From Escherichia phage vB_EcoM_phAPEC6: a stretch of DNA of 64,000 bases. This document shows, piece after piece, positions 1-64,000 of the stretch. How positions within the stretch are numbered: the first letter of the stretch is position 1; each line of letters starts with the position of its first letter. The translations under genes and the position numbers were made by a program. The notes beneath the pieces were generated by a model that worked only from the letters and a program-made list of their open reading frames with translations, had not been told where the DNA came from and ran no database searches. The stretch is taken from sequence record MK817115.1. One strand, given 5' to 3'.

Positions 1-82
1 TGTTCAAGTACTGAATACTTTTTAAAATTAAGAAAATCTGAAATATCTAACATATACAATCCTCATAAATTTAGACAAAAAA

Positions 83-214
83 TTAGTCGAGAATAAATCT
101 CGACTTGTGTTTTACTTTACCATTTTTCATTTCTTTTTTACGATCCACATGTGTGTGAGGCTTGTTAAACTCATTCATGTGTTTCTGTACGAAATTGTTT
201 ACTTTCTTAGCCAT
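83..214 (-). CDS. small basic protein (43 aa), hypothetical
   Basis: ATG preceded by GGAG SD 6 nt after stop of gene 217..690; translation MAKKVNNFVQKHMNEF...; below ORF-track size cutoff. Confidence 0.3.
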   Translation of the reverse strand: MAKKVNNFVQKHMNEFNKPHTHVDRKKEMKNGKVKHKSRFILD

Positions 215-216
215 AC

Positions 217-690
217 TTACTCCAAACTGGGATCTTTAACTGTTAGACTTTCTATGTCACTCGCATAAAGAACTACATTGGATTGATTTTCAGACACTTT
301 AAAGTCGTGATAACTGTCTTTGACGATAAAATTATCTAATATAAACCCTTTACTACAGCACATCATAATTTTATCATCTTTGATTGTGTAGGTGTTTTTC
401 TTTTTACGTACTTCAGATTGTGGCGTAATACTATCGTTATTACGAATAACACAATCAATATATTGTTCATTTGTACTCATAGGCATACCCATGATAAACG
501 AGTTTTCAGTACTGATTGTTAGTATAAAAACGTTAGTATTTGGGTTGTGAAAAAAATCATGCATTGTCTTGCTACACAAAAATAGACATTGAATAATGTC
601 CTTCACATTAAACATTATATCATGAACTTTGAATGCGTCCAACTCTAAAATGTCATCAATTTTCCCATTTTCAACAGTTTTAATCTCCAT
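217..690 (-). CDS. hypothetical protein (157 aa)
   Basis: ORF track; same-strand tightly packed array; no family motif seen. Confidence 0.6.
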   Translation of the reverse strand: MEIKTVENGKIDDILELDAFKVHDIMFNVKDIIQCLFLCSKTMHDFFHNPNTNVFILTISTENSFIMGMPMSTNEQYIDCVIRNNDSITPQSEVRKKKNTYTIKDDKIMMCCSKGFILDNFIVKDSYHDFKVSENQSNVVLYASDIESLTVKDPSLE

Positions 691-732
691 GATCTATCCT
701 TGATCTTCTAATGCACTCCATGTGCGTTTTTA

Positions 733-1230
733 TTAAGTCACTGCATTATACTTCTCTATAGCATTAGTAATATTTAATATAGCTTCAGGAACCATTTCTT
801 TATTGTATTCACGTTTTAAATTTTCCATTTTCTTAATAATTTCCAAGAAAAATGGCAAAATGCATGAAGTATCTGTGAAATTACATGAGTACAAAGTACT
901 CATTTGAAATAATTCACCTGAATCAATATTAAGAGATTTGTATTCCTTAACAATGTTTTCGTTTGTATTGAAAATATGAAATACTGTTCCCATGTGATGA
1001 AGATATACACCATTCTCATTTTGAATATTGCATGGTGTGATTACAATAGCAGTGTTGTCAATATTATTTACTATTGATAAACGTAGACTATGTAAACCTA
1101 AAATAACAGTACAATCACTTGAACTGCTTTGAATTTGGTCAGCAGTTTGTGTAACACTTGTAATATTTTCCCCATCAAGACAACTCTTGATTTTATCAAA
1201 TGAATTTTTCATTGATTTAGTTAGATACAT
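733..1230 (-). CDS. family A paralog (ExxxFQxS motif protein)
   Basis: ORF track 165 aa; motif SGELFQMSTLY. Confidence 0.7.
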   Translation of the reverse strand: MYLTKSMKNSFDKIKSCLDGENITSVTQTADQIQSSSSDCTVILGLHSLRLSIVNNIDNTAIVITPCNIQNENGVYLHHMGTVFHIFNTNENIVKEYKSLNIDSGELFQMSTLYSCNFTDTSCILPFFLEIIKKMENLKREYNKEMVPEAILNITNAIEKYNAVT

Positions 1231-1634
1231 TTATGAACACCTTCGAAATATTTGATTAATGATTTTATCTTATCGCTACTAATGCCATGTAAGTCAACAC
1301 CTAAACACTCGTATTGAAAAAAATCAATATCCTCAAGCGTGTTTAGATCAATTTCCACCTTATCATGACCCAACGAATTCATAATAACGTTTTTATCATT
1401 AATTGTCAAGAAAGTTTTTTTATCTGAACCTAAAAAGATTTTTACGTGTTTTTTTGGCATTACATCATAAGATAAAGATTGTGAACCATAAATGTATATG
1501 CCTTCCATTGAACCAATATCTATAAAATATAGACGAATCCCTTTGTGGTATTTTGACTCCTTAGTGATCGCCTCTATTAGTTCATCTGTGGTTGTTAACC
1601 TTGTTTCTTTCTTCTCTAAATTGCTCAAATGCAT
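1221..1634 (-). CDS. family A-like paralog
   Basis: ORF track 137 aa; motif EDIDFFQYECLGV; start may be internal Met. Confidence 0.6.
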   Translation of the reverse strand: MHLSNLEKKETRLTTTDELIEAITKESKYHKGIRLYFIDIGSMEGIYIYGSQSLSYDVMPKKHVKIFLGSDKKTFLTINDKNVIMNSLGHDKVEIDLNTLEDIDFFQYECLGVDLHGISSDKIKSLIKYFEGVHKCI

Positions 1635-2055
1635 AAAATAATACCTTGATCATTTGTAATGTTTCTGACATTACATCAGCAGAAAATTGAACATCAGTGT
1701 ATTTTACCATAGTACTTTGAGTAAAGAAAGTAGCTTCAATATCATCAAGGTCAAATGGTTCATCAAATAAATTAGTACTGAACATATCAGTTTTTTTCTT
1801 ATAAGTCAACATAAACTTAGCACTGTATCTCAATACAATTTCATCTTTACTTACTAAAATTCGTGCAATGTTCTGTCTACCCAGTGTTGTAATGTTAACA
1901 TTAAACGTATTCTTTCGTGCCTCAACAATATCAACGAAATAACCATCACCTTGGTAAACGTTATGACGAACTTCTAATCCTTGTTGAACTGTATTGAACA
2001 GTGCGTCCTGGATAAAATAATTTGCAGTATCGATGTTTCCTAAAATATCTAACAT
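1582..2055 (-). CDS. family A-like paralog
   Basis: ORF track 157 aa; variant motif EATFFTQSTMV. Confidence 0.6.
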   Translation of the reverse strand: MLDILGNIDTANYFIQDALFNTVQQGLEVRHNVYQGDGYFVDIVEARKNTFNVNITTLGRQNIARILVSKDEIVLRYSAKFMLTYKKKTDMFSTNLFDEPFDLDDIEATFFTQSTMVKYTDVQFSADVMSETLQMIKVLFYAFEQFREERNKVNNHR

Positions 2056-2585
2056 AACTTCTCCTTTATAGCTGTCATATTTAGAAGAAATTCAGTAAGC
2101 AATTCCTCCGTAACATGCTCTGTATACCAGAATATCACAATATCTTTTGAAAGTCGTGTATTCATAAAAATATCTACTAACTCTTTGTAGTACTCTAGCG
2201 TTTCGAGATTTGTGAGAATTAACGAGTACTGAAAGAGTAATTCTTCAGTTAGATTAAATTCTGGATAAAGTAAATCATTGAACTCATGTGATGCAGTTTG
2301 AACTTGAATTCGGTCAAAGTTATTGGTTATACAACCGGAATAAATATTTCGGTGCAACTCTCTGTACAACGCAGCATAATCTATGAATTTTGCTTTAGGG
2401 TTAAAATCAAGAACACTTTCACCTTTATATGACAATCGGTGGAACGCCGAGAACATAGTCACTTCCCACGGTTGCCTAATATCTAGCTCAGTGATATCAA
2501 TATTATTGGACAGAAGAACCGTAAAAATCTCACCAATCTTTAATAGTAATTTTGTACGTGCCAGTGCTACCATCGGGTCAGTCAT
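2049..2585 (-). CDS. family A paralog
   Basis: ORF track 178 aa; motif EELLFQYSLIL. Confidence 0.7.
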   Translation of the reverse strand: MTDPMVALARTKLLLKIGEIFTVLLSNNIDITELDIRQPWEVTMFSAFHRLSYKGESVLDFNPKAKFIDYAALYRELHRNIYSGCITNNFDRIQVQTASHEFNDLLYPEFNLTEELLFQYSLILTNLETLEYYKELVDIFMNTRLSKDIVIFWYTEHVTEELLTEFLLNMTAIKEKLC

Positions 2586-2998
2586 TATACACCTTCATAT
2601 TCATCAAGAAAATCTTCGATAATCATTTCAGCTTCATCCATATGCATAGCATCAACTTCAATGATGCGAACTTTAGATGCATCCCAAATCATATAACTAG
2701 GAACATTATCAGGCTCGTAGTCATTTTTGTACTGAACAGCATCGTAACCTTTCGAAATACAATGTTCAATTAGTGCACGCCACTCATCATCACTACCTAA
2801 ATCTTCACACAGAAGCACGTTATCAACATCAACTTCTAAGGTATGCAAGTATACTGTACATGCGTCTACTACGTTCAGTGGGCTTCTCAGCTTGCGTAAG
2901 GCAGCTTCCAAAGCACTGTGTTTGCCTCCCATATGAAGTCCACCATACGGGATATAAAAGTTATCAATTTTTACAGTACTCGCATGATACAGTTTCAT
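2585..2998 (-). CDS. hypothetical protein (137 aa), not family A
   Basis: ORF track; acidic C-terminus; no recognisable motif. Confidence 0.6.
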   Translation of the reverse strand: MKLYHASTVKIDNFYIPYGGLHMGGKHSALEAALRKLRSPLNVVDACTVYLHTLEVDVDNVLLCEDLGSDDEWRALIEHCISKGYDAVQYKNDYEPDNVPSYMIWDASKVRIIEVDAMHMDEAEMIIEDFLDEYEGV

Positions 2999-3007
2999 AT
3001 TTCATTC

Positions 3008-3592
3008 CTATTTCAGTACTTTAGTCAATGCTTTCACAGCGGTTTCGAGTTGAGCATAGTCGTTAATTGTAAGGTAATGAATACCATGTGCATTCATTTC
3101 AGCATCTATTTTATTATATAAATCAAACATGTCAAGGATATGATTGTATGCATATGAAGTATTTGAAACACACAATTCTTGGAACAAACGTTCTTCCAAG
3201 TCATTCACAACTTCTCCATGAATATCAAGTACTACACCATCTTTGTAAGTGTAGTACTCTTCACTCCACTCTTCAGAAAGTCGGAACAGTAACGGATTCC
3301 CGCCGAACACTTCCATGTCATAGGAATTTATCTCACTAAGTAGTGTTTCACCTGGTTCTGGTGTGAAGTCAAAATATGCGAGTGTTGTACCATCATAGTC
3401 CTTGAGTGATATACCAGTATGATTTAAGGTTACTTCACCATAATTATTATTCTTGAACTTGATTTTGATATTAATCTCAATGTATTTTATTGTCTCATCA
3501 TCACTGAAATTGTAATCAATTTTATACTTTTTCCAAAGAAGTTTGATATCTTTGAAGTACTTTAATTTACTTTCAATTTCTTTAAAGTCCAT
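3008..3592 (-). CDS. family A-like paralog
   Basis: ORF track 194 aa; motif EERLFQELCVSN. Confidence 0.6.
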   Translation of the reverse strand: MDFKEIESKLKYFKDIKLLWKKYKIDYNFSDDETIKYIEINIKIKFKNNNYGEVTLNHTGISLKDYDGTTLAYFDFTPEPGETLLSEINSYDMEVFGGNPLLFRLSEEWSEEYYTYKDGVVLDIHGEVVNDLEERLFQELCVSNTSYAYNHILDMFDLYNKIDAEMNAHGIHYLTINDYAQLETAVKALTKVLK

Positions 3593-4184
3593 CTGGAACC
3601 ACCATTTCTTGAATGTGCTTACATTTTATATTTGCCATATTGGTATGTAATATAATGCTGTGTTTACGCAATGATTTTACTTTGTAGCACTCATTGAGTA
3701 CCGAAATAATTCCCCATAACTCTTCTACACTAATAGTGATAGGTTCACTTGTACTCAGTTGCATCAGTGCTGCTTGAACATCATCTTTGTTATTAATAGT
3801 GAACTGGATTCCTCTTTTGAGAATTTTAGTTTTTGGATTGTACTCAGCTAATACATCACCTTCTGGATAACCCTCATGAAGTAATAATGTTGTTTCAAAA
3901 TCACCGCAGTTGAAGTTAATTTCATCATAATCAGGTACACAAATGTTCCCTTCCCCGTACTCATTAGGTTCAGATTCTAGTGTTAAAATACGCTGAGTCT
4001 CATTGCTCAGGATGATAGAATCATTCCAGTACTGGGTAGTGAATGCTCTACGTTTCTTTTGAAAGCACATACTCGACATTGACCCATACTTCTTGTATAT
4101 GGACTTCTTGAACTCAATAGCAGCAGGAGCCACCTTGATAACTTCACGAATTAAGTCAATAGCTTCTTGATAACTTTTTCTCAT
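3582..4184 (-). CDS. hypothetical protein (200 aa)
   Basis: ORF track; packed in array. Confidence 0.6.
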   Translation of the reverse strand: MRKSYQEAIDLIREVIKVAPAAIEFKKSIYKKYGSMSSMCFQKKRRAFTTQYWNDSIILSNETQRILTLESEPNEYGEGNICVPDYDEINFNCGDFETTLLLHEGYPEGDVLAEYNPKTKILKRGIQFTINNKDDVQAALMQLSTSEPITISVEELWGIISVLNECYKVKSLRKHSIILHTNMANIKCKHIQEMVVPDGL

Positions 4185-4732
4185 TTATCGTATCCATATA
4201 AAATATGATCTAGTGTACTTTGGACTTCTTCATGAAAGAATGAAGGGTAAACTTGTATTAATTTATCTTTAAGTTCAAGGGAATGGCATAGTTCTAATGT
4301 TTTGTAACAATCCTCGTACTGTGCCAGATCATGTAATGTACTTAACTGAAAATGTTGTTCTTCGGAGTACAATAAATCATAAACCATATTATCGGATAAA
4401 AGATTAGATTTGATTGAAGGATCAAGTACTGTCTGGTGGTGACCAACCCAAAAGATAGCTTTTGAGTTAATGTTATTACAACCCCATCCTTTCCCCATCT
4501 TTTGGTGAATAGCAAATACACAGGAATCATACAAATTAATGCTCAGACGTTCTTCGTCTGCATGGATAGTTACACCATCAATAGATAGTGTATATTTGAA
4601 ATCCATAGCCCCCTCACTTCGTGCACGAGAACTAAAGACCAGATATCGATGAATTATGGTATTGATTTTATCTGTCCATCCATCAACACATTTGGATGCA
4701 CATAATGTAAAAAGATCATGATTGTAGTTCAT
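4181..4732 (-). CDS. family A paralog
   Basis: ORF track 183 aa; motif EEQHFQLSTLHD. Confidence 0.7.
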   Translation of the reverse strand: MNYNHDLFTLCASKCVDGWTDKINTIIHRYLVFSSRARSEGAMDFKYTLSIDGVTIHADEERLSINLYDSCVFAIHQKMGKGWGCNNINSKAIFWVGHHQTVLDPSIKSNLLSDNMVYDLLYSEEQHFQLSTLHDLAQYEDCYKTLELCHSLELKDKLIQVYPSFFHEEVQSTLDHILYGYDK

Positions 4733-4793
4733 AAAATTCTCCTTTAGGACAATGTATCATACAAAAATACCAGAGTCAACCCCTGGTACGAAT

Positions 4794-5375
4794 TTAATCC
4801 ATCATAAGTGGGATAATTGCCCATATCTTTTTCATAATCATATCTTCAGTAAAAACAAATGTTTTAGGAGCAGTATATGATATTGACACACCAAATGGAA
4901 GTTTGATTGCATCATCAATTATATTATGAATATCAAACCATGTTTTAACATAATCATACGGTGGAAGTTCATGAATTGTACTTAACTGAAAGTAATTCTC
5001 TTCACCAAAATCACTATATTCAATTTCACAAATTTTAGTGAATTGATGATTCCATTTAGATATAATACTATTTTTATTATTGTACATAGTAGTTCTATGC
5101 ATAAAACCATTTTTGCTAGTATGATTTGATATTACGTTTTCTTCAATGTCAGTATCTATTTTAAAATTCATATCAAAGTTGTAGTACGGACTTGACGATT
5201 CTTTGAATTTTAAATGTAAATTGCGATTGTTATTAATTTCAATTTCAATACAAAACACATCTGAATCAAAACGATTAAACTTGTAATCGTTATCTTCCGG
5301 TAGATTCTGTATTTTTTTCATAATACTAAGCATAGGGTGTACTACACTTTTAATAAAATCATTTGTTATTTTCAT
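4794..5375 (-). CDS. family A paralog
   Basis: ORF track 193 aa; motif EENYFQLSTIHE. Confidence 0.7.
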   Translation of the reverse strand: MKITNDFIKSVVHPMLSIMKKIQNLPEDNDYKFNRFDSDVFCIEIEINNNRNLHLKFKESSSPYYNFDMNFKIDTDIEENVISNHTSKNGFMHRTTMYNNKNSIISKWNHQFTKICEIEYSDFGEENYFQLSTIHELPPYDYVKTWFDIHNIIDDAIKLPFGVSISYTAPKTFVFTEDMIMKKIWAIIPLMMD

Positions 5376-5868
5376 AGTATTCCTTTAGAACTTTATATGA
5401 TTCAACAATACTATCTTGTGTATAATTTGAACTATATACAACAGCACTTGTTTTAGTTGACCATAGATATGACATAAAGGTTATAACACTACTACATGGA
5501 CTTAATGTATTGTTTTGAAATTCAATTTCTTCAATGTTATCAGTACTGGTATAGATGAATTGGAAAGTACCCATTGATTTATTGGACAGCGATACTATAG
5601 TAGAATCCGTACCAGGACTATACATGAATGTCTCATTACTAATTGAACTATCATTAGTATATGATGGTTTGGGAATATAAATCAAACGCATGATATCGCG
5701 TTCAAGACCTGACTTATTACTTTCCACCAAAGAAATCATATCTATATTTGATATATGTTCAACACTGACATGGAACTTTTTGTCGAGAATCACATCTCCA
5801 TGAGAATTTTTATATGAAGACAAAATCTCATACATCTCAACTAATTCGCGTGCATTTAATAAACTCAT
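5359..5868 (-). CDS. family A-like paralog
   Basis: ORF track 169 aa; motif EEIEFQNNTLSP. Confidence 0.6.
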   Translation of the reverse strand: MSLLNARELVEMYEILSSYKNSHGDVILDKKFHVSVEHISNIDMISLVESNKSGLERDIMRLIYIPKPSYTNDSSISNETFMYSPGTDSTIVSLSNKSMGTFQFIYTSTDNIEEIEFQNNTLSPCSSVITFMSYLWSTKTSAVVYSSNYTQDSIVESYKVLKEYYENNK

Positions 5869-6293
5869 GTTTTGTCTCTTAATGAAAGAATATCCTTAGT
5901 ATAAACTGAAACAGAAATATGATTATATTTCATCATTAATTTATACACATAAGAAGCTAGTACTAAATCGTAAATTAATTTAGTATTATACAGTACTTGG
6001 TATTGTAACGCAAGTGAATCAATATCATCTTTACTTTCAATATCCAGAAATGTACCGAAAAATGTAGTACCGTAGAGATGAAAAGTGGAATTAATGCAAT
6101 CAATGCATTCATTGTCCAATAGAGTAGATGCTGATGCCCTCGGTGAATCCCAAATAGTCACTGCGTGTATGCCCTCAACGAACAAATCTATCCATATTTT
6201 GTGTCGTTGTCTTTTTTTTGTTTTATAATTTTCTGGATTTGAAAGTGTAGTTTCAATTATATCCCATATGTACAAACAATCATCTCTTGTCAT
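5865..6293 (-). CDS. hypothetical protein (142 aa)
   Basis: ORF track; 4-nt overlap with neighbours. Confidence 0.6.
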   Translation of the reverse strand: MTRDDCLYIWDIIETTLSNPENYKTKKRQRHKIWIDLFVEGIHAVTIWDSPRASASTLLDNECIDCINSTFHLYGTTFFGTFLDIESKDDIDSLALQYQVLYNTKLIYDLVLASYVYKLMMKYNHISVSVYTKDILSLRDKT

Positions 6294-6871
6294 TGTAGCA
6301 CCTTATCCATTGCTGCATTTAATGCTTTTAAACGATCAACATTCAAAGTATTGAAGATGTACGTTCCTAAAATGTGGAAATCGAATTGGTTCTTTTTGTA
6401 TGTATGATAAATTAAACTACAAAAAACAACAGTACTAAGAACCTCTTCAGGTATAACAGTGCTCATCTGGAACAGTTCTTCTTCAACTGTACTTGAATCT
6501 GGATTGATAGCTTTTAACACATACTCTTCATCACCGAATAGTACTTTAATATTATATAAAACACCAATAGTACTAATATGGAATGGGTGATGTGAAAAAC
6601 TTCCATCATCCTTAATTTGTATATCGGTTCTAATCTCACACTCTTCATTACTTTTACTTTTATTTTTTACAATACAAATATTTCTGGCCCCAGAAATAGT
6701 AAGAATACCGTGGTCGTAATATTCATTTGACCAACATTTAGATGAAATTGATACATCACGGATGAGATATTGTTTTTCAATTTCTTTCGCACTACCAACA
6801 ATTGATAGCATTTTTTTACTGATATCATATAATAACTGATGGCGTTCTGTCATATAACTATAAGCGTTCAT
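6290..6871 (-). CDS. family A paralog
   Basis: ORF track 193 aa; motif EEELFQMSTVIP. Confidence 0.7.
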   Translation of the reverse strand: MNAYSYMTERHQLLYDISKKMLSIVGSAKEIEKQYLIRDVSISSKCWSNEYYDHGILTISGARNICIVKNKSKSNEECEIRTDIQIKDDGSFSHHPFHISTIGVLYNIKVLFGDEEYVLKAINPDSSTVEEELFQMSTVIPEEVLSTVVFCSLIYHTYKKNQFDFHILGTYIFNTLNVDRLKALNAAMDKVLQ

Positions 6872-7442
6872 ATTTTTCCTTAACAGATTCTATATTTTGA
6901 AGTAGTGTATTCAGAACATCAGTCTTGCAATTGATAAAATCATTGTACATAACTAGTTCACCACAATCAAGAATTTTTGCAGTATCGTAACAAAGCATTA
7001 AGTACTCGAATTCTTTGTAATTGTCCAACAAGGATTTCTGGAAAATGAATGCATCTCGAATATCTTCACTTTGGTCTAATTCTGGTGGAACATCCAACCC
7101 AATAAATCCATCATCTTCACTGAAATTAGATTCTACAATTTTATTCATTTTTTCATGTAATGCATTCGCAAATACCATATTAGAAGAAATAGAACCAATA
7201 CGTTCACGATTTCTGGATGTGCGAATGTACATAGTAATCGTATCCCATGAACTTTTAATTTTTTTAGAAAATTCATAAGTTTTATATACATCCAACTGAA
7301 CTGATCCAAAACGATGTTTGGATTTGTTTTCAATTTTCAGTCGATAATCATCAAATTCAACAATTTCTGTAATGTCATGAATCTCTGAAAGTTCTGCAAT
7401 GTCATGCATGAGTCTCAAAATTTTAGTTCTGATATGGTTCAT
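6858..7442 (-). CDS. family A-like paralog
   Basis: ORF track 194 aa; motif DAFIFQKSLLDN. Confidence 0.65.
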   Translation of the reverse strand: MNHIRTKILRLMHDIAELSEIHDITEIVEFDDYRLKIENKSKHRFGSVQLDVYKTYEFSKKIKSSWDTITMYIRTSRNRERIGSISSNMVFANALHEKMNKIVESNFSEDDGFIGLDVPPELDQSEDIRDAFIFQKSLLDNYKEFEYLMLCYDTAKILDCGELVMYNDFINCKTDVLNTLLQNIESVKEKYERL

Positions 7443-8017
7443 TGTGCATCCTCGAATTTAACAGGTACATGTTCATTAATGAAATTCTTAAGAGCCTGTA
7501 CTAAATCCTCTAATTCTTTTGTACTGTATTTTAAAATAGTTTTAAAGTGAATCAAATCTTTTCTTTCCATGATCTTTGGAATTTTATATGCTAACTCTAA
7601 ACAGCGTACAGTACTGGCATCATACAAAAGGTTTGCGTTGAACATTAGAACATTGTATTCATCAGATGAAATTTTATAATTATATGTATCAATCACTTCA
7701 TGTGTGTATAAATTCTTATACACAATTTTATTCTCACTGAAGTTTGAGCAAACACACAGATGATCGTTGTAAAATGAAGAACGATAATCTTGTTTACGTT
7801 GTACATCTGCTATGATTTGTAATACTGTATATTTTTCTTCAGAATCCAACTCAATGTTAGCATAACTGCTCGCAGTTTCAGATACAAGGATATTGATGTT
7901 ATATTTCTCATTAACTTTAATGTACTGGCGTGAGCCAGTATCAGGAATGAACTTAAAACAATGCTTCAGAAGTAATGTGACTTCTTTAATTAATTCAGTA
8001 CTCATAGATTCCTCCAA
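7439..8017 (-). CDS. family A-like paralog (divergent)
   Basis: ORF track 192 aa; degenerate motif NVLMFNANLLYD. Confidence 0.55.
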   Translation of the reverse strand: MEESMSTELIKEVTLLLKHCFKFIPDTGSRQYIKVNEKYNINILVSETASSYANIELDSEEKYTVLQIIADVQRKQDYRSSFYNDHLCVCSNFSENKIVYKNLYTHEVIDTYNYKISSDEYNVLMFNANLLYDASTVRCLELAYKIPKIMERKDLIHFKTILKYSTKELEDLVQALKNFINEHVPVKFEDAQ

Positions 8018-8071
8018 CTCTAGTTAAAATCAAGTATAACACACCTGAATGCTCTTGTAAAGCCATAAACA

Positions 8072-8092
8072 CAAAAAGACCCATACGGGTCT
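8072..8092 (-). terminator. intrinsic terminator
   Basis: hairpin AGACCC-atac-GGGTCT directly after stop of 8093..8659, followed by T-run on minus strand (A-run 8072-8076 on plus); T-run also on plus side. Confidence 0.5.
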
Positions 8093-8659
8093 TTATTTTG
8101 GTAAAACACTGTCAATGTACGCTAGAACCTCATCTCGAAGGTACGTTCCATCTATAGTTAGGTAATAGTTCATGGGAATATCACTCCCAACCTTCTCATA
8201 AATTTTCATACATGATATCACATCTTCATCACAAATGGTACTCAATTGAAAAAGAACTTCATCGGTTAACGGTACGATATCATGTTTAGATAGGGGATTT
8301 GTATTTTCATTCAACACAATATTAATCAAGTTAGGAGTATTCTTTGACGAAATATAACGATGCTTACTACGAATTACCATTCTCGATAGTGAAATACTGG
8401 AACTCCATCTTGGATCAACATCTTCATATGATAACGATATTAACATCTCGTGAAAATCTTGAAATTTCATTGACGCATAATATGTTTTATCCTCACCGTA
8501 CATACCAAATGATTTAAATTCAATATCCCCCACTTTGTATGTATCGACATCATTATTTGAGAACTTTATTAAACTATTAATTAGTCTAATTAGAATATCA
8601 TCTTTATCCATTCTTAAATAACTCCAAGTGCATGTCGTATAAATCTCTGAAGTCTTCAT
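8093..8659 (-). CDS. family A paralog
   Basis: ORF track 188 aa; motif DEVLFQLSTICD. Confidence 0.7.
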   Translation of the reverse strand: MKTSEIYTTCTWSYLRMDKDDILIRLINSLIKFSNNDVDTYKVGDIEFKSFGMYGEDKTYYASMKFQDFHEMLISLSYEDVDPRWSSSISLSRMVIRSKHRYISSKNTPNLINIVLNENTNPLSKHDIVPLTDEVLFQLSTICDEDVISCMKIYEKVGSDIPMNYYLTIDGTYLRDEVLAYIDSVLPK

Positions 8660-9167
8660 AGAAATCTTTTTCTACCAGAATATCCTTTAAACTAGGAAAC
8701 TCTTCCATAATTTCTTCTATATCCGATTCTATGAAAAACCCTGATGGTTTATCGTAGTTTTGTAACAGATAACTGAAAGTAATAATGTAAAGAAGTTCAT
8801 TAGGATTGTGAATTAAACTTAGCTGGAACATAGCTGATTCTAAATCGGATTCAGTACTAAGATCAACCCAACGTGAATTTCTATAATCAATTCGTACTTG
8901 ACTTGTATTTGGATTCCATGTGAAGCAATGTGTACCAATATGACCTATACAACCAACCCTTGTACTGTCTCCGGTATCAACACTGATATCAACAAATAGT
9001 TCAACACAGATATCGGATGATGTTACACGACCTTTTTTCAGAAATAAATCATTATCCTTACGAAATTGTTTGGATGAAAGAGTGTCAATGATGCACATCA
9101 ATGTTTTTGCAAATGCAACACAATGACGAAATTCAAGCCTATGAAATTGGTAATCATTGATATTCAT
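8604..9167 (-). CDS. family A paralog
   Basis: ORF track 187 aa; motif ESAMFQLSLIHN. Confidence 0.7.
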   Translation of the reverse strand: MNINDYQFHRLEFRHCVAFAKTLMCIIDTLSSKQFRKDNDLFLKKGRVTSSDICVELFVDISVDTGDSTRVGCIGHIGTHCFTWNPNTSQVRIDYRNSRWVDLSTESDLESAMFQLSLIHNPNELLYIITFSYLLQNYDKPSGFFIESDIEEIMEEFPSLKDILVEKDFYEDFRDLYDMHLELFKNG

Positions 9168-9706
9168 AATTCAACCCCCAATATTTTATCAGCAATTGAT
9201 ATAACCTTATCATTGAATACATTACCAATCTCAATCCTTATATACATAGCAGGTGGAATCTTTCCTTGTAGTGAATAATATGTTTGTATACCTAAGTACT
9301 CATTATCTGATAATGAAAATTTGATTCTCTCCATATCAATGTCTGTTACTGGTAAATCAATCATTTCATAATGGTAGTCAACGTTTTCAGTGTATATTTT
9401 ATCGAAGTAATTTGAATAATCACTACTAATATAGATGCTATCATCACGAATAATCACTTTATAATCAGAAGGTTCAAATTTATCTTTAGAAGAAAAGAAT
9501 GCATCATCTATCTTCTCTTCTCTTATACCGAATAACATTTTACCATCATATTTTACATCAAGAATACTACCTAGTATATTAATGGTACAATGCTCATCAA
9601 TATTATGACGTAAAGAACGAGTCTTGTATTTTGGGTTAATGAAAATTTTCATTAATTTTATACAAATGTCAGTAATGCATTTTACATTCTCATTTTCTAT
9701 GTACAT
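9164..9706 (-). CDS. hypothetical protein (180 aa)
   Basis: ORF track; no family motif. Confidence 0.6.
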   Translation of the reverse strand: MYIENENVKCITDICIKLMKIFINPKYKTRSLRHNIDEHCTINILGSILDVKYDGKMLFGIREEKIDDAFFSSKDKFEPSDYKVIIRDDSIYISSDYSNYFDKIYTENVDYHYEMIDLPVTDIDMERIKFSLSDNEYLGIQTYYSLQGKIPPAMYIRIEIGNVFNDKVISIADKILGVEL

Positions 9707-10193
9707 TAAAAGCCCTCTTTAATTCTTTTACATTTTTAATGAATACTTTCATTGCAGAAATCTCAAAAGATAATGTATTAAATTTGCAGTACTTTTTAAA
9801 GTACGACATTATGAATAACATTTTGAGTTCTTTTTCTGTATAAATTAAACTGTTTTGAAAGTAACTTTCTTCGGAAATGTCCGTAAGAAAAGAATAAAAT
9901 GTATTTTGCTTGTGCACAATTTTAATACTATCAGACCAAGATTTGTATGAAACGTAATCAGTACGTGCAAAATCATATAGTGAATTAGATGTATCTGTGT
10001 ATGTTTCCGAGAACACAATCTTATATATCTTATCTTGAATTCGAGAACATATGTACCTATGGTCATCTGTCTCACTGATTGCAATGTATCTATGGAGTAA
10101 ATCTTTATGAGCATTGATGAACTCAAACACTTCTAAACACTCCTTAGCGAACTTCATAGTTTCTCTGTACTTTCGGTTCATTAGTCTCTCCAA
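9690..10193 (-). CDS. family A paralog
   Basis: ORF track 167 aa; motif EESYFQNSLIYT. Confidence 0.7.
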   Translation of the reverse strand: MERLMNRKYRETMKFAKECLEVFEFINAHKDLLHRYIAISETDDHRYICSRIQDKIYKIVFSETYTDTSNSLYDFARTDYVSYKSWSDSIKIVHKQNTFYSFLTDISEESYFQNSLIYTEKELKMLFIMSYFKKYCKFNTLSFEISAMKVFIKNVKELKRAFNVHRK

Positions 10194-10594
10194 ACTTTAC
10201 CAGGGAAGTGTTTCTCGTAGTACTCATCATCACTTAACATATAATCAGGAGTTTCTACTTCTATGGTTTTGAAGATTGTTTCTGGAATGTGTGTGACTTT
10301 ATTGGGTTGTACTTTATGTTCGCGTAAAACCTTCTGTATCGCTCCTAGACGTTGTAAATCGATACATGTAGGAAAGACTAAGCTGTACTGAAATAACTCA
10401 TCAGGGGTCATTATAGACACATCTTTAGCTTGTTTGATTTGATAATTAGTACTAATGAATATATCAAATCCTTGTACAGCATTATAGCTTACATAGGTTG
10501 TTTTATTTTTGTCAATAGGAGCACTTAAACGATATCCATATATCCCGTGTTGGTCAACAAGACAGCGTTGCATAATTTTAATCATTTCTAACAT
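10181..10594 (-). CDS. family A paralog
   Basis: ORF track 137 aa; motif PDELFQYSLVFP. Confidence 0.7.
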   Translation of the reverse strand: MLEMIKIMQRCLVDQHGIYGYRLSAPIDKNKTTYVSYNAVQGFDIFISTNYQIKQAKDVSIMTPDELFQYSLVFPTCIDLQRLGAIQKVLREHKVQPNKVTHIPETIFKTIEVETPDYMLSDDEYYEKHFPGKVWRD

Positions 10595-10940
10595 AATTTA
10601 CCTCATATGTATTGTAACACCACGGTTTAACAATATCGATTTGTATATCATTTGCTTCATGAAAATGTTTAAGTACCTTCTGGTATTCCATTATTTCGTA
10701 CACATCTTCAGTACTTATAGTGCTCTCCTGAAATAATTCCTCTTCTGATAAAGTACTATAATCAGGGATTTTTATTTCTGAATATATATCATTTATCTTT
10801 CCATTATATTGATAAATCTGGATATAAAATTGATTGTATTCTGGAATATAGGTTACATAATGGTTGTGGTTGATTACATATCTTGAAACAAAGTATTCAG
10901 TACCATCAGTCATGTACTGAATTGTTGTCGTATTTTGCAT
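10578..10940 (-). CDS. family A paralog
   Basis: ORF track 120 aa; motif EEELFQESTIST. Confidence 0.7.
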   Translation of the reverse strand: MQNTTTIQYMTDGTEYFVSRYVINHNHYVTYIPEYNQFYIQIYQYNGKINDIYSEIKIPDYSTLSEEELFQESTISTEDVYEIMEYQKVLKHFHEANDIQIDIVKPWCYNTYEVNYVRND

Positions 10941-11400
10941 TCAAATAATCCACGCATTTATAGTATACTGCTAAATCTAAAAAGAATCGTTGTTTGTATT
11001 TGTAATGATGAAGTAGTGCACCATAAAATAACATAGCATTAAGTACTTTTGTATCATTAATCAATGATTTCTGAAAGTACATTTCCTCTGACATGAATAC
11101 TAAATCATTATATGGAACTTGTACTGCTTCTCTAAATGTATCAATATTAATCTTCAAATCAGACCCAGGGCAATATGAAATGTATTCTGCTTTGTAATGA
11201 AAGTCATTATTATCAAAGTACTCCGCGTAGATTTGATTACCTCTACCATTAGTAAATGCTAGTCTTCCTTTAGATGAACTGAACTCATCGTATTGAAACA
11301 TACCACCAAAAGGTTTAGGACTTCTGAACTCCTTTGCAATGCGATAGATATTTTCTGCAAATTCTAAAACACCATCGTAATCATATTCTGTAGTAATCAT
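10906..11400 (-). CDS. family A paralog
   Basis: ORF track 164 aa; motif EEMYFQKSLIND. Confidence 0.7.
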   Translation of the reverse strand: MITTEYDYDGVLEFAENIYRIAKEFRSPKPFGGMFQYDEFSSSKGRLAFTNGRGNQIYAEYFDNNDFHYKAEYISYCPGSDLKINIDTFREAVQVPYNDLVFMSEEMYFQKSLINDTKVLNAMLFYGALLHHYKYKQRFFLDLAVYYKCVDYLNAKYDNNSVHD

Positions 11401-11873
11401 AAACCATTTTTCTCCAGGTACTCAATAATACAATCGACATTGTTCAGGTCCAAGTAGAAATGATCACTATCGGAATTTAGTTCATTTTTAAGGGCTGTTA
11501 AAATCACTGAACTGAAAACAATCCTCTCTGGATACACAGTACTGTACTGGAAGAACTCTTCTTCAGTGTTAATTACAATCGTATCAAATGCTTCATTTAT
11601 AAGAAGATGATTGTAGTATTTGAAATTATCTGAACTTGGGAAATGGTATGAAATAAAATCACCACTTGGTACTTCATCAAGCACTCTAATACTACAAGTT
11701 GATTCATCTGAGCTATAGAGTAACCCATCCATAAAGGAAAGATATCCATTTCGTTTAATAACTTTATTTTTATCAATTAAAAAATCTTCAGTAACATTCG
11801 CAAGGAATTTATAAACCCTGATAATGTCTTTTGCTATTTTTTGTGCATTGCTAAATGATAGGTCTTTGGACAT
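11397..11873 (-). CDS. family A paralog
   Basis: ORF track 158 aa; motif EEEFFQYSTVYP. Confidence 0.7.
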   Translation of the reverse strand: MSKDLSFSNAQKIAKDIIRVYKFLANVTEDFLIDKNKVIKRNGYLSFMDGLLYSSDESTCSIRVLDEVPSGDFISYHFPSSDNFKYYNHLLINEAFDTIVINTEEEFFQYSTVYPERIVFSSVILTALKNELNSDSDHFYLDLNNVDCIIEYLEKNGL

Positions 11874-11932
11874 TGTGTTATAACCCTTTACAATTAATAT
11901 AAAGGGATTATATCACAAAAAATCGGTGGGTG

Positions 11933-12517
11933 TCAAGAGTGGTTGCGAAGTTCTACCATTTCTTCCCAAACTAATTGGTAATCTTCTAAGTCCAGATAGA
12001 AGTCTTCATTCCAGTGCTCATGAAAGTACTTATACATGAATAGAACTCCTAAATCGTATGCAGGAAACAATAATGATAGTTGAAAGTAGTATTCCTGATT
12101 TAAAACTATATCAATAAACTCTAATGTACGTATGCCACCTTTCGATGAACGTATCTCAATGTGTGAGGTATCCTTCATACTGTAACACATGAAACCACCT
12201 CTAAATTCTGGATCATATTCACATTCGAACTGCTCACTGTTGTTATAGAAATCTCTCCCACTTTCTTGATCTTTCGGTCTACGTACTGATACATGAATAT
12301 TTTTATCACGGTACATTGAACGATTTAGTATTTTCAAACATTTGAACTTATCTTCTTTAATGAACTTGATAATATCAATTATATCTTGTGCTGTACTGAT
12401 AGCTGATTCGAATGTATCCAACTTAAGATGATTATATTGGGTTCCAGAGTTCATTTTTTTATCTAACATATAAACCTCATAATTCATACATTTTTGATTT
12501 GAACTGCATATGACCAC
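11933..12517 (-). CDS. family A paralog
   Basis: ORF track 194 aa; motif QEYYFQLSLLFP. Confidence 0.7.
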   Translation of the reverse strand: MVICSSNQKCMNYEVYMLDKKMNSGTQYNHLKLDTFESAISTAQDIIDIIKFIKEDKFKCLKILNRSMYRDKNIHVSVRRPKDQESGRDFYNNSEQFECEYDPEFRGGFMCYSMKDTSHIEIRSSKGGIRTLEFIDIVLNQEYYFQLSLLFPAYDLGVLFMYKYFHEHWNEDFYLDLEDYQLVWEEMVELRNHS

Positions 12518-12818
12518 CTATTTCACATGGATAACAATTCATAATTTTGTTCAATAGAATCTGGTATTTTTTAATAACTTCTATATCAATTTTTATATTA
12601 CTATTAAAAACTAATGATTCTTGAAATAATTCCCCCTCGTCAAGTGAAGTAAAATCATTTATCTTCAAGGGTATATTGTTGCATCGCAAGGAGAATGTAT
12701 TTTCATCACGAATTAAAGTATAGAAATCATTATGTTTTTTATTATAATCAAATTTAACAAGTAGTAGTTTAATATGAGTAGCGTACATTACTTTAACTAA
12801 TTCAGATTCACGTCGCAT
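12477..12818 (-). CDS. family A paralog
   Basis: ORF track 113 aa; motif EGELFQESLVFN. Confidence 0.7.
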   Translation of the reverse strand: MRRESELVKVMYATHIKLLLVKFDYNKKHNDFYTLIRDENTFSLRCNNIPLKINDFTSLDEGELFQESLVFNSNIKIDIEVIKKYQILLNKIMNCYPCEIGGHMQFKSKMYEL

Positions 12819-13240
12819 ACAATACCTCTCTTATGATGCAAACATTCTTGCATAATGTGTTGTATTTTTCGTAACAGAAACACATCCAGTTCATTAAAAA
12901 CAGTACTGTACTGGAACATCTCTTCTTCCCCGTACTCAGTTAAATCATCAATTTCATCTCTAGAAACAGCTACAATATTAAAACCACGTGTACTACAATA
13001 ACCCTTAGTAAGATAATATATGTACTTGTACTCTCCGTTGATATCTAAGAGATCTTGTGTGATACAGAAGCTTTTGGGTGACAGTTTATCATCAGGAACC
13101 ATATGCCTTGCTTGTACATAGCAACGGATACCATCACCTATACTATATGTAATAACTTCAAATTCAATCTTCATAGGTGAATATAATCCTTTTATATTGC
13201 TCAGGTGCAGTACTGAAACGTTTGATTGGATAATTATCAA
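12797..13240 (-). CDS. family A paralog
   Basis: ORF track 147 aa; motif EEEMFQYSTVFN. Confidence 0.7.
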   Translation of the reverse strand: MIIIQSNVSVLHLSNIKGLYSPMKIEFEVITYSIGDGIRCYVQARHMVPDDKLSPKSFCITQDLLDINGEYKYIYYLTKGYCSTRGFNIVAVSRDEIDDLTEYGEEEMFQYSTVFNELDVFLLRKIQHIMQECLHHKRGIVCDVNLN

Positions 13241-13526
13241 AGATTCTTTTCATTTCTTTCTGGATTAAACATAAGAAATCAAAGTTACAATCGTACTTAT
13301 TATCCCATACTAAACTTTCTTGGAATAACTCATCCTCTTGCATTAGTGTAGTGTCAATTACATCTTCACGGACATAGCTATATACTTCATAGCTCTTGAA
13401 GCCATCTTCTGATAATTCTAATTCATATGCAGCCATATCAAACATATCATCATGGTTTGTCTTCAAAGATATTAAACAAGTAACTAATTTTTTAGTTGTA
13501 TAGTATGTAATACTTAATGTGTTCAT
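13164..13526 (-). CDS. family A paralog
   Basis: ORF track 120 aa; motif EDELFQESLVWD. Confidence 0.7.
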   Translation of the reverse strand: MNTLSITYYTTKKLVTCLISLKTNHDDMFDMAAYELELSEDGFKSYEVYSYVREDVIDTTLMQEDELFQESLVWDNKYDCNFDFLCLIQKEMKRIFDNYPIKRFSTAPEQYKRIIFTYED

Positions 13527-13531
13527 TTGTT

Positions 13532-14134
13532 TTATACCTCAGTATATAGCTTACAATAGCTTTCATCGAAATTACAAACACTTCTCAAGTACTGACACAG
13601 GTCATTGAAAATATTTACATTTGATATATATACATTATCAAATTCTGTTCGTTGAAAGAATGTATACATAGAATTTGTAATATATCGCATTGCATCTTCA
13701 CGTCCCATAGTTATATCATTTGTGAACATTGCATCTTCATCAGTACTGATGTGTTCTATTTTAAATGATTTCATAAATGGAATACTCTTTCCTAGGGCAT
13801 AACCATCACCATATGATGCTTCTACTGCACCTTTGGAATAAAGGAATTGATATAAGTCCGAATCACGATTATAAAAAGTACGACATACGGAGGAACATAA
13901 TTTATTATCTATATGAAATAAAAATCTTTTAGCATTTTTGTCTAATACTATTCGCAATGCATCACTCTCTAGAAATATATCACCATCAAGCATAAATGAG
14001 AACTGTACTAATGCTTTTTCTAAATCCGCTCGTTTGTGATAAATCATTTCCTGCATATATATAATATCATTTGCTAATTTCTTAAAAAACAAATGCACAT
14101 CTGCACTACAACATTTATTTGCATTTATTGACAT
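13532..14134 (-). CDS. hypothetical protein, possibly divergent family A
   Basis: ORF track 200 aa; weak motif EDAMFTNDITMG. Confidence 0.55.
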   Translation of the reverse strand: MSINANKCCSADVHLFFKKLANDIIYMQEMIYHKRADLEKALVQFSFMLDGDIFLESDALRIVLDKNAKRFLFHIDNKLCSSVCRTFYNRDSDLYQFLYSKGAVEASYGDGYALGKSIPFMKSFKIEHISTDEDAMFTNDITMGREDAMRYITNSMYTFFQRTEFDNVYISNVNIFNDLCQYLRSVCNFDESYCKLYTEV

Positions 14135-14685
14135 AATAGTTCCTTATACATATGATGTACTTTACAAATCTCATTATAGTATTTCATATCAATGTCATTT
14201 GTATTAAAAACGGAAACAGACAATACTGCTAACTTATCAATTAAGTAATTATTATCGGCGTACTGTTTTAACTTATTGAACATATAGATGCATTTTATAC
14301 TTAATTCATCATGCAACACACTGTTCTGAAAAATATTCTCTTCAGTATTAGGAGATAAGTAATCTTCAATTATATACGATAAACTACTATCGCAATCTTT
14401 ATAGATTGAAATTGATGGATGTAATGTGTCATACATTACACTAAACAGATCACCGTCATATGTGGATATTAAACTATTATTGGAAACAGTAGGATGATAA
14501 TATTTCAGTACTGAAAACTTTGAACAATCAGTGCAGTAAAAATGATCCATCCCTCGACGACTTTCGTATGAGAATAGTTTACTTGTATATTCAATCCCTT
14601 TGGTGCGACGGATTGTTTCATGCATTTCTGCACATTGCATTAAAATTACCATACGTTCAAACGCAAGATCTAAATCATCGTACAT
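14125..14685 (-). CDS. family A paralog
   Basis: ORF track 186 aa; motif EENIFQNSVLHD. Confidence 0.7.
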   Translation of the reverse strand: MYDDLDLAFERMVILMQCAEMHETIRRTKGIEYTSKLFSYESRRGMDHFYCTDCSKFSVLKYYHPTVSNNSLISTYDGDLFSVMYDTLHPSISIYKDCDSSLSYIIEDYLSPNTEENIFQNSVLHDELSIKCIYMFNKLKQYADNNYLIDKLAVLSVSVFNTNDIDMKYYNEICKVHHMYKELLCQ

Positions 14686-14866
14686 AACGGATATCCTTCT
14701 TCAACGAATTAATATATTCCAAAATAACTTGTTCCTGATATTGGGTTCCCAAGTACATCAGTACTTTCAACTCTTTGAATTCAGTACTATATGAGTCTGT
14801 TTGCATCATTCTAGTAGAATATATATTGAATAGTTTAGCAATATCATCTTGGTCTATTATTTTCAT
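14675..14866 (-). CDS. family B paralog (LGTxxQE motif small protein)
   Basis: ORF track 63 aa; motif YLGTQYQEQVILEYINSL. Confidence 0.6.
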   Translation of the reverse strand: MKIIDQDDIAKLFNIYSTRMMQTDSYSTEFKELKVLMYLGTQYQEQVILEYINSLKKDIRYVR

Positions 14867-15062
14867 TAACCCTCTTCTGTATTAGTTCCTGTAAGTGCTG
14901 AATATAACCCTTCATTGCAACATCCTGTTTGTTAGAGCCAACGAAGAACAAGAGCTTAAAGTCATGGTAATCCATTTTTGGTTTAGTAGTGAACCATATG
15001 TCCCACACTGCACTCACAGTTCTCATGTATTCAATTCGATTAAATGTTTTTGAATACTTCAT
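14844..15062 (-). CDS. family B-like paralog
   Basis: ORF track 72 aa; motif FVGSNKQDVAMKGYIQHL. Confidence 0.5.
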   Translation of the reverse strand: MKYSKTFNRIEYMRTVSAVWDIWFTTKPKMDYHDFKLLFFVGSNKQDVAMKGYIQHLQELIQKRVNENNRPR

Positions 15063-15576
15063 CGATGTTCATTGCCAATAAGTTAATATACAAATTACTG
15101 TTAAATGCTATCTGCAATTCCATATAGAACTGAATGATTGCATAGTCAGGGTCAGTACACGATAGTTGAAAACACTGTTCGTCGAATGCATTGTAATTGT
15201 ACTTAGGGATGTGAATTTCACGCTTCAAATCAGGTTGCCCCCACTTCATCGCGTACACACCAATGTTATTGTTCTTTTTCCTTTTCTTAAATGTTAATTG
15301 TTGAATATTTCCTGCGTTATCCAGGAAAATAGAATTATTCGACACAGGTGCACCAATAGAAAACAATGATGTATCAATTACGTGTTTCTCACGTACATCA
15401 CACTTCTGAAATGCACCTGTACCCTGTAATACACGATGAAAATTGTACTTCTCATTAACAACAGTACTAGGATCAATTAAACCAGTACTGCATTTTTTGA
15501 GTACTGGTACGATGATACGAATCTTTTTTGATAAATCTTGTAATGCATCAAAGTCATTGATGTTAACTTTCATCAC
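15040..15576 (-). CDS. family A-like paralog
   Basis: ORF track 178 aa; motif DEQCFQLSCTDP. Confidence 0.65.
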   Translation of the reverse strand: MMKVNINDFDALQDLSKKIRIIVPVLKKCSTGLIDPSTVVNEKYNFHRVLQGTGAFQKCDVREKHVIDTSLFSIGAPVSNNSIFLDNAGNIQQLTFKKRKKNNNIGVYAMKWGQPDLKREIHIPKYNYNAFDEQCFQLSCTDPDYAIIQFYMELQIAFNSNLYINLLAMNIDEVFKNI

Positions 15577-16022
15577 TCAAATGTGGCCTCTTCAGTAGTA
15601 ACAAAATTGATTAGTGTATCCAGTTCAGCAGTGTCAAGATAAAATACATCCAGTACTGATTTCTGATATATTACACTGAATGTGCATAGATTGTCAAGCG
15701 TTCCTTGTTCATAAACAGTACTACCCTGGAAGTACCCTTCTTCAGTACTCAGGGATAAAATGTCTGAAATTTTAAAAGATTCTTCAGTCGCATGTCTTTC
15801 TATATTAACTAAATGTCCGTTTCGGTTCAATGAAATATAATCGTATGCTAACTCAATTAGACTATAATTATCCGCATTAGTGTCAAATAAAGCGACAATT
15901 TTTCGTCTCAATCTCTCATCGTGATCATGGTTTTCATCAGCTAAGTATTCAGGATTTTCTTTGAAGAACTTAACAACTTTTAGAATATCATTTGCTTTCT
16001 TGATTGCACTTTCGTAACTCAT
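15573..16022 (-). CDS. family A paralog
   Basis: ORF track 149 aa; motif EEGYFQGSTVYE. Confidence 0.7.
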   Translation of the reverse strand: MSYESAIKKANDILKVVKFFKENPEYLADENHDHDERLRRKIVALFDTNADNYSLIELAYDYISLNRNGHLVNIERHATEESFKISDILSLSTEEGYFQGSTVYEQGTLDNLCTFSVIYQKSVLDVFYLDTAELDTLINFVTTEEATFE

Positions 16023-16327
16023 AATAATTCAACCACTCCATCTCTAAAGTACATATAACTACCACCATTGGATACTGTGAATTCTATTGTCCCCAATAAT
16101 ATATTATATTTTTTTATTTCACATGTAGTACTTGTAGTGTAAGGCTCACCATCTCCTAAGTACATTGACATATGACATAGAACTTTTCTACCAGCATATT
16201 TCTCTTCAAACGATTGTTCAAAACTATGCATAATTTGATTTAAAGCTGAAATGTAATTAATAAAGTCAGGTATTTCTGTCAATGAATTATAAACCGTACA
16301 AAGTGAATCAAATTCATTTTTAGTCAT
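16019..16327 (-). CDS. hypothetical protein (102 aa)
   Basis: ORF track; packed in array. Confidence 0.6.
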   Translation of the reverse strand: MTKNEFDSLCTVYNSLTEIPDFINYISALNQIMHSFEQSFEEKYAGRKVLCHMSMYLGDGEPYTTSTTCEIKKYNILLGTIEFTVSNGGSYMYFRDGVVELL

Positions 16328-16641
16328 TATATTTCTATCTCAATGTAATCCTGTGTGATTAAGTAATCCCAATGATACTTCACCTGCTTTTGTAATTCAA
16401 TTAACGTAAAGAAGTTGATCGATTTATCCCATACGAGCGATTCCTGGAAAATAAATGATTCATGTTCATCGTAATAATCACACTCTAAAAAATCAGGTAT
16501 ATATTCACTATCGTGAATGTATTCAACAAACGAACTAGCTTGGCATTTCTTTACTACTAGTAATAATGAATTATCATGATCAAACAGATACAATAAACTA
16601 ATTTCACCAGGGACGTACTGAACACTGAATAAGTTTTTCAT
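16327..16641 (-). CDS. family A paralog
   Basis: ORF track 104 aa; motif ESFIFQESLVWD. Confidence 0.7.
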   Translation of the reverse strand: MKNLFSVQYVPGEISLLYLFDHDNSLLLVVKKCQASSFVEYIHDSEYIPDFLECDYYDEHESFIFQESLVWDKSINFFTLIELQKQVKYHWDYLITQDYIEIEI

Positions 16642-17090
16642 TCTATACCTTCTGGATCTTTACGAAGTTCTTCGAAATCCAAATAAAATCGAGGACAGTT
16701 AACACTCTTTAAATACCACATAATAACTAATGCTTCAAGTACTTCATCATCGTAAACAGTACTGTTTTGGAAGTAATACTCTTCACTATCCCACGGACCA
16801 TCCAGTACTTCATAATTCAAAATTAATGGTTTTTTGCGATTAATAAAACGAATGCTACCATTTTCAACATAACTAATAAATTCTGCATCTCTATTGTATT
16901 CAGAAAACGATATAGGACTATTGGAATTCAACCCAAGAATAACCCTTACACCAACGGAGTTATTATACATTTCATCTTTGTAGTAGTTGCCGTTCTCGGC
17001 TTTGTACACTTCTTTGAACTTTCCTGCCTTTATATCGTCAAAGTATCCATGTAGTTCTTTTGCTTTTTCAAGAGCACTTTGTAATGACAT
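16638..17090 (-). CDS. family A paralog, MSLQSALEKAK subfamily
   Basis: ORF track 150 aa; N-term MSLQSALEKAK, motif GPWDSEEYYFQNSTVYD. Confidence 0.75.
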   Translation of the reverse strand: MSLQSALEKAKELHGYFDDIKAGKFKEVYKAENGNYYKDEMYNNSVGVRVILGLNSNSPISFSEYNRDAEFISYVENGSIRFINRKKPLILNYEVLDGPWDSEEYYFQNSTVYDDEVLEALVIMWYLKSVNCPRFYLDFEELRKDPEGIE

Positions 17091-17556
17091 TACCTTCTCC
17101 TACAGTATTCTCTACATATTCATAATCAAAATAGAAACTACTGGAGTCAATACTTTTGAAATACCACATAATCACAATAACATCCAGTTCTTCTTCATTG
17201 TACAACGTACTATTCTGGAAGTAATACTCTTCACTATCCCACGGACCTTCTAGTACTGAATAAGGAATGATAGTGTCATCAGCATCACTATCTGTGTTGT
17301 AGATGGTAATATCTTCATTACGGCAATAACTAATGTACTGATTGTACATATGATATTCACAGTTATCACTGTCACCAGTATCAGTGTGCAGTACTAATGT
17401 TTCTGCACATATCTCGGACTCGTCATAATCGTCACGGTCTTTTACAAAAAATTCAGTATCAGATGTTTTATATACACCTGGAACTGAACCTTCTTGTACC
17501 ATAATCATATACTCATGAATCTTCTTTGCTTCTTTCAATGCACTTTGTAACGACAT
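17068..17556 (-). CDS. family A paralog, MSLQSALEKAK subfamily
   Basis: ORF track 162 aa; N-term MSLQSALKEAK, motif GPWDSEEYYFQNSTLYN. Confidence 0.75.
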   Translation of the reverse strand: MSLQSALKEAKKIHEYMIMVQEGSVPGVYKTSDTEFFVKDRDDYDESEICAETLVLHTDTGDSDNCEYHMYNQYISYCRNEDITIYNTDSDADDTIIPYSVLEGPWDSEEYYFQNSTLYNEEELDVIVIMWYFKSIDSSSFYFDYEYVENTVGEGNVITKCS

Positions 17557-17999
17557 TACAAATCCCCTGAACTTAAATATTCACATGCTCCCCAGTCAAG
17601 AAAGAATGGTTCAAAATTCAATTCCTTAAAGTACCACAACACAACCAAGGAATCAAGCATTTCTTGGTTAAAAATGAAACTCTGTTGGAAGTAATACTCT
17701 TCAGTACCCCACGGGCCATCAAGTACCCCGAAGTCAACAGGTGCATTTGATGTGTCAAACGTAATCTTAGTACCTGGAATATATACAAAAAAACTAGTAT
17801 ATTGACTACATGAAGAGTACTGTATAGTATTGTCTTTATCCTGTCCCATAAGTAAAATATCATCAGAGTATGTCTTTATACCTGATAGATAATACTCATC
17901 ACCAAATGCACTTACTTTATCACCATAGAACCCACTTTTTATGTTATCGTGGAAGTGATGTATTCTGTGTGCTAGTTCAAGTGCACTTGCTAAACTCAT
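17556..17999 (-). CDS. family A paralog, MSLQSALEKAK subfamily
   Basis: ORF track 147 aa; N-term MSLASALELAH, motif GPWGTEEYYFQQSFIFN. Confidence 0.75.
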   Translation of the reverse strand: MSLASALELAHRIHHFHDNIKSGFYGDKVSAFGDEYYLSGIKTYSDDILLMGQDKDNTIQYSSCSQYTSFFVYIPGTKITFDTSNAPVDFGVLDGPWGTEEYYFQQSFIFNQEMLDSLVVLWYFKELNFEPFFLDWGACEYLSSGDL

Positions 18000-18466
18000 A
18001 TATCCTCTTTAATAACTCGTAGTAGATCCAAGTCCAAATAGAAGCTAGGACAATCTGTATTATTAAAGTACCACAGAATGACAAGCTTGTCAAGTACATC
18101 TTCCTCGTAGATAGTATTCTGCTGGAAGTAGTACTCTTCACTTCCCCAGTCATTATCCAGTACTGAATACGGAAGATGTTTCTCTGCTGCACCAGATATA
18201 ATGTCAGAATCTTGTATTAAAATATCAGCATCACGACAGAAGTACATGTAATTATCTTCCAAATTAACATCACACCCATTGAGTGTTGTTTCAGAAGAAT
18301 CTAAGTTTTCTTCATACATGTGAATGTACTCACTACTGTCATCGTATCTCATTCGACAATAAGATTTACCTTCCTTGAATAGATATCCATTGAGACAATT
18401 TGCTACAATTTCTTTGCTGCATAAATCAATTAACTTCGCAATCTCTAATGCTCTTTCTAAACTCAT
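17996..18466 (-). CDS. family A paralog, MSLQSALEKAK subfamily
   Basis: ORF track 156 aa; N-term MSLERALEIAK, motif NDWGSEEYYFQQNTIYE. Confidence 0.75.
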   Translation of the reverse strand: MSLERALEIAKLIDLCSKEIVANCLNGYLFKEGKSYCRMRYDDSSEYIHMYEENLDSSETTLNGCDVNLEDNYMYFCRDADILIQDSDIISGAAEKHLPYSVLDNDWGSEEYYFQQNTIYEEDVLDKLVILWYFNNTDCPSFYLDLDLLRVIKEDI

Positions 18467-18467
18467 T

Positions 18468-18959
18468 TTAACCCCTGTTAATACCGTTATCTACAGTTTT
18501 CTTTACGTATTTGTAATCGAAATAGAAGTTCCCAGAACCAATACTTTTAAAGTACCACATAATTATAATAACATCAAGTACTTCATTATCGTATACAGTA
18601 CTTTGTTGGAAGTAATACTCTTCACTATCCCACGGACCTTCCAGTACTTCACTCGGAATTATAATGTCATCGGAATCGCTATCAGTACTGTAGATGGTAT
18701 CTGTATCATTAATATAGACCATGTACTCATTATGCATATTAATGAAGCATTCATAATCATTAGGGTCGGTATCCAGTACACACGTTTCTGTATCCAGTAC
18801 GCACGTTTCTGTATCTGAGCAGTCATTATAAAGGAGGTTATCCGGTACATAATATTGAGTACTTGTGTCTTTGAAAACACCGTAAACTGAACCTTCTTTT
18901 GCCATATTCATGTACTCATGAATCTTCTTTGCTTTTTCCAATGAACTCTGTAATGTCAT
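18468..18959 (-). CDS. family A paralog, MSLQSALEKAK subfamily
   Basis: ORF track 163 aa; N-term MTLQSSLEKAK, motif GPWDSEEYYFQQSTVYD; contains in-frame 21-nt tandem duplication (ETCVLDT x2). Confidence 0.75.
   Translation of the reverse strand: MTLQSSLEKAKKIHEYMNMAKEGSVYGVFKDTSTQYYVPDNLLYNDCSDTETCVLDTETCVLDTDPNDYECFINMHNEYMVYINDTDTIYSTDSDSDDIIIPSEVLEGPWDSEEYYFQQSTVYDNEVLDVIIIMWYFKSIGSGNFYFDYKYVKKTVDNGINRG
18771..18812 (-). repeat. 21-bp perfect-frame tandem duplication inside CDS
   Basis: gtatccagtacacacgtttct / gtatccagtacgcacgtttct adjacent copies; encodes ETCVLDT twice. Confidence 0.7.
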
Positions 18960-18968
18960 TTTATAATC

Positions 18969-19328
18969 TCATATATTGAAATAATAATTATTCGTTCTTG
19001 ATGGGGATGGATTAAATACGTTTTCTTTTTCAAATCTCTTCATTTCATTTTGCAAAGAAACCATTTCTTCAAATGTACAGGAGTACTTATTCTTATCAAA
19101 CACTAATGCAGCCTGAAATAGTTCACCATCGTCCAGTACTGTATAATCTATAAGACTCTCAGATTCATAGTCATAGTCGTCATGTGATACATGAATAAAT
19201 TTAAAACAAGAATCTTTGTAATGCATATATAAACTCAACTCATGTTCCGAGTCGCCCTTAATAAGATTACAGCACAAGTCCCATCCTTTAGGTAACTTAT
19301 AATAGTACATAGAATAATCATATGTCAT
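18969..19328 (-). CDS. family A paralog
   Basis: ORF track 119 aa; motif DDGELFQAALVFDKNKYSCTFEEM. Confidence 0.7.
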   Translation of the reverse strand: MTYDYSMYYYKLPKGWDLCCNLIKGDSEHELSLYMHYKDSCFKFIHVSHDDYDYESESLIDYTVLDDGELFQAALVFDKNKYSCTFEEMVSLQNEMKRFEKENVFNPSPSRTNNYYFNI

Positions 19329-19681
19329 TCTTGAATTCCTAAATTGAATTTGTATTCTTGATTAATACTTGCATTGGGTTTATGCAAAGCAGCATACTCT
19401 TTCATTTCATTTTGTATTGCAATAACTTCTTCAAATGTACACAAGTACTTCTTATCAAATACTAATGATTCTTGGAATAGTTCTGCGGTATCCATTAATG
19501 TATAGTCCGGCATATCTTGGTGTGGATACTGTAATGAACTGTAATCAATGAATGTAAATTTACCCTGAGTGTAATGAATATACTCATTTGCACTGTGCAT
19601 TAAATCACCTTTGTTTAAATTACAAAAGTACTGATAACTGTGCTTGAAAGTATGTACTGATATTAAAAAATCAAATTCCAT
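19325..19681 (-). CDS. family A paralog
   Basis: ORF track 118 aa; motif DTAELFQESLVFDKKYLCTFEEV. Confidence 0.7.
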   Translation of the reverse strand: MEFDFLISVHTFKHSYQYFCNLNKGDLMHSANEYIHYTQGKFTFIDYSSLQYPHQDMPDYTLMDTAELFQESLVFDKKYLCTFEEVIAIQNEMKEYAALHKPNASINQEYKFNLGIQE

Positions 19682-20052
19682 CAGTACTCAACCTCTACAT
19701 AAATAGATTCAGGAAACTTAGTCATATAATCTTCTGGATAGTTCTGCATTACTTTGATCATTTCTGCCTGTGTAGCACGGACGTATTCAATTGGTGCTCC
19801 TGGTAAATTCCAGACAGTACTTTCCTGAAAGAATTCCTCTTCTGACAGTACTGTCAGATTTACAAAATCATTACGGTAATTTTTTGAATCATCATATGTG
19901 AAGATTTTAAAAGACCCATTTTCATATAGTACAAGAACAAAATGGGAGAATTTTTGTAATGCACCACCAAGGCTTTCCACGACCGCATGATTCAGTGTAC
20001 AGATGACCTCTTTTTTCCTCATACCGAATTGAATTCTAATTTCTTTTTTCAT
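19681..20052 (-). CDS. family A paralog
   Basis: ORF track 123 aa; motif EEEFFQESTVWN. Confidence 0.7.
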   Translation of the reverse strand: MKKEIRIQFGMRKKEVICTLNHAVVESLGGALQKFSHFVLVLYENGSFKIFTYDDSKNYRNDFVNLTVLSEEEFFQESTVWNLPGAPIEYVRATQAEMIKVMQNYPEDYMTKFPESIYVEVEY

Positions 20053-20210
20053 AAAATCTCCTTCAGATTAGTACTGAATTTGTACAGAATATTAGAACTG
20101 TATACAGCCTCTGTATCTGTATCCATAATCAAATCACCTTTGTTTAAATTACAAAAGTACTGATAACTGTGCTTAAAAGAATGTACTGATATTAAAAAAT
20201 CAAATTCCAT
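20049..20210 (-). pseudogene. truncated duplicate of the 5' end of gene 19325..19681 (family A remnant)
   Basis: approx. 80 bp at 20132-20211 nearly identical to 19603-19682 including start codon; resulting 53-aa ORF begins MEFDFLISVHSFKHSYQYFCNLNKGDL then diverges. Confidence 0.4.
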
Positions 20211-20587
20211 CACTCTTCCCCTAGATTGAAATGATTACAAAAATCATCTTCACCAGTACTGCACCAGATATCTATACATTCCCTGTGAATACATTTAATT
20301 CTACGCTGTAATTCAATCATCTCTTCTAATGTACAGATGTACTTCTTATCAAATACTAATGCCGCCTGAAACAGTGCAGCATCATCAAGTACTGTATAGT
20401 CCAACATCTCGGTTGCTTTACCCCTAAACCCAGTACTAAAATCCATCAAATAAAAGTCAGCATTCCAGTACTTTAAAATCTTGTCCCTAGCGTAGTTTAA
20501 ATCACCCTTGTATAAGTTAGAGTGCGTAACTAACTCACCAGTGTACATCCATGTCCTTGCACAAAATTCATTATATTTTATTTCCAT
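20210..20587 (-). CDS. family A paralog
   Basis: ORF track 20210..20695; motif DDAALFQAALVFDKKYICTLEEM; start moved to internal Met MEIKYNEF because upstream extension reads through intergenic sequence. Confidence 0.6.
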   Translation of the reverse strand: MEIKYNEFCARTWMYTGELVTHSNLYKGDLNYARDKILKYWNADFYLMDFSTGFRGKATEMLDYTVLDDAALFQAALVFDKKYICTLEEMIELQRRIKCIHRECIDIWCSTGEDDFCNHFNLGEE

Positions 20588-20783
20588 CTTAATCTCTACT
20601 ATAATTAATAAGGTAAACTCCAATATAAGGAGCACGTTGCGGGGGCGGGGTATTTTTTGTTTCAGGAAACATGAACTGTACTCTGAAAAACACAATATAA
20701 AACTTTATATTAAACATATACCTTAGCATGTTTTTCAGCGGAAATTTTTTTGACCCCCTGCGGCCTGTCAAAACGAAACGTCT

Positions 20784-21008
20784 CTATTTATTCAGCCTAG
20801 AAACCTTGATTTCTTCAATCCTTTTCATTGCACAAAGCCTTCGACTCGTCCTCTCGTATATATTCAATACTCGCTGTAATGCATTATCTGTATTATCTGC
20901 AACTGCAATCTGAACCAAATATGTATCCTTCAAAATAGAATCCATCATGAATTCAAAACCTTTCACACTAAAGCAATATGCCACTTCCGGCTCTTCAAAC
21001 GTAATCAT
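20784..21008 (-). CDS. hypothetical protein (74 aa)
   Basis: ORF track. Confidence 0.45.
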   Translation of the reverse strand: MITFEEPEVAYCFSVKGFEFMMDSILKDTYLVQIAVADNTDNALQRVLNIYERTSRRLCAMKRIEEIKVSRLNK

Positions 21009-21198
21009 AATTCCAATCCCCTATTCCCTCTAACCTTCTAAGATATCTTGCGTAAATTATTTCGAAATATCTGTGCAACGAAATTACGGATTGCTCATAA
21101 TCATCATTCCTGTACATTGTGCATGTCAGAAAATCATTTAACCCAAAATCTAAACTGCACTTGAACTTCTCCTTAGCAACATCTCTAAAATTATTCAT
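20995..21198 (-). CDS. hypothetical protein (67 aa)
   Basis: ORF track. Confidence 0.45.
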   Translation of the reverse strand: MNNFRDVAKEKFKCSLDFGLNDFLTCTMYRNDDYEQSVISLHRYFEIIYARYLRRLEGIGDWNYDYV

Positions 21199-21380
21199 AA
21201 TATGTCCTCTGTACAGCGTAGGTGTACTGTGAACTCAGCACCACTAATAGGTAATCTATATTGTAAGCACGATTTCCTCGTTGACTAGCACGGCTGGAAT
21301 AAAGAATATTATCCACATATGTATTGAACTGATCTTCAAATAACTCTTTCATCAGCATTATACCATCACATAATCATACA

Positions 21381-22004
21381 TCATACATTAACAACTTTAT
21401 CGATGTAATCTTCTAACATATCAATATATCTGGTATTGGTTCTAACTAAAAGGTATGCAAATCCAGAGAACTCCTGTGTATAATGCTTTACAGCGTACAT
21501 ACAACGAAGCTTATCATTGTCATACATTGTACTGTACTGAAACAAACTCTCGTCTGATAGCTCTAATAACGCTTGGGCTTCACTTCTCGTGAACTTCATA
21601 GGGTCATGTACTGCATCACAAAAACAAACCTGTGTCTCGCTATTGAAACCCTGTGATAGATATATACCTTCACACTCTGAACGCACCGATACTGCATTAT
21701 AACTATGTGTTGCCCCCATCATATCTGAACTCAAAACTAAAATCAACCCATTTTTATTTTTAATCAACAAATCTGACTTAAGGGATTTGATCTCCGTATG
21801 GGAAATATCACCAAATCTTCCTGGGACTTCAAACTTATCAACGTTGTATACAATCTTTTGTACTTGCTCTTTTAAACGCTTAATTGCACTTCTGTCTTTT
21901 TCTAATGTATCTAATAAACTCATTGAACTCATTGTACTTTCCTTACATATTTGTACCGAACAAAACGGAACTGCGAACGTCATTGATCGACAATTCATGT
22001 ACAT
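21381..22004 (-). CDS. family A paralog
   Basis: ORF track 207 aa; motif DESLFQYSTMYD; true start may be internal. Confidence 0.65.
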   Translation of the reverse strand: MYMNCRSMTFAVPFCSVQICKESTMSSMSLLDTLEKDRSAIKRLKEQVQKIVYNVDKFEVPGRFGDISHTEIKSLKSDLLIKNKNGLILVLSSDMMGATHSYNAVSVRSECEGIYLSQGFNSETQVCFCDAVHDPMKFTRSEAQALLELSDESLFQYSTMYDNDKLRCMYAVKHYTQEFSGFAYLLVRTNTRYIDMLEDYIDKVVNV

Positions 22005-22284
22005 ATATATTTTGTCTGAACAAAGGAACTAATTGAACTAAACTTTGTTGCATAACAATATGCATATGTAAATTGTCATATGCCGTTTCGTATTGGAAAC
22101 GTGCTGCTTCATCTTCTATGAAATTAGGAACTTGGACTGGATTTTCAAAATTTGTTCTTGAACTGAACTGCACATCATTATCCTGTACTTTAATACCATA
22201 TGCATTATCATCATCATATACATCTAATTCAATTAAACTACCATCACTTTTTATGTTTACCACACAAACCGAAAATCGACTCAT
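21943..22284 (-). CDS. family A-like paralog
   Basis: ORF track 113 aa; motif EAARFQYETAYD. Confidence 0.55.
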   Translation of the reverse strand: MSRFSVCVVNIKSDGSLIELDVYDDDNAYGIKVQDNDVQFSSRTNFENPVQVPNFIEDEAARFQYETAYDNLHMHIVMQQSLVQLVPLFRQNIYVHELSINDVRSSVLFGTNM

Positions 22285-22796
22285 AAACCTATTTCCTCTA
22301 AATCTTTGACAAATGTATCATAATCCGATAATGACAAAAATATGTCTGTACTGATGTTTTGACGTAATGTATTAAACAAATTATGTACCTGTAATAAATC
22401 AGGTGCATAAATCAGGGATTGCTGGAAATACGATTCTTCTGTATCTAATATATCCCTGCACTCAATTTCACGAACTCGTTGGTATATTGAATTTAATAAT
22501 ACATTTTCATCTTTGAGCATTGGAAGGTATCTGATGTACATGTGCTCCATCAACTCATCCTGGATTGAACCCCTGAACTGCAACACGTATTCAAAACACA
22601 TCACTACATCTTGTAGGTAATTGGCACTGTAATTATTGCTGTAAACAATCTTATGACTTCTGAACTCATCATCATTTCTGAACCAATCGTCACCCACTTT
22701 GGTGTACTTATGACTAAGCTTCCCATCCTCCAACGCTCGAATGAACTTCATAATGTTAATTGCAAAATCATATGAATGATGCTTGTGTTGATGCAT
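22281..22796 (-). CDS. family A paralog
   Basis: ORF track 171 aa; motif EESYFQQSLIYA. Confidence 0.7.
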   Translation of the reverse strand: MHQHKHHSYDFAINIMKFIRALEDGKLSHKYTKVGDDWFRNDDEFRSHKIVYSNNYSANYLQDVVMCFEYVLQFRGSIQDELMEHMYIRYLPMLKDENVLLNSIYQRVREIECRDILDTEESYFQQSLIYAPDLLQVHNLFNTLRQNISTDIFLSLSDYDTFVKDLEEIGL

Positions 22797-22804
22797 TTTT
22801 TACC

Positions 22805-22999
22805 TCAATTCTGTCCGAAAAAATAACCAAAATGTTTAAAACAAGAAAGCATTACTATGTTCATCACTCTATCATCAAATTCATCTTGTGTTTCTGCACA
22901 TAATGTTTCACAGATATTCAAATGTAATAATTCAAGCTGGAAACTGTCGGTGAACCAATCAAACTTACGGTATTTTTGTTTAACATCAACTGTAAGCAT
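22805..22999 (-). CDS. hypothetical protein (64 aa)
   Basis: ORF track. Confidence 0.4.
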   Translation of the reverse strand: MLTVDVKQKYRKFDWFTDSFQLELLHLNICETLCAETQDEFDDRVMNIVMLSCFKHFGYFFGQN

Positions 23000-23000
23000 A

Positions 23001-23624
23001 CTATATATCCAACCCTTTTACAACATCTACGAAATGTTCAAACACTTCTTTTGAAAAATAACCACCTTCACAAAAAAGCATACTAAACGGTGGCAGCATG
23101 TCCGATAACTCTTTAGCTAAATTGATTTCTGCTCTTAACTCTTGAACATCAATGATATCATGTACTAACGATAATTGAAACATGAATGCATCTACATCTT
23201 CATTCATTTCTGAATTGTAATATAACTCTTCAGGGAATTTGTCGGTTTCGTAATAATAAAAAACTTTATTGTTGAACACACCACTAATAGGAACATCATT
23301 TTCATCTTTCTTTGAAATGTTTGTTTCCCATGACTCTATATTATTAGGAACAAAAAAATCATAGGCTGATTTTGAACCCTGTACTGAATCCAACTTTATT
23401 CCATAATATTCCGTATCCATGTATTTCTGCTGTAATGTAATACCACGTGTACTGACATTCACTTGGAATATATCATCTTTATCTGGAACACTAAATGGAA
23501 TACATAACACTGAATTCTCAGGGTATTTGGCAATGAATGCATCCAGCACTTTATTAAGCACCGGAATGGCAATTTTACTGTACTGCATCAAATCATACAT
23601 TTTAATTCTGGTCATATCATTCAC
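23001..23624 (-). CDS. family A paralog
   Basis: ORF track 207 aa; motif VDAFMFQLSLVHD. Confidence 0.7.
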   Translation of the reverse strand: MNDMTRIKMYDLMQYSKIAIPVLNKVLDAFIAKYPENSVLCIPFSVPDKDDIFQVNVSTRGITLQQKYMDTEYYGIKLDSVQGSKSAYDFFVPNNIESWETNISKKDENDVPISGVFNNKVFYYYETDKFPEELYYNSEMNEDVDAFMFQLSLVHDIIDVQELRAEINLAKELSDMLPPFSMLFCEGGYFSKEVFEHFVDVVKGLDI

Positions 23625-24144
23625 CTGTGTATGTTTTCACCCTTAGCGATTCAAAATCCCATACATCACTGATTGTACCATTGTGCCTGTAATCATAATA
23701 TTCTACTAATACATTATACAATAACTTCAACGATACAAATTCATGATTCCACGGAGCTTTATTCTCATGAACACATTTGGTGATATAAGGTATAATATAT
23801 AAACTAAACAACACTAATGGTGAATGTATACATTGCATTTGAAAATATTCTTCTTCTTGCATACAATGCTCAGGAATAATCAATTCCGTATGTGACCCTA
23901 AGCTATACGAACCTGCTGTGTATTTTTTCGTATCACATGCGTACCATATTGTACTATCCGAAATAAATGGAATGATACCATTATTGTTTGCAATGTACAT
24001 CATATGGTAAGAGCGATTTGTCTTGTTAAATATCTCAATACTTTCGATATTACTACAAATCATGTATTCAATGCAATCAATAATCTTATCTTTAAATGCA
24101 CCAATTTCATTGAATGTCATTGATTTCTGCACTTCACTGCTCAT
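23617..24144 (-). CDS. family A-like paralog
   Basis: ORF track 175 aa; motif EEEYFQMQCIHS. Confidence 0.65.
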   Translation of the reverse strand: MSSEVQKSMTFNEIGAFKDKIIDCIEYMICSNIESIEIFNKTNRSYHMMYIANNNGIIPFISDSTIWYACDTKKYTAGSYSLGSHTELIIPEHCMQEEEYFQMQCIHSPLVLFSLYIIPYITKCVHENKAPWNHEFVSLKLLYNVLVEYYDYRHNGTISDVWDFESLRVKTYTGE

Positions 24145-24683
24145 ATGTTCTCCTTAAAAAAATTCAAATACTCTTCATTGAAAGCATATGTATCATCTTT
24201 TTTGTTATGCACCACATAATCATAAAGAGCTATGAATGCAGGGATTATGATCTTACATGATTTATTATTGTATTTGTACTGCTCCAAATCAACGGTGTTC
24301 AATTTAGCAATAAGCATAGCAGCAAAGATATCTTCATGGCGGTGTACTGTGCTGTACTGAAAATATTCATCCTCTCCAATATCGGGATGATATAACGGTA
24401 TAACCAAATTATTACGAATTGACATCTTATATTTTTGTAATGCAGCTAAATGTATGAACCACAATCTATCTTCATTGAAATATGGAAAAATAATTTTGTC
24501 TGTGCTAATAAAAATTTCTTCATTTCGATTATTTGTCACAAGAGGTGCATACATTTTAATTTTTGCAGATTTAATAATTAAATTAAAAATATAATGAATC
24601 TTATGAACTGCACTTGATGCATCTTCGTATGTACTTGGGATTATGAAACTCACTATATGTTCTCCTTTAAAATGAATACACAT
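24141..24683 (-). CDS. family A paralog
   Basis: ORF track 180 aa; motif EDEYFQYSTVHR. Confidence 0.7.
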   Translation of the reverse strand: MCIHFKGEHIVSFIIPSTYEDASSAVHKIHYIFNLIIKSAKIKMYAPLVTNNRNEEIFISTDKIIFPYFNEDRLWFIHLAALQKYKMSIRNNLVIPLYHPDIGEDEYFQYSTVHRHEDIFAAMLIAKLNTVDLEQYKYNNKSCKIIIPAFIALYDYVVHNKKDDTYAFNEEYLNFFKENI

Positions 24684-24735
24684 GATAACAGCTTTGGTCT
24701 TCTATGTCAATACCAAAACGAAAAAAGCCCATATC

Positions 24736-25242
24736 TTACGATACAGGCGTTCTGGGCATGTTGATTTGAATTTCATTGTACAAATCATCAATATATAGAC
24801 ATGAAAAAAATACACTATCTTGTACTATATTGTTGTGATAAAGCATTTTAAATACTACATAAAAAAATAAATCAATATCATCGTGGACTAAATTCTGCTG
24901 GAACCACCACTCGTCTGTTAAATCTTGTGCATTAAAATCATCAGGAACTTCAATGAACGACATATCACAATCTTCTTTGTACTCAAACCACATGTCGTCA
25001 TTCGGATAACGTTCATGCTTCTCTGGGTAACAATTGCTGGGATTAAATGTTAAAATATTAAACCCCGTAGAGCAACGTTCTTTATTTAAAAATGTATTAT
25101 TCCATACCTGATATTTTTCACCAACATCAAGCTCTTCTGTTACTGATTTTATTGCACATAATGTACTGTATATTGTTTCTATCTTGTGAACATATTTAAA
25201 TGCAGCATCTAAGCTGAACTCTAAATCATACATGTACTGCAT
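24736..25242 (-). CDS. family A paralog
   Basis: ORF track 168 aa; motif TDEWWFQQNLVHD. Confidence 0.7.
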   Translation of the reverse strand: MQYMYDLEFSLDAAFKYVHKIETIYSTLCAIKSVTEELDVGEKYQVWNNTFLNKERCSTGFNILTFNPSNCYPEKHERYPNDDMWFEYKEDCDMSFIEVPDDFNAQDLTDEWWFQQNLVHDDIDLFFYVVFKMLYHNNIVQDSVFFSCLYIDDLYNEIQINMPRTPVS

Positions 25243-25562
25243 AAAATTACCTCAACTAAAGCAAGGACTGTATTGAATTCCACTATACTTGTAATTCCTT
25301 GAAGGTACATATACTTTGCTACTACATATTTCTGTACTAAATTATAATTATTAAATTCCTCAAAATTGTAATTTAGAACAAAATCTGTACTCAAAAATAT
25401 CTTATGCATCTCTAATGCACTTTGATAATACGCGTACAACTCACTGATATCAATACTGGTTAAATTATATTGTTCATATCTATGATACGGGATGGCTTCA
25501 ATTTCAATACTATAAAACCATTCTCTTAACTTATTAATATCAAATGTATTATTCAGCTTCAT
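25221..25562 (-). CDS. hypothetical protein (113 aa)
   Basis: ORF track. Confidence 0.55.
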   Translation of the reverse strand: MKLNNTFDINKLREWFYSIEIEAIPYHRYEQYNLTSIDISELYAYYQSALEMHKIFLSTDFVLNYNFEEFNNYNLVQKYVVAKYMYLQGITSIVEFNTVLALVEVILCSTCMI

Positions 25563-26115
25563 AACTCAATACCTCCATTAAACACTCATACACACCATCA
25601 ATCGCATAAGCACAAAAATTGAAATTAATTTTGTGATTCTTGTGTAATGGACTATTGTGTACTGTACTCATTATGACATTATAAAATAACAAACGCACTG
25701 GTACAAGCATTGAACCTTGGAAAAATTCTTCCTCTGATTTATATGTATTGTACTCTATTGTTTTGTTCGTTTCTTTATCATATGTTACCATTACTAATGG
25801 GGCATTTTTATTATACCATGCGTACTCTAAATCATTCTTTCCAATAACAGCACCAGGTGCGAAATCCAAAAGACCAATAACACTACGGGAATTTGGGGTA
25901 TCAGGTGTATTGAATCGTTTATCAAAATGACTCGTGCACGCAATATATGTATTGTACTTCGATGGAATAATACCAATACATTTGTGGAAATGACGCTTGT
26001 GATATTTCTGGGCATTATATAAGGCTGCAACAATACAAGCTAACTTTTGTCCCATAAGGATTGCATTAGCGTAGGTGTACTGAATTTCATTGCTGGTACG
26101 GTACTTCGAGGTCAT
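25549..26115 (-). CDS. family A paralog
   Basis: ORF track 188 aa; motif EEEFFQGSMLVP. Confidence 0.7.
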   Translation of the reverse strand: MTSKYRTSNEIQYTYANAILMGQKLACIVAALYNAQKYHKRHFHKCIGIIPSKYNTYIACTSHFDKRFNTPDTPNSRSVIGLLDFAPGAVIGKNDLEYAWYNKNAPLVMVTYDKETNKTIEYNTYKSEEEFFQGSMLVPVRLLFYNVIMSTVHNSPLHKNHKINFNFCAYAIDGVYECLMEVLSYEAE

Positions 26116-26398
26116 AATATTTCCTTTGCCATATCATGGGCTTAAAATCAATAACAGCTTTCTGTATCTTTTTTAATAATAAGACATCATAACCACCCGT
26201 GTCAATCACTAATTGCTGTTGGAACAATTCTTCATCGGATAATGTATTGAAATCTACAAAATAATCTGTAACTATCGAATCATTTAAATGTGCCATGTAC
26301 CAACCTGAACTTCTTGAATAAATCAAATTCCACCCATCGTCATCATCTTCTAATTCAACATAAATCATATCTGGGGTATACATCATTTTATACTTCAT
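26087..26398 (-). CDS. family A paralog
   Basis: ORF track 103 aa; motif DEELFQQQLVID. Confidence 0.7.
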   Translation of the reverse strand: MKYKMMYTPDMIYVELEDDDDGWNLIYSRSSGWYMAHLNDSIVTDYFVDFNTLSDEELFQQQLVIDTGGYDVLLLKKIQKAVIDFKPMIWQRKYYDLEVPYQQ

Positions 26399-26936
26399 AA
26401 CTATATCCTTGCATTAATAAATCATAAACTACATGGACTAAATTTAATTGAATATAAAATTTTAAACCTTTAATTAATGGATTCAAATGCATTGTACTGA
26501 ATAACATTAGATACATCATCTCATGCGGTTTTGTGATTAATGATTTTTGAAATACTTCAGCTTCATCATAAGGGTCTATGAACTGAAATTTGTCTTCATC
26601 ATAATTTGTATTGGAATGCTGATATATAAAATAATCATCATTGGTATTGTACCACAAATATCCTTCGAATCCTGTACTAACATCTTTGGTCAATGGGGAT
26701 GCTGATACTGGATTTGAACTGATTAATGCACCTACATCAACAATCCCCGTTGTATCATATTCGATTTCAACATCAATATCAATGTATTTCCTTGCGATAT
26801 CCGCGTTTATGGACAAATATAAACTACCACCTGTCCTCTGACTCAGGATTCCATCTATATGCGATATAGGATGGTTGTTATTGAGGATAAGCATTATTGT
26901 ACTTATCTTGTGTGCTAATAACTCTATCTCATTCAT
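26388..26936 (-). CDS. family A paralog
   Basis: ORF track 182 aa; motif EAEVFQKSLITK. Confidence 0.7.
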   Translation of the reverse strand: MNEIELLAHKISTIMLILNNNHPISHIDGILSQRTGGSLYLSINADIARKYIDIDVEIEYDTTGIVDVGALISSNPVSASPLTKDVSTGFEGYLWYNTNDDYFIYQHSNTNYDEDKFQFIDPYDEAEVFQKSLITKPHEMMYLMLFSTMHLNPLIKGLKFYIQLNLVHVVYDLLMQGYSYEV

Positions 26937-27136
26937 AATTTACCTATCGATGGATACCTAGGATTTGTAGGATGTAAAATCCTGTCCTGTACTGAAAGGT
27001 GCTCAAATGTAATTAAACTCAAATAATAATCGTAATTATCAATACCACCCTTCAAATGTATATTGTAATACATCTTAATACTATCTAATAATGAATCCTG
27101 TAATGCATTTAATGTTATCGTATTAATCTTTTGCAT
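26933..27136 (-). CDS. hypothetical protein (67 aa)
   Basis: ORF track. Confidence 0.45.
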   Translation of the reverse strand: MQKINTITLNALQDSLLDSIKMYYNIHLKGGIDNYDYYLSLITFEHLSVQDRILHPTNPRYPSIGKL

Positions 27137-27284
27137 TAATGTTCTTCTCTTAAAAATCGTTTGATAGCATAATCTAAATAAAATTCATAACACATGCTAT
27201 CTCTGTTCTTTATCCATATTTTGTAATCGGATTTTATATTACGCAACAAATAATTTGTATTAATTGTGTAATAATCTAATCGCC

Positions 27285-27677
27285 CTAATCTTTCCATTTA
27301 ATAGGATACTCCTTTCCTTGTACTATATATGACAAAATCCATCCGTAATGAATAGGATGATTTTTGTCTGAATCAGGAATAAAATATAAAGCTGTACTTG
27401 GATTATGACTGAATAAATCTTTATTGTCAAATGTAAAATGTGATAATATAATTTTCCTTGCACTTGGACGAATAACATTCTTAACACTGAACTCTGAACC
27501 TTTGTATTTCTCCGATAATTCAAATAATGCATCTGTAATTAAATCACTGATCTCTTGGATTACAAAATTCTGATAAAATGCATTAATCTCTTTTAACTCT
27601 GTATACAATTCACTTCTGGTATTCAAAAGAAATATTACTTTTTTAAGATCCTGAACTATTTCTGGATTCATATTCAT
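27285..27677 (-). CDS. hypothetical protein (130 aa)
   Basis: ORF track. Confidence 0.55.
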   Translation of the reverse strand: MNMNPEIVQDLKKVIFLLNTRSELYTELKEINAFYQNFVIQEISDLITDALFELSEKYKGSEFSVKNVIRPSARKIILSHFTFDNKDLFSHNPSTALYFIPDSDKNHPIHYGWILSYIVQGKEYPIKWKD

Positions 27678-27909
27678 TTATCTCATTCTGTATCTTAAGC
27701 ATCAAAATTTGCATATTAATTTTTTGTACAAGGTGCTTGATAAATTTCTGTGCCATTTCTTCTTGTTCTTTTGTACCAAGATAAAATAACAGATTAAATT
27801 CTGATAATCGCAAAGAAAAATCTTCATCACCACCCTTTAAACAAAAATCCCTGTACTTTGTAGCGTACAAATATTGGTTTACCTTTTTATAATACCCTGT
27901 GTTTTGCAT
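27643..27909 (-). CDS. family B paralog
   Basis: ORF track 88 aa; motif YLGTKEQEEMAQKFIKHL. Confidence 0.6.
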   Translation of the reverse strand: MQNTGYYKKVNQYLYATKYRDFCLKGGDEDFSLRLSEFNLLFYLGTKEQEEMAQKFIKHLVQKINMQILMLKIQNEINEYESRNSSGS

Positions 27910-28097
27910 ACTATCTCCGTTCGCAACGAATTTATATAATAATGAACAAATTGTTCTTGTGAACGTGTTCCAAGAAAAATAAACATATCAAACTCTGTTG
28001 TTTTTAAATTCAATGCATCTTTTGTAAAATTCCTGTTGAATTCCCTGTACTTTTGGGTCTTCCATTCTTGATTAATTGTCTTGTATATCGATTTCAA
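27879..28097 (-). CDS. family B paralog
   Basis: ORF track 72 aa; motif FLGTRSQEQFVHYYINSL. Confidence 0.6.
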   Translation of the reverse strand: MKSIYKTINQEWKTQKYREFNRNFTKDALNLKTTEFDMFIFLGTRSQEQFVHYYINSLRTEIVCKTQGIIKR

Positions 28098-28398
28098 TGA
28101 TTCTCCCTGATGTACCTTGTATTAGCTTATCATACATATCGAGCATCACTTTTTGAATACTAATTAGTACTGGCATCGTGCAAATATCAATGTCGTATAC
28201 TAAGCTGTACTGGAATAATTCATCTTCCTGCATTTGTACTAAATTAGGTAAAGGATAATTGTCTGCCTCTTCATCCTGGTACTTGAAATGCATAACACCA
28301 TCCTTTTTGTACAAAAGAATGTCAATATCACCTAACTCATCAGCATAACCAAAAATACATATACTCGATGTTTTTGCTATATTAAATTTCATCTCCAC
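28072..28398 (-). CDS. family A paralog
   Basis: ORF track 108 aa; motif EDELFQYSLVYD. Confidence 0.7.
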   Translation of the reverse strand: MEMKFNIAKTSSICIFGYADELGDIDILLYKKDGVMHFKYQDEEADNYPLPNLVQMQEDELFQYSLVYDIDICTMPVLISIQKVMLDMYDKLIQGTSGRIIEIDIQDN

Positions 28399-28634
28399 CT
28401 CTCTCCGTCAGCACAAGAGTACTGGTACGTTGTCGTTAGGGTAGGGACCATGTTTGTAATGGGCATGTTGTTAACAATAACCGTAACAGGCATAAGAATC
28501 GTCTCTACTCTACTCTGTCCTGTCCTTGTGCAATTCATCTTCTGCATTTCATCTGAATCCATGAAATACAATACAAATGGTGCAATCCCAAGAACAATAC
28601 ACAAGACGATAAGGAAATTTAAAAAATTTAACAT
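28389..28634 (-). CDS. small membrane protein (predicted N-terminal TM helix)
   Basis: ORF track 81 aa; hydrophobic stretch LNFLNFLIVLCIVLGIAPFVLYF. Confidence 0.45.
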   Translation of the reverse strand: MLNFLNFLIVLCIVLGIAPFVLYFMDSDEMQKMNCTRTGQSRVETILMPVTVIVNNMPITNMVPTLTTTYQYSCADGERWR

Positions 28635-28693
28635 AATTTTTACCCTATGATTAACGTTAGTGTACTATATCAGTAATGAAAAGTACTGTCAAG

Positions 28694-29098
28694 CTAGTAT
28701 TGCACTGTTCTAATGAAAGTACCTTTACTCATGGATTTAAGCTTATGAACCTCTTCCTGCATACCCTTAATTAACCCTAAAGGTATAGGTAAATCATGTA
28801 CTAAGCTGTACTGAAAGTATTCTTCTTCAGATAAAGTACTAACATCTGGAACGCCAATTTTAGTTATATAATCTTGATGTGTTGACCAATAAATTATATC
28901 TTCAGTACTATTGTACTCCCCATATACTGAACAATATTGATGAATATCTTTCCTGTACCCTTGAGCAATAAAGAACTTATCTAATGCATTACCAGCATTA
29001 ATAGAATTTACTTCGATTGTCACAGTACTTGAGCTTGTATAACTCTTAATATTATCAGTACTCTTAATACTCAACGATGTGTTCTTCATAATCACCAT
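28694..29098 (-). CDS. family A paralog
   Basis: ORF track 134 aa; motif EEEYFQYSLVHD. Confidence 0.7.
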   Translation of the reverse strand: MVIMKNTSLSIKSTDNIKSYTSSSTVTIEVNSINAGNALDKFFIAQGYRKDIHQYCSVYGEYNSTEDIIYWSTHQDYITKIGVPDVSTLSEEEYFQYSLVHDLPIPLGLIKGMQEEVHKLKSMSKGTFIRTVQY

Positions 29099-29408
29099 TA
29101 GGCTCCTGTTTAGATTCTTTCATTAGTACTATCATCTTATGTACTAATGGCATAGGAAACTCTAAATCCCATACTAATGATTCCTGAAAGTATTCCTCTG
29201 GTGATAAAGTACTTAAATCTTTAATATCAACGTGCTTGTATATTTTATTTTCGTAATTAACAAATGATATATATAAATCACTAACATAAGAATCATAGGT
29301 AATTGTGAATGGTTTACCCTTGTAATCCATTACATCTCTACATAGACTACTTTTGATATATGTATGTTCAAATGATTTATATACCTTGAGTTGTATATTA
29401 GTTTTCAT
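29064..29408 (-). CDS. family A paralog
   Basis: ORF track 114 aa; motif PEEYFQESLVWD. Confidence 0.7.
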   Translation of the reverse strand: MKTNIQLKVYKSFEHTYIKSSLCRDVMDYKGKPFTITYDSYVSDLYISFVNYENKIYKHVDIKDLSTLSPEEYFQESLVWDLEFPMPLVHKMIVLMKESKQEPNGDYEEHIVEY

Positions 29409-29658
29409 ATTTCTCTTTATTAGCTTGTTTGGTTTTATAGTGAATTAAATCTATTAATGTAATCAAGTACAACGTCAAATAGTACTCTTGTTGATCTGTA
29501 CCTAATGATACAAAGAACTTGTGCTCATAGATTAAAACCTGTTTCTCTTCAAATGGACATTTAATCCTCTGTATAGGCTTAAGTAAATGATAGTACTTAT
29601 TAAATCTATGATACATTTCTAGTTCTGTCAGTACTTTCATATTAAACACATACTCCAT
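29398..29658 (-). CDS. family B paralog
   Basis: ORF track 86 aa; motif SLGTDQQEYYLTLYL. Confidence 0.6.
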   Translation of the reverse strand: MEYVFNMKVLTELEMYHRFNKYYHLLKPIQRIKCPFEEKQVLIYEHKFFVSLGTDQQEYYLTLYLITLIDLIHYKTKQANKEKYEN

Positions 29659-29863
29659 TAGCAGTAGCAGTACTTAAAGCACTCAAATACCTCTGTACGG
29701 CTTGCTCTTGATGATCTGTACCTAAAAGTATATACACCCATAATTCATTGTAGTGTACATCTTCTGTATAAGGGTTGTTGTAACTTTTTGATAATATAGC
29801 ATCAAATTCAGATGCATAATCCCTTGTGAACTTAAACATATCTTGTTGTGTTATGATTCTCAT
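29642..29863 (-). CDS. family B paralog
   Basis: ORF track 73 aa; motif LLGTDHQEQAVQRYL. Confidence 0.65.
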   Translation of the reverse strand: MRIITQQDMFKFTRDYASEFDAILSKSYNNPYTEDVHYNELWVYILLGTDHQEQAVQRYLSALSTATANGVCV

Positions 29864-30075
29864 AACTTTTCCTGTATAAGCTTCTTAAGTATTTCTATGT
29901 GTGAATTAACAGTTCTTTCTTGATGCTGTGTTCCTAAGAGTGTCAGTACTATCATCTCTGAACGCAAAAGATTTTTTTCAAGTTCACTTATATCAGTTCT
30001 TGAATCAAGTGCCATATATTTGTGATTATTCTTCCTGAATAGTGCCAAGTACTCTTGATTTGATATTTCCTTCAT
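29860..30075 (-). CDS. family B paralog
   Basis: ORF track 71 aa; motif LLGTQHQERTVNSHI. Confidence 0.65.
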   Translation of the reverse strand: MKEISNQEYLALFRKNNHKYMALDSRTDISELEKNLLRSEMIVLTLLGTQHQERTVNSHIEILKKLIQEKL

Positions 30076-30302
30076 AGTTTATTCCTGATGCCATTTAAAA
30101 GTGCTCTAATATGCTCATTGACAAATCGCTCTTGGGAATCTGTTCCTAGAGTGAGTAGCAATCTTAAATCTGAACTTTTGATGTGATATTCTAAATCATT
30201 CTTTGATTCTTGCATCAGTTTCTTAAAGGATGAGAAGTTTGCAGCCATTAGTTCAATGTATTCTGCTGTTCCTAGGGGTTTGTGTGTGTGCTGTCTGTGC
30301 AT
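30072..30302 (-). CDS. family B paralog
   Basis: ORF track 76 aa; motif TLGTDSQERFVNEHI. Confidence 0.65.
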   Translation of the reverse strand: MHRQHTHKPLGTAEYIELMAANFSSFKKLMQESKNDLEYHIKSSDLRLLLTLGTDSQERFVNEHIRALLNGIRNKL

Positions 30303-30514
30303 TTTAATTGTATTACCCTTTTGAGTGTATTAATGTAATTATACACATTGGCTTCTTGATAGTTTGTTCCTAGAGTAGCTTGAACGTAGATTTCATTTAA
30401 CTTAATAATTTTATCAGAATCTGGAAGTTTTGATGTGTTAATGGCAAATAACTTCGAAAACAGTCCATTTATGATTGTTAGGTATTCTACTTCGGTAATG
30501 ATTCGCATTTGCAT
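30272..30514 (-). CDS. family B paralog
   Basis: ORF track 80 aa; motif TLGTNYQEANVYNYI. Confidence 0.65.
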   Translation of the reverse strand: MQMRIITEVEYLTIINGLFSKLFAINTSKLPDSDKIIKLNEIYVQATLGTNYQEANVYNYINTLKRVIQLKCTDSTHTNP

Positions 30515-30726
30515 TGGATAAACCTTTTTAGTTCATTGATGTAATCATTAATATTGCATTCTTGATAGTTAGTCCCTAGTGTAGCTTGAACATAGATTTC
30601 ACTTACTAGAATACTTATTTCATCATCTGGTAATTTCATGCTTTTTGTTATAAACAGCTTTAGAATTAAACTACTTAATAGTTGGTTGTATTCTGTGGGT
30701 GAAATGATTTTCATTTGCATTTGCAT
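30487..30726 (-). CDS. family B paralog
   Basis: ORF track 79 aa; motif TLGTNYQECNINDYI. Confidence 0.65.
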   Translation of the reverse strand: MQMQMKIISPTEYNQLLSSLILKLFITKSMKLPDDEISILVSEIYVQATLGTNYQECNINDYINELKRFIQCKCESLPK

Positions 30727-30932
30727 TTTCTCAGTACTGATTCTTTAAGTTCATTAATGTAGCACTCTACATATTCTTCTTGTAGGTTTGTTCCGATATG
30801 TAACAGTACTCTTAAATCTGCTCTCAGTACTTCTTTATCATCTTCATCTATATCAGACAGTGTTATGTTTAAGAATTTACTTGAACTCTCTATAAGTAAT
30901 ATTACTGAATCACCTTTGCTTAAAATTTTCAT
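30711..30932 (-). CDS. family B paralog
   Basis: ORF track 73 aa; motif HIGTNLQEEYVECYI. Confidence 0.65.
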   Translation of the reverse strand: MKILSKGDSVILLIESSSKFLNITLSDIDEDDKEVLRADLRVLLHIGTNLQEEYVECYINELKESVLRKCKCK

Positions 30933-31140
30933 AATCTCTTTTTGCTTTCCTCGCCAAAAGGTACATATACGATTCTTCGTATTGTGCTTGGTAGTTTGTG
31001 TTTAAGAGTCGAAACAACTTCTGTTCTGCTAGAACGAGTTGCTTATCTTCATAACAACGATAGCGTATCAACTTTTTGTATTCGATGTTGATTACATCCA
31101 TTACTATAAGCCCATGTTCATCATCTGTCAAGTGTTTCAT
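30910..31140 (-). CDS. family B paralog
   Basis: ORF track 76 aa; motif LLNTNYQAQYEESYM. Confidence 0.6.
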   Translation of the reverse strand: MKHLTDDEHGLIVMDVINIEYKKLIRYRCYEDKQLVLAEQKLFRLLNTNYQAQYEESYMYLLARKAKRDYENFKQR

Positions 31141-31379
31141 GCATTTTTTCTTTTTCTTATATGTTTAGTTAAAAGGTATATTAGTTTTCTATTGTATTCT
31201 TCCTGATAGTTTGTTCCTAATAGTGCAAGAAGTTTTGCTTCAACTAAAGCTAATTGACGTTCTTCAAATGTGTGTTCCAGTATGTACTTGGGGTTTGATT
31301 TTTTAGCGTAAGCACTATTAGTCTTCATTACAATCTTATGATATTCATTAGCAGTTAGGATTTTTAAATACTTGATCAT
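31137..31379 (-). CDS. family B paralog
   Basis: ORF track 80 aa; motif LLGTNYQEEYNRKLI. Confidence 0.65.
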   Translation of the reverse strand: MIKYLKILTANEYHKIVMKTNSAYAKKSNPKYILEHTFEERQLALVEAKLLALLGTNYQEEYNRKLIYLLTKHIRKRKNA

Positions 31380-31599
31380 GTATCTTTTCCTTTATAGAGA
31401 ATTTAAGATATCGAAGCATACTTTCAATGTAATACTCTTGTCTGTCAGTGCCAAGAAAGTACATGAGTTGAATGTATAAAACTTCTGCACTCCTTTCCGC
31501 TGGAGACTTGTTTGTGTCGTTTGGAAGTTGATTTGTATGTTTTCTTGATTTAATTAGTCGTTCTTTTAACTCATCGTCTGTTAAGTATTTCATTTGCAT
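31348..31599 (-). CDS. family B paralog
   Basis: ORF track 83 aa; motif FLGTDRQEYYIESML. Confidence 0.65.
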   Translation of the reverse strand: MQMKYLTDDELKERLIKSRKHTNQLPNDTNKSPAERSAEVLYIQLMYFLGTDRQEYYIESMLRYLKFSIKEKIHDQVFKNPNC

Positions 31600-31825
31600 T
31601 TACTTTTTCCTTAATAGTGATTTTAAGATATCTAATCATACGTGCAACATATTCCTCTTGTCTATCAGTTCCCAGAAGATATGGTAGTGATTGGAATAAT
31701 ACTTCTGCACTCCTTTCTGCTGGGGTTTGGTTTAGGTCAATTGGACGTTTATTGGTATATCTCTTGGCACGAACTAATCTCTCGACGTATTCATTATAGG
31801 TTAAGTATATCATTTCATTTTGCAT
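31571..31825 (-). CDS. family B paralog
   Basis: ORF track 84 aa; motif LLGTDRQEEYVARMI. Confidence 0.65.
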   Translation of the reverse strand: MQNEMIYLTYNEYVERLVRAKRYTNKRPIDLNQTPAERSAEVLFQSLPYLLGTDRQEEYVARMIRYLKITIKEKVNANEILNRR

Positions 31826-32045
31826 TTACTTTTTCCTTAATACTCATTATAAGATGTTCAATCATATTTTGAACCATAAATTCTTGTTTATCAGTTCCAA
31901 GAACGTATGGTAGCTTCTGAAACAATACATTTGCAGATACTTCAGATATTGATTGATTTGGACCGAACTTAAGAGTAATGTTTTTGGTTTTTAACATCTT
32001 CTCTTGAAATTCTTCATTCGTTAAGTATATCATTTCATTTTGCAT
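31815..32045 (-). CDS. family B paralog
   Basis: ORF track 76 aa; motif VLGTDKQEFMVQNMI. Confidence 0.65.
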   Translation of the reverse strand: MQNEMIYLTNEEFQEKMLKTKNITLKFGPNQSISEVSANVLFQKLPYVLGTDKQEFMVQNMIEHLIMSIKEKVNAK

Positions 32046-32261
32046 TTACATTCTCTCATATATATTTTGGGTTAAAAGGTCAATCCAGATTTCCACATAT
32101 CGTTGTTGGTGTTGCGTCCCTAACAGTACACCCAACTTAGCTTCACACTCTAATAACAATCTGGTTTTGTATGGTAGACTTTGGAATCCTATAGTAGCAT
32201 CTAATTTGGTAATTGCATAGTTGATTCGGATGAATCTTTCTTGCAATGTGATGTTGATCAT
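32046..32261 (-). CDS. family B paralog
   Basis: ORF track 71 aa; motif LLGTQHQQRYVEIWI. Confidence 0.65.
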   Translation of the reverse strand: MINITLQERFIRINYAITKLDATIGFQSLPYKTRLLLECEAKLGVLLGTQHQQRYVEIWIDLLTQNIYERM

Positions 32262-32548
32262 TTCTTAGTACACCTCAGTGGTTGGGTCATTTGATGAAAG
32301 TACAGCTTACCTCTGATTTCCAGTAGCAACTCCGCGATTAAGCGATTTACTTCTGTATCTTGATAGTTTGTTCCTAAGAATACACCCATCTTTAACTCAC
32401 GCATCATAATCATTTTCTTACTGTGTTGAATTTCTGGGTTGTGATAGATTGTATTACGTTTGTGCGTAATTTTTGTCATACGCTCGGTATATTCATCTTT
32501 ACTTAAATTGATCATTTGCATGTTCATCAACCTCACATTTATTTTCAA
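32258..32548 (-). CDS. family B paralog
   Basis: ORF track 96 aa; motif FLGTNYQDTEVNRLI. Confidence 0.65.
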   Translation of the reverse strand: MKINVRLMNMQMINLSKDEYTERMTKITHKRNTIYHNPEIQHSKKMIMMRELKMGVFLGTNYQDTEVNRLIAELLLEIRGKLYFHQMTQPLRCTKK

Positions 32549-32550
32549 TA

Positions 32551-32817
32551 CTATTCTTTAGTTTGTAGATATAGTTTTCTTCCAATATATCTCTTAAGTG
32601 CGATTATGTATTCATCTACATAATACTCCTGATAGTTTGTTCCTATGAATGCACCCACCTTTAACTCAAGTTTCATAATCATCTTATTTCCGTGTTTAAT
32701 GACTTCTCCGTGATGGATTTCATTAAGTCCAGGTGCAATTTTTACCAGGCGTTCTTTATATTTTGCTTGAGATAATTTAATCATTTTCATGTTAATTACC
32801 CTTACATTTATTTTCAA
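32551..32817 (-). CDS. family B paralog
   Basis: ORF track 88 aa; motif FIGTNYQEYYVDEYI. Confidence 0.65.
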   Translation of the reverse strand: MKINVRVINMKMIKLSQAKYKERLVKIAPGLNEIHHGEVIKHGNKMIMKLELKVGAFIGTNYQEYYVDEYIIALKRYIGRKLYLQTKE

Positions 32818-33022
32818 TACTATTCATGAGTTCTATAAGATAGTTTTCTACCTTACCTTCCTGATAGTTAGTCCCTAGGAAGTTGCACAACACGGCTTCT
32901 ATGATTTTGATTTTCCTGATATCAGGCTTCAATCTTTTGTTATTGAATATTTGAATCCTTATATCTCTGGATGCATTTAAACGTTTTTGATATTCATGGT
33001 AAGTTAAATTAATCATTTTCAT
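32792..33022 (-). CDS. family B paralog
   Basis: ORF track 76 aa; motif FLGTNYQEGKVENYL. Confidence 0.65.
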   Translation of the reverse strand: MKMINLTYHEYQKRLNASRDIRIQIFNNKRLKPDIRKIKIIEAVLCNFLGTNYQEGKVENYLIELMNSIENKCKGN

Positions 33023-33237
33023 TTACGTTTAACCTCTCGCTGGAGGGCATCAATTAACATCAGTACAGCATTCTCTTGATAGTTTGTTCCTAAGACTGAA
33101 AGCATCTTTATCTCATTTACTAAAATCAACTTCTTTGAGGGTTCAATAATGTGACTATCATAAACGGCCTTACGTGCTGGATAAGTTTTCGCCAGTATAA
33201 CATAAAATTCGTCTTTACTTAAATTAATCATTTGCAT
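33019..33237 (-). CDS. family B paralog
   Basis: ORF track 72 aa; motif VLGTNYQENAVLMLI. Confidence 0.65.
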   Translation of the reverse strand: MQMINLSKDEFYVILAKTYPARKAVYDSHIIEPSKKLILVNEIKMLSVLGTNYQENAVLMLIDALQREVKRK

Positions 33238-33446
33238 TTACTTTTAACCTCTTTCTGTAGAGCGTCAATCCATAGATCCACATACATTTGTTGATAGTTT
33301 GTGCCTAAGAGTGCACCTACATAGAGTTCAGTTACTAGTGCGTGCTTAAGGTTAGCTTGGATGCTCTTATCGCTTGATAAGATTTTCCTTCTGCTGGTGC
33401 ATGTTTTCAGGAGTCTGATGTATTCAAAGCCTTGTAAATTTCTCAT
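33228..33446 (-). CDS. family B paralog
   Basis: ORF track 72 aa; motif LLGTNYQQMYVDLWI. Confidence 0.65.
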   Translation of the reverse strand: MRNLQGFEYIRLLKTCTSRRKILSSDKSIQANLKHALVTELYVGALLGTNYQQMYVDLWIDALQKEVKSKCK

Positions 33447-33658
33447 ATTTTGGATACCACCTTGTTACGTAAGGCACTTAACAATACGTCAGTGTAGATG
33501 TTTTGATAGTTTGTCCCTACGAAAGCACCCAACTTCATTTCAGCTATTATAACACATTTGTCCTCTTGTGCAATAGATTTGTTTAACACAATACTATACA
33601 CTTTTGATTTGATAGTTTGTAACCTCCAATGATACTGAAACTCATTTAGTGTTATCAT
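33443..33658 (-). CDS. family B paralog
   Basis: ORF track 71 aa; motif FVGTNYQNIYTDVLL. Confidence 0.65.
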   Translation of the reverse strand: MITLNEFQYHWRLQTIKSKVYSIVLNKSIAQEDKCVIIAEMKLGAFVGTNYQNIYTDVLLSALRNKVVSKI

Positions 33659-33893
33659 TCTCTCGTCTCCATATCTCGGTTCTAATGTGTTGACATTGTG
33701 CTTCGATGAACATATCTATTGATTTGGCAATTGCTTTTTTATCAGTGCCTGTCATCAGTACAAGCATCTCTGCCTCACTATGAATTAAACGCATGATATC
33801 ATAGGGTAATATTTCAGATACAGTGTCATAGTGTTTCTGTGCCAGTGTCTGTAATAGTTTACAATACATTTTGTGATTTAGTCTGTGTCGCAT
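33642..33893 (-). CDS. family B-like paralog (divergent)
   Basis: ORF track 83 aa; motif LMTGTDKKAIAKSID. Confidence 0.5.
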   Translation of the reverse strand: MRHRLNHKMYCKLLQTLAQKHYDTVSEILPYDIMRLIHSEAEMLVLMTGTDKKAIAKSIDMFIEAQCQHIRTEIWRRENDNTK

Positions 33894-34150
33894 TGTTTAT
33901 TCCATTCTCTTCTGGCTTGACGGGTTTTATCTGATATTTCGTTTCTCAATGCAGCGATATATCGTAGAGTGAACAGTTCTTGATAGTTAGTCCCTATGAA
34001 TTTATTAAGATATACATCAGCGTTGACGATATCAGCTTCACGGGAATTATAAAGTTTATTGTTCGTGCGGAGGGTGTTTAGAAGAGAGAAGAGGGCAGTC
34101 TGATACTCCACTCCTGATAAAATCTTCATGTTTTGTGAGCAAATAATCAT
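33878..34150 (-). CDS. family B paralog
   Basis: ORF track 90 aa; motif FIGTNYQELFTLRYI; start probably internal Met. Confidence 0.6.
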   Translation of the reverse strand: MIICSQNMKILSGVEYQTALFSLLNTLRTNNKLYNSREADIVNADVYLNKFIGTNYQELFTLRYIAALRNEISDKTRQARREWNKQCDTD

Positions 34151-34370
34151 CTAGTTTATCCTGTATAACATTCGTTAATTGTTCGATATATTCTGTGCAA
34201 AACTTATCTTGATATTGAGTCCCCATAAAGTACAGCAACCATAGCTCATTAACTTTAGCTCGCATTTGGTTCCATGTAAGGCTGGGGTCACCGTAGACTA
34301 TCCTTGTGATGGGGGTTAGTTTACGAATTATAGTTTCAAATTCATCATCAGTTAAGTGTTTCATTTGCAT
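34056..34370 (-). CDS. family B paralog (C-terminally extended)
   Basis: ORF track 104 aa; motif FMGTQYQDKFCTEYI; overlaps next gene. Confidence 0.55.
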   Translation of the reverse strand: MQMKHLTDDEFETIIRKLTPITRIVYGDPSLTWNQMRAKVNELWLLYFMGTQYQDKFCTEYIEQLTNVIQDKLDDYLLTKHEDFIRSGVSDCPLLSSKHPPHEQ

Positions 34371-34579
34371 TTGTCCCTTATTAAATCAGTGAGGGCAACT
34401 ATGTGTGCAACAACATACTCTTCCTGAAAGTTCGTCCCCAGTACAGCCATCATGCGTATATCGGTGGTGTTTATCCTGTGTTCCCTTACACATAAACCTT
34501 CTGTGTGAGGAAGTGTAAAATATTTGTTTATTGCAGCAACGATAATTTTATTCTTCTCGGAGTTACTTAAATGTTTCAT
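34361..34579 (-). CDS. family B paralog
   Basis: ORF track 72 aa; motif VLGTNFQEEYVVAHI. Confidence 0.65.
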   Translation of the reverse strand: MKHLSNSEKNKIIVAAINKYFTLPHTEGLCVREHRINTTDIRMMAVLGTNFQEEYVVAHIVALTDLIRDKCK

Positions 34580-34788
34580 AGTTTACTCCTGATATAATTC
34601 TGAAGTGCAATTAAGTATTCCCCTACATAATACACCTGAAAGTCTGTATCAAGGAATGCACCCATAAGTAAATCTTTTTCTAATACCCTTGATAAGTTAA
34701 GGTCTGCATTTGAAAGGTATATAAGTAAGATTTCACCCTGTGCGGAATTGAAACGTTTCTTATATTCTTCTGGTGTTAAAAAAATCAT
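34576..34788 (-). CDS. family B paralog
   Basis: ORF track 70 aa; motif FLDTDFQVYYVGEYL. Confidence 0.6.
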   Translation of the reverse strand: MIFLTPEEYKKRFNSAQGEILLIYLSNADLNLSRVLEKDLLMGAFLDTDFQVYYVGEYLIALQNYIRSKL

Positions 34789-35000
34789 AATTTGCTCCTG
34801 ATATATTTCTCAAGAGATGACAAATACTTTTCCTCATAATACTTCTGATAGTCTGTTCCTAAGAATGCACCCAATAGTATATCATTTTCCAATACCTCGG
34901 CTAAGTTTAAATCAGAAGTCTCTTCGTATATTATGAGGATTTCAAGTTGTCTGGCAGCGATGCGTTCAGTATATTGATATGAGTTTTCTATAATAATCAT
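34785..35000 (-). CDS. family B paralog
   Basis: ORF track 71 aa; motif FLGTDYQKYYEEKYL. Confidence 0.65.
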   Translation of the reverse strand: MIIIENSYQYTERIAARQLEILIIYEETSDLNLAEVLENDILLGAFLGTDYQKYYEEKYLSSLEKYIRSKL

Positions 35001-35206
35001 AATTTACTCTTTATATCTTGAATTAAAAATCGAATCCATTCTTCAACATAATCTTCCTGATGGTTTGTGTTCAGTACAGCCAACATGCGGATCTCTGCTC
35101 TTGCAACTTCAATTTCAGTTTTAGGAAGGTCTTTGCTGATATCCACCATTAAGTCCATGTATTTCAAGATAAGACCGTATGATTGGGTTCGTGTTATAGT
35201 TTTCAT
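34997..35206 (-). CDS. family B paralog
   Basis: ORF track 69 aa; motif VLNTNHQEDYVEEWI. Confidence 0.6.
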   Translation of the reverse strand: MKTITRTQSYGLILKYMDLMVDISKDLPKTEIEVARAEIRMLAVLNTNHQEDYVEEWIRFLIQDIKSKL

Positions 35207-35403
35207 TGTTTCCTCGTGGACAATATTTTATTTTTCAATGTATCCATATATTGAATCACCCATCTTTCCTGATAGTTAGTTCCCAAAGTAATCAAAAGGT
35301 ATAACTCCATTCGTTCTACGTGTGTGTCTGTATTATAAATCTTTGTGAAGTTTTTACGTAACAGTGATTGATATTCTTCTTTATTTAAAATACGCATTTT
35401 CAT
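35203..35403 (-). CDS. family B paralog
   Basis: ORF track 66 aa; motif TLGTNYQERWVIQYM. Confidence 0.65.
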   Translation of the reverse strand: MKMRILNKEEYQSLLRKNFTKIYNTDTHVERMELYLLITLGTNYQERWVIQYMDTLKNKILSTRKQ

Positions 35404-35597
35404 AGTTTACTCGTTATATCTTCAATTAAATACCAAATCCAATCGTTGACATACCTTTCCTGAAAGTTAGTTCCAATGAATAGTGCCATAATTAATTCAC
35501 GCTTATAGGCAATACCACGGTCATGGGACTTATACATTATCATAGCCATGTTATTGATAAGTCTTTCGTGGTGCTGTTCTTTAGTTAAAATACGCAT
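35400..35597 (-). CDS. family B paralog (first gene of array)
   Basis: ORF track 35400..35627; motif FIGTNFQERYVNDWI; start set to Met of MRILTKEQ which follows SD AAGGGAG. Confidence 0.65.
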   Translation of the reverse strand: MRILTKEQHHERLINNMAMIMYKSHDRGIAYKRELIMALFIGTNFQERYVNDWIWYLIEDITSKL

Positions 35598-35627
35598 AGG
35601 GACTCCCTTAAAATTATTATCGATCAT

Positions 35628-35846
35628 ATTTTATACGATTCATATAAAAAGTCAATAACATTTTATTCGTAATACCCCTTTATCGAAGTCGCTAAGGTTA
35701 CCCGCCCTTTAGCCCCCTACGCATTTTGCCATAGTCCAATCCCTTTTATTTCAAAAAAGTCAAGGGATTACCTATGCATTTTTTTAACGCATAATTTTAA
35801 AAACGCCTTGACTTTTTTCTGAATCAGTACTAGATCCCTTTACGCA
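35628..35846 (-). promoter_or_regulatory. regulatory region upstream of family B array (promoter-like TTGACT-N16-TAAAAT plus inverted and direct repeats)
   Basis: minus-strand TTGACT..TAAAAT about 40 nt upstream of array start; inverted repeat AATCCCTT..AAGGGATT; repeated cctttacgcatt-like motif three times. Confidence 0.4.
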
Positions 35847-36056
35847 TTAATCCTTCGTTACGCTAACGATTATCTGTGTATCCCCGTAGTCCTGCCATAC
35901 TTCCACGCCATCGGTCGCCCTGGTTAGTCGTGCTGTCATCTGCTTAATGGTCTTAGGCTTTAGTGGAACCTGTTGCAGTACTGTACGCATAGCATCATTG
36001 ACGTTATCATGTACGCCTGCAATAGTACCTAGAACGCTGTATACTGTATAGAACAT
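35847..36056 (-). CDS. hypothetical protein (69 aa)
   Basis: ORF track; SD AGGAG upstream; small hairpin GGCCGC..GCGGCC upstream. Confidence 0.6.
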   Translation of the reverse strand: MFYTVYSVLGTIAGVHDNVNDAMRTVLQQVPLKPKTIKQMTARLTRATDGVEVWQDYGDTQIIVSVTKD

Positions 36057-36124
36057 ATGTATGTACTCCTGATATAGTTAAGGCCGCTACAAGGCGGCCT
36101 ATGATGTTTGGTGATGTGTAACGC

Positions 36125-36526
36125 TTACAGTCCTAAGATAGTGCGTGCTTCGTTACGTTCCGTACACAGCTGCATGATGTGAGCAAGTAAGTCCTTGCTA
36201 ATGTATCCGTTGTCCATAGCTTCACGGATAGATACATCATAAGCACCGAACCCCGTGCGAACGATACGCACATCATTCAGGTTAGTATTATAGATACCGC
36301 CGAGATCAACGGCTTCGAATACTACATCAACAGAATATTCATTGTTGCCATCGTGGAAGTTTTCCAGTGCAATAGTATTGGATACCGCCCAACGTTTGCA
36401 GTTTCCAATGATGCGGCACTGTTCCGGTTGGATAGTGCCATTACTTACAGCGTACTCCAGTGCATCTTTACCGAAAGTCCGAGCCAGTACTAAAACGTCA
36501 GCGAAGGAATTGATTGAGAAGGTCAT
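36125..36526 (-). CDS. hypothetical protein (~133 aa)
   Basis: ORF track 36125..36559; start moved to MTFSINSF Met behind SD AAGGAG; track N-terminal extension translates the promoter hairpin. Confidence 0.6.
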   Translation of the reverse strand: MTFSINSFADVLVLARTFGKDALEYAVSNGTIQPEQCRIIGNCKRWAVSNTIALENFHDGNNEYSVDVVFEAVDLGGIYNTNLNDVRIVRTGFGAYDVSIREAMDNGYISKDLLAHIMQLCTERNEARTILGL

Positions 36527-36547
36527 GATAAAACTCCTTAATTTAGG

Positions 36548-36612
36548 AGGGAGAACCATTTCCCCCTCTCTATGTAAAACATTATACTTGATTCTAAGTA
36601 CTATGCAAGTAC
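36548..36612 (-). promoter_or_regulatory. early-type promoter + 5' GC hairpin cassette (PeSL-like)
   Basis: minus-strand TTGCAT-N16-TATAAT followed by hairpin around GGGAGAACCATTTCCCCC, then SD and ATG. Confidence 0.55.
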
Positions 36613-36615
36613 TTT

Positions 36616-36948
36616 TTACATTTTAATACCTGGATTCAGGTAGCGGTGAGATCCATATTCTGGATCGGTTTCGGTCCAGTACTGTAAATCTATAGTACCT
36701 TTAGCGTTAATCTTGTCTACCAGCTTATTCATCTTAGCGTATACTACATCAGCATCGATGCGTTTAAAGCCAGTAGCTTTAGTGAAGTAGTAGTGATTTG
36801 CTTCACTATCATTAAGGATATACCGAGCACCGTTTGCAGTCTGTGCGATAATGATTGAGTATTCTACTTCCCGATCCAGACCGTCGATGAATACAGATGA
36901 AACATTGGTACGGATGAAAGCTTTAACGATAGCGATTGAAGTACTCAT
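36616..36948 (-). CDS. hypothetical protein (110 aa)
   Basis: ORF track; SD AGGAG; own promoter TTGACA-N17-AATAAT upstream. Confidence 0.65.
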   Translation of the reverse strand: MSTSIAIVKAFIRTNVSSVFIDGLDREVEYSIIIAQTANGARYILNDSEANHYYFTKATGFKRIDADVVYAKMNKLVDKINAKGTIDLQYWTETDPEYGSHRYLNPGIKM

Positions 36949-37153
36949 TTTGAATCTCCTAACTTTGTGGGCCGTCGCACCATTGCCGCCCTACGAGATA
37001 CATTATTGCAGTACTGATATACTTTGTCAATACTTTTTTATTAATAGTTTTAGTTCCACCAGCAGATAGTTACTCACCGTTATTAACTATATATTTTGGA
37101 TACACTCCTGCACCCAGTGGGCTAGTTTTTGTCTATGCGTATATAATAGCAAA

Positions 37154-37181
37154 GGGACTGACCGGAGTCAATCCCTTTTTT
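37154..37181. terminator. intrinsic terminator hairpin (conserved repeat-element copy 1)
   Basis: GGGACTGAC-cgga-GTCAATCCC followed by TTTTTT on plus; A-run on other side (bidirectional potential). Confidence 0.45.
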
Positions 37182-37192
37182 ATTCTTTTTTG

Positions 37193-37393
37193 TTAGATGA
37201 TTCTCCAATCTTCTACGATCATGGTAAGATAACGGACCATCGATTCAAGTGATTCGAATTCCCGATAGTCTGCCGCTCCACCAGCGGTACAAGTACAGCC
37301 GATTAAACCATTTTGCAATTCCTTAATCTGTACATCGATAAGGTTGGCTTTAGCTTCTTTCAGTACTTCAACCAGGGCGATAGCGATAGACAT
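37193..37393 (-). CDS. hypothetical protein (66 aa)
   Basis: ORF track; SD GGAGT. Confidence 0.6.
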   Translation of the reverse strand: MSIAIALVEVLKEAKANLIDVQIKELQNGLIGCTCTAGGAADYREFESLESMVRYLTMIVEDWRII

Positions 37394-37415
37394 AATGTTT
37401 TACTCCAAACTATTA

Positions 37416-37476
37416 GCGGGAGAACTATTCCCCCGCTCTATGTAAAACATTATACATTACTGGTTAGTACTGTCAA
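37416..37476 (-). promoter_or_regulatory. early-type promoter + 5' GC hairpin cassette (PeSL-like)
   Basis: TTGACA-N16-TATAAT then hairpin GCGGGAGAACTATTCCCCCGC. Confidence 0.55.
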
Positions 37477-37483
37477 ATAGTTT

Positions 37484-37741
37484 TTATGAAATATCTTCGA
37501 TGTAGTCGGCCCATTTCATTTTTTCAGTACTGTCAATGGCTACCGGATTATTTGGATCAAACCATTCACCATTACCGCAGTACATACCAACGGCTACGGT
37601 TTTATAGCCATCCTGGGCCGTACTCCACGACATTGCACGATAGATATGGCCTTTAACTGGTTGCAGTACTGGTAATGTTTTATGGTCTTCTACGTAGGCC
37701 ATAGCTTGAGGATTTACCCGATATTGTGTGAACTGTTCCAT
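37484..37741 (-). CDS. hypothetical protein (85 aa)
   Basis: ORF track; SD AAGGGGA; promoter TTGACA-N17-TGTAAT upstream. Confidence 0.6.
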   Translation of the reverse strand: MEQFTQYRVNPQAMAYVEDHKTLPVLQPVKGHIYRAMSWSTAQDGYKTVAVGMYCGNGEWFDPNNPVAIDSTEKMKWADYIEDIS

Positions 37742-37817
37742 TATGTTTCCCCTTGTAGTTAGTAAAGTTATTACATCAGTACTATCAAGCTATGTCAATA
37801 GTACTGAAATAAAACTT

Positions 37818-38042
37818 TTAGATTAGATTATTGATGCCTGAAATGGTAGACTCACTTTCTTCTTTCTCCCATTGGCGGTAGTACTTCCACGCTTCATGAT
37901 AGGTGGCGATCAGTTCATCTTTTTGATCCTGAGTACATGCCAGTACTGAATCACTGTAAGCGGTGTTATAGATAGAATCGAATGATTTCTTCTCTTCTGC
38001 CAGGTTAGCTACTTCCCGCATCAGTTCATCAAAGTTAGCCAT
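37818..38042 (-). CDS. hypothetical protein (~74 aa)
   Basis: ORF track 37818..38087; start moved to MANFDEL Met downstream of hairpin. Confidence 0.55.
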   Translation of the reverse strand: MANFDELMREVANLAEEKKSFDSIYNTAYSDSVLACTQDQKDELIATYHEAWKYYRQWEKEESESTISGINNLI

Positions 38043-38061
38043 TTTAGTACTCCTTATTAGT

Positions 38062-38120
38062 GGGGGAGGATATCTCCCCCTATGCAAAACATTATACTTT
38101 GTTTTAGTTATTATGCAAGT
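38062..38120 (-). promoter_or_regulatory. early-type promoter + 5' GC hairpin cassette (PeSL-like)
   Basis: TTGCAT-N16-TATAAT then perfect hairpin GGGGGAG-gatat-CTCCCCC. Confidence 0.55.
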
Positions 38121-38374
38121 ACTTTTTTCATATAAACATTAAATTCTACACCGCCGTAACCTTCTACGATGATATGTTTTGCGTTATCACGTTTGCACAT
38201 AGTGAAACCGTTGTTGATGTGTTCTGCATTTTCCAGGGCGACATCACCGATAGCGGCACATACGGCACTAATAACAGTATTCCGCAAAGTACTGGTATCA
38301 TTAGCGGTCATAGTAGTTTGCAGTACTACGTTGTCGTATACGTGTGCATTGATAGTGATTTCGATAGTGTTCAT
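38111..38374 (-). CDS. hypothetical protein (87 aa)
   Basis: ORF track; SD AGGAG. Confidence 0.6.
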   Translation of the reverse strand: MNTIEITINAHVYDNVVLQTTMTANDTSTLRNTVISAVCAAIGDVALENAEHINNGFTMCKRDNAKHIIVEGYGGVEFNVYMKKVLA

Positions 38375-38391
38375 GGTGTATCTCCTGCACA

Positions 38392-38455
38392 GTCGGGAGA
38401 ACTATTCCCCCGCTCTATGTAAAACATTATACGTTAATCTAACTACAATGCAAGT
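38392..38455 (-). promoter_or_regulatory. early-type promoter + 5' GC hairpin cassette (PeSL-like)
   Basis: TTGCAT..TATAAT then hairpin GAGCGGG..CCCGCTC. Confidence 0.55.
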
Positions 38456-38460
38456 ACTTT

Positions 38461-38652
38461 TTAAATTTTATTTCCGATATAGTCCGGTCTATTCTTTTCG
38501 GTCATACGCTTTGCTAATGTTTGCATATGGCTTATTGCGTTTAATGTGTCTTCCTCCAGGGATGAATCAACATAATCAGGATCATTCTTCACCTTGCAAT
38601 GATTATGATAGCGTAGTACTGCCAGTACTTTTTTAACTTCTTCTACTGTCAT
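38461..38652 (-). CDS. hypothetical protein (63 aa)
   Basis: ORF track; start overlaps stop of upstream gene. Confidence 0.55.
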   Translation of the reverse strand: MTVEEVKKVLAVLRYHNHCKVKNDPDYVDSSLEEDTLNAISHMQTLAKRMTEKNRPDYIGNKI

Positions 38653-38921
38653 AATAAGTACCCCACTTCGTTAGCTTTCAGGTTAGTATCAATCATCAGT
38701 GGATTTTTGTAGTTCACAAAACGATTAGTTTTCTCGATAGCGAATCCCATATAATCCAGCTTACTAACAGTACATTCATTCTTAAAAACTTCTTTCGCTG
38801 CATTGATGGCTGATTCAATTGATAACCGACCATCTAAGTTAATGTTTCCAAATGATCCACCAGCAGAAGTAGGATTACCGTTCATATCTTTAATGATCAT
38901 AGTAGCGGAGTAGCTAGACAT
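38649..38921 (-). CDS. hypothetical protein (90 aa)
   Basis: ORF track; SD AAGGAA. Confidence 0.6.
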   Translation of the reverse strand: MSSYSATMIIKDMNGNPTSAGGSFGNINLDGRLSIESAINAAKEVFKNECTVSKLDYMGFAIEKTNRFVNYKNPLMIDTNLKANEVGYLL

Positions 38922-38943
38922 AATTTTGTTTCCTTTTAGTATC

Positions 38944-39002
38944 GGGGAGAACTATTCTCCCCTTGATGTAAACTATTATACAGTACTAAGATACTTTGTC
39001 AA
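38944..39002 (-). promoter_or_regulatory. early-type promoter + 5' GC hairpin cassette (PeSL-like)
   Basis: TTGACA-N16-TATAAT then hairpin GGGGAGAA-cta-TTCTCCCC. Confidence 0.55.
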
Positions 39003-39005
39003 TAC

Positions 39006-39227
39006 TTAATTACGTTTAAAATGATATGTGCCTTTATCATCCTGTACGCCCCATACTGATTTACCATCAACACCAGTGAAACCGGATTGTAATTCAATAT
39101 GGAAACCATTATTATCAACTACAAAAACTTTTTTATTTTCATCCCGATAACATTGATATTCTGAATCAACATTAAAGGCCGCATCATTCAGAAGATTGGA
39201 AGCGTAAATGCAAGTCATTGTAGTCAT
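39006..39227 (-). CDS. hypothetical protein (~73 aa)
   Basis: ORF track 39006..39302; start moved to MTTMTCIYAS Met behind SD AAGGAA. Confidence 0.55.
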   Translation of the reverse strand: MTTMTCIYASNLLNDAAFNVDSEYQCYRDENKKVFVVDNNGFHIELQSGFTGVDGKSVWGVQDDKGTYHFKRN

Positions 39228-39247
39228 GATTTTATTCCTTATTGCCA

Positions 39248-39308
39248 GGGAGAACCATTTCCCCCTCTCGATATAAAACATTATACTTGATTCTAAGTAC
39301 AATGCAAG
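39248..39308 (-). promoter_or_regulatory. early-type promoter + 5' GC hairpin cassette (PeSL-like)
   Basis: TTGCAT-N16-TATAAT then hairpin GGGAGAACCATTTCCCCC. Confidence 0.55.
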
Positions 39309-39422
39309 TACTTTTTATCAAATACTTTAAAATAGTTTTCAGTACTGAATACTTATATAATAGATACACTTATGCACCCTGTGGGTCAGTGAGTTATCTC
39401 TCAATGAATATATATTAGCAAA

Positions 39423-39450
39423 GGGACTGACCGGAGTCAATCCCTTTTTT
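39423..39450. terminator. intrinsic terminator hairpin (conserved repeat-element copy 2)
   Basis: GGGACTGAC-cgga-GTCAATCCC + TTTTTT on plus; lies just downstream of kinase-like gene stop on minus. Confidence 0.45.
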
Positions 39451-39458
39451 AATCTTTT

Positions 39459-40043
39459 TTATCGTGTTATAGTTACGGCTTTTACATCACGCTTTTTATA
39501 GTACTGATTCCAGATATTGCGGGTTAAACCGTAATCAAGTACTTTAATAAGTCCATTACGATCCTGGCCGATATTCTGTTTTCTGATATCTCTTATCGTT
39601 AGTGTTGATAATGTATCATCGACGTGTTGTAGTGCATCAGCAAAGCGGTGCTGGCGTTCAATGGCATTACGTTTAATATTGTACTTTAATTCGTTGCACG
39701 CGTTAACGTGCTTCACACTGCCTTTACTTGCAGTACTCAACCGATCCATAACGATAAACATATTATCAGGATCGCATAAATGCATATGCACCTTTGCAAA
39801 GTACTGTTTCAATTGAGGGCGGTCATAGTCTAAAAAATTCCATACCTTACATTCAGTTTCATTTTGTTCTACACCCGCATCACAATTGGCGACCTTAATC
39901 ACTAACCGATCATTTAAAGCGAATACGATACGGGAAGAACCCGCCCCGATGATCTCCAGGCCAGCTAACCGACAAGCTGAAAGGATCTCTTTGTTGGTTT
40001 CCATTTCTGACAGTGTACGGATGAATTTAGTATAATTACGCAT
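39459..40043 (-). CDS. putative Ser/Thr protein kinase-like protein
   Basis: ORF track 39459..40100, start moved to Met behind SD AAGGAG; Gly-rich loop IGAGSSRIVF, VIKV lysine, catalytic-loop-like RDIRKQNIG, DYG (DFG-like) motif. Confidence 0.5.
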   Translation of the reverse strand: MRNYTKFIRTLSEMETNKEILSACRLAGLEIIGAGSSRIVFALNDRLVIKVANCDAGVEQNETECKVWNFLDYDRPQLKQYFAKVHMHLCDPDNMFIVMDRLSTASKGSVKHVNACNELKYNIKRNAIERQHRFADALQHVDDTLSTLTIRDIRKQNIGQDRNGLIKVLDYGLTRNIWNQYYKKRDVKAVTITR

Positions 40044-40074
40044 TGCATGTTCTCCTTGAGTTAATGAAACTATC

Positions 40075-40317
40075 TTACAGTACTTTACTATCAATGGCAA
40101 CCACTTTTTTCACACTAACCGCGTGAATCACTTCCTTAGTGTTTTTAGTACTGAATACTTTCGCTGTTCCTTGTTCTACTGCAATGCGATAACGACCGTT
40201 AACATCAACCATATTAATAAAGTCCGGTGTACTAAACCGAGTAGTACGGCATTTCAGTACTGTTAACAATTCCACCAGCGATGTAGTTTCTTTGATACGT
40301 TTTTCTAAAGTAATCAT
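40075..40317 (-). CDS. hypothetical protein (80 aa)
   Basis: ORF track; promoter TTGACA-N17-TACTAT upstream. Confidence 0.6.
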   Translation of the reverse strand: MITLEKRIKETTSLVELLTVLKCRTTRFSTPDFINMVDVNGRYRIAVEQGTAKVFSTKNTKEVIHAVSVKKVVAIDSKVL

Positions 40318-40375
40318 TTTGTTTTCCCCCGTGTTGGTATGTACATATAGTACTAAAACATTTGAGTACTGTCAA

Positions 40376-40594
40376 TTAGATAATAGAATATTTCTTTAGT
40401 GATAATGCGTCTTCTGTCGGTTGATATTCTACACCGTTCCCGTTATCAACCTTAGTGAGTAAACCTTTATCAATGAGTTTTTTGATGGTACGGTTTCCCT
40501 GTTGAAAACTGGTGAAGTGTGAATCATTACGAAAGGTATAACCGTGCTTCACTGCTTCATCAATAGTTTTCTTTTCGATTTTAGATAATTTCAT
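40376..40594 (-). CDS. hypothetical protein (~72 aa)
   Basis: ORF track 40376..40654; start moved to MKLSKIEK Met because promoter TTGACA-N17-TATTAT overlaps the track N-terminus. Confidence 0.55.
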   Translation of the reverse strand: MKLSKIEKKTIDEAVKHGYTFRNDSHFTSFQQGNRTIKKLIDKGLLTKVDNGNGVEYQPTEDALSLKKYSII

Positions 40595-40650
40595 TTTGTT
40601 TCTCTCTCTGTGTTGGTATAGATACATAATACTAAAACAATTGAGTACTG

Positions 40651-40905
40651 TCAACGTGATATTAGTTTTATTTTTTTATTGTATTGTTGGTGTTCATATA
40701 GATTAATTTTTCCAGTACTCTCAATTACTATTCTATTGTTAGTGTCTACATCGATAACACGTAGTTTCCCGTTGCTTAACTTCCTGGGTAATAGACTACC
40801 ATTAATAAACTCATTAGCAAGCTGTACGGCCTTTGTGATGATTCTCTGTGGTGCTTTATAGTGTACCCGCAAGATATTATCTTTAGATAGTTGTACCTTC
40901 ATCAT
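40651..40905 (-). CDS. hypothetical protein (84 aa)
   Basis: ORF track; SD AGGAT. Confidence 0.6.
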   Translation of the reverse strand: MMKVQLSKDNILRVHYKAPQRIITKAVQLANEFINGSLLPRKLSNGKLRVIDVDTNNRIVIESTGKINLYEHQQYNKKIKLISR

Positions 40906-40920
40906 TTTAGTTTATCCTAT

Positions 40921-40946
40921 AAAAAAAGGCGGGAACTGAACCCGCC
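40921..40946 (-). terminator. intrinsic terminator
   Basis: hairpin GGCGGG-aactgaa-CCCGCC with T-run on minus side (A7 on plus) directly after stop of 40970..41365. Confidence 0.5.
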
Positions 40947-40969
40947 GTGTTGTTAGTACTGCAAAGTTA

Positions 40970-41365
40970 TTAGATAACCTGGCGGCGTTTACTGTATACT
41001 GTTACACGGTTTCCTTTACGGTCATGACGGATCTCTTTCTGGTTACGAATCAGTTCACTTGGACGCTTAAGGTTTGCCAGGTGATCCGCGTGAGTCCATG
41101 CATTTGCGTTAACTGTAACTTCAATATCAGAACCTTTCAAAAAGTCATCTTGAGCGTTCAGTACTTCAGCCAGTTCTTGAGCTTGCTTTAGTTCTGCTTC
41201 AGTAAGTACAGGCTCAGGTGAATTCACAATATCAGAGATCTCTTTGAACTGTACCGCCCAGCGTTGTCCTTTCGGTGCATCTTTGCCCATGTCTTTAAAT
41301 GTTTCACCTTCTTCACGAGCAACGATGCGAGCTTGTTCACGGGTAGCGAAGAATTTAGTAATCAT
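40970..41365 (-). CDS. hypothetical protein; paralog of 52987..53253
   Basis: ORF track; shares FATREQAR..TFKDMG..RKGNRVTVY with 52987..53253. Confidence 0.6.
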   Translation of the reverse strand: MITKFFATREQARIVAREEGETFKDMGKDAPKGQRWAVQFKEISDIVNSPEPVLTEAELKQAQELAEVLNAQDDFLKGSDIEVTVNANAWTHADHLANLKRPSELIRNQKEIRHDRKGNRVTVYSKRRQVI

Positions 41366-41464
41366 GGTGTACATCCTATTAGTTAAGTTAATTAGTACTA
41401 CAAGTTAGAGTCTATTATAAAGTACTATCTGGGCAATGTCAAATAGTACTTTAAATGGATTCTA

Positions 41465-41788
41465 TTACATGTCTTTTTTACGTTTTACATCGTAGTAACG
41501 AACTGTAATTTCTTTGTTGATCTCATCCTCAATTCTGTGTAGTACTTTCTCTTTCGGGTTGAAACCTATTACAGTTTCTTTAATGATCTCCAAGCCCGTG
41601 TATTCGCCTTGTGTACCGTAACCGTAAGTAAAGGTTTCATGTCCCAGGTCTTCCCAGCGGTCACCAATCAATGCAGACACGTAGCATGAGTGGTAAGTAT
41701 TGCCGTGGCTATCAGTCCACCGATTAACTTTAATGTCAAAGGAAGTTACAATTTTCATTTCTACTTTCTGGGCAAGGATCATAGTCAT
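41465..41788 (-). CDS. hypothetical protein; paralog of 47657..48001
   Basis: ORF track 107 aa; shared GNTY.S, YGYG, DVKRKKD with 47657..48001. Confidence 0.6.
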   Translation of the reverse strand: MTMILAQKVEMKIVTSFDIKVNRWTDSHGNTYHSCYVSALIGDRWEDLGHETFTYGYGTQGEYTGLEIIKETVIGFNPKEKVLHRIEDEINKEITVRYYDVKRKKDM

Positions 41789-41875
41789 TTTAATTTCTCT
41801 CTTTTTGTTAGGAAGGGAACCATTCCCCTCACTTGATGTAAACTATTATACAGTACTAAGATACTTTGTCAATAC

Positions 41876-42151
41876 TTAAGTATTGTAAATGTCGTGAATA
41901 GTGATAAAGTTTTTACGACCGTAAACATGTAAATCAGTATCAATGTAGTGCTTATCAAGTACATCCTCGACGCTTAAAGCCGTGTCGTGAATATCTTCAT
42001 AGAATTGTGGATCTACAATCTTACTTAAATCATCCGGCGTTAACTTATCATTGAGCCATTGCACCGCCTGGATATCTGCATCACGTTTCCAGTCTTCCAG
42101 GTTAGTAGTCAGTACTTGCTCGATTTCGTTAGCTGTCAGTAGAATCCGCAT
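41876..42151 (-). CDS. hypothetical protein (91 aa)
   Basis: ORF track; promoter + hairpin GTGGGGAActatTCCCCAC upstream. Confidence 0.6.
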   Translation of the reverse strand: MRILLTANEIEQVLTTNLEDWKRDADIQAVQWLNDKLTPDDLSKIVDPQFYEDIHDTALSVEDVLDKHYIDTDLHVYGRKNFITIHDIYNT

Positions 42152-42240
42152 TTTAATTTCTCTCTTTGTTAGGTGGGGAACTATTCCCCACTTGATGTAA
42201 AATATTATACAGTACTAAAAACTATTGTCAAACTATTTTA

Positions 42241-42441
42241 TCAAATTGTTTCCCATTTCATGTTACCCGCTTTACGCTGTGAAACAGGAATAAACATGTT
42301 ATTAATGTTACTAATATAACCGACCTGTAAGTCACGCTGTGAACCATACGCCCGACTTGCTGCATTTTTAGCACCGCGTTCTGATTTATAAACGCCGCTG
42401 GATACTGTAAAGCCTACTACACCGAAAGTAAAATGTTTCAT
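42241..42441 (-). CDS. hypothetical protein (66 aa)
   Basis: ORF track; SD AGAGGA; preceded by tandem promoters and structured leader. Confidence 0.6.
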   Translation of the reverse strand: MKHFTFGVVGFTVSSGVYKSERGAKNAASRAYGSQRDLQVGYISNINNMFIPVSQRKAGNMKWETI

Positions 42442-42507
42442 TTTGTATTCCTCTTTGTGGTTGATGTAAGTATTATACTCGTTTAATTTCTATTGTCAAA
42501 CTATTTT

Positions 42508-42581
42508 ATCAGGGGAGGTTTTCGTATGTCTTACTCCTGGACTACTTAACGGGGTTACTTATTTCGTTCCCCGTCCTGATG
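42508..42581 (-). ncRNA. conserved structured 5' leader element, copy 1
   Basis: ~75 nt between two sigma70-like promoters; closing stem ATCAGG/CCTGAT with two internal hairpins; near-identical copy at 52314-52389, diverged copy near 49351-49421. Confidence 0.35.
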
Positions 42582-42726
42582 TAAAACATTATACTTGATT
42601 CTAAGTACAATGCAAGTACTTTTTAAAAATAGTTTTCAGTACTTGATAGTACTAGCCACCAGCATATAATAGATACATTTATGCACCCTGTGGGTTAGAT
42701 TGTTTCTATGCATATATAATAGCAAA

Positions 42727-42754
42727 GGGACTGACCGGAGTCAATCCCTTTTTT
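42727..42754. terminator. intrinsic terminator hairpin (conserved repeat-element copy 3)
   Basis: GGGACTGAC-cgga-GTCAATCCC + TTTTTT. Confidence 0.45.
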
Positions 42755-42762
42755 AAATCTTT

Positions 42763-42912
42763 TTAAACTTGTTTTGGGTTGCGATATGTGATAGCGTTCG
42801 GGTACATTTGTTTAATGTTATTCCATGCCTGGTTAACATTGTAACCACTTGATCGAATCAGTTGGTTACTTCCTACGCCCTGAAACACTACTTCGAATAA
42901 GAATTCTTTCAT
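42763..42912 (-). CDS. small protein (49 aa), hypothetical
   Basis: own reading: MKEFLFEVVFQGVGSNQLIRSSGYNV...; ATGA overlap with upstream ORF; below track cutoff. Confidence 0.35.
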   Translation of the reverse strand: MKEFLFEVVFQGVGSNQLIRSSGYNVNQAWNNIKQMYPNAITYRNPKQV

Positions 42913-43079
42913 GCTGCAATCCCCTCTGATTTACCTTTACGCCAGGCGTTAGCCAGTTCATTACGTTGCCATACATCCAATGCAATGTATAGTTTAGCAG
43001 TATCCCCTTTAGGGTATTCGCCAGTAGTGCCTAACCGATAAAACAGATCTTTCAGTACTGATAATTCTACTTGGATCAT
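42909..43079 (-). CDS. small protein (56 aa), hypothetical
   Basis: own reading: MIQVELSVLKDLFYRLGTTGEYPKGD...; ATGA overlaps both neighbours. Confidence 0.35.
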   Translation of the reverse strand: MIQVELSVLKDLFYRLGTTGEYPKGDTAKLYIALDVWQRNELANAWRKGKSEGIAA

Positions 43080-43168
43080 TGTATTACTCCTGATTGTGTT
43101 AGTACTTCTACGATGGCATGAATGATCATAAGTACAGCTAACACAACAATCATCGGATTCATTTGCAT
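43076..43168 (-). CDS. hydrophobic micro-protein (30 aa), putative membrane peptide
   Basis: own reading: MQMNPMIVVLAVLMIIHAIVEVLTQSGVIQ; SD GAAGGAG 8 nt upstream. Confidence 0.35.
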   Translation of the reverse strand: MQMNPMIVVLAVLMIIHAIVEVLTQSGVIQ

Positions 43169-43185
43169 AAGCTGTACTCCTTCTA

Positions 43186-43398
43186 TTAATCTTTCAGCCA
43201 ATGATCTTGAATGAATTTTTCACAGAATCCCTGTTTCATAGATTCTAACAGGCGTTCACGGTGAGCGGCGGCATATTGCTCAGTACTATGCGTTACGCCA
43301 GGTTGATAACGTGAAACACCGTCCGGTCCGATATATTGAACATCCCACGGTTTTTCGTTAGTATCAGACCATTTACGAACGATTAGTTGACCTTGCAT
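43186..43398 (-). CDS. hypothetical protein (70 aa)
   Basis: ORF track; SD AGAGGAA. Confidence 0.6.
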   Translation of the reverse strand: MQGQLIVRKWSDTNEKPWDVQYIGPDGVSRYQPGVTHSTEQYAAAHRERLLESMKQGFCEKFIQDHWLKD

Positions 43399-43415
43399 GT
43401 TTCTTTCCTCTTAGT

Positions 43416-43476
43416 GGGGAGAATCATTTCTCCCCTTCATGTAAACTATTATACAGTACTATAATCTATTGTCCAG
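43416..43476 (-). promoter_or_regulatory. early-type promoter + 5' GC hairpin cassette (PeSL-like)
   Basis: TGGACA-N16-TATAAT then hairpin GGGGAGAA-tcat-TTCTCCCC. Confidence 0.55.
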
Positions 43477-43483
43477 TACTTTT

Positions 43484-43672
43484 TTACAGTTTATGAATCA
43501 ATTCTTTATCTAAGCGATAGCGTACATTATTAATGGTAACAGCATTATTTTTAATGCTACGCTGTACTGGCCCACCAGCAATAACAAACGTTGCTTTATT
43601 ACCCCGAACAATGATAGCACTACCAGGATTGCCAAAATCATCTTGTACTAAAATACTTGATAAGTTTTCCAT
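43484..43672 (-). CDS. hypothetical protein (~62 aa)
   Basis: ORF track 43484..43678; start moved 2 codons to Met behind SD AGAGGAA. Confidence 0.55.
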   Translation of the reverse strand: MENLSSILVQDDFGNPGSAIIVRGNKATFVIAGGPVQRSIKNNAVTINNVRYRLDKELIHKL

Positions 43673-43750
43673 TTTCATTTCCTCTTAGTAGGGGAAGACG
43701 TTTCCCCTTGATGTAAGTACTATAACAGTACTGGAAACTAAATGCAAGTA

Positions 43751-44107
43751 CTACGATAAAATCATGATAGGATATTCACTATCGATCAGTACTTCAAATC
43801 CAAAACTTTCATACCATTCTTTAAGATTAAAGGCGTTATCTTCTCCCGTATCGCATTCTAAAATGATACAATCTGAATCATCGGCGGCATCAATAAAGGC
43901 GTTCATCAATTCCGTACCTTCACCATTACCCCGACTAGCAGGATCAACATAAAGAGAATCAATAAACGCTACACGGTCATAATCAAGATCCGGTGCAATG
44001 ATTCCACGTTTAACAAACCAGTACTGCAATTGTGCTACTTTGCCCTGTACTTGATAGCCAGTGATCTCGCCATTGTCAGTAGTACGCGTGGTATGTTGTA
44101 TTCCCAT
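43751..44107 (-). CDS. GNAT-family N-acetyltransferase-like protein
   Basis: ORF track 118 aa; acetyl-CoA-binding-like RGNGEGTELM and C-terminal WYESFGFE resembling GNAT motifs A/B. Confidence 0.45.
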   Translation of the reverse strand: MGIQHTTRTTDNGEITGYQVQGKVAQLQYWFVKRGIIAPDLDYDRVAFIDSLYVDPASRGNGEGTELMNAFIDAADDSDCIILECDTGEDNAFNLKEWYESFGFEVLIDSEYPIMILS

Positions 44108-44170
44108 GATTTCTATCCTCAGTTAAGATATAAAATATTATACACTATCTTTCAGTACTGTCAATACTTT

Positions 44171-44428
44171 TTATCTCATAGATCTATGCCAACAATTACG
44201 CGGATCTCTTTTAAAAGTACTATCATGATCCTCCTGGCAAGTTATGCAATACTTACATCCCTTAACAGCCTGGCGGCGATTCTCAGGGATTTTATCGCCA
44301 CAGTCGAGGCAATGTATCAGTGATTCTATTTGTGCGTTAATTTGCTTTCTAGCGTGGTTTACGGCGGCCTGAATCACTGCGTTAATCTCGTCTTGCTCGG
44401 CCCCGTCTTTCGCGAATCCTACAGCCAT
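44171..44428 (-). CDS. TraR/DksA-type C4 zinc-finger protein
   Basis: ORF track 85 aa; CLDCGDKIPENRRQAVKGCKYCITCQ (CxxC-N17-CxxC, as in TraR/DksA family). Confidence 0.45.
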   Translation of the reverse strand: MAVGFAKDGAEQDEINAVIQAAVNHARKQINAQIESLIHCLDCGDKIPENRRQAVKGCKYCITCQEDHDSTFKRDPRNCWHRSMR

Positions 44429-44625
44429 TATTTTAACTTTTTTCTGTCATTGATTAATGCTTTCAGTACTATACTAATGATTTGCAATGATTCATCAATA
44501 ACTATAAAATTATTTTCTTTCATTAGATGATAGTTACCATTGATATTATATTCTAACGAGTACTGTTTACGTTTAATTTTTGATAATGTTTCTATTTGTT
44601 TTTGTACTGATTTCATGCTAATCAT
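44428..44625 (-). CDS. hypothetical protein (65 aa)
   Basis: ORF track; translationally coupled to downstream gene (TAATG). Confidence 0.55.
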   Translation of the reverse strand: MISMKSVQKQIETLSKIKRKQYSLEYNINGNYHLMKENNFIVIDESLQIISIVLKALINDRKKLK

Positions 44626-44730
44626 TGTTAAACGTCCTGTAACGCATTCTAACGAGATAAACGGTTTAGTACTGGCATTGTATAGGGTAATGGATTAAAG
44701 CCCACCAGCGTTAACCAGTGGGCTATAATC

Positions 44731-44874
44731 TTACATCTTGCGGATAATCTTAACAGTATCTTTCACCGATTTACCGTTTTGCTGACATTGTTCGATCATC
44801 GCGTATTGTTCTGCGGTCAGATCCTCGCCAGTTTTTGCCAGTACTGCATCGATGAATGAATCTAGTGCGATCAT
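44731..44874 (-). CDS. small protein (47 aa), hypothetical
   Basis: own reading: MIALDSFIDAVLAKTGEDLTAEQYAMIEQCQQNGK...; own promoter TTGACA-N16-TATAAT upstream. Confidence 0.35.
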   Translation of the reverse strand: MIALDSFIDAVLAKTGEDLTAEQYAMIEQCQQNGKSVKDTVKIIRKM

Positions 44875-44973
44875 TTTGTTTCTCTCTTAGGTTAAGTTAA
44901 CTACTGTTTATAAAACTTATTATACAGTACTATCAAACTATGTCAATATCTTTAATAGTACTGGTAATATATT

Positions 44974-45153
44974 TTAGCGGTAGTCGTCGTATGCTTTATT
45001 CACCTGGCGAATGTAACTTTCAAAGGCTTCGTCTACCGTTTCATACTCCCGAACATAATCACCATAGGAAACTACATACATCCCTTTTTGATCTTCAAAC
45101 GTCATGATGATAGAATCCAGGCCGATGATTTCAGTTTTTGCGATGATAGCCAT
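44974..45153 (-). CDS. small protein (59 aa), hypothetical
   Basis: own reading: MAIIAKTEIIGLDSIIMTFEDQKGMYVV...; SD AGGAA; own promoter TTGACA-N16-TATAAT. Confidence 0.4.
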   Translation of the reverse strand: MAIIAKTEIIGLDSIIMTFEDQKGMYVVSYGDYVREYETVDEAFESYIRQVNKAYDDYR

Positions 45154-45234
45154 TTTTAATTCCTTAGTAGTGTAGTTGATAAAACTTATTATACAGTACT
45201 ATCAAACTATGTCAATAGTACTGTGATAATATTT

Positions 45235-45447
45235 TTAGTTAATGATAGTCAGTGTAAAATTGTAATCCCCTGCCTGGTATAGTACTTTGTCGCCGAACGT
45301 ACCAACACGTTTCATATTGCAATAGATACCCATAACACTTTTTACATCTTTGATATTCCGAACGCCTGTGATATCCTTGTTGAAATTTTCATGATCAGAA
45401 AATAAAACTTGTTTTGCATTTTTCAGTACAGTGCAGATATTAGCCAT
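45235..45447 (-). CDS. hypothetical protein (70 aa)
   Basis: ORF track; SD AGAGAA. Confidence 0.6.
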   Translation of the reverse strand: MANICTVLKNAKQVLFSDHENFNKDITGVRNIKDVKSVMGIYCNMKRVGTFGDKVLYQAGDYNFTLTIIN

Positions 45448-45467
45448 TTTGATTTCTCTTTGTTAGT

Positions 45468-45527
45468 GGGGAGAACTATTCTCCCCTTGATGTAACTTAT
45501 TATACAGTACTATAATCTATTGTCAAA
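45468..45527 (-). promoter_or_regulatory. early-type promoter + 5' GC hairpin cassette (PeSL-like)
   Basis: TTGACA-N16-TATAAT then hairpin GGGGAGAA-cta-TTCTCCCC. Confidence 0.55.
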
Positions 45528-45540
45528 CTATTTTTTAATA

Positions 45541-45882
45541 TTATTCAAAATCTTCTGGACCGGACTGATAATCATCTTCACCGTATGCACTTTCTAACTT
45601 CTCGCCAGTGTGATCATCAGTTAGTGAGTCATCCTCATAGTTCACGTCTACGCCCGTGATGTAAAACTGGCTATCGTCTGGATCATTGAAATTAATTTTC
45701 TGAATGTTTACAATAACGGTATTGATGCCCAGGACACCGCCATCAGCAGTTACAAAGTACTGATAGTTTTCACAACCGCCTGTATTGAAACCGTAATTAA
45801 TTTCGGCCCGACCATCATTTAAACGCAGTGCCTGGGCGATGATTTCGTTTTCAAAGTTAGATTGAGCAATTGAGATAGTCAT
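45541..45882 (-). CDS. hypothetical protein (~113 aa)
   Basis: ORF track 45541..45945; start moved to MTISIAQS Met downstream of hairpin. Confidence 0.55.
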   Translation of the reverse strand: MTISIAQSNFENEIIAQALRLNDGRAEINYGFNTGGCENYQYFVTADGGVLGINTVIVNIQKINFNDPDDSQFYITGVDVNYEDDSLTDDHTGEKLESAYGEDDYQSGPEDFE

Positions 45883-46065
45883 GATTCGTTTCCTTATTAC
45901 CAGGGGAAACCGTTTCCCCTCTCGATGTAAAACATTATACGCCAATTGAGATAGTTTGCAAGTACTTTTTAAAAATAGTTTTCAGTACTCAATACTTATA
46001 TAATAGATACACTTATGCACCCGGTGGGCTAGTGAGCTATCTCTCAATGAATATATAATAGCAAA

Positions 46066-46094
46066 ATGGCTGACCGAAGTCAACCACTTTTTTC
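46066..46094. terminator. intrinsic terminator hairpin (conserved repeat-element copy 4, diverged)
   Basis: TGGCTGAC-cgaa-GTCAACCA + TTTTTT. Confidence 0.4.
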
Positions 46095-46096
46095 AT

Positions 46097-46231
46097 TTAT
46101 TTTTTAGCTTTCAGTACTGCCGCCTTTCGCGTCATGCCTTGCTTAATGTACTCCTTTACTTTCGCTTTACGTGCTTTCGCTTTATCTGCTTTCGTTTTAG
46201 GAGTACTGTAAATTAAACCGTTAGGATTCAT
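46097..46231 (-). CDS. small basic protein (44 aa), hypothetical
   Basis: own reading: MNPNGLIYSTPKTKADKAKARKAKVKEY... Confidence 0.3.
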   Translation of the reverse strand: MNPNGLIYSTPKTKADKAKARKAKVKEYIKQGMTRKAAVLKAKK

Positions 46232-46321
46232 TTAAATCACCATAAAGAATAGATAGGTTACTAACAATGCCGCGATCAATGCACCGATCACCGCTGAACT
46301 GTAATAAGCTAATGATTTCAT
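46232..46321 (-). CDS. hydrophobic micro-protein (29 aa), putative membrane peptide
   Basis: own reading: MKSLAYYSSAVIGALIAALLVTYLFFMVI; ATGA overlap with upstream gene stop. Confidence 0.3.
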   Translation of the reverse strand: MKSLAYYSSAVIGALIAALLVTYLFFMVI

Positions 46322-46500
46322 TTTTTAGCCTGGAAGTAATGTTTAATTTGTGCGGCGGTCAGTGCACAATTACGCAGGAAGTTTTCTGTATAACTGCGGC
46401 GAGTACTGAAAGAGAATTGACCTTTGCCGTTACCGATAGTAACATCAAACCGAGCGTTGTATTGTTTCATTTTGTTTCTCCTGTTATTGGGGAGAATCAT
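46318..46500 (-). CDS. hypothetical protein (60 aa)
   Basis: ORF track; SD AGGAG. Confidence 0.6.
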   Translation of the reverse strand: MILPNNRRNKMKQYNARFDVTIGNGKGQFSFSTRRSYTENFLRNCALTAAQIKHYFQAKK

Positions 46501-46549
46501 TTCTCCCCTTCATGTAAAACATTATACAGTACTAAAAACTAATTGCAAG
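46489..46549 (-). promoter_or_regulatory. early-type promoter + 5' GC hairpin cassette (PeSL-like)
   Basis: TTGCAA-N16-TATAAT then hairpin GGGGAGAA-tcat-TTCTCCCC. Confidence 0.55.
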
Positions 46550-46551
46550 TA

Positions 46552-46698
46552 CTATTTTTTAGATTTACGCAAACTTTCTACCATCTCAGGAGTAAGGCCA
46601 GGCGGGTAGGAAACCACTTCATCAACGAAACGTAAAGGGAATACCCCAGCGAAAGGTGAACATGCTTTCTTAGTATTACTCTTTTTTGATGCTTTCAT
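46552..46698 (-). CDS. small protein (48 aa), hypothetical
   Basis: own reading: MKASKKSNTKKACSPFAGVFPLRFVDEV...; preceded by promoter + hairpin GGAGAGAAtcatTTCTCCCC. Confidence 0.35.
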   Translation of the reverse strand: MKASKKSNTKKACSPFAGVFPLRFVDEVVSYPPGLTPEMVESLRKSKK

Positions 46699-46767
46699 TT
46701 CATATTCCTTAATTAGTGGAGAGAATCATTTCTCCCCTTCATGTAAAACATTATACGCGTTTAAAAA

Positions 46768-46977
46768 CTAATTGCAAGTATTATTTGAAAGTAAATGCTC
46801 ATACGCTGCATTAACTACGTTTTCAATAACCGACTGTACAGAAAGATCCCCCACGTCCTGGCTATAGTAGAAATCGCTTACAGTACTATCATCGTATGCA
46901 AATACTTTACCAGGATCTGCATCAATCACATACATATTAACCTTTAAGATGTCGATCTTATCCTGTACAGTAAGCAT
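46768..46977 (-). CDS. hypothetical protein (69 aa)
   Basis: ORF track. Confidence 0.55.
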   Translation of the reverse strand: MLTVQDKIDILKVNMYVIDADPGKVFAYDDSTVSDFYYSQDVGDLSVQSVIENVVNAAYEHLLSNNTCN

Positions 46978-46982
46978 ATTAA

Positions 46983-47255
46983 TTAACCTTTTAAGTACTG
47001 GCTTAAGTAGTCTTGTTGATCTTCGGTGATTGCAGCCATCTTCCCTAGTACTGGATTGATGATATAATCCCCTGTAACGTCCTGTAACGCATTCTCAGGC
47101 GGTTTAACGGCTGGGGTAGCCATAGCCATTGCCTGGACTTGTTCGACGCTGTAACGCTCATAAAGGCGGCATTCTTCCGGTGTTAACATAGCATCAGTAC
47201 GCTTCATCGGTTTAATGATGCTTTCGATCTCATTCAGTACTTGATTAACGTTCAT
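46983..47255 (-). CDS. hypothetical protein (90 aa)
   Basis: ORF track. Confidence 0.6.
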   Translation of the reverse strand: MNVNQVLNEIESIIKPMKRTDAMLTPEECRLYERYSVEQVQAMAMATPAVKPPENALQDVTGDYIINPVLGKMAAITEDQQDYLSQYLKG

Positions 47256-47306
47256 GGTATAATCCCCAATATAAGCGGCCTAAATCGACCGCTAACGATG
47301 TTTTGA

Positions 47307-47576
47307 TTAATAGGTGTATGGTTGACGCTCAAACAATGAATAGACGTTATACGCCCCGCTTATGGGCTTCGCTGGTAAATCAATTTTATATTGTTCACGC
47401 TTAAAGATAATAAAACGGCAATTGTTTTTAACATCAAAATTGATTGAACGTTCCAGGAGTTTACCATCGTGCACAAATACAAGATAACCGCTCGCTACTT
47501 GTTTTGTAGTACTGGTTGCAACCATAGACCGCCGAACATGTGTACCTGCATCAATTAAAGTACTGATATTTTTCAT
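47307..47576 (-). CDS. hypothetical protein (89 aa)
   Basis: ORF track. Confidence 0.6.
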   Translation of the reverse strand: MKNISTLIDAGTHVRRSMVATSTTKQVASGYLVFVHDGKLLERSINFDVKNNCRFIIFKREQYKIDLPAKPISGAYNVYSLFERQPYTY

Positions 47577-47656
47577 TATACTATCTTCTTAAGTTAATTT
47601 AATTTCTTTCCCCTATGCAGACACTATATCAAAGTATCTGCATAAAGTAAAGCTAA

Positions 47657-48001
47657 TTAAAGATCTTTTTTGCGTTTAACATCAGTTACCGAACTGTAAA
47701 CAGTGATATTATTGTCACGGCAAAAACGGGAAAGATAAGAACCGCGTAAAAACTCTTTATCTTCCATATTAATAACCTTGCTAAATTCTTCCATTGCTAC
47801 AGTGTCAAAGTGATCCCCGTATCCATATTGGAACGGCACGTTTACTACTTCAATAAAATTACCATCAATTTCTACGTCTACACTTAAAGAGAAATAAGTG
47901 TTACCATATGAAGCCTGGAACCAACGCCGAGCGGCAATATGTACAACTTCAACAGAAGACAGGTTGATATTTTGTTTTGCGATAGTGTTGATATTAGCCA
48001 T
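47657..48001 (-). CDS. hypothetical protein; paralog of 41465..41788
   Basis: ORF track 114 aa; shared GNTY, YGYG, DVKRKKD motifs. Confidence 0.6.
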   Translation of the reverse strand: MANINTIAKQNINLSSVEVVHIAARRWFQASYGNTYFSLSVDVEIDGNFIEVVNVPFQYGYGDHFDTVAMEEFSKVINMEDKEFLRGSYLSRFCRDNNITVYSSVTDVKRKKDL

Positions 48002-48082
48002 TTTAATTTCCTCTTAGTTGTCTTGATAAAATCTATTATGCCAGTACTATCAAACTATGTCAATAGTACTGTGATAATATTT

Positions 48083-48226
48083 TTACTTACTTTTTGCTTT
48101 CTTTGCTGCTTCCACCTGGTCGGCCCATTCTTTACCCCATACTTGTAAATTATAATGGTACTGGCAAAGTGCAACGCCCCGCTTTAAACCAGTAATAGAT
48201 TTTTTACCACATTGACAAGTTTTCAT
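48083..48226 (-). CDS. small Cys-containing protein (47 aa), hypothetical
   Basis: own reading: MKTCQCGKKSITGLKRGVALCQYHYNLQ...; preceded by promoter + hairpin. Confidence 0.35.
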   Translation of the reverse strand: MKTCQCGKKSITGLKRGVALCQYHYNLQVWGKEWADQVEAAKKAKSK

Positions 48227-48312
48227 ATTAGTTTCCTCATTATCAGGGAGAACCATTTCTCCCCTTGATGTAATGTATTATACTTTATCTGATTTACTTT
48301 GCAAGTACTTTT

Positions 48313-48540
48313 TTAATTTAATTCATCCAGGCAAAGGATACGCTCAACGCCCAAATCAGTTAAACTAATCGACGGCACTTGATAGGTTTCAATGTATGCT
48401 ACACTTGCCCACTGACCGAACTCATTAACGGCCCATTTATCCATTGCAAAATGCAATTCCGCACCTTTCTTATTAGTAATTACAGCAACAGTAGAAGAAT
48501 TGCCAGTAGTACCAGTTACGCGAGTGATTACGATAGCCAT
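48313..48540 (-). CDS. hypothetical protein (~75 aa)
   Basis: ORF track 48313..48597; start moved to MAIVITRV Met downstream of hairpin. Confidence 0.55.
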   Translation of the reverse strand: MAIVITRVTGTTGNSSTVAVITNKKGAELHFAMDKWAVNEFGQWASVAYIETYQVPSISLTDLGVERILCLDELN

Positions 48541-48775
48541 TGTTTTAATTCCTTTGATTTGGAAGGAGAACCGTTTCCCCCTCTCGATGTAAAACATTAT
48601 ACGCTAATCTCTTAATCGTGCAAGTACTTTTTATTACTTTTTGCAAAATACTTTAAACGCACTCAATCGCGTTCTTACAGCCTTAACGCCACCAGCTAGG
48701 GCAATGCATCAGATAATCAGTTTAATGCGTTAGAATCGATTCTAGGCGGTGCTGGTGGCCTGGTAAACGTTAAAC

Positions 48776-48803
48776 ACAAAAAAGCCCACTTATGCAGTGG
48801 GCT
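48776..48803 (-). terminator. intrinsic terminator
   Basis: hairpin AGCCCACT-tatgc-AGTGGGCT followed by T-run on minus (A-run on plus) after stop of 48825..49307. Confidence 0.5.
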
Positions 48804-48824
48804 AGTGATTCAGTACTTTAATTG

Positions 48825-49307
48825 TTATGCTTCCACTTTGCGATGAGCTTCGATCCATTCCTCGCGAGTCATACCGCTGGAGTTAATCGCATCCAGTACT
48901 ACCGCAATGCAGTTACCACGCACCGGAATCAGATATTCTTCCCCGTTGTCCAGTACTACCGCTACACGTTTTTGAATCCATTTTTTAGGCTTAGATTCCG
49001 GCTTATCTTCCCCATACTTAACCGCCAGGGCTTTTTGTGCCATCTCTGTAACTACTTCCAGATCCAATCCAACTACTGCCGCCTGAATACTTTCAATTGT
49101 TGCTTGTAGTTCTGCTTCACGGGCCGCCTTTGCCGCTTCAATTTCTGCCGCTTTATTTGCTTGTAGTTCTTTCGCAGTACTATAAGCGATGTTAAAATTA
49201 TTGCGTACCGCTTTCATGGTATCGTTATCCAGATCAGCCAGGATCTCTGCCGCGACGTTAGTTTCATTTGCTACCAGTGCTTTGATGAATGATTTTACAT
49301 TAGCCAT
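48825..49307 (-). CDS. hypothetical protein (~160 aa), Ala/Glu-rich central helix
   Basis: ORF track 48825..49322; start moved to MANVKSF Met behind SD GAGGAT. Confidence 0.6.
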   Translation of the reverse strand: MANVKSFIKALVANETNVAAEILADLDNDTMKAVRNNFNIAYSTAKELQANKAAEIEAAKAAREAELQATIESIQAAVVGLDLEVVTEMAQKALAVKYGEDKPESKPKKWIQKRVAVVLDNGEEYLIPVRGNCIAVVLDAINSSGMTREEWIEAHRKVEA

Positions 49308-49350
49308 TTTATAAATCCTCAATTAAAGTTTAGTTTACGTTGGTTAGTGT

Positions 49351-49421
49351 ATCAAAGTTTTCTCGACGTGTCCAGTTTTTCGTTCGACTTACTGGCGGTC
49401 TACTTAGTGCTCCCCGTCTTG
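49351..49421 (-). ncRNA. structured 5' leader element, diverged copy 3
   Basis: partial sequence similarity to leaders at 42508-42581 and 52314-52389; sits between promoter TTGACA-N16-TAGAAT and gene start. Confidence 0.25.
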
Positions 49422-49510
49422 ATGTAATATATTCTACGCCTTTTTGCGGTAATGTCAACTATTTTTTAAAACTATTTTCAAAGTATCTCAGTACTACGAT
49501 ACTACAAAAA

Positions 49511-49534
49511 CAAAAAAAGCCCACCAGGTGGGCT
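49511..49534 (-). terminator. intrinsic terminator
   Basis: perfect hairpin GCCCACC-a-GGTGGGC with T-run on minus side (A7 on plus) after stop of 49541..49771. Confidence 0.5.
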
Positions 49535-49540
49535 ATGTAC

Positions 49541-49771
49541 TTAATCAGTAATTAAAACATTAAACACTTTATCATTTAACGTTATGGGTGTACTGCTACC
49601 AGGCTTGAGATCAGTTAGTACACCTGCAATAGCTTTTTCATTGGCGACCTTTCCAGTGTCCAACAGTACTACAGTACTGATAAGATTAACGCTCGTTTCA
49701 ATATCATAATGCACGGCGTTAAGTAGTTGTGTAGTACTGCTTTCGTTAAGTAAAACAATTCGCTTAGTCAT
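49541..49771 (-). CDS. hypothetical protein (76 aa)
   Basis: ORF track. Confidence 0.6.
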   Translation of the reverse strand: MTKRIVLLNESSTTQLLNAVHYDIETSVNLISTVVLLDTGKVANEKAIAGVLTDLKPGSSTPITLNDKVFNVLITD

Positions 49772-49792
49772 GATGTTACCCCGTAGTATCTA

Positions 49793-50092
49793 TCAACGGC
49801 AATTAATAACGCCAGTATGAGTTACTTTCTCAGTATCCATAACAGTGACCGAACCGCGTTTAGTACTTGCATCGTAATAAATTGTCGTGCTACCGTTTTC
49901 GTCTTCTTCATGGAACGGGCCGTTTTTAAATGCTTCCGGCTGGATCTCTAAATCCTTTAAAACAATCTCGCCAGTACTTTCATCGGTCATTGCAACAGTG
50001 CACTGAATGAATTTTTCACTACTTACATCTAATGACGCATTAACAGCGAAAGAGGAAACAGATAAAGCCAGGGCGATGATTGCAATTTTCAT
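49793..50092 (-). CDS. small secreted/exported protein (N-terminal signal peptide)
   Basis: ORF track 99 aa; N-term MKIAIIALALSVSSFAVNA has signal-peptide features; SD AGGAT. Confidence 0.5.
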   Translation of the reverse strand: MKIAIIALALSVSSFAVNASLDVSSEKFIQCTVAMTDESTGEIVLKDLEIQPEAFKNGPFHEEDENGSTTIYYDASTKRGSVTVMDTEKVTHTGVINCR

Positions 50093-50112
50093 TTGATTAT
50101 CCTTAGTTACCA

Positions 50113-50173
50113 GGGGGAACCGCTCCCCCCTTGCGATGTAAAATATTATACAGTACTAAAAACTAATTGCAAG
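50113..50173 (-). promoter_or_regulatory. early-type promoter + 5' GC hairpin cassette (PeSL-like)
   Basis: TTGCAA-N16-TATAAT then hairpin GGGGGAA-ccg-CTCCCCC. Confidence 0.55.
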
Positions 50174-50177
50174 TACT

Positions 50178-50414
50178 TTATGATTTTTTATAAAACATTT
50201 CGGCAGTGATATTTTTACCCGTTGGTTGTACTTTATCCAGAATTTTTTGATGTCCAGGGCGACCAAATGAATAAGATCCGTAAACCGTAAACCAGTAGTT
50301 ACCCTCAGTGTTTACATGTACAGCACAATAGGGAACGCCCCGCGATTCATCACTAGTAAAGTGTGATACCGTACCCGTTACATTCGCAGACGTTGATTTG
50401 ATTTGTTCGACCAT
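50178..50414 (-). CDS. hypothetical protein (78 aa)
   Basis: ORF track; SD AGGAA. Confidence 0.6.
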   Translation of the reverse strand: MVEQIKSTSANVTGTVSHFTSDESRGVPYCAVHVNTEGNYWFTVYGSYSFGRPGHQKILDKVQPTGKNITAEMFYKKS

Positions 50415-50522
50415 TTTCTTATTCCTTAGTTACCAGGGGAACCGCTCCCCCTATGCAAAACATTATACGCGTTTAAAAACTAATAGCAAGTATTTTAATA
50501 AAAAGTATTTGGAAAATAATTG

Positions 50523-50551
50523 TTGACAAGTGCATCCAGTACTGGCATAAT
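50523..50551 (+). promoter_or_regulatory. plus-strand sigma70-like promoter (antisense orientation)
   Basis: TTGACA-N17-CATAAT on plus strand; no plus ORF downstream. Confidence 0.4.
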
Positions 50552-50621
50552 TACTACATCAAGACGAAACAGTCACTAACCCACCGGGTGCCGAGATCCG
50601 TCTATTAAATGATTCAGTACT

Positions 50622-50650
50622 AAAAAAAGAAAGGGGATCAATTGATCCCC
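50622..50650 (-). terminator. intrinsic terminator
   Basis: perfect palindrome GGGGATCAATTGATCCCC with T-run on minus side, directly after stop of 50657..50878. Confidence 0.55.
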
Positions 50651-50656
50651 TCGTTG

Positions 50657-50878
50657 TTATTTTGTAAGGTATAAACAGAAGTCACCTTTATTTGCTACGC
50701 CGCCAGTGTAACGCGAGGAATAGTTAGAAACGTCCTGGACTTCTGCTATTACCAGGGTATCATCATTCAATTCGTCGCAGAAGCAAACGGCTGGATCTTG
50801 TACGCCGATATTGTCGGCATGTTCCCGCATAGATTTAACCAGTGCTTCAAGTTGGGAAAGAGTAGTGATATTAGCCAT
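50657..50878 (-). CDS. hypothetical protein (~73 aa)
   Basis: ORF track 50657..50908; start moved to MANITTLS Met downstream of hairpin. Confidence 0.55.
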   Translation of the reverse strand: MANITTLSQLEALVKSMREHADNIGVQDPAVCFCDELNDDTLVIAEVQDVSNYSSRYTGGVANKGDFCLYLTK

Positions 50879-50961
50879 TTTATTTTCCTCATTACCAGGG
50901 AGAACCATTTCTCCCCTTGATGTAAACTATTATACAGTACTAAAAACTAATTGCAAGTACT

Positions 50962-51243
50962 TTAACTGTAAGATCCGCAACGGTCGCAGTAGTGCCCCTC
51001 GTCATCGTCAACGAATTGACCAACGAAATTATCTACTTTCGCTTTCAGGTTATTATAATCGTTTTCTACTTCATTTAAACGCTTCTGGTAGTATTCCAGT
51101 GCTTTAAGATATGCCGCATCAGCAGTTTTCTCCTGCATAGCTAAATTCATGCCACGCGTTTCATCGTACAGCCAAAAACCATCGGTGCACTGGCTAATAG
51201 ATAATGACTTGCTTAGTACTGTATAGTTAATTACTTTACTCAT
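50962..51243 (-). CDS. hypothetical protein (~93 aa), Cys-rich C-terminus
   Basis: ORF track 50962..51324; start moved to MSKVINYT Met downstream of hairpin GGCGGGAAccatTCCCCGCC. Confidence 0.55.
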   Translation of the reverse strand: MSKVINYTVLSKSLSISQCTDGFWLYDETRGMNLAMQEKTADAAYLKALEYYQKRLNEVENDYNNLKAKVDNFVGQFVDDDEGHYCDRCGSYS

Positions 51244-51301
51244 TAGATAAACCCTCAATAAAGGCGGGAACCATTCCCCGCCATTGTTACAGTACTGAAT
51301 A

Positions 51302-51541
51302 TTACATTCCAACCATTGCAGCACGGATCGCAGTAGTGCTATACTTAAAGCCGTCCGGCGTTGTAGTAGTACCGTTGGCTTTTAATCTGCGGTACATGCA
51401 TTCCGCTGCAATATCTTTAGTTCTACTTTGTGCGATACAACTTTGTGCAAGCCGATACAATGACTCACCGTTATTAATCCATAAGGAAACATTCCAATGA
51501 GTTTTGTTTTTGTGCCCGTTGTAAGTTTTAGTACTAGCCAT
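51302..51541 (-). CDS. hypothetical protein; paralog of 53339..53578
   Basis: ORF track 79 aa; shared HKNKTHWNVSLWINN..LYRLAQ..PDGFKYSTTAIRAAMVGM. Confidence 0.65.
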   Translation of the reverse strand: MASTKTYNGHKNKTHWNVSLWINNGESLYRLAQSCIAQSRTKDIAAECMYRRLKANGTTTTPDGFKYSTTAIRAAMVGM

Positions 51542-51633
51542 TTTTTTTAATCCTCGTTTGAGCGGGGAACCACTCCCCGCCTCGATATAAAGTATTATAC
51601 GCTTTTAAACTTAGTTTGCAAGTACTTTTTAAA

Positions 51634-52245
51634 TTAATATTCGATTGATTCTACTACGCCATCAATAACATTGAATTGATATTCGTTACCCTCAATCAGT
51701 GCTGTAATGTTTTCAGTAGTGAATTGATCCTCATATGCATTCTCTAAATCACGGTACAACTTGCGGGATAATTCACGAATAGTTTCAGTGAGTAGTTCCT
51801 CAAGCTCATTAACTAACGTTTCTTGTTTTGCGGTTAAATCAGTGTAAGCCGATTCAATGTACCCGCTTACAGTGTTTTCATGCGAGTAGTGGGAGTGAGA
51901 ACGCTTTACACTCATCGCCAAATCATCTTCATTCAGCAGGTGACGGATTGAGCGATACTTAGTTAATGCTCTTACCTTGCGTAAAAACTTCACTGCGTCA
52001 ACGTGGTCAGTACTGATTGATGCACCGTCACCCTGGGACCAAAAACCACTGAATTGTATTTCAGCGTCATTAATGCCATATTCCGGCAATACTGTTTCTT
52101 TATAGTGTTCAATTTCACTTTCAGAAAAATAATCGTCGTTTGAGTTTTTTTCACGTTCCCGAACCAGTTCGATAGCTGACGTTTTTTGTTCTGCGTTCAA
52201 TTCAGAAAAATCCATAACATAAGTAGTAGTAGTGATAGTTTTCAT
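51634..52245 (-). CDS. acidic hypothetical protein (203 aa)
   Basis: ORF track; SD AGGGT; preceded by tandem promoters and structured leader copy 2. Confidence 0.6.
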   Translation of the reverse strand: MKTITTTTYVMDFSELNAEQKTSAIELVREREKNSNDDYFSESEIEHYKETVLPEYGINDAEIQFSGFWSQGDGASISTDHVDAVKFLRKVRALTKYRSIRHLLNEDDLAMSVKRSHSHYSHENTVSGYIESAYTDLTAKQETLVNELEELLTETIRELSRKLYRDLENAYEDQFTTENITALIEGNEYQFNVIDGVVESIEY

Positions 52246-52313
52246 TTTGTAACCCTCATTCAGTAGTTTATGTAAGTATTATACGCTTTTAAAAACAATT
52301 GTCAAACTATTTT

Positions 52314-52389
52314 ATCAGGGGAGTTTTTCGTGTGCCTTACTCCTGGGCTACTTAACGGGAAGTTACTTATTTCGTTCCCCGTCCTGATG
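52314..52389 (-). ncRNA. conserved structured 5' leader element, copy 2
   Basis: near-identical to 42508-42581 with some differences falling in predicted stems; flanked by promoters TTGCAA..TATAAT and TTGACA-N16-TATAAT. Confidence 0.35.
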
Positions 52390-52467
52390 TAAAACATTAT
52401 ACGCCTTTAAACATAGTTTGCAAGTACTTTTTAAAAATAGTTTTCAGTACTGAATAGTAAAAAGGTA

Positions 52468-52496
52468 TTGACAGCACTATCCAGTACTGGTATAAT
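52468..52496 (+). promoter_or_regulatory. plus-strand consensus sigma70 promoter (antisense orientation)
   Basis: perfect TTGACA-N17-TATAAT on plus strand; no plus ORF follows. Confidence 0.45.
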
Positions 52497-52670
52497 ATAC
52501 CCCATGACAACAGCTAACCCACCGGGTGCACAATTGTAACTGTACTAAACTACTTTTTCTATAGATACACTCCCGCACCCTATGGGCTACGGCTTATCTG
52601 CCAATGAATACATTATGCCAGTACTGACAAAATAAGTCAATACCGGCAATTGTAAAGATTTGTAAACTAC

Positions 52671-52901
52671 TTATACTGCAATCGCGTCCAGGCTATAATA
52701 ATAATAAGTGCCGTATTGGTGTACTTTATTACCTTTTATTTCAGTACTGAATGAATCCGAACGATTGGCATATGATGTTAATTTATAGTACTTTACTTTA
52801 CTAATACGTTGCCATACACCGCAGATCCGCTGTAAGTAAGTAGTTTTATTTGTGGTAGTATCTTTTACGGCTTTCAATTCGATCATATACATAGTGGTCA
52901 T
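52671..52901 (-). CDS. hypothetical protein (76 aa)
   Basis: ORF track; SD AGGAG. Confidence 0.6.
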   Translation of the reverse strand: MTTMYMIELKAVKDTTTNKTTYLQRICGVWQRISKVKYYKLTSYANRSDSFSTEIKGNKVHQYGTYYYYSLDAIAV

Positions 52902-52986
52902 TTTATTACTCCTTGCTTTAGTGGGGAACTATTCCCCACCTGATATAAAGTATTATACGCGTTTAAACTTAGTTTGCAAGTACTTT

Positions 52987-53253
52987 TTATTCAAGTACTG
53001 CGATCTTTTTAATACGGTACACGGTCACGCGGTTGCCCTTTCGGTCGAGCTTTATTTCTACCACTCGACGCGATACACTATCAGGACTTTTCAACGCCGC
53101 TAACCAGTACTGTAATGATCTGGCGGTACTACGCTTTACAATGGCCCAACGTTTACCACGTTCCGATTGTACGCCCATATCTTTAAACGTTGCCCCGTCC
53201 TGGCGTGCGGCGATCCGAGCTTGTTCACGCGTCGCAAAATACTTAATATTCAT
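52987..53253 (-). CDS. hypothetical protein; paralog of 40970..41365
   Basis: ORF track 52987..53289; start moved to MNIKYFATREQAR Met behind SD AAGGG. Confidence 0.6.
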   Translation of the reverse strand: MNIKYFATREQARIAARQDGATFKDMGVQSERGKRWAIVKRSTARSLQYWLAALKSPDSVSRRVVEIKLDRKGNRVTVYRIKKIAVLE

Positions 53254-53338
53254 GCTGTTGCCCTTATCGTTGGTGTATGAATAAAACACTATTATAAAGT
53301 ACTATCGCAAAAAATGATAGTACTTTAAATAAATTCTA

Positions 53339-53578
53339 TTACATTCCAACCATTGCAGCACGGATCGCAGTAGTGCTATATTTGAATCCGTCCGGTGTTT
53401 TATCTTGTCCAGTCTGTTCTAAAAATAACATCATATGACGGGCCGCATCATTACGATTAGTATTGGCGGCAATAAAGTCCTGGGCCAACCGGTATAATGA
53501 TTCATCGTTATTAATCCAAAGGCTTACATTCCAATGAGTTTTGTTTTTGTGACCTAAGAACATTTTTGATTTAGCCAT
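53339..53578 (-). CDS. hypothetical protein; paralog of 51302..51541
   Basis: ORF track 53339..53617; start moved to MAKSKMFLGHKNKTHW Met by paralog alignment and SD GAGGAT. Confidence 0.6.
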   Translation of the reverse strand: MAKSKMFLGHKNKTHWNVSLWINNDESLYRLAQDFIAANTNRNDAARHMMLFLEQTGQDKTPDGFKYSTTAIRAAMVGM

Positions 53579-53671
53579 TTTTTTAATCCTCTTATATAGT
53601 GGGGAACTATTCCCCACCTGATGTAAAACATTATACGCTTTTAAACATAGTTTGCAAGTACTTTATTAAAC

Positions 53672-54034
53672 TTATTCGTAAATTTTGCCACTGTCAGCCC
53701 ATACCAGGAAACGAGGCATATTATCCCATGCATCTTGTTTTAAATTTAAACCGTGTAATACTTCTGTACTTTCCATTCCTGGTACTGGTTTACTATACAC
53801 CGCAAATAGTTCACCCATATACTGATAAGCCATCGTTAAATCACTGGCGATCATCTTATGGATCATCGCATCAAGCATCACGGTAGCGGCGTATTGTTCA
53901 CGCTTAAGCGGTAACATTGCAATAAGTTCCCGATAAGCTGAAATGTGAATTTTTACCGTTTCAGCCGGAAGACCTTTCATCTCTTCACGGAAGTTAACCA
54001 GGTTAGCAATAATTTTATTGATTTGAGTCGCCAT
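53672..54034 (-). CDS. hypothetical protein (~120 aa)
   Basis: ORF track 53672..54091; start moved to MATQINKI Met downstream of hairpin AGCGGGAAgtgtTCCCGCT. Confidence 0.55.
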   Translation of the reverse strand: MATQINKIIANLVNFREEMKGLPAETVKIHISAYRELIAMLPLKREQYAATVMLDAMIHKMIASDLTMAYQYMGELFAVYSKPVPGMESTEVLHGLNLKQDAWDNMPRFLVWADSGKIYE

Positions 54035-54148
54035 CGTTTTCATCTCTCTTACAGTGTAGCGGGAAGTGTTCCCGCTCTCGATGTAAAACATTATACGCTT
54101 TTAAACATAGTTTGCAAGTACTTTCTACATGTACTTTTAAAATAGTTT

Positions 54149-54235
54149 TCTTTCTATATAGGAGTACTATTATTCAGTACTGCAACCATCCAGGGGAACT
54201 ATCTTTCTATATAGTAGTACTATTATTCAGTACTG
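54149..54235. repeat. direct repeat, two ~34-bp copies
   Basis: tctttctatataggagtactattattcagtactg at 54149-54182 and near-identical copy at 54202-54235. Confidence 0.7.
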
Positions 54236-54397
54236 AATCAATCAACCAAATCACTACTACACCCCGTAAAACGGCCTCAGACGCATTCTAACGCATTAAT
54301 ACACCCAAGCTATACATTTGCACCATTCCAATCATTCCAGGGCTTTACGGGCCGTTTAAACGCGTTAAATTATTTTCAATTATTTTGTTTTTAGGTA

Positions 54398-54425
54398 TTG
54401 ACTCAGTACAGAAAAAGCGTATAAT
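54398..54425 (+). promoter_or_regulatory. plus-strand sigma70-like promoter
   Basis: TTGACT-N16-TATAAT on plus. Confidence 0.4.
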
Positions 54426-54612
54426 TACTATATAGACGCGAGAAAGCGGAAACCCCAGAGGGTGCGGAATTACGCCCAAAATTCAAGATATAAAAAAAGG
54501 ATACACTCCCGCACCCTAGCAGGTAAACGCACTTTCTCAGTACTGAAATATAGTACCATAGTCCGGCCCAGGATAGCAAGCAAATTAATTAAAACTTTTT
54601 TCATCCAGGGTA

Positions 54613-54640
54613 TTGCTTTATTTTTCCAGTACTGTATAAT
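54613..54640 (+). promoter_or_regulatory. plus-strand sigma70-like promoter
   Basis: TTGCTT-N16-TATAAT on plus, followed by CCCACCGGGTG motif. Confidence 0.4.
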
Positions 54641-54860
54641 AGTTCCATCAAGTCGAGAAAGACTCAAGCCCACCGGGTGCATAGTTACGCCCAAAATTCA
54701 GTACTAGATTATTTTTTAAAAATATTCATCCAGGCGGTTGACATTGCCCCCAGTTTATAAGATAATGATTCCAGATTCAGAAAAATCTAACTCCAGATAC
54801 TGCGGGGAAACTATCCCCACGCGGTAGGGGAACTATTGGAAAAAACAAAATAAAATTTTG

Positions 54861-55000
54861 ATTTAGCCGTCTATACTTCCAGACGTGTAACCATCTAGCC
54901 GTTTAGCCGTCCAAACGTCTAGCCATCCAGCCCTCCAGAAATCTAGCCGTTTAGCCGTCTAGATGGATAGCCATCTTTACTTCCAGACTTCTGGAGGGCT
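54861..55000. repeat. iteron-like cluster of short direct repeats with flanking inverted repeat
   Basis: TAGCCGT occurs at least five times and TAGCCAT twice within ~110 bp; inverted repeat GCCCTCCAGAA ... TTCTGGAGGGC; direct repeat ACTTCCAGAC x2. Confidence 0.6.
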
Positions 55001-55860
55001 AGACATATCTACGTCCAAAATCCACCCAGGGTAACTACGCCCAAAATCCGTCAGTACTATACCATAGATCTATCTTTTGAAAGGGAGTATTCAGTACTGC
55101 CATCATAGCCCTCACTATGTTACCCTAGGAGGATGAAGACTATCATGTAGTACTGAATACTGTTAGAGGGAATCCACCAGCACAAGCTGGTGGCATAATG
55201 CTTTAGATTAAAATCAGTACTGACACCATTCTGTTAATATCAGTACTGTTATTACGATTTTCATATGAGGTTCAAAAAGATGTACCACCACAGGAGGAAC
55301 TATCTTTTCTGTACTGTCTCACGACAGGAGGTAGAGTAAATGAATTGTTCGCAGCAACTCATCACCCTATGTAGAACATTATACAGTACTGAATCATAAT
55401 GTCAATAGCTTTCTTTCATTATTCAGTACTGATATTCTTGAGAACTACCCGACTACAAACATCATTATATCCCACAAATCATAAACGTCCCAACGTAAAT
55501 TTCAACTTTCGAAGATCCAACTTTTATTTCATAGGTACTCCAAAATTTTTAGGATCGAGATTTAGGATGGAGTACTAACCAACTTTTTGCTGGAGCCTCA
55601 AGGGGTAATGGAATTTTACCCCGAAGGGTAAAGGGGTAATTGAAATTAAGGTGAAAGTAATAATTCAGTACTAATCATTGCGTGATTACTTTTGATTACA
55701 TTTGATGTAATTTGAAAAATGGAAAAGGAGCTTGGAAACTACAAAGTACGGCAGACTTCCTCTGCCTACTTAGTGGCATATCAGTACTGAATCCTTCCCG
55801 TGCATTCTTGAGCATTCTTGTCTATACTAATCAGTACTGAATCATATATAATCATTCTGT

Positions 55861-55920
55861 GATTCTACGGTGCTCATATAAATGTTTATATATGATTACT
55901 TATGACTACCTATGATTACG
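55861..55920. repeat. tandem TGATTAC-type short repeats
   Basis: tatgattac / tatgactac / tatgattac in tandem; further gattac copies near 55680-55720. Confidence 0.5.
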
Positions 55921-56033
55921 GGGTTTAGCCTGGGGAGAATCCTAGTGATCGCATTTGTCCAGGCTGAATTTTAACAATTCGCCTGTACATAAAGGTTGTT
56001 CACTAGGAGCTTCCCCTGTCTCTATGTGTTTAA

Positions 56034-56225
56034 TTACTTTCTATATATAAGCATTAAGATATAGTAGTACTGATTATACTGTACATTCTCTTTAATATTA
56101 TAAGGGTCTATAGCAATCTCGGTACATCTGTTAAATGCATATCTATTAAATGCCAGTGGAATTATAGATCTAATCCATACTTGTTCATTTTCTTTTAGTT
56201 TACTTATATAGAAGTTTTTATACAT
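56034..56225 (-). CDS. family C paralog (small protein, N-term M.KEFY, C-term LIxRY)
   Basis: ORF track 63 aa; MYKNFYISKL...ILMLIYRK. Confidence 0.6.
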   Translation of the reverse strand: MYKNFYISKLKENEQVWIRSIIPLAFNRYAFNRCTEIAIDPYNIKENVQYNQYYYILMLIYRK

Positions 56226-56240
56226 AGTATTCTCTATTAA

Positions 56241-56423
56241 TTAATATGATAGTACTAGTGTTAGTACTGAGCACAATTGTTCTTTATAGTTCTTAGGGTA
56301 TATAGAATCTTTTATGCACTCATTGAAGTGCCATAGGTATAATCTTGGGTCGCATTCTTTATATATTCTTACGGGGACGAATGTTAGTTTTCTTATATAG
56401 AATTCTTTATGTTCTTTATTCAT
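56241..56423 (-). CDS. family C paralog
   Basis: ORF track 60 aa; MNKEHKEFYIRKL... Confidence 0.6.
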   Translation of the reverse strand: MNKEHKEFYIRKLTFVPVRIYKECDPRLYLWHFNECIKDSIYPKNYKEQLCSVLTLVLSY

Positions 56424-56424
56424 A

Positions 56425-56613
56425 TTAGTACCTGAATATAAGTAGGATTATGTTATAGTACTGGTTAGTACTGCAATGATTCTCTATACATCGATTAACA
56501 GTTATGGAATAGCTATATCTGGCGTAAGCATTATCCAGCGGGATTTTACATTGAGCACTTAGAGAAAGTACAGTAGGTAGTGTATTCAAATAGAAGTCTT
56601 TGTAATTATTCAT
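56425..56613 (-). CDS. family C paralog
   Basis: ORF track 62 aa; MNNYKDFYLNTL...IILLIFRY. Confidence 0.6.
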   Translation of the reverse strand: MNNYKDFYLNTLPTVLSLSAQCKIPLDNAYARYSYSITVNRCIENHCSTNQYYNIILLIFRY

Positions 56614-56815
56614 ACAGGAATAGTATACCTATGATACCTGAGTACAGGTTAGTACTGTTACCATCTTCGTTTGCGTTTAAAGTCATTTGAATACAATTAT
56701 TGTAGCATACTCTGCCGAAAAATGTATTAGTACTTAAAGGTGGAGTAGTCCTTAGAAACATTTGTTCTGAGGGGCTTATGTATTTGGAGTAGAATTCTTT
56801 ATGTTCTTTATTCAT
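56606..56815 (-). CDS. family C paralog
   Basis: ORF track 69 aa; MNKEHKEFYSKYIS...GILFLYE. Confidence 0.6.
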   Translation of the reverse strand: MNKEHKEFYSKYISPSEQMFLRTTPPLSTNTFFGRVCYNNCIQMTLNANEDGNSTNLYSGIIGILFLYE

Positions 56816-56820
56816 ATTAG

Positions 56821-57006
56821 TTAGTGTCTGTATATAAGTAATAGTAAGAATACGTACTGCACATCTTCATCTTTAGTATTGAGTACTGTACGTATTGCGT
56901 CATTAAACAAGAATATAGTACTTGGGTCATGAGAATTTAAAGGGGTTCTGGGTACGGCATGTTTGTAGTTCCCTTTAACAAATTGTGTGTAGTATTCTCT
57001 ATGCAT
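56821..57006 (-). CDS. family C paralog
   Basis: ORF track 61 aa; MHREYYTQFV...LLLLIYRH. Confidence 0.6.
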   Translation of the reverse strand: MHREYYTQFVKGNYKHAVPRTPLNSHDPSTIFLFNDAIRTVLNTKDEDVQYVFLLLLIYRH

Positions 57007-57007
57007 A

Positions 57008-57193
57008 TTAGTACCTATATATTAGGGCGATAATGTAGTACAATTCATATGGAATGTAATTTGGGGTGATCGCACACTGTGTATGGTAAATGAATTGTTC
57101 GGTATTTTTCTTATCCTTGATATCTATTGGGATTAGTGGTATAAGCATTTGGGAGTTTAGATCGAGATGGCTTAAGTAGAATTCTTTATGCAT
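57008..57193 (-). CDS. family C paralog
   Basis: ORF track 61 aa; MHKEFYLSHL...IIALIYRY. Confidence 0.6.
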   Translation of the reverse strand: MHKEFYLSHLDLNSQMLIPLIPIDIKDKKNTEQFIYHTQCAITPNYIPYELYYIIALIYRY

Positions 57194-57202
57194 ATTGTTC
57201 TT

Positions 57203-57391
57203 TTAGAATACGAAAGCTAGGTACAGGGTATGATACAGTACTCGATGATAGCTGTCAAAATCTAGTATACATGCTTTAGTGCACATAGTAAAGTACACTT
57301 TATCGTTTTGTGCATTGATACCGCGAGGTTTATCTAATAGATTAGTACTGAGGTACATTGGGAAATATTTTGTGTAGTATTCTTTATGCAT
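57203..57391 (-). CDS. family C paralog
   Basis: ORF track 57203..57436; start moved to MHKEYYTKYF Met by paralog alignment. Confidence 0.55.
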   Translation of the reverse strand: MHKEYYTKYFPMYLSTNLLDKPRGINAQNDKVYFTMCTKACILDFDSYHRVLYHTLYLAFVF

Positions 57392-57392
57392 A

Positions 57393-57575
57393 TTAGTACC
57401 TGAATATAAGTAGGATAGTGTTATATAGCTGGTCATAACTACTACTATTTTCTATACTTCGTTCTATGCAGTTATTGAATCCCAGTACTGCCAAATCGTT
57501 ATCCATAGGGACTTTGTATCTGGCGTAGTGTTCAAAAATGCTGGGGAGAAATTGTGTGTAGTATTCTTTGTGCAT
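57393..57575 (-). CDS. family C paralog
   Basis: ORF track 60 aa; MHKEYYTQFL...ILLIFRY. Confidence 0.6.
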   Translation of the reverse strand: MHKEYYTQFLPSIFEHYARYKVPMDNDLAVLGFNNCIERSIENSSSYDQLYNTILLIFRY

Positions 57576-57576
57576 A

Positions 57577-57762
57577 TTAGTACCTATATATTAGTAAAAG
57601 GATGTGATACAGTACTCGATTATAGTCTTCAATATATATCGAGGATTTAGTGCACTGAATGAAGTAGTCTTTTTCGTAGTTTTTTTCTATACCCAATGGT
57701 TCTGTTGGTACAAGGTGTTGGAGATACATTGGGAGTTTCTCTATGTAGTATTCTTTATACAT
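57577..57762 (-). CDS. family C paralog
   Basis: ORF track 61 aa; MYKEYYIEKL...LLLIYRY. Confidence 0.6.
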   Translation of the reverse strand: MYKEYYIEKLPMYLQHLVPTEPLGIEKNYEKDYFIQCTKSSIYIEDYNRVLYHILLLIYRY

Positions 57763-57771
57763 ATATTATCC

Positions 57772-57972
57772 TTAGTACTGGAACGCAAGGTACAGGGTGT
57801 GGTAAAGTTGTACTTGATAATTGTTTTCATTAGCTTCTTCATTAAGTACTTGTTCAGTACATGTACGGAAGTAATCAGCTTCATATATACAGTCAATACC
57901 GCGAGGTTCATCTTCTAATAGATTTCCTTGTAGAAACTTTGGTAGTTCTTTTATGTAGAATTCTTTATACAT
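57772..57972 (-). CDS. family C paralog
   Basis: ORF track 57772..58035; start moved to MYKEFYIKEL Met by paralog alignment. Confidence 0.55.
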   Translation of the reverse strand: MYKEFYIKELPKFLQGNLLEDEPRGIDCIYEADYFRTCTEQVLNEEANENNYQVQLYHTLYLAFQY

Positions 57973-58636
57973 AGTTTGTAATATACGTAATGAGGTGATG
58001 CATTTTCTTATCAGTACTGATAATTTCCTGTACATGTTTTGTCAGATTGTACGCGTTTTTATAGAGTACTGGATTATCGATTACAGTACTGTACATGAAT
58101 AGTTCTTCTTCCTGTAGTTCTTTGTGTTCTAGTTCTTTGAGGAATTCTACAATTGATTTAGTTTCTTCTGTACGTTGTGCTTGCCAGAAGTGCATATTCT
58201 CGTGTACTTTTTTTGCACCTATACTGTATATACCACCCATTTGGAATTGTGCTGTATTGACATCGTGGGAGGTGTTACAATTCCCGAAGAAGTATGTATT
58301 CCCGAAGTATAGCATTAAAGTGCACGGGGTATTATCCAACTGCATATGGATGATGAAGGATGCGTTCTTTAGTACCTTTGTGCTCGTATTAGTACTCAAT
58401 ACTTTTAAATCAGTATTATAGATATTCATATAATGAACAGCTATATTATTTTTCTTCATGTACAATCCCAGGTTCTTTGATACGTTAACTCCATTTGTAC
58501 TGGATTTTTCCTTTTTATTTCGTTTCTTTAGTACATTCGGGTGATACGTATATGCAGATGTAACTGATTCTGCCTGAATACTATTGAGGTACTTAAAGTG
58601 CTTAAGGTATTGTTTGCTGTGTGCATTAAGTTTCAT
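57965..58636 (-). CDS. hypothetical protein (223 aa) with family A-like motif, embedded in family C array
   Basis: ORF track; motif QEEELFMYSTVIDNP; SD AGGAAA. Confidence 0.6.
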   Translation of the reverse strand: MKLNAHSKQYLKHFKYLNSIQAESVTSAYTYHPNVLKKRNKKEKSSTNGVNVSKNLGLYMKKNNIAVHYMNIYNTDLKVLSTNTSTKVLKNASFIIHMQLDNTPCTLMLYFGNTYFFGNCNTSHDVNTAQFQMGGIYSIGAKKVHENMHFWQAQRTEETKSIVEFLKELEHKELQEEELFMYSTVIDNPVLYKNAYNLTKHVQEIISTDKKMHHLITYITNYV

Positions 58637-58646
58637 TTGGTTTCCT

Positions 58647-58826
58647 TTATATAGATGCCAGGGCGAGGATTTCCCTGTAGGGATTATCTTGTGTTAGTAC
58701 AGCATAAATGCAGTTATTGAGATTAATATTTTTAGTACTTTTTGTTCCTAGTTTGTAGTACTTCACGAAGGTGTCGTACATGAAACGGTCTTTTATGGTT
58801 ATACGTTCTCTATAGAATTGTTGCAT
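58647..58826 (-). CDS. family C-like paralog (59 aa)
   Basis: own reading: MQQFYRERITIKDRFMYD...ILALASI; just below track cutoff. Confidence 0.4.
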   Translation of the reverse strand: MQQFYRERITIKDRFMYDTFVKYYKLGTKSTKNINLNNCIYAVLTQDNPYREILALASI

Positions 58827-58834
58827 AGTATTCC

Positions 58835-59017
58835 TTAAATAGCGATTAGTTTCATTACTTCTCTGTATGTGTACTTTTCGTTTTGTGCATCTCTTGTGAC
58901 GACATATAGGAAGGTGTGTTTATCTTTTTTGTTCCCGCAATTGTAGAAAATATTGAACTTATTGAAGTTGAATCTTTCGGCGTGTTGTAGTTTAGTTAAA
59001 TAGAATTCTATGTTCAT
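58835..59017 (-). CDS. family C paralog
   Basis: ORF track 60 aa; MNIEFYLTKL...VMKLIAI. Confidence 0.55.
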   Translation of the reverse strand: MNIEFYLTKLQHAERFNFNKFNIFYNCGNKKDKHTFLYVVTRDAQNEKYTYREVMKLIAI

Positions 59018-59025
59018 TTTCTTCC

Positions 59026-59211
59026 TTACATTTCAATAAGTTTCAGTACTGCTCGGTACGTGTACTTAGTTGTCAGTGCTTCTTTAATAGAAATACAGAA
59101 GTAATGTTGTTTGTCTCTTATACTGCCGCGTTTGTAGTACCACACATGGGAGTTGTGACTGTACTTGTCTCTGTCGGATAGTTGTTGGTAGTAGTAGCTT
59201 ATATGATTCAT
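59026..59211 (-). CDS. family C paralog
   Basis: ORF track 61 aa; MNHISYYYQQL...VLKLIEM. Confidence 0.55.
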   Translation of the reverse strand: MNHISYYYQQLSDRDKYSHNSHVWYYKRGSIRDKQHYFCISIKEALTTKYTYRAVLKLIEM

Positions 59212-59420
59212 TATAATGTAATTAGCCTTACTATATTAAAGTACTCGGTCCCTGGTGTACCTTGTAGTATATTACGCACGACATTTTTTTGGTGCTGGAT
59301 GATTGCTGAAGGTGCGGTTCTTTTTAGTTTTTTTAAAGTACTGAATTCTTGTTTAAGTATGAACTGTACATCTTTAGGGAGAATATCTATGTAGTACTGA
59401 TGAATGTTTGTAGTTTTCAT
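59211..59420 (-). CDS. family C paralog
   Basis: ORF track 69 aa; ...QYYIDILPKD...IVRLITL. Confidence 0.55.
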   Translation of the reverse strand: MKTTNIHQYYIDILPKDVQFILKQEFSTLKKLKRTAPSAIIQHQKNVVRNILQGTPGTEYFNIVRLITL

Positions 59421-59430
59421 ATAGCACCTT

Positions 59431-59625
59431 TTAGAACTTAAAGATGAGGTTCAGGATAGAGCGGTACTTAGTTTCAGGGAACTGATGTTCTATTGCATAA
59501 CGTGTCGCCATCCTGAAATCGTAATTGTAATATAGATTATCCTTTCTCATAGGTGGTGCTAAAGAGAATGATAGCTGGTCTTGCTTGTGTAGTTTACTAC
59601 CATAGAAATCTTTATGATTATTCAT
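59431..59625 (-). CDS. family C paralog
   Basis: ORF track 64 aa; MNNHKDFYGSKL...ILNLIFKF. Confidence 0.6.
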   Translation of the reverse strand: MNNHKDFYGSKLHKQDQLSFSLAPPMRKDNLYYNYDFRMATRYAIEHQFPETKYRSILNLIFKF

Positions 59626-59827
59626 AGAAGTAGATTAGTCCTATTAAACCTGAGTACATAATATTTTTGTTATTGCATTCGATTGCTTCTAGAGTACTAC
59701 GTATACAATTATTAAAGCAATCTCTACCGAAGTGAGTATTGGTACTTACAGGTGATACACTCCTTAGAAACAATTGTTCTTCGTTGCTAAGGTATTTGGT
59801 GTAGAATTCTTTATGTTCAGTATTCAT
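59618..59827 (-). CDS. family C paralog
   Basis: ORF track 69 aa; MNTEHKEFYTKYLS...LIGLIYFYE. Confidence 0.6.
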   Translation of the reverse strand: MNTEHKEFYTKYLSNEEQLFLRSVSPVSTNTHFGRDCFNNCIRSTLEAIECNNKNIMYSGLIGLIYFYE

Positions 59828-59828
59828 A

Positions 59829-60032
59829 TTAGTACTCGATTAAAAGGGCAAGGATATAATAGTATTGCATACTTTCTGCCCCTTGTAAAGCATTTCTTAT
59901 GATATTATTCCTGTACGAGTTCAGGAGTTTAGGACAACGTTTGTAGTGTATAATAGTATTTTGTGTATACAGTAGGCTTTCTCGTAGACCTTTTGTTGGT
60001 AGTGCATCGATGTAGTACTGTTCGATATTCAT
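59829..60032 (-). CDS. family C paralog
   Basis: ORF track 67 aa; MNIEQYYIDAL...ILALLIEY. Confidence 0.55.
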   Translation of the reverse strand: MNIEQYYIDALPTKGLRESLLYTQNTIIHYKRCPKLLNSYRNNIIRNALQGAESMQYYYILALLIEY

Positions 60033-60256
60033 ATAGATAGCAGTACTAAGATTTTTGATAATTGTTTATTGCTATCCCCGCAGATGTTGCTGTGTAAAAT
60101 ACTCACAATGAGGGTATCAATTGCATTGTTCATCATAAGGGTGCATCCTGGACTATTATAATTTTTTAGCTCAATTAGCCACGAACTATCCGAGAGAAAC
60201 TCCCCGTACTCTAGTTCATTTAGAGTATTGAGGTAGTACTTAAGAGTATTTGTCAT
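60029..60256 (-). CDS. family C paralog (first gene of array)
   Basis: ORF track 75 aa; MTNTLKYYLNTL...; SD AAGGAG. Confidence 0.55.
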   Translation of the reverse strand: MTNTLKYYLNTLNELEYGEFLSDSSWLIELKNYNSPGCTLMMNNAIDTLIVSILHSNICGDSNKQLSKILVLLSI

Positions 60257-60281
60257 GTGTAGTTCTCCTTATATTCCTTCT

Positions 60282-60310
60282 ATAGTACAACAGTACTGAA
60301 AGGATGTCAA
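60282..60310 (-). promoter_or_regulatory. sigma70-like promoter for family C array (divergent region)
   Basis: minus-strand TTGACA-N17-TACTAT about 25 nt upstream of 60256 start. Confidence 0.45.
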
Positions 60311-60358
60311 GGGTTTTCTTTATGGGGTAAATATGATATAATGAATAAGGAGGGATTT

Positions 60359-61507
60359 ATGTTACCTTTTGCAAGAATGATTAAGTACGGGAATATTGCC
60401 CCTGGTGATGATGGACGTTTTAAAATATATTCCAGTGATTCCATGTATCTTCATGATACTTATACTGATAAGTTGTATGCATCTTCTGCGACGAATTGGG
60501 GTACTGGTACAGGTGTAGCATCGAGTAAATTTATTCTTTGTGCGGAGAATGTTAAACGAGTTCTATTGGAAGATAACAGTAGTGATTGTCAATTGTACGA
60601 AGAGAAAGGTACGGGAAAAGTTTTTATCACTGGCAACACGAAGGCATTCACTGGTGTAACTGATAGAAAAACTTTGTGGACGGACTGTACTACATGGATA
60701 ACATCAGGTGGTATTAATGTTTCTGATATAAAATACATGAGTAGTTTTTATGATATGAAGGTGAATTTGATAACAAACGATGGTACATTGTATTGTTGTG
60801 GAGCTAACAATATATCGAACATATCATCATTTGGTGATGGCACAAACATTAATTCTTTTAACACATTCAAAAGAGTAGATACTATAACTTCGGTTAAAAA
60901 GGCAGTTGGTAACATTTATTTGCGAGAAGATAATACTTTATGGGGTTGTGGTTTTAACTATTACTACCAGTTGGGTACGGGTAATCAAACTTCTATTACT
61001 GGGGTGACGATGATTTCTTCGGATGTTATAGATTTTAATGTAAGTTATCAGAGTACATTTTTTATCAAATCGGATAATAATTTGTACGCTTGTGGTAAAC
61101 AGTTCGGTGCACAATATGGGAACGAATTTGGTACAGGTGGTACTTCTACATCTACAGATATACAATATAAAACTCCGACATTATTGAGTTCAGGAGTTTA
61201 TACTCTATATACTTGTGTTGGTAACATGGCATCACATATTGTCAAAGCAGATGAAGTTCTATATGCTTCTGGAACGAATGGGTTTGGGCAATTAGGTGTT
61301 GGTAATAATAATAATCAGTACTCCTATACTCCTTCTTATACTTCTTTTAATAGTTCGTGTGATTTGGTACGCAGTCCATCTGGATCACTTATACTTACGG
61401 ATACTGGAAAATTATATTATTGTGGCATTGCAATAGTAGTAATGGGTGGTATTTCTGGACAGAACGTTCTTAATTATACAGAAGTAGATATGTCATTTAT
61501 ACAATGA
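60359..61507 (+). CDS. RCC1-like repeat (beta-propeller) protein, paralog 1
   Basis: ORF track 60341..61507, start set to MLPFARMIKYGN Met behind SD AAGGAGGG; repeats with G.N..GQLG.G signature (WGCGFNYYYQLGTGN, GTNGFGQLGVGN). Confidence 0.6.
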   Translation: MLPFARMIKYGNIAPGDDGRFKIYSSDSMYLHDTYTDKLYASSATNWGTGTGVASSKFILCAENVKRVLLEDNSSDCQLYEEKGTGKVFITGNTKAFTGVTDRKTLWTDCTTWITSGGINVSDIKYMSSFYDMKVNLITNDGTLYCCGANNISNISSFGDGTNINSFNTFKRVDTITSVKKAVGNIYLREDNTLWGCGFNYYYQLGTGNQTSITGVTMISSDVIDFNVSYQSTFFIKSDNNLYACGKQFGAQYGNEFGTGGTSTSTDIQYKTPTLLSSGVYTLYTCVGNMASHIVKADEVLYASGTNGFGQLGVGNNNNQYSYTPSYTSFNSSCDLVRSPSGSLILTDTGKLYYCGIAIVVMGGISGQNVLNYTEVDMSFIQ

Positions 61508-61515
61508 ATTAATAT

Positions 61516-61545
61516 GCCAGTACTTGATACTGGCTTTTCTTTTTG
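61516..61545 (+). terminator. intrinsic terminator
   Basis: hairpin GCCAGTA-cttga-TACTGGC followed by TTTTCTTTTTGT. Confidence 0.6.
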
Positions 61546-61579
61546 TATTAAATATAGTATAATGAATAAAGGAGGAATT

Positions 61580-62722
61580 ATGTTACCTTTTGCAAGAATG
61601 GTTAAGTACGGGAATATTGCACCTGCACAAATCGGTAGATATAAAATATACAGTTCATCTTCTTCACTATTTTTATTGGATACCCAAAAACACAATTTGT
61701 ACAGTACATCGAACATTAATTATACTAGTGGTACAGGTAATGTTGAGCCTAAATTTGTGTTAAGTGCAACTAATGTTAAAAGATTATTACTATCTGATAA
61801 TAGTTGTGCAATGCAAATATATGAAGATATGAATGGGCGTGCAGCGATGTGTGGCACAAGAACTGCATATAGTGGGGTTGCAAATGATAATGTACTGGTA
61901 TGGACGGATTGCACTACATGGTTCACAAATGTAGGGTTGAATGTATCAGATATTCAGTACATGTCTGGTTTTTATAATCTGAAACTAAACATAGTTATGA
62001 ATAATGGTGATTTGTGGTGTAGTGGGAAAAACAACACTACTACTATGTCATCATTTGGTAATAGCACAAATATCGATTCATTCAATCAGTTTACCAAAAT
62101 AACAACAATATCAAATGTTATTAAAGCCACCGGGAATATATACTTATGTGCAGATAATACTTTATGGGGATGTGGTTTTAACTCTTACTATCAGTTAGGG
62201 ACAGGTAATCAAACATCCAGTATTAATTTGATTATGATGGCTTCTAATGTTATCGACTGTAATGTTGGTCTTCAAAATACTTATTACTTGACTAATAATA
62301 AAGAACTTTATGGATGTGGTACACAATTTGGTACAACTTACGGGAATGAATTTGGAACAGGAAGGCAGGGAACATCAATACAATATAAGACTCCTACTAT
62401 AATTTTCACAAATGCAGATGGTCTGGCTGTTTGTGTCGGTAATATGTCTACTCATGTTATTCAATATGATAAAGTTTTTAGTTCTGGTAATAATGCCCTT
62501 GCACAGTTGGGTGTAGGCAACCGTGACAATGTGTACACATATACACAATCATTTGATAATTTCAAAATGGATTCTTCTATAGTACGTGCAAACGTTGGAA
62601 CATTGATAATGACAGCGGACAATAAGTTATATTACAGTGGGAGAAATGATGTTGTTATGGGTGGAACAAGCACACAATACACGACGGTTTTCAGTGAAGT
62701 TAATATGTCATTTATACAATGA
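61580..62722 (+). CDS. RCC1-like repeat (beta-propeller) protein, paralog 2
   Basis: ORF track 61514..62722, start set to MLPFARMVKYGN behind SD AAAGGAGG; motifs WGCGFNSYYQLGTGN, NALAQLGVGN. Confidence 0.6.
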   Translation: MLPFARMVKYGNIAPAQIGRYKIYSSSSSLFLLDTQKHNLYSTSNINYTSGTGNVEPKFVLSATNVKRLLLSDNSCAMQIYEDMNGRAAMCGTRTAYSGVANDNVLVWTDCTTWFTNVGLNVSDIQYMSGFYNLKLNIVMNNGDLWCSGKNNTTTMSSFGNSTNIDSFNQFTKITTISNVIKATGNIYLCADNTLWGCGFNSYYQLGTGNQTSSINLIMMASNVIDCNVGLQNTYYLTNNKELYGCGTQFGTTYGNEFGTGRQGTSIQYKTPTIIFTNADGLAVCVGNMSTHVIQYDKVFSSGNNALAQLGVGNRDNVYTYTQSFDNFKMDSSIVRANVGTLIMTADNKLYYSGRNDVVMGGTSTQYTTVFSEVNMSFIQ

Positions 62723-62728
62723 ATTAAT

Positions 62729-62758
62729 GCCAGTACTTGATACTGGCTTTTCTTTTTT
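62729..62758 (+). terminator. intrinsic terminator
   Basis: same hairpin GCCAGTA-cttga-TACTGGC + T-run. Confidence 0.6.
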
Positions 62759-62794
62759 GTATTAAATATAGTATAATGAATAAAGGAGGGAATT

Positions 62795-63937
62795 ATGTTA
62801 CCTTTTGCAAGAATGGTTAAGTACGGAAATGAAGCACCAGAACCAAAACCTCTATTTAAAAATAGATTACAAGCAAATTATAATACTCGTTTTTATTTGC
62901 ATGTTAATGGTGACTTGTACTGGTATGGTTCATCTTCATTTGGACAAGGTGGTAATGGTTCATTACAATCATCCACCGTATGGACCCGTGTGAATAATAA
63001 TATTGAACGTTACTGGGGTGGTGTTCTTGGTTCCATTGCCATTAAGAATGATGGAACTATTTGGTTCACAGGTGCTAGTATAGTAATGCCACAAATCGGA
63101 ACAAATACAAATGGGGTTTGGATTGATGTAACCCAGTACTTCACTGATTTTGGTGTCAGTGCTGATGATATTGATGGTATTGCTGTTGGACAGAATTTGC
63201 GTGTATTTTTGAAAAATGGAAAATGGTTCTACTGTGGTGCTGGCGAGGGTGGTGTATTTGGTAACGCATCAACAGCTAATGTCACATCGTTCAGATACAG
63301 CACTATAGAAAATGTTAAAAGTTATGGCTGTTCTTTGCTCAGTACTGGGTTAGTTCTTGATGATGGTTCCTATTGGTATGCAGGAAATACTGTTGCTCCT
63401 GGTAGTACAACAACATCAAATATATTAAGTTTTACAAAAGACAATACGATCACCAATGCTATACAAGCTGTAAATACATACCGTACTTCATATATATTTC
63501 TTAATGATGGTTCAGTGAAGGTTGCTTCACCAAATGCATATGGTCAAGCTGGTGTAGGTAGAGTATCAGCAGTACCAATGAGTACATTAATTCCCAATTT
63601 ATCATTCCAAGGTGAAATAGAGTTGGTGGGTGGTTTATCCAACAACGAAGGGAATGGATGTGTTGTTAAAAATAATAATAAGTTATATACTTGTGGTCGA
63701 AATACCTATGGTGCATGTGGTGTTAATCAAACATCCGAAAATATACTAACTTTCACCGAAATGGTTCTTGATGCATTAGAAGGAAGACGAATTTCAGGCT
63801 TCGTAATTGATAATTTCTATTCAATGATAATTGATGAAAATAACAATTTGTATATGAGTGGTTTGGCTGAACTTGGAAATGTTCCAGCCGTGAGAGTTCC
63901 AACCAGAGTCCCCGATTCCCTTCTACCGTGGAAATAA
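62795..63937 (+). CDS. RCC1-like repeat (beta-propeller) protein, paralog 3 (more divergent)
   Basis: ORF track 380 aa; N-term MLPFARMVKYGN; motifs SSFGQGGNG, NAYGQAGVGR, NTYGACGVN. Confidence 0.6.
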   Translation: MLPFARMVKYGNEAPEPKPLFKNRLQANYNTRFYLHVNGDLYWYGSSSFGQGGNGSLQSSTVWTRVNNNIERYWGGVLGSIAIKNDGTIWFTGASIVMPQIGTNTNGVWIDVTQYFTDFGVSADDIDGIAVGQNLRVFLKNGKWFYCGAGEGGVFGNASTANVTSFRYSTIENVKSYGCSLLSTGLVLDDGSYWYAGNTVAPGSTTTSNILSFTKDNTITNAIQAVNTYRTSYIFLNDGSVKVASPNAYGQAGVGRVSAVPMSTLIPNLSFQGEIELVGGLSNNEGNGCVVKNNNKLYTCGRNTYGACGVNQTSENILTFTEMVLDALEGRRISGFVIDNFYSMIIDENNNLYMSGLAELGNVPAVRVPTRVPDSLLPWK

Positions 63938-63945
63938 TGTAATAT

Positions 63946-63975
63946 GCCAGTACTTGATGCTGGCTTTTCTTTTTT
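63946..63975 (+). terminator. intrinsic terminator
   Basis: hairpin GCCAGTA-cttga-TGCTGGC (one G-T wobble) + T-run; followed by the same TATAAT/RBS module, suggesting a fourth copy begins beyond the window. Confidence 0.55.
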
Positions 63976-64000
63976 GTATTAAATATAGTATAATGAATAA

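Follow-up and report, generated by a model that had tools for sequence, protein, structure and literature searches.

Do very short open reading frames (ORFs) in the early region of a jumbo coliphage encode proteins, and do two hydrophobic peptides among them, lying next to copies of a repeat element, belong to type I toxin/antisense-RNA modules? The question is raised by a locus in a 64,000-nucleotide stretch of DNA (the window; record MK817115.1) from Escherichia phage vB_EcoM_phAPEC6, an Asteriusvirus of the 121Q/PBECO4-like E. coli jumbo phages with a genome of 350 kb. A preliminary description had noticed these frames below the 60-aa cutoff of its ORF list and had considered their layout reminiscent of such modules, if not proven to be one. 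We suggest, with a probability of roughly 0.7, that they are genuine early Asteriusvirus genes arranged in coupled operons, each operon specifying one single-helix peptide, and that the adjoining repeat is a same-strand cassette rather than an antisense RNA gene.

Two coupled operons of small genes

All genes of the region, an early-gene block, lie on the minus strand. The preliminary description had reported three ATGA-overlapping ORFs of 49, 56 and 30 aa at 42763-43168, with a strong Shine-Dalgarno sequence ahead of the first, and a pair encoding a 44-aa basic and a 29-aa hydrophobic product at 46097-46321; both groups are present on the minus strand exactly as described, and the ribosome-binding site of the 30-aa gene is GAAGGAG, 8 nt upstream of the start codon within an intergenic gap of 17 nt. 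Its picture of translationally coupled mini-operons was right as to the coupling but not as to the extent, for each group forms only the downstream end of a longer operon, whose first gene specifies 70 aa in the first case (43398-43186) and 50 aa in the second (46470-46318) (Table 1). Operon 1 comprises a putative sigma70 promoter, a 5' stem-loop, the 70-aa gene, the gene for the predicted 30-aa membrane peptide, the 56- and 49-aa genes and a hairpin. Operon 2 has a similar layout, with genes for a 50-aa protein, a predicted 29-aa membrane peptide and a 44-aa protein, and the ribosome-binding site of its 29-aa ORF is weak. The operon 1 hairpin also contains TTGACT, the -35 of a promoter-like site on the sense strand, and its equivalent in phage G17 is annotated as a minus-strand terminator by ARNold in the G17 record.

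Table 1. Predicted features of the two operons and the adjoining repeat core, in window coordinates
Feature	Position	Strand	Basis or remarks
Conserved repeat core: TGcTATTAT -10, short variable hairpin, then CTAACCCACAGGGTGCATAAATGTATCTATTAT	42640..42723	-	Outside the peptide genes
Operon 1 terminator hairpin (putative), 12-bp stem, UCCG loop	42724..42751	-	Hairpin scan, folding and covariation
49-aa gene, phrog_37188	42763..42912	-	ATGA overlap with 56-aa gene (42912-42909); GAGGGG before start
56-aa gene, phrog_10572	42909..43079	-	ATGA overlap with 30-aa stop (43079-43076); AGGAG before start
30-aa single-pass membrane peptide gene (predicted) MQMNPMIVVLAVLMIIHAIVEVLTQSGVIQ	43076..43168	-	ORF, hydrophobicity and conservation
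70-aa first gene, phrog_13428	43186..43398	-	pN/pS ~0.1-0.2; syntenic RaK2 homologue ORF348
G/C-rich 5' stem-loop GGGGAGAAATGATTCTCCCC between promoter and ribosome-binding site	43416..43435	-	Sequence reading; in repeat families D1, D6, D7 and D10
Early sigma70-type promoter of operon 1 (putative), TGGACA-16-TATAAT	43448..43475	-	Score 11/12; one copy of the cassette repeated at least 19 times
Operon 2 terminator hairpin (putative), UUCG loop	46063..46090	-	Hairpin scan and folding
44-aa highly basic protein gene, phrog_29913	46097..46231	-	Start abuts 29-aa stop (TAAATG); GGTGAT before start
29-aa single-pass membrane peptide gene (predicted) MKSLAYYSSAVIGALIAALLVTYLFFMVI	46232..46321	-	Start overlaps 50-aa stop, ATGA 46321-46318
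50-aa first gene, phrog_7119	46318..46470	-	Homologues in rV5-like phages too
5' stem-loop of operon 2 GGGGAGAAATGATTCTCCCC	46489..46508	-	Sequence reading and repeat family
Early sigma70-type promoter of operon 2 (putative), TTGCAA-16-TATAAT	46521..46548	-	Promoter scan and repeat family

The region is 89-98% identical to 121Q, PBECO4, G17 and others, in which the ORFs are annotated coding sequences (CDSs); operon 1 shares 98.5% identity with 121Q and operon 2, over the operon, 97% with SHEFM2K, and gene order and overlaps are identical in the orthologues from 121Q, PBECO4, G17 and SHEFM2K. The matching genes in 121Q, gp297-gp300 and gp286-gp287, are GenBank hypothetical proteins, the 30-aa gene being gp298, and the small ORFs correspond to 121Q gp298-300, G17_00020-22 and SHEFM2K M2K_0177-79 and 0192-94; the 29-aa ORF has no CDS call in 121Q, and G17 likewise carries no CDS at that place. 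The term "unannotated" consequently holds only relative to the 60-aa cutoff, most of the frames being hypothetical proteins in relatives already, and these are ordinary small phage genes that will not surprise phage biologists. In the relatives with mapped ends (G17, vB_Ec-M-J, Muenster and CBB) the locus lies inside the direct terminal repeat, and for the Rak2-like phage CBB an early region with RpoD-like promoters and UP elements ahead of short hypothetical proteins has been reported (PMC5259590). A search of the whole window against Rfam at the gathering threshold returned no family, and one of positions 42450-43250 at E <= 10 gave chance-level matches only; a tRNA/tmRNA scan found none, and none of seven proteins matched PADLOC defence models.

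Conservation of the frames and of the predicted membrane peptides

When ten relatives were compared, the frames were open and substitutions were mainly synonymous. Variable sites at codon positions 1/2/3 numbered 15/8/30 for the 56-aa frame, 14/10/30 for the 49-aa frame, 9/8/24 for the 44-aa frame, 15/8/20 for the 30-aa frame and 4/1/8 for the 29-aa frame; pN/pS ranged from 0.1 to 0.5 for the small ORFs, and the genomes compared contained no frame-breaking changes. A one-sided Fisher test of synonymous versus non-synonymous differences gave P values of 3e-6 (56 aa), 2e-5 (49 aa) and 9e-6 (44 aa), with values of 0.005-0.015 (30 aa) and 0.018 (29 aa) that amount to modest support for very short ORFs. 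PHROG profiles matched the 70-, 56-, 49-, 50- and 44-aa proteins over their full length (E 6e-35 to 7e-28), and neither membrane peptide had a significant PHROG match. The preliminary description had held that reading frames lacking conservation in relatives would speak against the proposal; the frames are under purifying selection. Hydrophobicity alone is not above chance, because 15 of the 393 small ATG-initiated ORFs in the window, mostly out of frame inside other genes, reach a Kyte-Doolittle value of at least 2.3; conservation of the frames, as judged from these alignments, does exceed chance, and by this evidence the small ORFs are real, conserved genes. Sixty-seven phage records from across the Rak2-like genera contain homologues of the 56-aa protein, whose AlphaFold2 model (9 sequences) is a two-helix hairpin (pLDDT 68); the fold is too simple, and the model too uncertain, to make a structural search meaningful. 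Neither the 56-aa nor the 50-aa protein had a sequence match in the PDB, and a search of IMG/VR for 56-aa-protein loci found nothing beyond 121Q itself.

The two hydrophobic products had been described as looking like single-pass membrane peptides, and the prediction of one hydrophobic helix in each agrees with that view, the best 17-residue Kyte-Doolittle window scoring 2.89 in the 30-aa peptide and 2.54 in the 29-aa peptide. The 30-aa gene is present in 21 Asteriusvirus records and absent from 14 of 35 related records. Orthologues at the same position are 48-52% identical in A4 and Turkey5 and 41-44% identical in the Klebsiella phages RaK2 and Muenster, where the orthologue is a 27-aa ORF absent from the annotation; the order of 70-aa homologue, peptide and 56-aa homologue is also found in these two Alcyoneusvirus genomes. 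Residues M1, P5, I7, A11 and G27 are invariant in the family, the codons of the shared LAVL differ synonymously, and the helix of the 30-aa peptide includes the polar or charged residues H17 and E21, of which the glutamate is kept in RaK2. The 29-aa gene occurs in 34 of the 34 Asteriusvirus records found, with changes that are all conservative (K2R, S3T, V11L, I12V and T22A) and an in-frame 6-nt deletion as the sole indel. In Klebsiella phage RCIP0023, a 38-51-aa hydrophobic ORF follows the 50-aa homologue and is a candidate positional analogue of the 29-aa gene; the early-promoter consensus occurs in the same stretch.

The two membrane peptides were also considered as paralogues, a relationship that we reject because BLASTP gives no alignment between them. 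A phmmer search with the 30-aa peptide against 1.84 billion representatives recovered its own cluster only, and the best library match, NCBIfam NF033695, was below the cutoff of 35 bits both for the window peptide (17.4 bits, E = 0.0026) and for the A4 peptide (15.3 bits, E = 0.012); this similarity may be compositional. With phmmer matches confined to the peptide's own cluster, any molecular target that we name below is a guess.

The repeat element and the strand of its hairpin

The combination of promoter and stem-loop forms a cassette of which the stretch from 36 to 55 kb contains at least 19 copies (families D1-D7), with promoters that score 10-12 of 12 and stem-loops of the form GGGGAGAA...TTCTCCCC (families D1-D10). 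On neither strand does the conserved repeat core fold significantly (z about -0.7); in RaK2, Muenster, RCIP0023, EJP2 and Munch it is 71-80% identical in nucleotide sequence, whereas the neighbouring 56-aa proteins are only 39-56% identical between the same genera. Repeat copies are also located at 37.1 kb and after a 213-aa gene (39459-40100), and the repeat is on the latter account not tied to the hydrophobic peptides.

Copies of the repeat with an opposite-strand terminator had been proposed to adjoin both groups of ORFs. Repeat and hairpin do adjoin them, but the hairpin is stronger on the gene strand, with folding energies of -19.5 kcal/mol sense versus -13.4 antisense in operon 1 and -15.9 kcal/mol sense versus -6.4 antisense (antisense z = -1.35) in operon 2. 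In 16 of 17 copies the hairpin includes a U·G pair, and a UNCG tetraloop is formed by the gene strand alone; these features and covariation identify the shared hairpin, by its predicted folding, as a sense-strand structure. The T-tract of the hairpins is cleaner on the plus strand, where it is a canonical T6, than on the gene strand, so that some bidirectional termination is possible.

Gain or loss of the 30-aa gene between close relatives breaks at these cassettes: in A4 and Turkey5 a promoter/stem-loop cassette is inserted ahead of the peptide gene, and in ECO103, UE-S1 and CMSTMSU a cassette stands in its place. We interpret the repeat as a composite terminator/promoter cassette of the gene strand, with putative activities in both respects, that resembles the promoter-early stem-loops (PeSLs) of T4-type phages.

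Proposed function, rival readings and known systems

In the reading that we favour, host sigma70 RNA polymerase would start at the consensus promoter and read through the 5' stem-loop into an mRNA of three to four genes that would end at the UNCG-tetraloop hairpin. Ribosomes would load at consensus sites and pass from gene to gene via the overlapping or abutting stop and start codons, and the products would thereby be made together. Each 29-30-residue peptide would insert one hydrophobic helix into the host inner membrane and probably serve early in infection as an accessory, dispensable effector, most likely by docking onto a host membrane protein and altering its activity; exclusion of superinfecting phages and direct perturbation of the membrane are alternative roles. 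Recombination at the cassettes would leave some relatives without the 30-aa gene or with a re-promoted copy. A more specific proposal, to which we give a small chance, is that the 27-30-aa peptide is a phage-made regulatory subunit that docks onto one particular protein of the host inner membrane, for instance a transporter or sensor, and possibly imitates enterobacterial 30-aa transporter-adjacent peptides, and that the promoter-leader element (TTGACT-17-TATTAT followed by CCCACNGGGTGC), whose conservation across genera exceeds that of the adjacent proteins, is an undescribed regulatory device of Rak2-like phages.

It is very improbable that the peptides are membrane toxins of type I modules, their mRNAs repressed by a convergent plus-strand RNA that arises in the repeat and ends at the shared hairpin. 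The 30- and 29-aa products are of toxin size (<60 aa), hydrophobic and single-helix; the canonical T6 tract of the hairpin is on the plus strand, and 80 nt upstream of it one repeat copy carries a plus-strand TTGATA-16-TATAAT (42643-42670), the only good promoter-like site of that strand beside the repeat. Toxin and antitoxin RNAs that converge on a common terminator are, moreover, known from par of pAD1 and from txpA/RatA. The -35 of the plus-strand site is nevertheless missing, through a 12-bp difference, from the repeat copies at 46.0, 39.3 and 37.1 kb, so that no plus-strand promoter is conserved, and the hairpin is a sense-strand structure whose antisense form in the 46-kb copy is the weak fold noted above. 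A repeat-derived plus-strand RNA would overlap no more than the 3' untranslated end of the mRNA and would stay clear of the peptide ORFs by about 330 nt in operon 1 and about 140 nt in operon 2; the repeat also follows a gene that specifies no such peptide. Type I toxin mRNAs would be expected to be tightly repressed and, as a rule, to stand alone with a sequestered ribosome-binding site, whereas the peptides are internal cistrons (2 of 4 and 2 of 3) of predicted polycistronic mRNAs with consensus promoters, and the site of the 30-aa gene is exposed and of consensus type. No type I toxin family was matched by the peptides in Pfam (E <= 1) or NCBIfam (E <= 10), and post-segregational or addiction logic has no obvious role in a virulent phage. 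A plus-strand promoter-like site inside the 56-aa gene (42966-42993) was discarded as a chance occurrence, its -10 being destroyed in 7 of 9 relatives compared and the promoter scan giving 9 sites against 4 ± 2 in shuffles. Given the lack of a conserved antisense promoter, the sense-strand hairpin and the absence of a toxin-family match, the suggested toxin/antisense-RNA layout is unsupported and the idea can be dropped.

Two further readings accept the operons and differ over what the peptides do. The hydrophobic frames might be non-functional spacers, or relay ORFs, which pass ribosomes onward and whose sequence is irrelevant: both are very short, the 29-aa ORF, with its weak ribosome-binding site, relies on the ATGA overlap for its start, the lack of the 30-aa ORF in 14 of 35 related records marks it as dispensable, and AT-rich DNA easily yields short hydrophobic ORFs. 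We consider this improbable in view of the excess of synonymous changes, of orthologues that at 41-52% identity keep length, proline 5, the hydrophobic core and a near-C-terminal glycine, and of the A4 and Turkey5 peptide gene, whose own promoter, stem-loop and ribosome-binding site would be needless for a relay. The peptides might, on the other hand, be stand-alone membrane-damaging effectors, toxic without an antitoxin, that serve depolarisation, host shut-off or lysis timing. Polar or charged residues within a hydrophobic helix are a feature of oligomerising, pore-forming peptides, and H17 and E21 of the 30-aa peptide, the latter kept in RaK2, would fit such a role, as would the expression to be expected from strong early promoters. 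Searches revealed no resemblance to holins or known toxins, however, and a strong, constitutive, early depolarising peptide would presumably cut the energy available for the long cycle of a 350-kb phage; although no sequence feature separates this reading from a regulatory-subunit role, we regard it as unlikely.

The favoured reading, of genuine small genes in cassette-bounded operons, implies that a 60-aa cutoff hides real genes in the early regions of jumbo phages, and that one membrane micro-protein family has been kept across Asteriusvirus and Alcyoneusvirus, yet is missing from PHROGs, Pfam and the annotations of RaK2 and Muenster. Many inhibitors of host functions have come from small early proteins of phages, and the peptides are on that ground reasonable candidates for expression screens. 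The more interesting by-product of the analysis is the non-coding promoter-leader element that is conserved between genera.

Among known systems, the small membrane regulators AcrZ, MgrB, KdpF and MgtS of bacteria and the KPN_01571 family (NF033695, 30-aa transporter-adjacent peptides) resemble the phage peptides in their length of about 30 residues and their single helix; from the KPN_01571 family the window peptide is set apart by a score far below the curated cutoff (17.4 versus 35 bits). The pre-early genes of phage T5 are small host-takeover genes that lie in a direct terminal repeat and are read by host RNA polymerase. The present locus is similarly a cluster of small genes in a terminal repeat, with host RNA polymerase as the probable reader, but bears no sequence relationship to them, and we know of no two-step DNA entry in Rak2-like phages. 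The type I toxins Hok/Gef, Ldr, Ibs, TisB, ShoB, Fst and TxpA (Fozo et al. 2010, PMC2887945) share with the peptides a size of <60 aa, one hydrophobic helix and a nearby hairpin usable from both strands; they differ in that the phage genes are polycistronic and coupled, have an exposed 30-aa ribosome-binding site, lack both a conserved antisense promoter and a sequence-family match, and belong to a virulent phage.

The closest parallel to the cassettes is provided by the PeSLs, which flank ORFan genes in T4-type phages (Arbiol et al. 2010, PMC2839356; Comeau et al. 2014, PMC4122927). The lineages differ, Rak2-like jumbo phages here and Tquatrovirinae there; the sequences are unrelated to the RB49 and phi1 PeSL sequences consulted; and one class of the predicted cassettes has in addition a conserved leader, about 60 nt long (CCCACNGGGTGC...), for which no counterpart is described in PeSLs. 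Both systems combine a strong sigma70-like promoter, an AT-rich upstream region and a stable G/C stem-loop, which can be positioned after the -10 or overlap the -35. In both, the elements are intergenic and lie ahead of a ribosome-binding site and ATG, as in the PeSL definition (PMC2839356), recur at high density within a plastic region whose small genes have no known function, and mark the points at which indels between close relatives break.

Small early genes in two operons of a jumbo phage

The micro-ORFs are small early genes of an ordinary kind, from a phage group that is already known, and most have been listed before as hypothetical proteins. A megablast comparison of 42500-46600 with a phage collection returned 90 records, headed by the Asteriusvirus jumbo phages of E. 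coli and Salmonella (SHEFM2K, UB, PBECO4, G17, and 121Q; genomes of about 350 kb); operon 1 was 98.5% identical to its counterpart in 121Q, and operon 2 was 97% identical to that in SHEFM2K. Every gene of the stretch is carried by the minus strand, and the locus was found inside a direct terminal repeat wherever record ends were mapped: the matching region of vB_Ec-M-J is annotated "Direct Terminal Repeats"; G17, JP4, and others each contain two matching places per record; and the terminal repeats of Klebsiella phage Muenster and Pectobacterium phage CBB occupy positions 1-20030 and 1-22456, respectively. At least 19 copies of a cassette, in which an AT-rich tract leads into a sigma70-consensus promoter followed by a G/C stem-loop and then a ribosome-binding site (RBS), lie within 36-55 kb. 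In the related phage CBB, RpoD-like promoters with UP elements precede short hypothetical proteins, and the block has been read as an early, host-takeover region (PMC5259590).

The ORF positions and junctions given in the preliminary description were reproduced on reading the sequence, and both micro-ORF groups proved to be the distal portions of longer operons. The ORFs had been called unannotated, which holds against the 60-aa track only; the records of relatives already list them, as gp297-300 and gp286-287 in 121Q, as G17_00020-23 and 00032-33 in G17, and in SHEFM2K as a complete set that includes the 29-aa ORF.

Coordinates of features, with codon-position variation and one-sided Fisher tests (synonymous versus nonsynonymous) for the five micro-ORFs; L011 and L016 are the loci extracted from RaK2 and Muenster
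Feature	Position	Strand	Detail	RBS	Variable sites, codon position 1/2/3	Fisher p
Operon 1 promoter	43475-43448	minus	TGGACA-16-TATAAT			
Operon 1 stem-loop	43435-43416	minus				
70-aa gene, operon 1	43398-43186	minus	ahead of three micro-ORFs			
30-aa ORF	43168-43076	minus	17-nt gap behind 70-aa gene	GAAGGAG 8 nt upstream	15/8/20	0.005-0.015
56-aa ORF	43079-42909	minus	ATGA overlap with upstream gene	AGGAG	15/8/30	3e-6
49-aa ORF	42912-42763	minus	ATGA overlap with upstream gene	GAGGGG	14/10/30	2e-5
Operon 1 end hairpin	42751-42724	minus				
Operon 2 promoter	46548-46521	minus				
Operon 2 stem-loop	46508-46489	minus				
50-aa gene, operon 2	46470-46318	minus	ahead of 29- and 44-aa ORFs			
29-aa ORF	46321-46232	minus	ATGA overlap with 50-aa gene	weak	4/1/8	0.018
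44-aa ORF	46231-46097	minus	TAAATG, start abutting stop	GGTGAT	9/8/24	9e-6
Operon 2 end hairpin	46090-46063	minus				
27-aa hydrophobic ORF, RaK2	L011 814-897 (JQ513383 about 238543-238626)		between ORF348 and ORF349			
27-aa hydrophobic ORF, Muenster	L016 814-897		between genes 032 and 033			
Promoter-leader units, gene orientation	42640-42760, 45985-46095, 39335-39455, 37085-37190					
Promoter-leader units, inverted	near 50525-50600, 52469-52540, 54398-54470, 54611-54690					
Facing unit promoter	52469-52497	plus	TTGACA-17-TATAAT, reads into own motif copy			
Facing unit promoter	about 52640-52612	minus	TTGACT-17-CATAAT, reads into own motif copy			

Hydrophobicity by itself is no proof of a gene, since the best 17-residue Kyte-Doolittle window reaches 2.3 or more in 15 of the 393 small ATG-initiated ORFs of the window, most of the 15 lying out of frame within other genes. 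Coding was assessed by aligning both operons with those taken from nine relatives, and on this conservation, which we regard as decisive, the micro-ORFs are real genes. The pN/pS ratios of the five ORFs range from about 0.1 to 0.5. The 29-aa frame is unbroken in all 34 Asteriusvirus records found by tblastn; in the alignment, its amino acid replacements are all conservative, and its one deletion, of 6 nt, keeps the frame. The 30-aa frame was found in 21 records; phages A4 and Turkey5 carry a form of the 30-aa peptide (MHMNPFIVVIAIIMAVQAVLVYLSKAGVI; 48-52% identity) with the same length and hydrophobic pattern, at a pS of about 0.6 and a pN of about 0.3. The "unverified" CMSTMSU record (MH494197) has frameshifts in its homologs of the 70-, 56-, 50-, and 44-aa genes, which are otherwise conserved; these are likely sequencing errors, and the record should not be used as evidence for gene loss.

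A predicted membrane peptide family of two genera

The 56-aa protein belongs to phrog_10572 and has homologs in 67 records of Rak2-like genera, and the DNA upstream of the homolog was inspected for eight of these phages. In RaK2 and Muenster (Klebsiella; Alcyoneusvirus), where the 56-aa homolog is 56-58% identical, a 27-aa ORF (MYMPIIIPLAVLLIAAVICEQYHLLGM; RBS GGGAG) that is missing from the annotation is flanked by homologs of the 70-aa gene and the 56-aa gene. It is the ortholog of the 30-aa peptide of the window: identity is 41-44%, M1, P5, I7, A11, and G27 are invariant, an acidic residue late in the helix is conserved, and the DNA of the common LAVL block, read directly, differs synonymously (GCT/GCA and CTT/CTG). 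CBB, fHe-Yen9-03, Serratia BF, Munch, and EJP2 are without the peptide gene, as, probably, is GAP32; a promoter stands immediately ahead of the 56-aa homolog in CBB, fHe-Yen9-03, Serratia BF, and Munch, and a different gene abuts it in EJP2. The 30-aa gene is therefore an accessory gene common to two genera. PHROG and Pfam searches with the 30-aa peptide gave no family match, phmmer against 1.84 billion representatives retrieved only its own cluster, and no relationship exists between the 30-aa and 29-aa peptides. The family, common to Asteriusvirus and Alcyoneusvirus and absent from family databases and some annotations, is a modest novelty. In Klebsiella phage RCIP0023, a hydrophobic ORF that may be coding (positions 1050-1166 of the extracted locus, L013) follows the 50-aa homolog, its start overlapping at TTGA and its stop at ATGA; an early-promoter consensus, TTGACT-17-TATCAT, is also present within this stretch.

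Promoter-leader units and other noncoding features

The conserved promoter-leader element is more unusual than the micro-ORF finding. This noncoding unit consists of a sigma70-like promoter (TTGACT/A-17-TATTAT/TATAAT) followed after approximately 17-27 nt by CTA(A/G)CCCACNGGGTGC(A)TAAGTGTATCTAT; there are 8-9 copies in the window versus 0.7 expected by chance, and both orientations relative to the genes occur. Nucleotide identity is 71-80% in RaK2, Muenster, RCIP0023, EJP2, and Salmonella phage Munch, in which the 56-aa proteins beside the unit are only 39-60% identical, and in IMG/VR the motif is multicopy in Rak2-like jumbo contigs only. The core gave no significant RNA fold and the unit no Rfam match; the unit may serve as an operator or a leader. 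At 52469-52650, two units face each other, and their predicted transcripts overlap by approximately 100 nt.

At 42500-42582 and 52308-52392 (minus strand), a pair of tandem early promoters encloses a conserved, ORF-less segment of approximately 70 nt; the two copies of the segment are near-identical on direct reading, the adjoining repeat family D9 is 87% identical, and each copy folds as a closed two-hairpin structure (about -19 kcal/mol; z = -2.3) that may be a structured leader or small RNA. PHANOTATE calls of 29-33 aa within the repeat element (SHEFM2K M2K_0169, 0176, and 0191, at 574-675, 3284-3376, and 6970-7071 of the extracted locus, L001) have equivalents at 42636-42725 and 45982-46083 of the window; these calls are probably spurious, because their variation shows no codon-position pattern and an indel of 8 nt changes the reading frame upstream, and their common "HRVHKCIYY" is the mere translation of a conserved DNA motif. 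Just past the last promoter units, 54868-55019 contains about nine or more units of an 8-nt periodic repeat (CGTCTAGC/CATCCAGC variants; family D16). Diverged direct-repeat arrays at 29880-35290, 16640-18700, and 56400-59870 (spacings of approximately 215, 450, and 190-390 nt; families D8, D15, D11-13, D17, and D20) probably derive from tandem paralogous small genes.

The operon-end hairpin and the nature of the peptides

The repeat element 3' of both operons is present in operon-end orientation in at least four copies (37.1, 39.4, 42.7, and 46.0 kb) and inverted in four more. It marks operon ends rather than hydrophobic peptides, since, of the three copies whose neighboring genes were examined (39.4, 42.7, and 46.0 kb), the first follows a 213-aa gene. 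Alignment of 17 hairpin copies from five phage lineages indicates that the hairpin is a gene-strand structure: 16 of the 17 copies have U·G at one stem position, where an antisense RNA would have a C·A mismatch; another position is G-C in some copies and G·U in others; two to three positions covary; the gene-strand loop is UCCG or UUCG; and the sense strand is predicted to fold at -19.5 and -15.9 kcal/mol, the antisense strand at -13.4 and -6.4 kcal/mol. The authors of the G17 record had marked the corresponding hairpins as terminators on the minus strand. The cleaner T6 tract is on the plus strand, as noticed previously, and some bidirectional action is therefore possible.

The layout had been likened to type I toxin/antisense-RNA modules, in which the peptides would be toxins repressed by an antisense RNA from the repeat. 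This reading is without support, given that the peptide genes are internal cistrons in operons with strong promoters, that the consensus RBS of the 30-aa gene is exposed, and that Pfam and NCBIfam give no toxin family; the sense-strand hairpin also speaks against it, as does the failure to find a conserved plus-strand promoter at the repeat copies or inside the 56-aa gene across relatives. Two plus-strand candidates were rejected: TTGATA-16-TATAAT at 42643-42670 loses its -35 in the other repeat copies, and most relatives have lost the -10 of a site within the 56-aa gene. In the 30-aa peptide, an uncharged N terminus precedes a predicted helix of approximately 18 residues, which includes His17 and Glu21, and the short tail beyond it is polar, with Lys as the last residue in most relatives; in the 29-aa peptide, Lys2 is followed by a predicted helix reaching the C terminus. 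Bacterial peptides of like size and shape are usually small subunits of larger membrane proteins or inhibit them (AcrZ, MgrB, KdpF, and MgtS). On this likeness, and because the best library match of the window and A4 peptides was NF033695, a 30-aa transporter-adjacent family (17.4 and 15.3 bits, far below the 35-bit cutoff), we favor the view that the peptides modulate host membrane proteins early in infection and are dispensable; the alternatives are direct perturbation of the membrane and exclusion of superinfecting phage. The neighboring soluble proteins all fall in PHROGs without known function and had no match in PADLOC, nor had the 56- and 50-aa proteins any in the PDB, and the 56-aa protein is modeled, with low confidence, as a helical hairpin.

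Two gene-strand motifs are invariant, TTGAC within the hairpin's 5' arm and, 17 nt further downstream, TATTAT; because both are kept even in one Munch copy that lacks the hairpin, they point to a predicted sense-strand promoter overlapping the terminator. In A4 and Turkey5, a promoter/stem-loop cassette is inserted ahead of the 30-aa gene, and in ECO103, UE-S1, and CMSTMSU, a cassette stands where that gene would be. That cassettes of this kind bound indels of the 30-aa gene is likewise of modest novelty. The PeSL cassettes of T4-type phages include subclasses with the stem-loop over the -35 or after the -10 (PMC2839356; PMC4122927); here, too, stem-loops overlap the -35 or follow the -10, and gene gain and loss have their breaks at cassettes.

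Follow-up and report, generated by a model that had tools for sequence, protein, structure and literature searches.

[quoted passage not shown] At its N-terminal tip TraR carries a DxxDxA motif, whose aspartates are required for function though not for binding. Residues P43, P45, E46, R48, R49 and K50 contact the rim helices and β′Si3, and the C-terminal helix touches β lobe-Si1 (PMC9239242, PMC6970531). The S2 residue of TraR sits 4.3 Å from the catalytic Mg2+. All five phage TraR homologs that were tested bound RNAP and inhibited rRNA promoters, and not every C4 zinc-finger member of the family acts like DksA (PMC9239242). At high expression, YbiI of E. coli is reported to rescue the auxotrophy of a ΔdksA strain, as data not shown there (PMC2613031). 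We found no published RNAP-binding data for members of the YbiI-like subgroup, and our literature search returned no paper tying an Asteriusvirus to DksA or TraR.

We analyzed a stretch of 64,000 nucleotides (the window) from Escherichia phage vB_EcoM_phAPEC6 (MK817115.1), which is DNA of an Asteriusvirus (121Q/PBECO4-like) jumbo coliphage. Positions 44171..44428 of the minus strand hold a TraR/DksA-family (YbiI-like) zinc-ribbon gene, with an ATG start and 85 codons plus stop in the ORF listing. Its 85-aa product, MAVGFAKDGAEQDEINAVIQAAVNHARKQINAQIESLIHCLDCGDKIPENRRQAVKGCKYCITCQEDHDSTFKRDPRNCWHRSMR, has the zinc ligands C40, C43, C61 and C64, and 17 residues separate C43 from C61. The preliminary description of this DNA had read the string CLDCGDKIPENRRQAVKGCKYCITCQ, which is residues 40–65 of the protein, as the CxxC-N17-CxxC zinc ribbon of the family. 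That reading holds: the spacing equals that of C37/C40/C58/C61 in F-plasmid TraR, the sequence of which we checked against PDB 5W1S, and the four cysteines are unvarying in 57/57 homologs (alignment A1). Alignments and hhalign place the C4 zinc ribbon, including I47-P48-E49-x-R51-R52, at codons 40–64 (44237..44311, minus strand). The protein has two further cysteines. C58 lies three residues ahead of the third ligand, where λ Orf73 also has an additional Cys, and varies, with Val in many homologs; C79 does not vary across the clade.

Profile searches matched the protein to the family well beyond this motif. Pfam PF01258 (zf-dskA_traR) matched residues 39–68 on profile positions 5–34 of 36, with 45 bits against a gathering cut-off of 24.9 (E=1.1e-11), and PHROG 54 ("DksA-like zinc-finger protein") matched residues 12–77 (E=3.8e-19). 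The best PDB sequence match was E. coli YbiI (2KGO, E=2.7e-12, residues 1–69), followed by the RNAP-bound TraR entries 5W1S and 6N57 at about 8e-6. With PF01258, PHROG 54 and 2KGO all matching far above chance, the assignment to the TraR/DksA family made in the preliminary description is borne out. We also compared the clade profile (alignment A1, 57 homologs) with an alignment of verified homologs: TraR, λ Orf73, P2 Orf82, VP882 Orf61 and four plasmid TraR variants. This set was built by hand from the λ, P2 and VP882 loci because a TraR homolog search gave only close plasmid variants. hhalign joined the two alignments with a probability of 99.4% (E=2.8e-21, 63 columns), laying residues 12–74 on TraR 9–71 without a gap, and the similarity extends far past the four cysteines.

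The predicted structure agrees. An AlphaFold2 model built from A1 has moderate confidence (mean pLDDT 70.9), with predicted helices at residues 5–29, 49–54 (short) and 62–72 around the zinc ribbon and a low-confidence tail. In a Foldseek search of the PDB, YbiI (2KGO) ranked first, then RNAP-bound TraR (6N57_M and 5W1S_M; probability 1.00). Below TraR came Chlamydia Dks, E. coli DksA and P. aeruginosa DksA2, with non-significant E-values of 0.16–0.8. Membership of the phage protein in the TraR/DksA family is thus solid. A PADLOC scan of the gene and five neighbours gave no defence-system match.

Within the family, the protein resembles E. coli DksA (7KHI, 5VSW) in its Pfam zinc-finger domain and its secondary-channel-binder fold class. 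However, DksA has 151 aa, a two-helix coiled coil and ppGpp-binding residues, whereas a single N-terminal helix is predicted here; the NCBIfam DksA model scored 16 bits (E=0.0099) against a cut-off of 105 bits. With TraR, λ Orf73, P2 Orf82 and VP882 Orf61 the protein has in common an N-terminal helix, a C4 zinc globular domain and a C-terminal helix, as well as being the product of a mobile-element gene of a proteobacterial host. It differs from this group in that identity is only about 26–36%, a strict DxxDxA is missing, 2–3 extra residues stand at the N-terminus, and its carrier is neither a plasmid nor a temperate phage but a jumbo phage that is strictly lytic. Closest in both sequence and fold is YbiI, a protein of the same length class (88 aa, versus 85 here). 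The two share the N-terminal MA-x-G-[FW]-A-x-D-x-A, the zinc ribbon, I-P-x-x-R-R and a basic tail ending in R. They differ at position 11 (Val in YbiI, Glu here), in the tail (YNRRGSKDSQLR versus RNCWHRSMR) and in context: ybiI is chromosomal and σS dependent, while the phage gene has σ70 consensus promoters.

We then compared the residues through which TraR acts on RNAP. TraR I44, P45, E46, R48 and R49 correspond to I47, P48, E49, R51 and R52 of the phAPEC6 protein, so the P45/E46/R48/R49 equivalents are kept along with the identical cysteine spacing. In alignment A1, no variation is seen at I47, R51 and R52, and conservation reaches at least 90% at P48 and E49. The predicted helix 62–72 aligns with TraR 59–69 but is shorter, and is followed by a 13-residue tail missing from TraR. 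In this helix Q65 and D69, the counterparts of TraR Q62 and E66, are invariant; residue-level contacts (E66, D3, D6 and others) were not found in the eLife TraR paper.

The N-terminal tip is different. Codons 1–12 (44393..44428, minus strand) encode MAVGFAKDGAEQ in place of the TraR DxxDxA tip, as seen in the alignments and in representative sequences. A strict DxxDxA is absent throughout residues 1–20, the nearest pattern being D8-x-x-E11. hhalign did not align the MAVGFAKDGAEQ region with the TraR tip, and two registers can be drawn. In the +3 register (ungapped hhalign, MAFFT), TraR D3/D6/A8 fall on A6/G9/E11; in the +2 register they fall on F5/D8/A10. The +2 register is compatible with the predicted helix end (29, versus 27 in TraR) and with the tip-to-cysteine distances of 29–33 residues among relatives. 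The N-terminus also runs 2–3 residues past TraR S2 and, since S2 is already so close to the Mg2+, the extra residues would reach further.

This tip bears on what the protein would do once inside the channel. It might occupy the channel without acting like TraR, excluding DksA, GreA or GreB or obstructing the active site rather than mimicking DksA plus ppGpp. The first tip aspartate is missing along with the strict DxxDxA, the 2–3 extra residues (A-V-G) are present, and the tip aspartates of DksA, TraR and Orf73 serve function, not binding. In addition, MA-x-G-[FW]-A-K-D-G-A is better conserved than the remaining protein in phages and bacteria alike, and so may contact something highly conserved. 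Rnk is a precedent for a channel binder that only competes. We nevertheless hold this explanation to be unlikely: the reported rescue of a ΔdksA strain by YbiI suggests DksA-like activity over pure blockade, and P2 Orf82 and Gp34, which have imperfect motifs, still regulated transcription, if more weakly.

To which subgroup does the protein belong? The nearest NCBIfam model is the YbiI equivalog NF008243, which scored 82.2 bits, under its 96-bit cut-off, and matched residues 1–73 on profile positions 1–72 of 88, leaving the tail unmatched. The TraR subfamily model TIGR02419 (52.8 bits, cut-off 59.7) and the TraR equivalog NF010268 (31.4 bits, cut-off 108) also stayed under their thresholds. 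Two types of small members are seen in the alignments. The TraR-like type starts with M-x-D-x-x-D-x-A; the YbiI-like type starts with MA-x-G-[FW]-x-x-D-G-A-V-Q and ends with the invariant tail YNRRGSKDSQLR. We set the YbiI-like subgroup by its termini, namely MA-x-G-[FW]-x-x-D-G-A together with a basic tail ending in ...S-x-[LM]-R, and the phAPEC6 protein has both (N-terminus MAVGFAKDGA, tail RNCWHRSMR). Because of its non-canonical tip and N-terminal extension of 2–3 residues, we file it as YbiI-like; judged by its sequence, it is a member of the Pfam family and of the YbiI-like subgroup and not a TraR equivalog.

Both termini are strongly conserved. Throughout the phage clade MAVGFAKDGAEQ varies hardly or not at all (single substitutions in a few members), and its region is almost invariant in bacterial YbiI too, with the Glu at position 11 specific to the clade. 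At the other end, codons 73–85 (44174..44212, minus strand) encode the clade-specific C-terminal tail KRDPRNCWHRSMR, delimited by the alignments, by intermediate sequences and by low pLDDT; ...F-K-R-x-P-RNCWHRSMR is invariant in the clade. Tails intermediate between RNCWHRSMR and YNRRGSKDSQLR occur, namely HNRKVWHRSMR (P0134) and YNRKANYHTQLR (P0131), and the clade tail appears to be a form of the YbiI tail YNRRGSKDSQLR that arose by ordinary divergence. A frameshift between the two tails was also considered and rejected, since intermediates exist.

Such invariant termini, MAxG[FW] at one end and a basic ...SKDSQLR or ...WHRSMR tail at the other, are unlike TraR. They could mean that the target of the YbiI-like subgroup is something other than RNAP (nucleic acid, the ribosome and a metal-related partner are examples), with the zinc ribbon merely a shared scaffold, and some zinc-finger family members indeed do not behave like DksA. 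Yet the equivalents of TraR P45/E46/R48/R49 are the most conserved internal positions of this protein, the predicted fold best fits RNAP-bound TraR after YbiI, and YbiI is reported to rescue a ΔdksA strain. We consider a target other than RNAP improbable. A more speculative proposal covers the whole YbiI-like subgroup, its bacterial members as well as those of many T4-like and jumbo phages: these proteins could form a functionally distinct class of effectors, either channel binders that reach deeper and act unlike TraR and DksA or proteins with a different, highly conserved target, of which the clade with E11 and ...NCWHRSMR would be a specialised viral version. We regard this as doubtful.

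We prefer, with a probability of roughly 0.6, the reading that the gene encodes a small accessory TraR/DksA-family (YbiI-like) protein, made early from host σ70-type promoters, which would bind the RNAP secondary channel in the manner of TraR. In a mechanism modelled on homology to TraR, λ Orf73 and DksA, the N-terminal helix (residues 5–29) would enter the secondary channel toward the active site, and binding would alter the kinetics of initiation without contact to DNA. The output of rRNA and ribosomal-protein promoters would then fall, and polymerase would be freed for phage promoters. Our results establish the ORF, its family, its pattern of conservation, its predicted architecture and its promoter context; that the protein binds RNAP, is made early and alters transcription we infer, and the suggestion of the preliminary description that the phage may reprogramme host transcription has that same standing.

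The gene is an ordinary member of a known family and is already annotated in near-identical genomes. The surrounding 3 kb are 96% identical to phage SHEFM2K and 91–95% identical to many others. In SHEFM2K, 121Q, BF17, WPEC3/5 and others the gene already carries the labels "DksA-like zinc-finger protein", "C-4 type zinc finger protein" or "TraR/DksA C4-type zinc finger protein". The protein is 100% identical to that of one phage, ECO103 4-12-1, and 99–100% identical to proteins of other phages. At 63–76% identity, clade members are present in other jumbo phages as well as in T4-like ones (Dhakavirus JS10, Citrobacter phage Moon, Yersinia phages). The YbiI-type tail is carried by proteins of Klebsiella KP27, Erwinia Rivsvirus, Klebsiella Alcyoneusvirus and Acinetobacter T4-like phages. 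A relative of the protein is contained in 982 phage records. Among the 1.84 billion 50%-identity representatives searched, the clade amounted to 1 at E<1e-30, with 24 at E<1e-10 and 610 at E<1e-3.

The T4-like homologs lie in the tk-rI-nrdC region or beside the primase gene, downstream of σ70 promoters. Mosigvirus ST0 has a 55-aa chimeric ORF (L004 1414-1581), the last 28 residues of which, VIYCVGCQSMHDEIFKREPRNCWHRSMR, match the C-terminus of the T4-like clade protein exactly. Over its N-terminal half the ORF shows no relation and has no first CxxC, and it forms a separate PHROGs family, phrog_25948; from its sequence this ORF appears to be a recombination remnant. The zinc-finger gene is accessory and dispensable in some lineages, only a remnant being kept in ST0.

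The preliminary description had also proposed that the gene is translationally coupled to the small gene upstream of it through TAATG, and this is correct for the phAPEC6 window. The upstream 65-aa ORF (PHROG 36844; 44428..44625, minus strand) ends in a TAA that runs into the start codon of the zinc-finger gene. Read along the minus strand, the junction is ...AAG TTA AAA TAATG GCT, and the last A of the stop codon is the one base shared with the start. P2 orf82 is likewise translationally coupled to its upstream gene. A blastn comparison of the window with SHEFM2K revealed an indel at this point, which we followed through 33 related records. In 27 of these, ~332 extra bp separate the 65-aa ORF from the zinc-finger gene, whereas the other six (G17, Sharanji, ECO103 4-12-1, EC22.5-2, UE-S1 and ph0011) share the short TAATG form with phAPEC6 and fall into two sequence groups.

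The junction lies at 44428..44437 (minus strand), where ~332 bp are missing here and 9–10 bp of microhomology (GTTAAAATAA) are found. In SHEFM2K the repeat G/ATTAAAATAA stands at both ends of the segment (L001 7438-7769). The segment contains two strong promoter-like sites as well as ATTACA-16-TATAAT and a GAGG Shine-Dalgarno sequence 8 nt before the ATG. It also holds an annotated 30-aa ORF with a GTG start, which is doubtful as a gene. The reverse event, an insertion of the ~332 bp with target-site duplication, was judged less likely: the segment has phage-typical promoters and no mobility gene, and is present in 27/33 records including the type phages. It is more likely, as these alignments suggest, that a ~332-bp deletion produced the TAATG coupling and took away the promoter and ribosome-binding site that the gene had of its own.

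What drives the gene in phAPEC6? The nearest upstream perfect σ70 promoter is at 44919..44946 (minus strand, TTGACA-16-TATAAT), and the first gene past it is a 47-aa ORF (PHROG 34103; 44731..44874, minus strand). Directly 3′ of the stop of this ORF, an RNA hairpin is predicted at 44693..44730 (minus strand; −22.5 kcal/mol, z = −5.7). It has a GC-rich 11-bp stem followed only by UUU, without a proper U-tract. Standing inside the operon, ahead of the pair of the 65-aa ORF and the zinc-finger gene, it is a possible partial terminator, attenuator or RNA-stabilising element. Between this hairpin and the zinc-finger gene we detected neither a Shine-Dalgarno sequence nor a promoter-like site in phAPEC6. 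With its own promoter and Shine-Dalgarno sequence lost, the gene would depend on read-through and on termination-reinitiation: its transcript probably comes from the promoter at 44946..44919 and its translation from reinitiation at TAATG.

The same losses could instead mean that the accessory gene is poorly expressed or decaying in phAPEC6. The segment with ATTACA-16-TATAAT and the GAGG Shine-Dalgarno sequence of SHEFM2K is gone, no promoter-like site replaces it from the hairpin to the gene, the −22.5 kcal/mol hairpin lies upstream, and the gene has decayed in Mosigvirus ST0. We think this very unlikely, as the ORF is intact, its product is 99–100% identical to the proteins of other phages, and six sequenced phages, from two sequence groups, have retained the short arrangement. 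Moreover, TAATG permits translational coupling, and the hairpin has no proper U-tract.

The preferred reading, of an early protein acting on host RNAP, also draws on the surroundings of the gene. The local genes are all small and all on the minus strand. The window contains 11 perfect TTGACA-N16-TATAAT promoters against 0.07 expected by chance; all are on the coding (minus) strand, within 37449..55405 (for example 45188-45215 and 45499-45526). Most of the 11 have a conserved AGTACTG directly 5′ of TATAAT, and several are near-identical 28-mers; these AGTACTG-TATAAT promoters look like a phage-specific extended early-promoter consensus. One perfect promoter (44137..44164, minus strand, TTGACA-N16-TATAAT) begins 7 nt past the stop codon of the zinc-finger gene. 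By its position it would serve the downstream neighbour, a gene for a 118-aa GNAT acetyltransferase (43751..44107, minus strand; Pfam PF00583, E=3e-10; PHROG 1249), and mark the 3′ limit of the unit, so that the GNAT gene would lie outside the transcription unit of the zinc-finger gene. In Asteriusviruses the GNAT gene adjoins the zinc-finger gene, and in T4-like phages it does not.

Two near-identical terminator-like hairpins with 12-bp stems were also observed, at 42724-42751 and 46063-46090 (minus strand), with the sequence AAAG[GT]G[AG]TTGACT[CT]CGGTCAG...TTT. Each hairpin contains a TTGACT −35-like hexamer and is itself followed by GCTATTATAT, and each could act as a terminator and a promoter combined.

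For a related Asteriusvirus, a published genome study reports a sigma factor of the phage and proposes that it associates with the RNAP of the host; no polymerase encoded by the phage is described there (PMC11895373). With a sigma factor and without a polymerase of their own, Asteriusviruses would use the host enzyme throughout infection. Our literature search found no infection transcriptome for an Asteriusvirus. Expression of the zinc-finger gene early in infection, by the host σ70 holoenzyme, is a reasonable inference from the promoters. The gene had been placed among early genes in the preliminary description; the 11 consensus promoters and the location in the terminal repeat make that placement reasonable.

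In the related phage vB_Ec-M-J, the gene is at 12.3-12.6 kb, within an annotated direct terminal repeat of 21.5 kb and about 11-12 kb from the genome end. This repeat maps collinearly to ~35.7-55.8 kb of the window, with 88-96% identity, and the physical left end of vB_Ec-M-J aligns with window position 55,770. Longer linear related records carry the terminal-repeat region twice. The window, as this mapping suggests, probably runs across a terminus of the genome that assembly closed up. By analogy with other terminally redundant phages, the terminal-repeat region that bears the gene may enter the cell first.

Outside the repeat, the window holds several families of paralogs. At 29,600-35,630 on the minus strand, about 25 small ORFs (66-104 aa, with 28-57% identity between pairs) are paralogs arranged in tandem. 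This array has many stop/start overlaps and sits just within the boundary that corresponds to the terminal repeat. Further minus-strand paralog families are found in 15,570-20,590, with proteins of 147-163 aa at 16638..18959 and of 118-125 aa at 18969..20587, and at 56.0-60.0 kb (56,000-60,030), with proteins of 60-87 aa. Three plus-strand paralogs of 388, 402 and 380 aa lie at 60,341-63,937.

As genome annotation, these results add nothing beyond existing database statements. What interest remains attaches to the YbiI-like subgroup, which is uncharacterised and combines invariant termini with a tip that is non-canonical. If the proposed function is true, a lytic jumbo phage would carry its own DksA/ppGpp-independent modulator of host RNAP, and virulent jumbo and T4-like phages would join the plasmids and temperate phages for which TraR-type reprogramming has been shown.

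Follow-up and report, generated by a model that had tools for sequence, protein, structure and literature searches.

A repeated unit of promoter and probable RNA leader, confined to the direct terminal repeat of 121Q/RaK2-like jumbo phages

Why should a phage keep near-consensus host promoters that point against the direction of its own genes? The question arises at positions 50523 to 54860 of the window, by which we mean the whole 64,000-nt stretch analysed, from Escherichia phage vB_EcoM_phAPEC6 (MK817115.1), an Asteriusvirus and thus a 121Q/PBECO4-like E. coli jumbo phage. The locus lies in the final 5 kb of a direct terminal repeat (DTR) of about 20 kb. The outer, strandless boundary of the repeat lies at 55770, where alignment to phage fEgEco12 stops exactly at record position 1; this matches the physical left end of fEgEco12, which has been verified by experiment (PMC13070987). 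The inner boundary was placed by alignment at about 35690. Bidirectional terminators are densely present throughout the DTR, which according to its annotation also codes for a DksA-like zinc-finger protein and a Ser/Thr kinase, and ARAGORN found no tRNA or tmRNA in the window.

The first-pass annotation had reported five promoters on the + strand, each followed by a short motif and by no + strand ORF, and all directed against the neighbouring genes. The perfect sigma70 site that it described was confirmed at P2 (52468-52496, TTGACA-N17-TATAAT, 12/12). Three of the four promoters listed as similar match at 11/12, namely P1 (50523-50551, TTGACA-N17-CATAAT), P3 (54398-54425, TTGACT-N16-TATAAT) and P5 (54738-54766, TTGACA-N17-GATAAT), but the fourth, P4 (54613-54640, TTGCTT-N16-TATAAT), is absent from our promoter scan list because its -35 matches at only 3/6. 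This weak -35 is similar to the Mot box TGCTT of T4 (PMC4122927). The + strand of 50400-54900 contains four sites of at least 11/12, where 0.07 are expected from first-order Markov sequences, 0/300 of which reached four. P1-P5 are all kept at orthologous positions in seven other Asteriusvirus genomes. Among relatives the -10 of P2 reads CATAAT and the spacer of P3 varies while its hexamers stay constant; the P1 promoter, whose spacer carries CCAGTACTGG and so provides an extended -10 TG, is also conserved in RaK2 paralogues. No conserved + strand ORF was found after P1-P5, in agreement with the annotation: the sole ORF of at least 40 aa starting past a promoter (54462-54707) has a GTG start without a usable SD and is broken by a frameshift in relatives. 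Judged by their sequence, these are genuine, conserved, near-consensus promoters of the host type without coding cargo, and non-coding + strand transcripts are therefore the natural expectation.

What had been annotated as promoters followed by a motif is one repeated unit that occurs on both strands. The 12-mer CCCACCGGGTG is found exactly at 50580, 52518 and 54669; it follows the -10 of P1 and of P4 by 28 nt and that of P2 by 21 nt. P3 has the variant CCCAGAGGGTG at 54454, and P5 lacks the 12-mer, its leader being a different hairpin set, so that the reported motif is exact after three promoters, approximate after P3 and missing after P5. With one mismatch permitted, the 12-mer has nine matches in the window compared with 0.16 expected. 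A covariance model run with filters off recovered nine full copies of the unit and one partial copy, spanning 37090-54700, and no match in the remaining ~46 kb of the window; all ten copies fall within the DTR (35690-55770). Opposition to the neighbouring genes was correct locally, but six of the copies, overlooked in the first-pass annotation, lie on the - strand, that of the genes (promoter and motif at 37121, 39385, 42694, 46028, 52586 and 54523). The element keeps a fixed place near the promoter (+15 to +35) and is always on the non-template strand.

The 12-mer has the consensus CCCAYNGGGUGC, with the linear element CCCAYNGGGTGC conserved in 83/83 aligned units, and lies in a leader domain of ~45 nt that is made up of a 5' hairpin (H1), a short linker, the 12-mer and a G-U-rich hairpin. 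H1 is situated 2-5 nt from the 5' end and has a stem of 3-5 bp and a purine/A-rich loop of 6-8 nt. A stem of at least 3 bp is present in 91% of 66 distinct leaders, among which there are ~19 different 5' stem sequences, as against 52% of shuffles, and covariation amounts to 116 double-change cells compared with 56 in shuffles (0/500 reached 116). The second hairpin is formed by GGGUG of the 12-mer and a downstream YRYCY; it is 88-93% paired, against 23-60% when slid, and relies on G-U pairs, where the opposite strand would have C-A mismatches. In the two helices to which the 12-mer belongs, all changes are one-sided apart from a single compensatory CCU/AGG, and the data thus allow their structure but do not prove it. 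Searches of Rfam gave no match in the whole window; in 50400-55900, with E relaxed to 5, a plant miRNA and RT-6 alone came up, both at chance level and far below gathering. Comparison with rnpB and with the rrn operon showed neither similarity nor complementarity, and a search for a homologue in E. coli found none. We conclude that promoter, motif and leader probably constitute a transcribed RNA element carrying RNA-level constraint, with the 12-mer as the apparent invariant core of its 5' domain and no free-standing DNA box; recognition on the DNA, or by the transcribing polymerase, could account for the invariance of the 12-mer equally well.

Units occur in three contexts: with a terminator (P1), in a convergent pair (P2 and P3) or directly upstream of a gene promoter. 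For P1 an RNA of ~100 nt is predicted (50558-50665, +) from structure, terminator and relatives. In its leader, GAC at 50563-65 pairs with GUC at 50572-74 to form H1, the 12-mer CCCACCGGGUGC occupies 50580-50591, and GGGUG at 50586-90 pairs with CGUCU at 50599-50603; the transcript is predicted to stop at a bidirectional terminator hairpin at 50632-50651, short of any coding sequence. This terminator, which has an imperfect U-tract on the + strand, is shared with the convergent gene. In P1-type units the terminator lies 52 nt past the 12-mer, and its stems show compensatory changes between phages. No recognisable terminator follows P2, P3, P4 or P5.

The P2 leader (52504-52549, +; 12-mer 52518-52529, weak H1, covariance-model score 41.6 bits) converges with a unit on the gene strand at 52555-52640 (-), which has its promoter at 52640..52612 (TTGACT-N17-CATAAT, with TG), an H1 of UGGC/GCCG and CCCAUAGGGUGC at 52586..52575, and which is the best-conserved member of the family across genera. 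The P3 leader (54432-54485, +; H1 CGC-GAGAAA-GCG, 40.7 bits), with its variant 12-mer CCCAGAGGGUGC at 54454-54465 and GGGUG paired with CGCCC, faces a degenerate unit at 54488-54579 (-; partial match, E 0.17). This partner has a weak promoter at 54579..54550 (TTGCTA-N18-TACTAT), CCUGCUAGGGUGC at 54523..54511 and a hairpin, GGGUGCGGGAGUGUAUCC, followed by U7, from which an RNA of ~50 nt is predicted; like P1, the 54523 (-) unit shows the sequence features by which a stand-alone small RNA gene is generically defined, namely a promoter of its own, an intrinsic terminator (here with U7) some 50-300 nt on, no ORF and conservation in relatives. Motif-to-motif spacing is fixed at 68-69 bp in both pairs, and the same spacing recurs in 121Q, CBB, GAP32 and metagenomic relatives. 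The predicted TSSs of the facing promoters are ~100-110 bp apart with overlapping transcripts, and the transcripts of a pair would therefore be fully complementary. Unpaired units are more numerous than pairs. Near the terminus, the convergent pairs adjoin an array of 8-bp-period repeats and also Chi sites.

The P4 leader (54647-54700, +; H1 AGUC-GAGAAA-GACU, 47.6 bits) has its 12-mer at 54669-54680 and pairs GGGUG with CGCCC. The P5 promoter and leader (54738-54860, +) gave no covariance-model match and a folding z of -3.2; an H1-like hairpin, AGAUU-CAGAAA-AAUCU at 54773-54788, is followed by GCGGGGAAACUAUCCCCACGC, and P5 appears only loosely related to the P1-P4 unit family. P3, P4 and P5 do more than face an ORF-free region: they point at the physical genome end, ~1 kb away. 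Promoter-less remnants of units were seen at 55006-55049. The sense-oriented units, all on the - strand, lie at 45997-46083 (-35 inside a terminator-like hairpin; gene promoter 67 nt past the 12-mer), 42663-42744 (Chi site 30 nt past the 12-mer), 39354-39440 (promoter and motif, covariance-model match) and 37090-37171 (the innermost copy, ~1.4 kb from the inner DTR boundary). No terminator follows such units, and their transcripts would continue into the next gene, which a second promoter precedes. In the four - strand type-A units GGGATTGACTCCGGTCAGTCCC spans the -35.

Beyond the window, the covariance model gave 130 matches, at least 90 of them distinct, which came from Asteriusvirus, RaK2, GAP32 and CBB and from metagenomic contigs of 355-366 kb; further matches came only from contigs L038 (109 kb) and L118, with several units each, and none from ~98 unrelated viral loci fitting a loose pattern. 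In this intergenic DNA the unit alone can be aligned to phages of Klebsiella, Cronobacter, Pectobacterium, Salmonella and Erwinia, and two of the cross-genus matches fall within annotated terminal repeats. RaK2 has a like layout, with an antisense unit in a gap, and the P1 unit is conserved there together with its terminator. Orthologous backward units extend from E. coli to Klebsiella phages. The gene content between units varies from phage to phage. A promoter-like -35/-10 precedes every scored member by 20-30 nt, in the transcribed orientation, which, as the screen required such a promoter, is partly by construction outside the window and the Asteriusvirus loci that were read individually. 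The unit is conserved in phages from at least five host genera.

We regard it as very probable that P1-P4 belong to a genuine, transcribed, DTR-specific family of promoters with RNA leaders. Host RNA polymerase would fire the strong sigma70-type promoters of the units once the DTR enters the cell and, with two DTRs to a genome and ~10 units in each, would produce many copies of short non-coding RNAs. In the mechanism that we favour, which is speculative, the shared 5' domain would itself carry the function: as an RNA handle made early and in abundance, it would bind or titrate a conserved protein of the host or of the phage. The 3' context, whether terminator, convergent partner or next gene, would be secondary, and units could therefore lie on either strand wherever intergenic room allows. 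That the 5' domain works in trans as a binding or decoy RNA is possible, if rather doubtful, and the terminator-less sense units suit a cis-acting leader at least as well. The full statement, comprising unit family, early small RNAs and protein-binding mechanism, is put forward tentatively.

A cis-acting leader would modify the RNA polymerase transcribing it, in the manner of nut, put or Q, for read-through of DTR terminators, with the 5' hairpin and 12-mer loading a factor or acting directly. On this view a P1-type unit would be a switch made of promoter, signal and terminator, comparable to lambda PR'-tR', and read-through from it would carry antisense transcription over early genes; from the sense units, distal genes would be expressed with a delay. 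The fixed promoter-proximal site on the non-template strand is consistent with this, as are the sense units without terminator ahead of genes, the conserved terminator after P1-type units, the many bidirectional terminators of the DTR and an A-rich-loop hairpin preceding a conserved linear box, which recalls boxB/boxA logic; the DksA-like protein and the kinase could act on RNA polymerase. However, almost all genes have a promoter of their own as it is, convergent units at a distance of 110 bp are ill-suited to processive antitermination, P3-P5 have no cargo ahead of the DNA end, the 12-mer fits neither boxA nor ops and no antiterminator gene was identified; we consider cis action unlikely. 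It is more doubtful still that the + strand promoters serve to direct antisense RNA or transcriptional interference at leftward early genes, for instance to shut them off, with P2 and P3 as cis-antisense regulators of their partners' leaders in a geometry like that of ColE1 RNA I/RNA II. Six of the ten units lie on the gene strand, P1 stops short of coding sequence, the most conserved part is a 5' domain needless for antisense action, and in the left DTR copy P3-P5 face only ~1 kb of non-coding DNA and then the genome end. Such a role does find support in the convergence of P2/52586(-) and P3/54523(-), in their conserved spacing, in the extensive folding or pairing predicted for full-length convergent transcripts (z -3.7 to -4.9) and in the lack of a terminator on the P2 and P4 transcripts ahead of the 3' ends of leftward genes. 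Of the antisense or non-coding transcripts originally suggested, the non-coding ones are to be expected, but antisense orientation does not define the units.

Two further explanations were considered. Units resembling PeSLs, the promoter-early stem-loop cassettes of T4-type phages (PMC2839356; PMC4122927), might spread as mobile promoter/terminator cassettes in a plastic DTR, backward copies being by-products of shuffling with functionless RNA. A terminator-like hairpin encloses the -35 of the sense units, a trait of one PeSL subclass (PMC2839356), and the hyperplastic setting of small ORFan genes, the differing inter-unit gene content and the promoter-less remnants point the same way. We nevertheless hold this to be improbable, given that the PeSL definition needs a promoter and terminator beside SD and ATG whereas P1-P5 have no ORF, that recombination alone does not explain a covarying transcribed leader as the conserved part, and that orthologous backward units, P1 and its terminator among them, have been retained all the way from E. 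coli to Klebsiella phages. Very improbable, in our view, is a protein-binding site in the DNA near the genome end, used in replication initiation, packaging or recombination and merely activated by transcription (for instance by R-loop or origin activation as in T4 or T7). The site would be the 12-mer, which in pairs forms the inverted repeat CCCAYNGGGTGC(G)GAG...CTCC(G)CACCCNRTGGG, and its invariance without compensatory variation, the exact and constantly spaced inverted repeats and the clustering near the terminus beside the 8-bp-period array and Chi sites would all follow. Yet the motif is non-palindromic, scored copies all lie past promoter-like elements (in part because the screen asked for them), the hairpin next to it covaries as RNA, the second hairpin relies on G-U pairs that are C-A mismatches on the other strand, and solitary units outnumber pairs.

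Among known systems, lambda nut, the HK022 put RNA and lambda PR'-qut-tR' (6S RNA) are promoter-proximal transcribed signals. The units seem to resemble these in having a short A-rich-loop hairpin beside a conserved linear box, but there are ~ten copies here, on both strands and some convergent. The boxA consensus, beside the boxB hairpin, is CGCTCTTA / TGCTCTTTAACAA; despite their A-rich-loop hairpin the units do not match a lambda-type nut site, as the linear element in 83/83 of them is not boxA. Lambda PR'-qut-tR' has a strong promoter and then a short terminated transcript, as does the P1 type. RfaH ops (JUMPStart), GGCGGTAGnnTG, acts on the non-template strand of long-operon leaders, and the 12-mer differs from it at most positions. 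An isolated partial resemblance to ops, CGCGGTAG, was seen past P5 (54820-54827). In T7, the E. coli promoter A0 (D) points leftward close to the left end of the terminally repeated genome and likewise fires toward that end by host polymerase; it is, however, a single promoter with no conserved leader family. In P2 with 52640(-) and P3 with 54579(-), promoters face each other with predicted overlapping transcripts, as in ColE1 RNA I/RNA II and pR/pL of coliphage 186, but here both partners share the 5' domain, most members are unpaired and no replication or lysis-lysogeny function is attached to the units.

A precedent comes from the distantly related Pseudomonas jumbo phage PA5oct, which also has a long DTR full of early genes and, within it, two highly transcribed, ORF-free RNAs, ncRNA001 and ncRNA002 (PMC7318152); these are 236 and 451 nt long, both on the gene strand and not a repeated family, and the covariance model found nothing significant in them. 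With PeSLs the units share repeated near-consensus sigma70 promoters and AT-rich upstream DNA, a plastic setting of early genes that are small ORFans, the Mot-box-like TGCTT variant at P4 and, on the - strand, a -35 within a terminator-like hairpin that characterises one PeSL subclass. The PeSL stem-loop is found in the four - strand type-A units and not in P1-P5, whose spacers contain only the palindrome CAGTACTG or nothing. PeSLs end in an SD and start codon, which rules out P1-P5 for want of a conserved + strand ORF, and have no conserved transcribed RNA domain, whereas half of the copies described here are without a gene and point backwards, and the core of the unit is the ~45-nt leader with its invariant CCCAYNGGGUGC. 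We conclude that these units are a previously undescribed family of about ten copies, specific to the DTR of 121Q/RaK2-like jumbo phages.

The five plus-strand promoters P1 to P5 (50523-50551, 52468-52496, 54398-54425, 54613-54640 and 54738-54766, respectively) are real: four sites with at least 11 of the 12 consensus bases were found where 0.07 would be expected in 4.5 kb, and all of P1-P5 are kept at the orthologous positions in seven other Asteriusvirus genomes. P2 scores 12/12 and P1, P3 and P5 each score 11/12; P4 has a weak −35 element (TTGCTT). The spacer of P3 is variable between genomes (CAGTACAG, TGATCCTG or CAGTACTA), both hexamers being constant. The first-pass annotation had described one downstream motif after every promoter; it could be found in exact form after P1, P2 and P4 and as a variant, CCCAGAGGGTG, after P3, and was absent after P5. 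As had also been claimed, no conserved plus-strand ORF follows any of the promoters, the sole sizeable ORF (54462-54707) being frameshifted in relatives. A coding role was rejected, as the 81-aa ORF after P3 is disrupted by indels in relatives and there is no short conserved ORF. We did note that the −35 region of P4 (TATTGCTTTA, within 54613-54640) is like the T4 MotA-box core TGCTT, which is found in the PmSL cassettes of T4-type phages (PMC4122927), and because of this resemblance P4 might, by analogy, be a promoter of middle type and not an early one.

Judged by its sequence, the window belongs to Asteriusvirus, the 121Q/PBECO4/G17-like E. coli jumbo phages. Approximately 30 Asteriusvirus genomes match 50400-55400 at 87-96% identity; several of these records begin a few hundred bases past the match and one annotates direct terminal repeats (DTR) of 21.5 kb. 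For phage fEgEco12 the termini have been verified with PhageTerm and restriction mapping, and the DTR is 20,993 bp (PMC13070987). When the first 24 kb of fEgEco12 were aligned to the window, record position 1 fell at exactly 55770, with the inner boundary of the DTR near 35690. The P1-P5 region therefore takes up the outermost 5 kb of this repeat, and following the plus strand of the window leads to the physical end of the genome. The genes that run leftward are early and small; each is served by a TTGCAA/TTGACA-N16-TATAAT promoter of its own, its 5′ UTR contains a GC hairpin, and the few Pfam matches were all to DUFs. Every small early gene has a common 5′ UTR plan, in which the GC hairpin GGGGAAnnnnTTCCCC is followed by UGGUAAYUAAGGA and then the start codon (for example at 50415-50460, 50880-50925, 51545-51590 and 52905-52945, all of leftward genes), and the P5 leader has a hairpin of this type on the opposite strand. 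The DUF7249 family is represented by paralogous early proteins of 79 aa, with genes on the minus strand at 51302-51541 and 53339-53578, and a run of tandem ORFs of about 60 aa lies at 56034-58035, just outside the DTR boundary.

The 12-mer motif CCCAYNGGGUGC is present on the minus strand too, always 21-26 nt past a −10 element in the window. Promoter and motif are one repeated unit, made up of a sigma70-type promoter and a leader of ~45 nt that contains a 5′ hairpin (H1), the 12-mer and a G-U-rich hairpin. The minus-strand units, named by the position of the 12-mer, are 37121, 39385, 42694, 46028, 52586 (promoter 52640..52612) and 54523, the last of which is degenerate. An unfiltered covariance model scan of the window returned nine full copies and one degenerate copy, all within 37090-54700 and none in the other ~46 kb; all ten lie inside the DTR. 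Likewise, in three other phages, sampled for ~20 kb on each side, every copy was in the DTR-equivalent span. The 52586 unit is the sole alignable part of its intergenic DNA across genera, with matches in the Klebsiella phages RaK2, K64-1 and Muenster, Cronobacter phage GAP32, Pectobacterium phage CBB, Salmonella phage Munch and an Erwinia phage, and two of these cross-genus matches fall in annotated terminal repeats. Pattern scans of IMG/VR followed by the covariance model gave 130 matches, 90 of them distinct, in contigs of RaK2-like jumbo phages; the loose pattern used (ATAAT-N18-32-motif) produced mostly chance matches, from which the model kept jumbo-phage contigs only, with no match among ~98 unrelated viral loci fitting the same pattern. 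We conclude that promoter and RNA domain form a DTR-specific system. At 55006-55049 there are two remnants of the 3′ half of the unit that lack a promoter (TACGYCCAAAATCC and CCACCCAGGGTAACTACGCCC), which suggest that former units have decayed near the terminus. Several GenBank records annotate 'hypothetical proteins' of 30-40 aa right over units (for example fEgEco12 7280-7399 and 20847-20957), which are probably annotation artefacts.

The promoter of the unit has the consensus TTGAC(A/T)-N17-(T/C)AT(A/T)AT and comes in two flavours, one in which the palindrome CAGTACTG adjoins the −10 element (P1, P2, P4 and 52640 on the minus strand) and one in which the −35 element lies within a terminator-like hairpin (the four sense units). 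The probable first nucleotide of the RNA is the A of a conserved CAT. H1 follows 2-5 nt later, with a stem of 3-5 bp and a purine- or A-rich loop (GAGAAA, GCGAAA, AGAUAA or AGAACAA); its stems are widely divergent (GAC/GUC, AGUC/GACU, CGC/GCG, UGAG/CUCA, GCCA/UGGC, CAGA/UCUG, AGACA/UGUCU, GGAG/CUCC and others). RNAalifold on a MAFFT alignment recovered the CCC/GGG triloop alone, missing the 5′ hairpin because MAFFT lost its register, and H1 was therefore analysed per sequence and by covariance model. A hairpin of this type was present in 91% of 66 distinct leaders as compared with 52% of shuffles, and cells with double changes numbered 116 against 56 in shuffles (reached by none of 500), in a model-based alignment that is fitted to the model and biased toward the structure, and whose imperfect register leaves only 59% of H1 cells paired. 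A linker of 1-7 nt separates H1 from the invariant 12-mer, the GGGUG of which can pair with a downstream YRYCY (UAUCU, CGUCU, CGCCC or UACCC); this pairing was seen in 88-96% of cases and in 23-60% when slid. Changes in this helix are one-sided only, and many of its pairs are G-U, possible only on the transcribed strand. The alternative fold, a CCC-AYN-GGG triloop hairpin, is 97% paired with one compensatory change (CCU/AGG). As modelled, both helices are compatible with the data rather than proven by them. The invariance of the 12-mer argues for its sequence-specific recognition. The promoters of the family are conserved, strong and of host type, and they head predicted transcripts with a conserved structured 5′ RNA domain.

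The units occur in several contexts. In the P1 type a terminator hairpin begins 52 nt past the first base of the 12-mer, for a predicted RNA of ~100 nt, and the terminator stems vary between phages by compensatory changes. RaK2 has two such units, which are antisense to genes, lie in intergenic gaps and have a bidirectional terminator in common with the convergent gene. P2 with minus-strand unit 52586, and P3 with the degenerate 54523, form convergent pairs with predicted start sites ~100-110 bp apart; motif-to-motif spacing is 68-69 bp, the same in 121Q, CBB, GAP32 and metagenomic relatives, and the degenerate unit ends in a U7 terminator of its own. The sense units are each followed 60-80 nt downstream by an ordinary gene promoter, and no terminator separates the two. 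Downstream of P4 and P5 nothing can be recognised but non-coding DNA, a repeat array of 8-bp period and the genome end. Directly after the 37121 unit there is a further CAGTACTG-type promoter on the minus strand (37030..37002, TTGACA-N17-AATAAT); the GC-rich sequence that comes next, GUAUCUCGUAGGGCGGCAAUGGUGCGACGGC, does not belong to the unit family.

Other features of the DTR were also observed. E. coli Chi (GCTGGTGG) occurs 11 times in the window (0.35 expected), at positions between 37056 and 55193 and always in the DTR. Nine copies are on the minus strand, oriented for RecBCD entry at the right DTR copy's outer end (~35690), and the plus-strand copy at 55186, 585 bp from the left physical end, is oriented to suit entry there; 55174-55193 reads CCACCAGC-acaa-GCTGGTGG, a hairpin made of Chi in its two orientations. 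The arrangement suggests that the genome ends are protected by way of Chi. The palindrome CAGTACTG, with a T-rich left and an A-rich right flank, is present in 58 copies in the whole window against 0.8 expected (for example at 50537, 52482, 54627 and 55384). It adjoins a −10 element in ten cases, giving an extended −10 TG, and in its AGTAC-TTGCA form is joined to the −35 of 17 leftward gene promoters, often with a second copy ~23 bp upstream. It is probably either bound by a transcription regulator or part of a class of promoters specific to the phage; relatives have a gene for an RpoD-like sigma factor (PMC11895373). The array of 8-bp period (54868-55019; ~18 units, CGTCTAGC, CATCCAGC, CCTCCAGA, AATCTAGC and others, partly as a 36-nt inverted repeat) lies downstream of the P5 start by ~100 nt, with the physical end of the genome ~800 bp away, and could be a terminase/packaging site or an origin-type iteron array. 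The terminal ~1.7 kb at 54100-55770 is free of ORFs and dense in promoter-like sites on both strands (such as a 12/12 TTGACA-N16-TATAAT at 55405..55378 on the minus strand), with 42-nt blocks in duplicate (54149/54202) and numerous CAGTACTG copies.

The RaK2/121Q group of jumbo phages is under development for therapy, and the ~20-kb terminal repeats of these phages have been annotated only as strings of hypothetical genes. An element of about ten copies with an invariant core and host-type promoters, confined to the terminal repeat and kept in phages of Escherichia, Klebsiella, Cronobacter, Pectobacterium, Salmonella and Erwinia, is likely to be relevant to take-over of the cell. One probe or antisense oligonucleotide to the 12-mer would cover all copies, the covariance model is available for annotating new genomes, and likely mis-annotations over units are corrected by this work.

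The unit region has no match in Rfam, and no tRNA or tmRNA was found in the window. Partial resemblances to RNase P RNA and the 530 region of 16S rRNA had been suspected. Mimicry of, or pairing with, host stable RNA was rejected: rnpB and rrnH lack the 12-mer and its complement at up to two substitutions, bar one chance site, and shuffles score equally well in local alignments. A blastn search with the P1 unit against 5,426 complete E. coli genomes gave no match, and there was no homology to the RNA-seq-supported DTR ncRNAs of the Pseudomonas jumbo phage PA5oct. A genome-wide pattern scan of bacteria for counterparts of the convergent pair gave only unrelated long palindromes; independent families matching the pattern were about as many as expected by chance, with none in Enterobacterales. 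Several Ruminococcus MAGs have a multi-copy palindromic repeat (arms TTTCAGCCCCATAGGGTGCAT) that includes the same 12-mer, and long palindromes beginning CCCAYAGGGTGC occur in Streptomyces and a gammaproteobacterial MAG; we judge the 12-mer in bacterial palindromes to be coincidental. Motif strings in the searchable literature led only to unrelated primers or sequences, and the element is absent from the published accounts of CBB, fEgEco12, Sharanji and PA5oct. We regard the units as a candidate family of RNA elements in RaK2-like jumbo phages that is new and well supported.

Since units on either strand, with or without cargo, always retain the 5′ domain, we favour an explanation in which this domain is itself the product and would act as an abundant immediate-early RNA handle or decoy. 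A bolder form, which we consider rather unlikely, is that the ~45-nt domain is a phage RNA effector of a new class, produced in large amounts from the first-entering DNA for host take-over throughout the RaK2-like phages. Such an effector could be a decoy capturing a conserved enterobacterial protein, for example a ribonuclease, RNA chaperone or immune sensor, or a put-like RNA that reprogrammes host RNA polymerase, and in either version a further layer, dsRNA-forming or mutually limiting, would come from the convergent pairs. The first-pass annotation proposed antisense action; its observation was largely right and its interpretation partly right but too narrow, as antisense action may be one layer at P2 and P3 but cannot be the rationale of the whole family. 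A purely DNA-level role is disfavoured, running counter to the strand specificity and the RNA covariation.

The main rival to the domain as product is a cis-acting signal on RNA polymerase comparable to nut, put or Q. Such a signal would agree with the location close to the promoter, with the sense units and with the terminator of P1; it is a poor fit to the convergent pairs and to the outward units that have no cargo. Although it leaves the conservation of the leader unexplained, shuffling like that of the promoter-early stem-loop (PeSL) cassettes of T4-type phages is probably the route by which the copies have spread.
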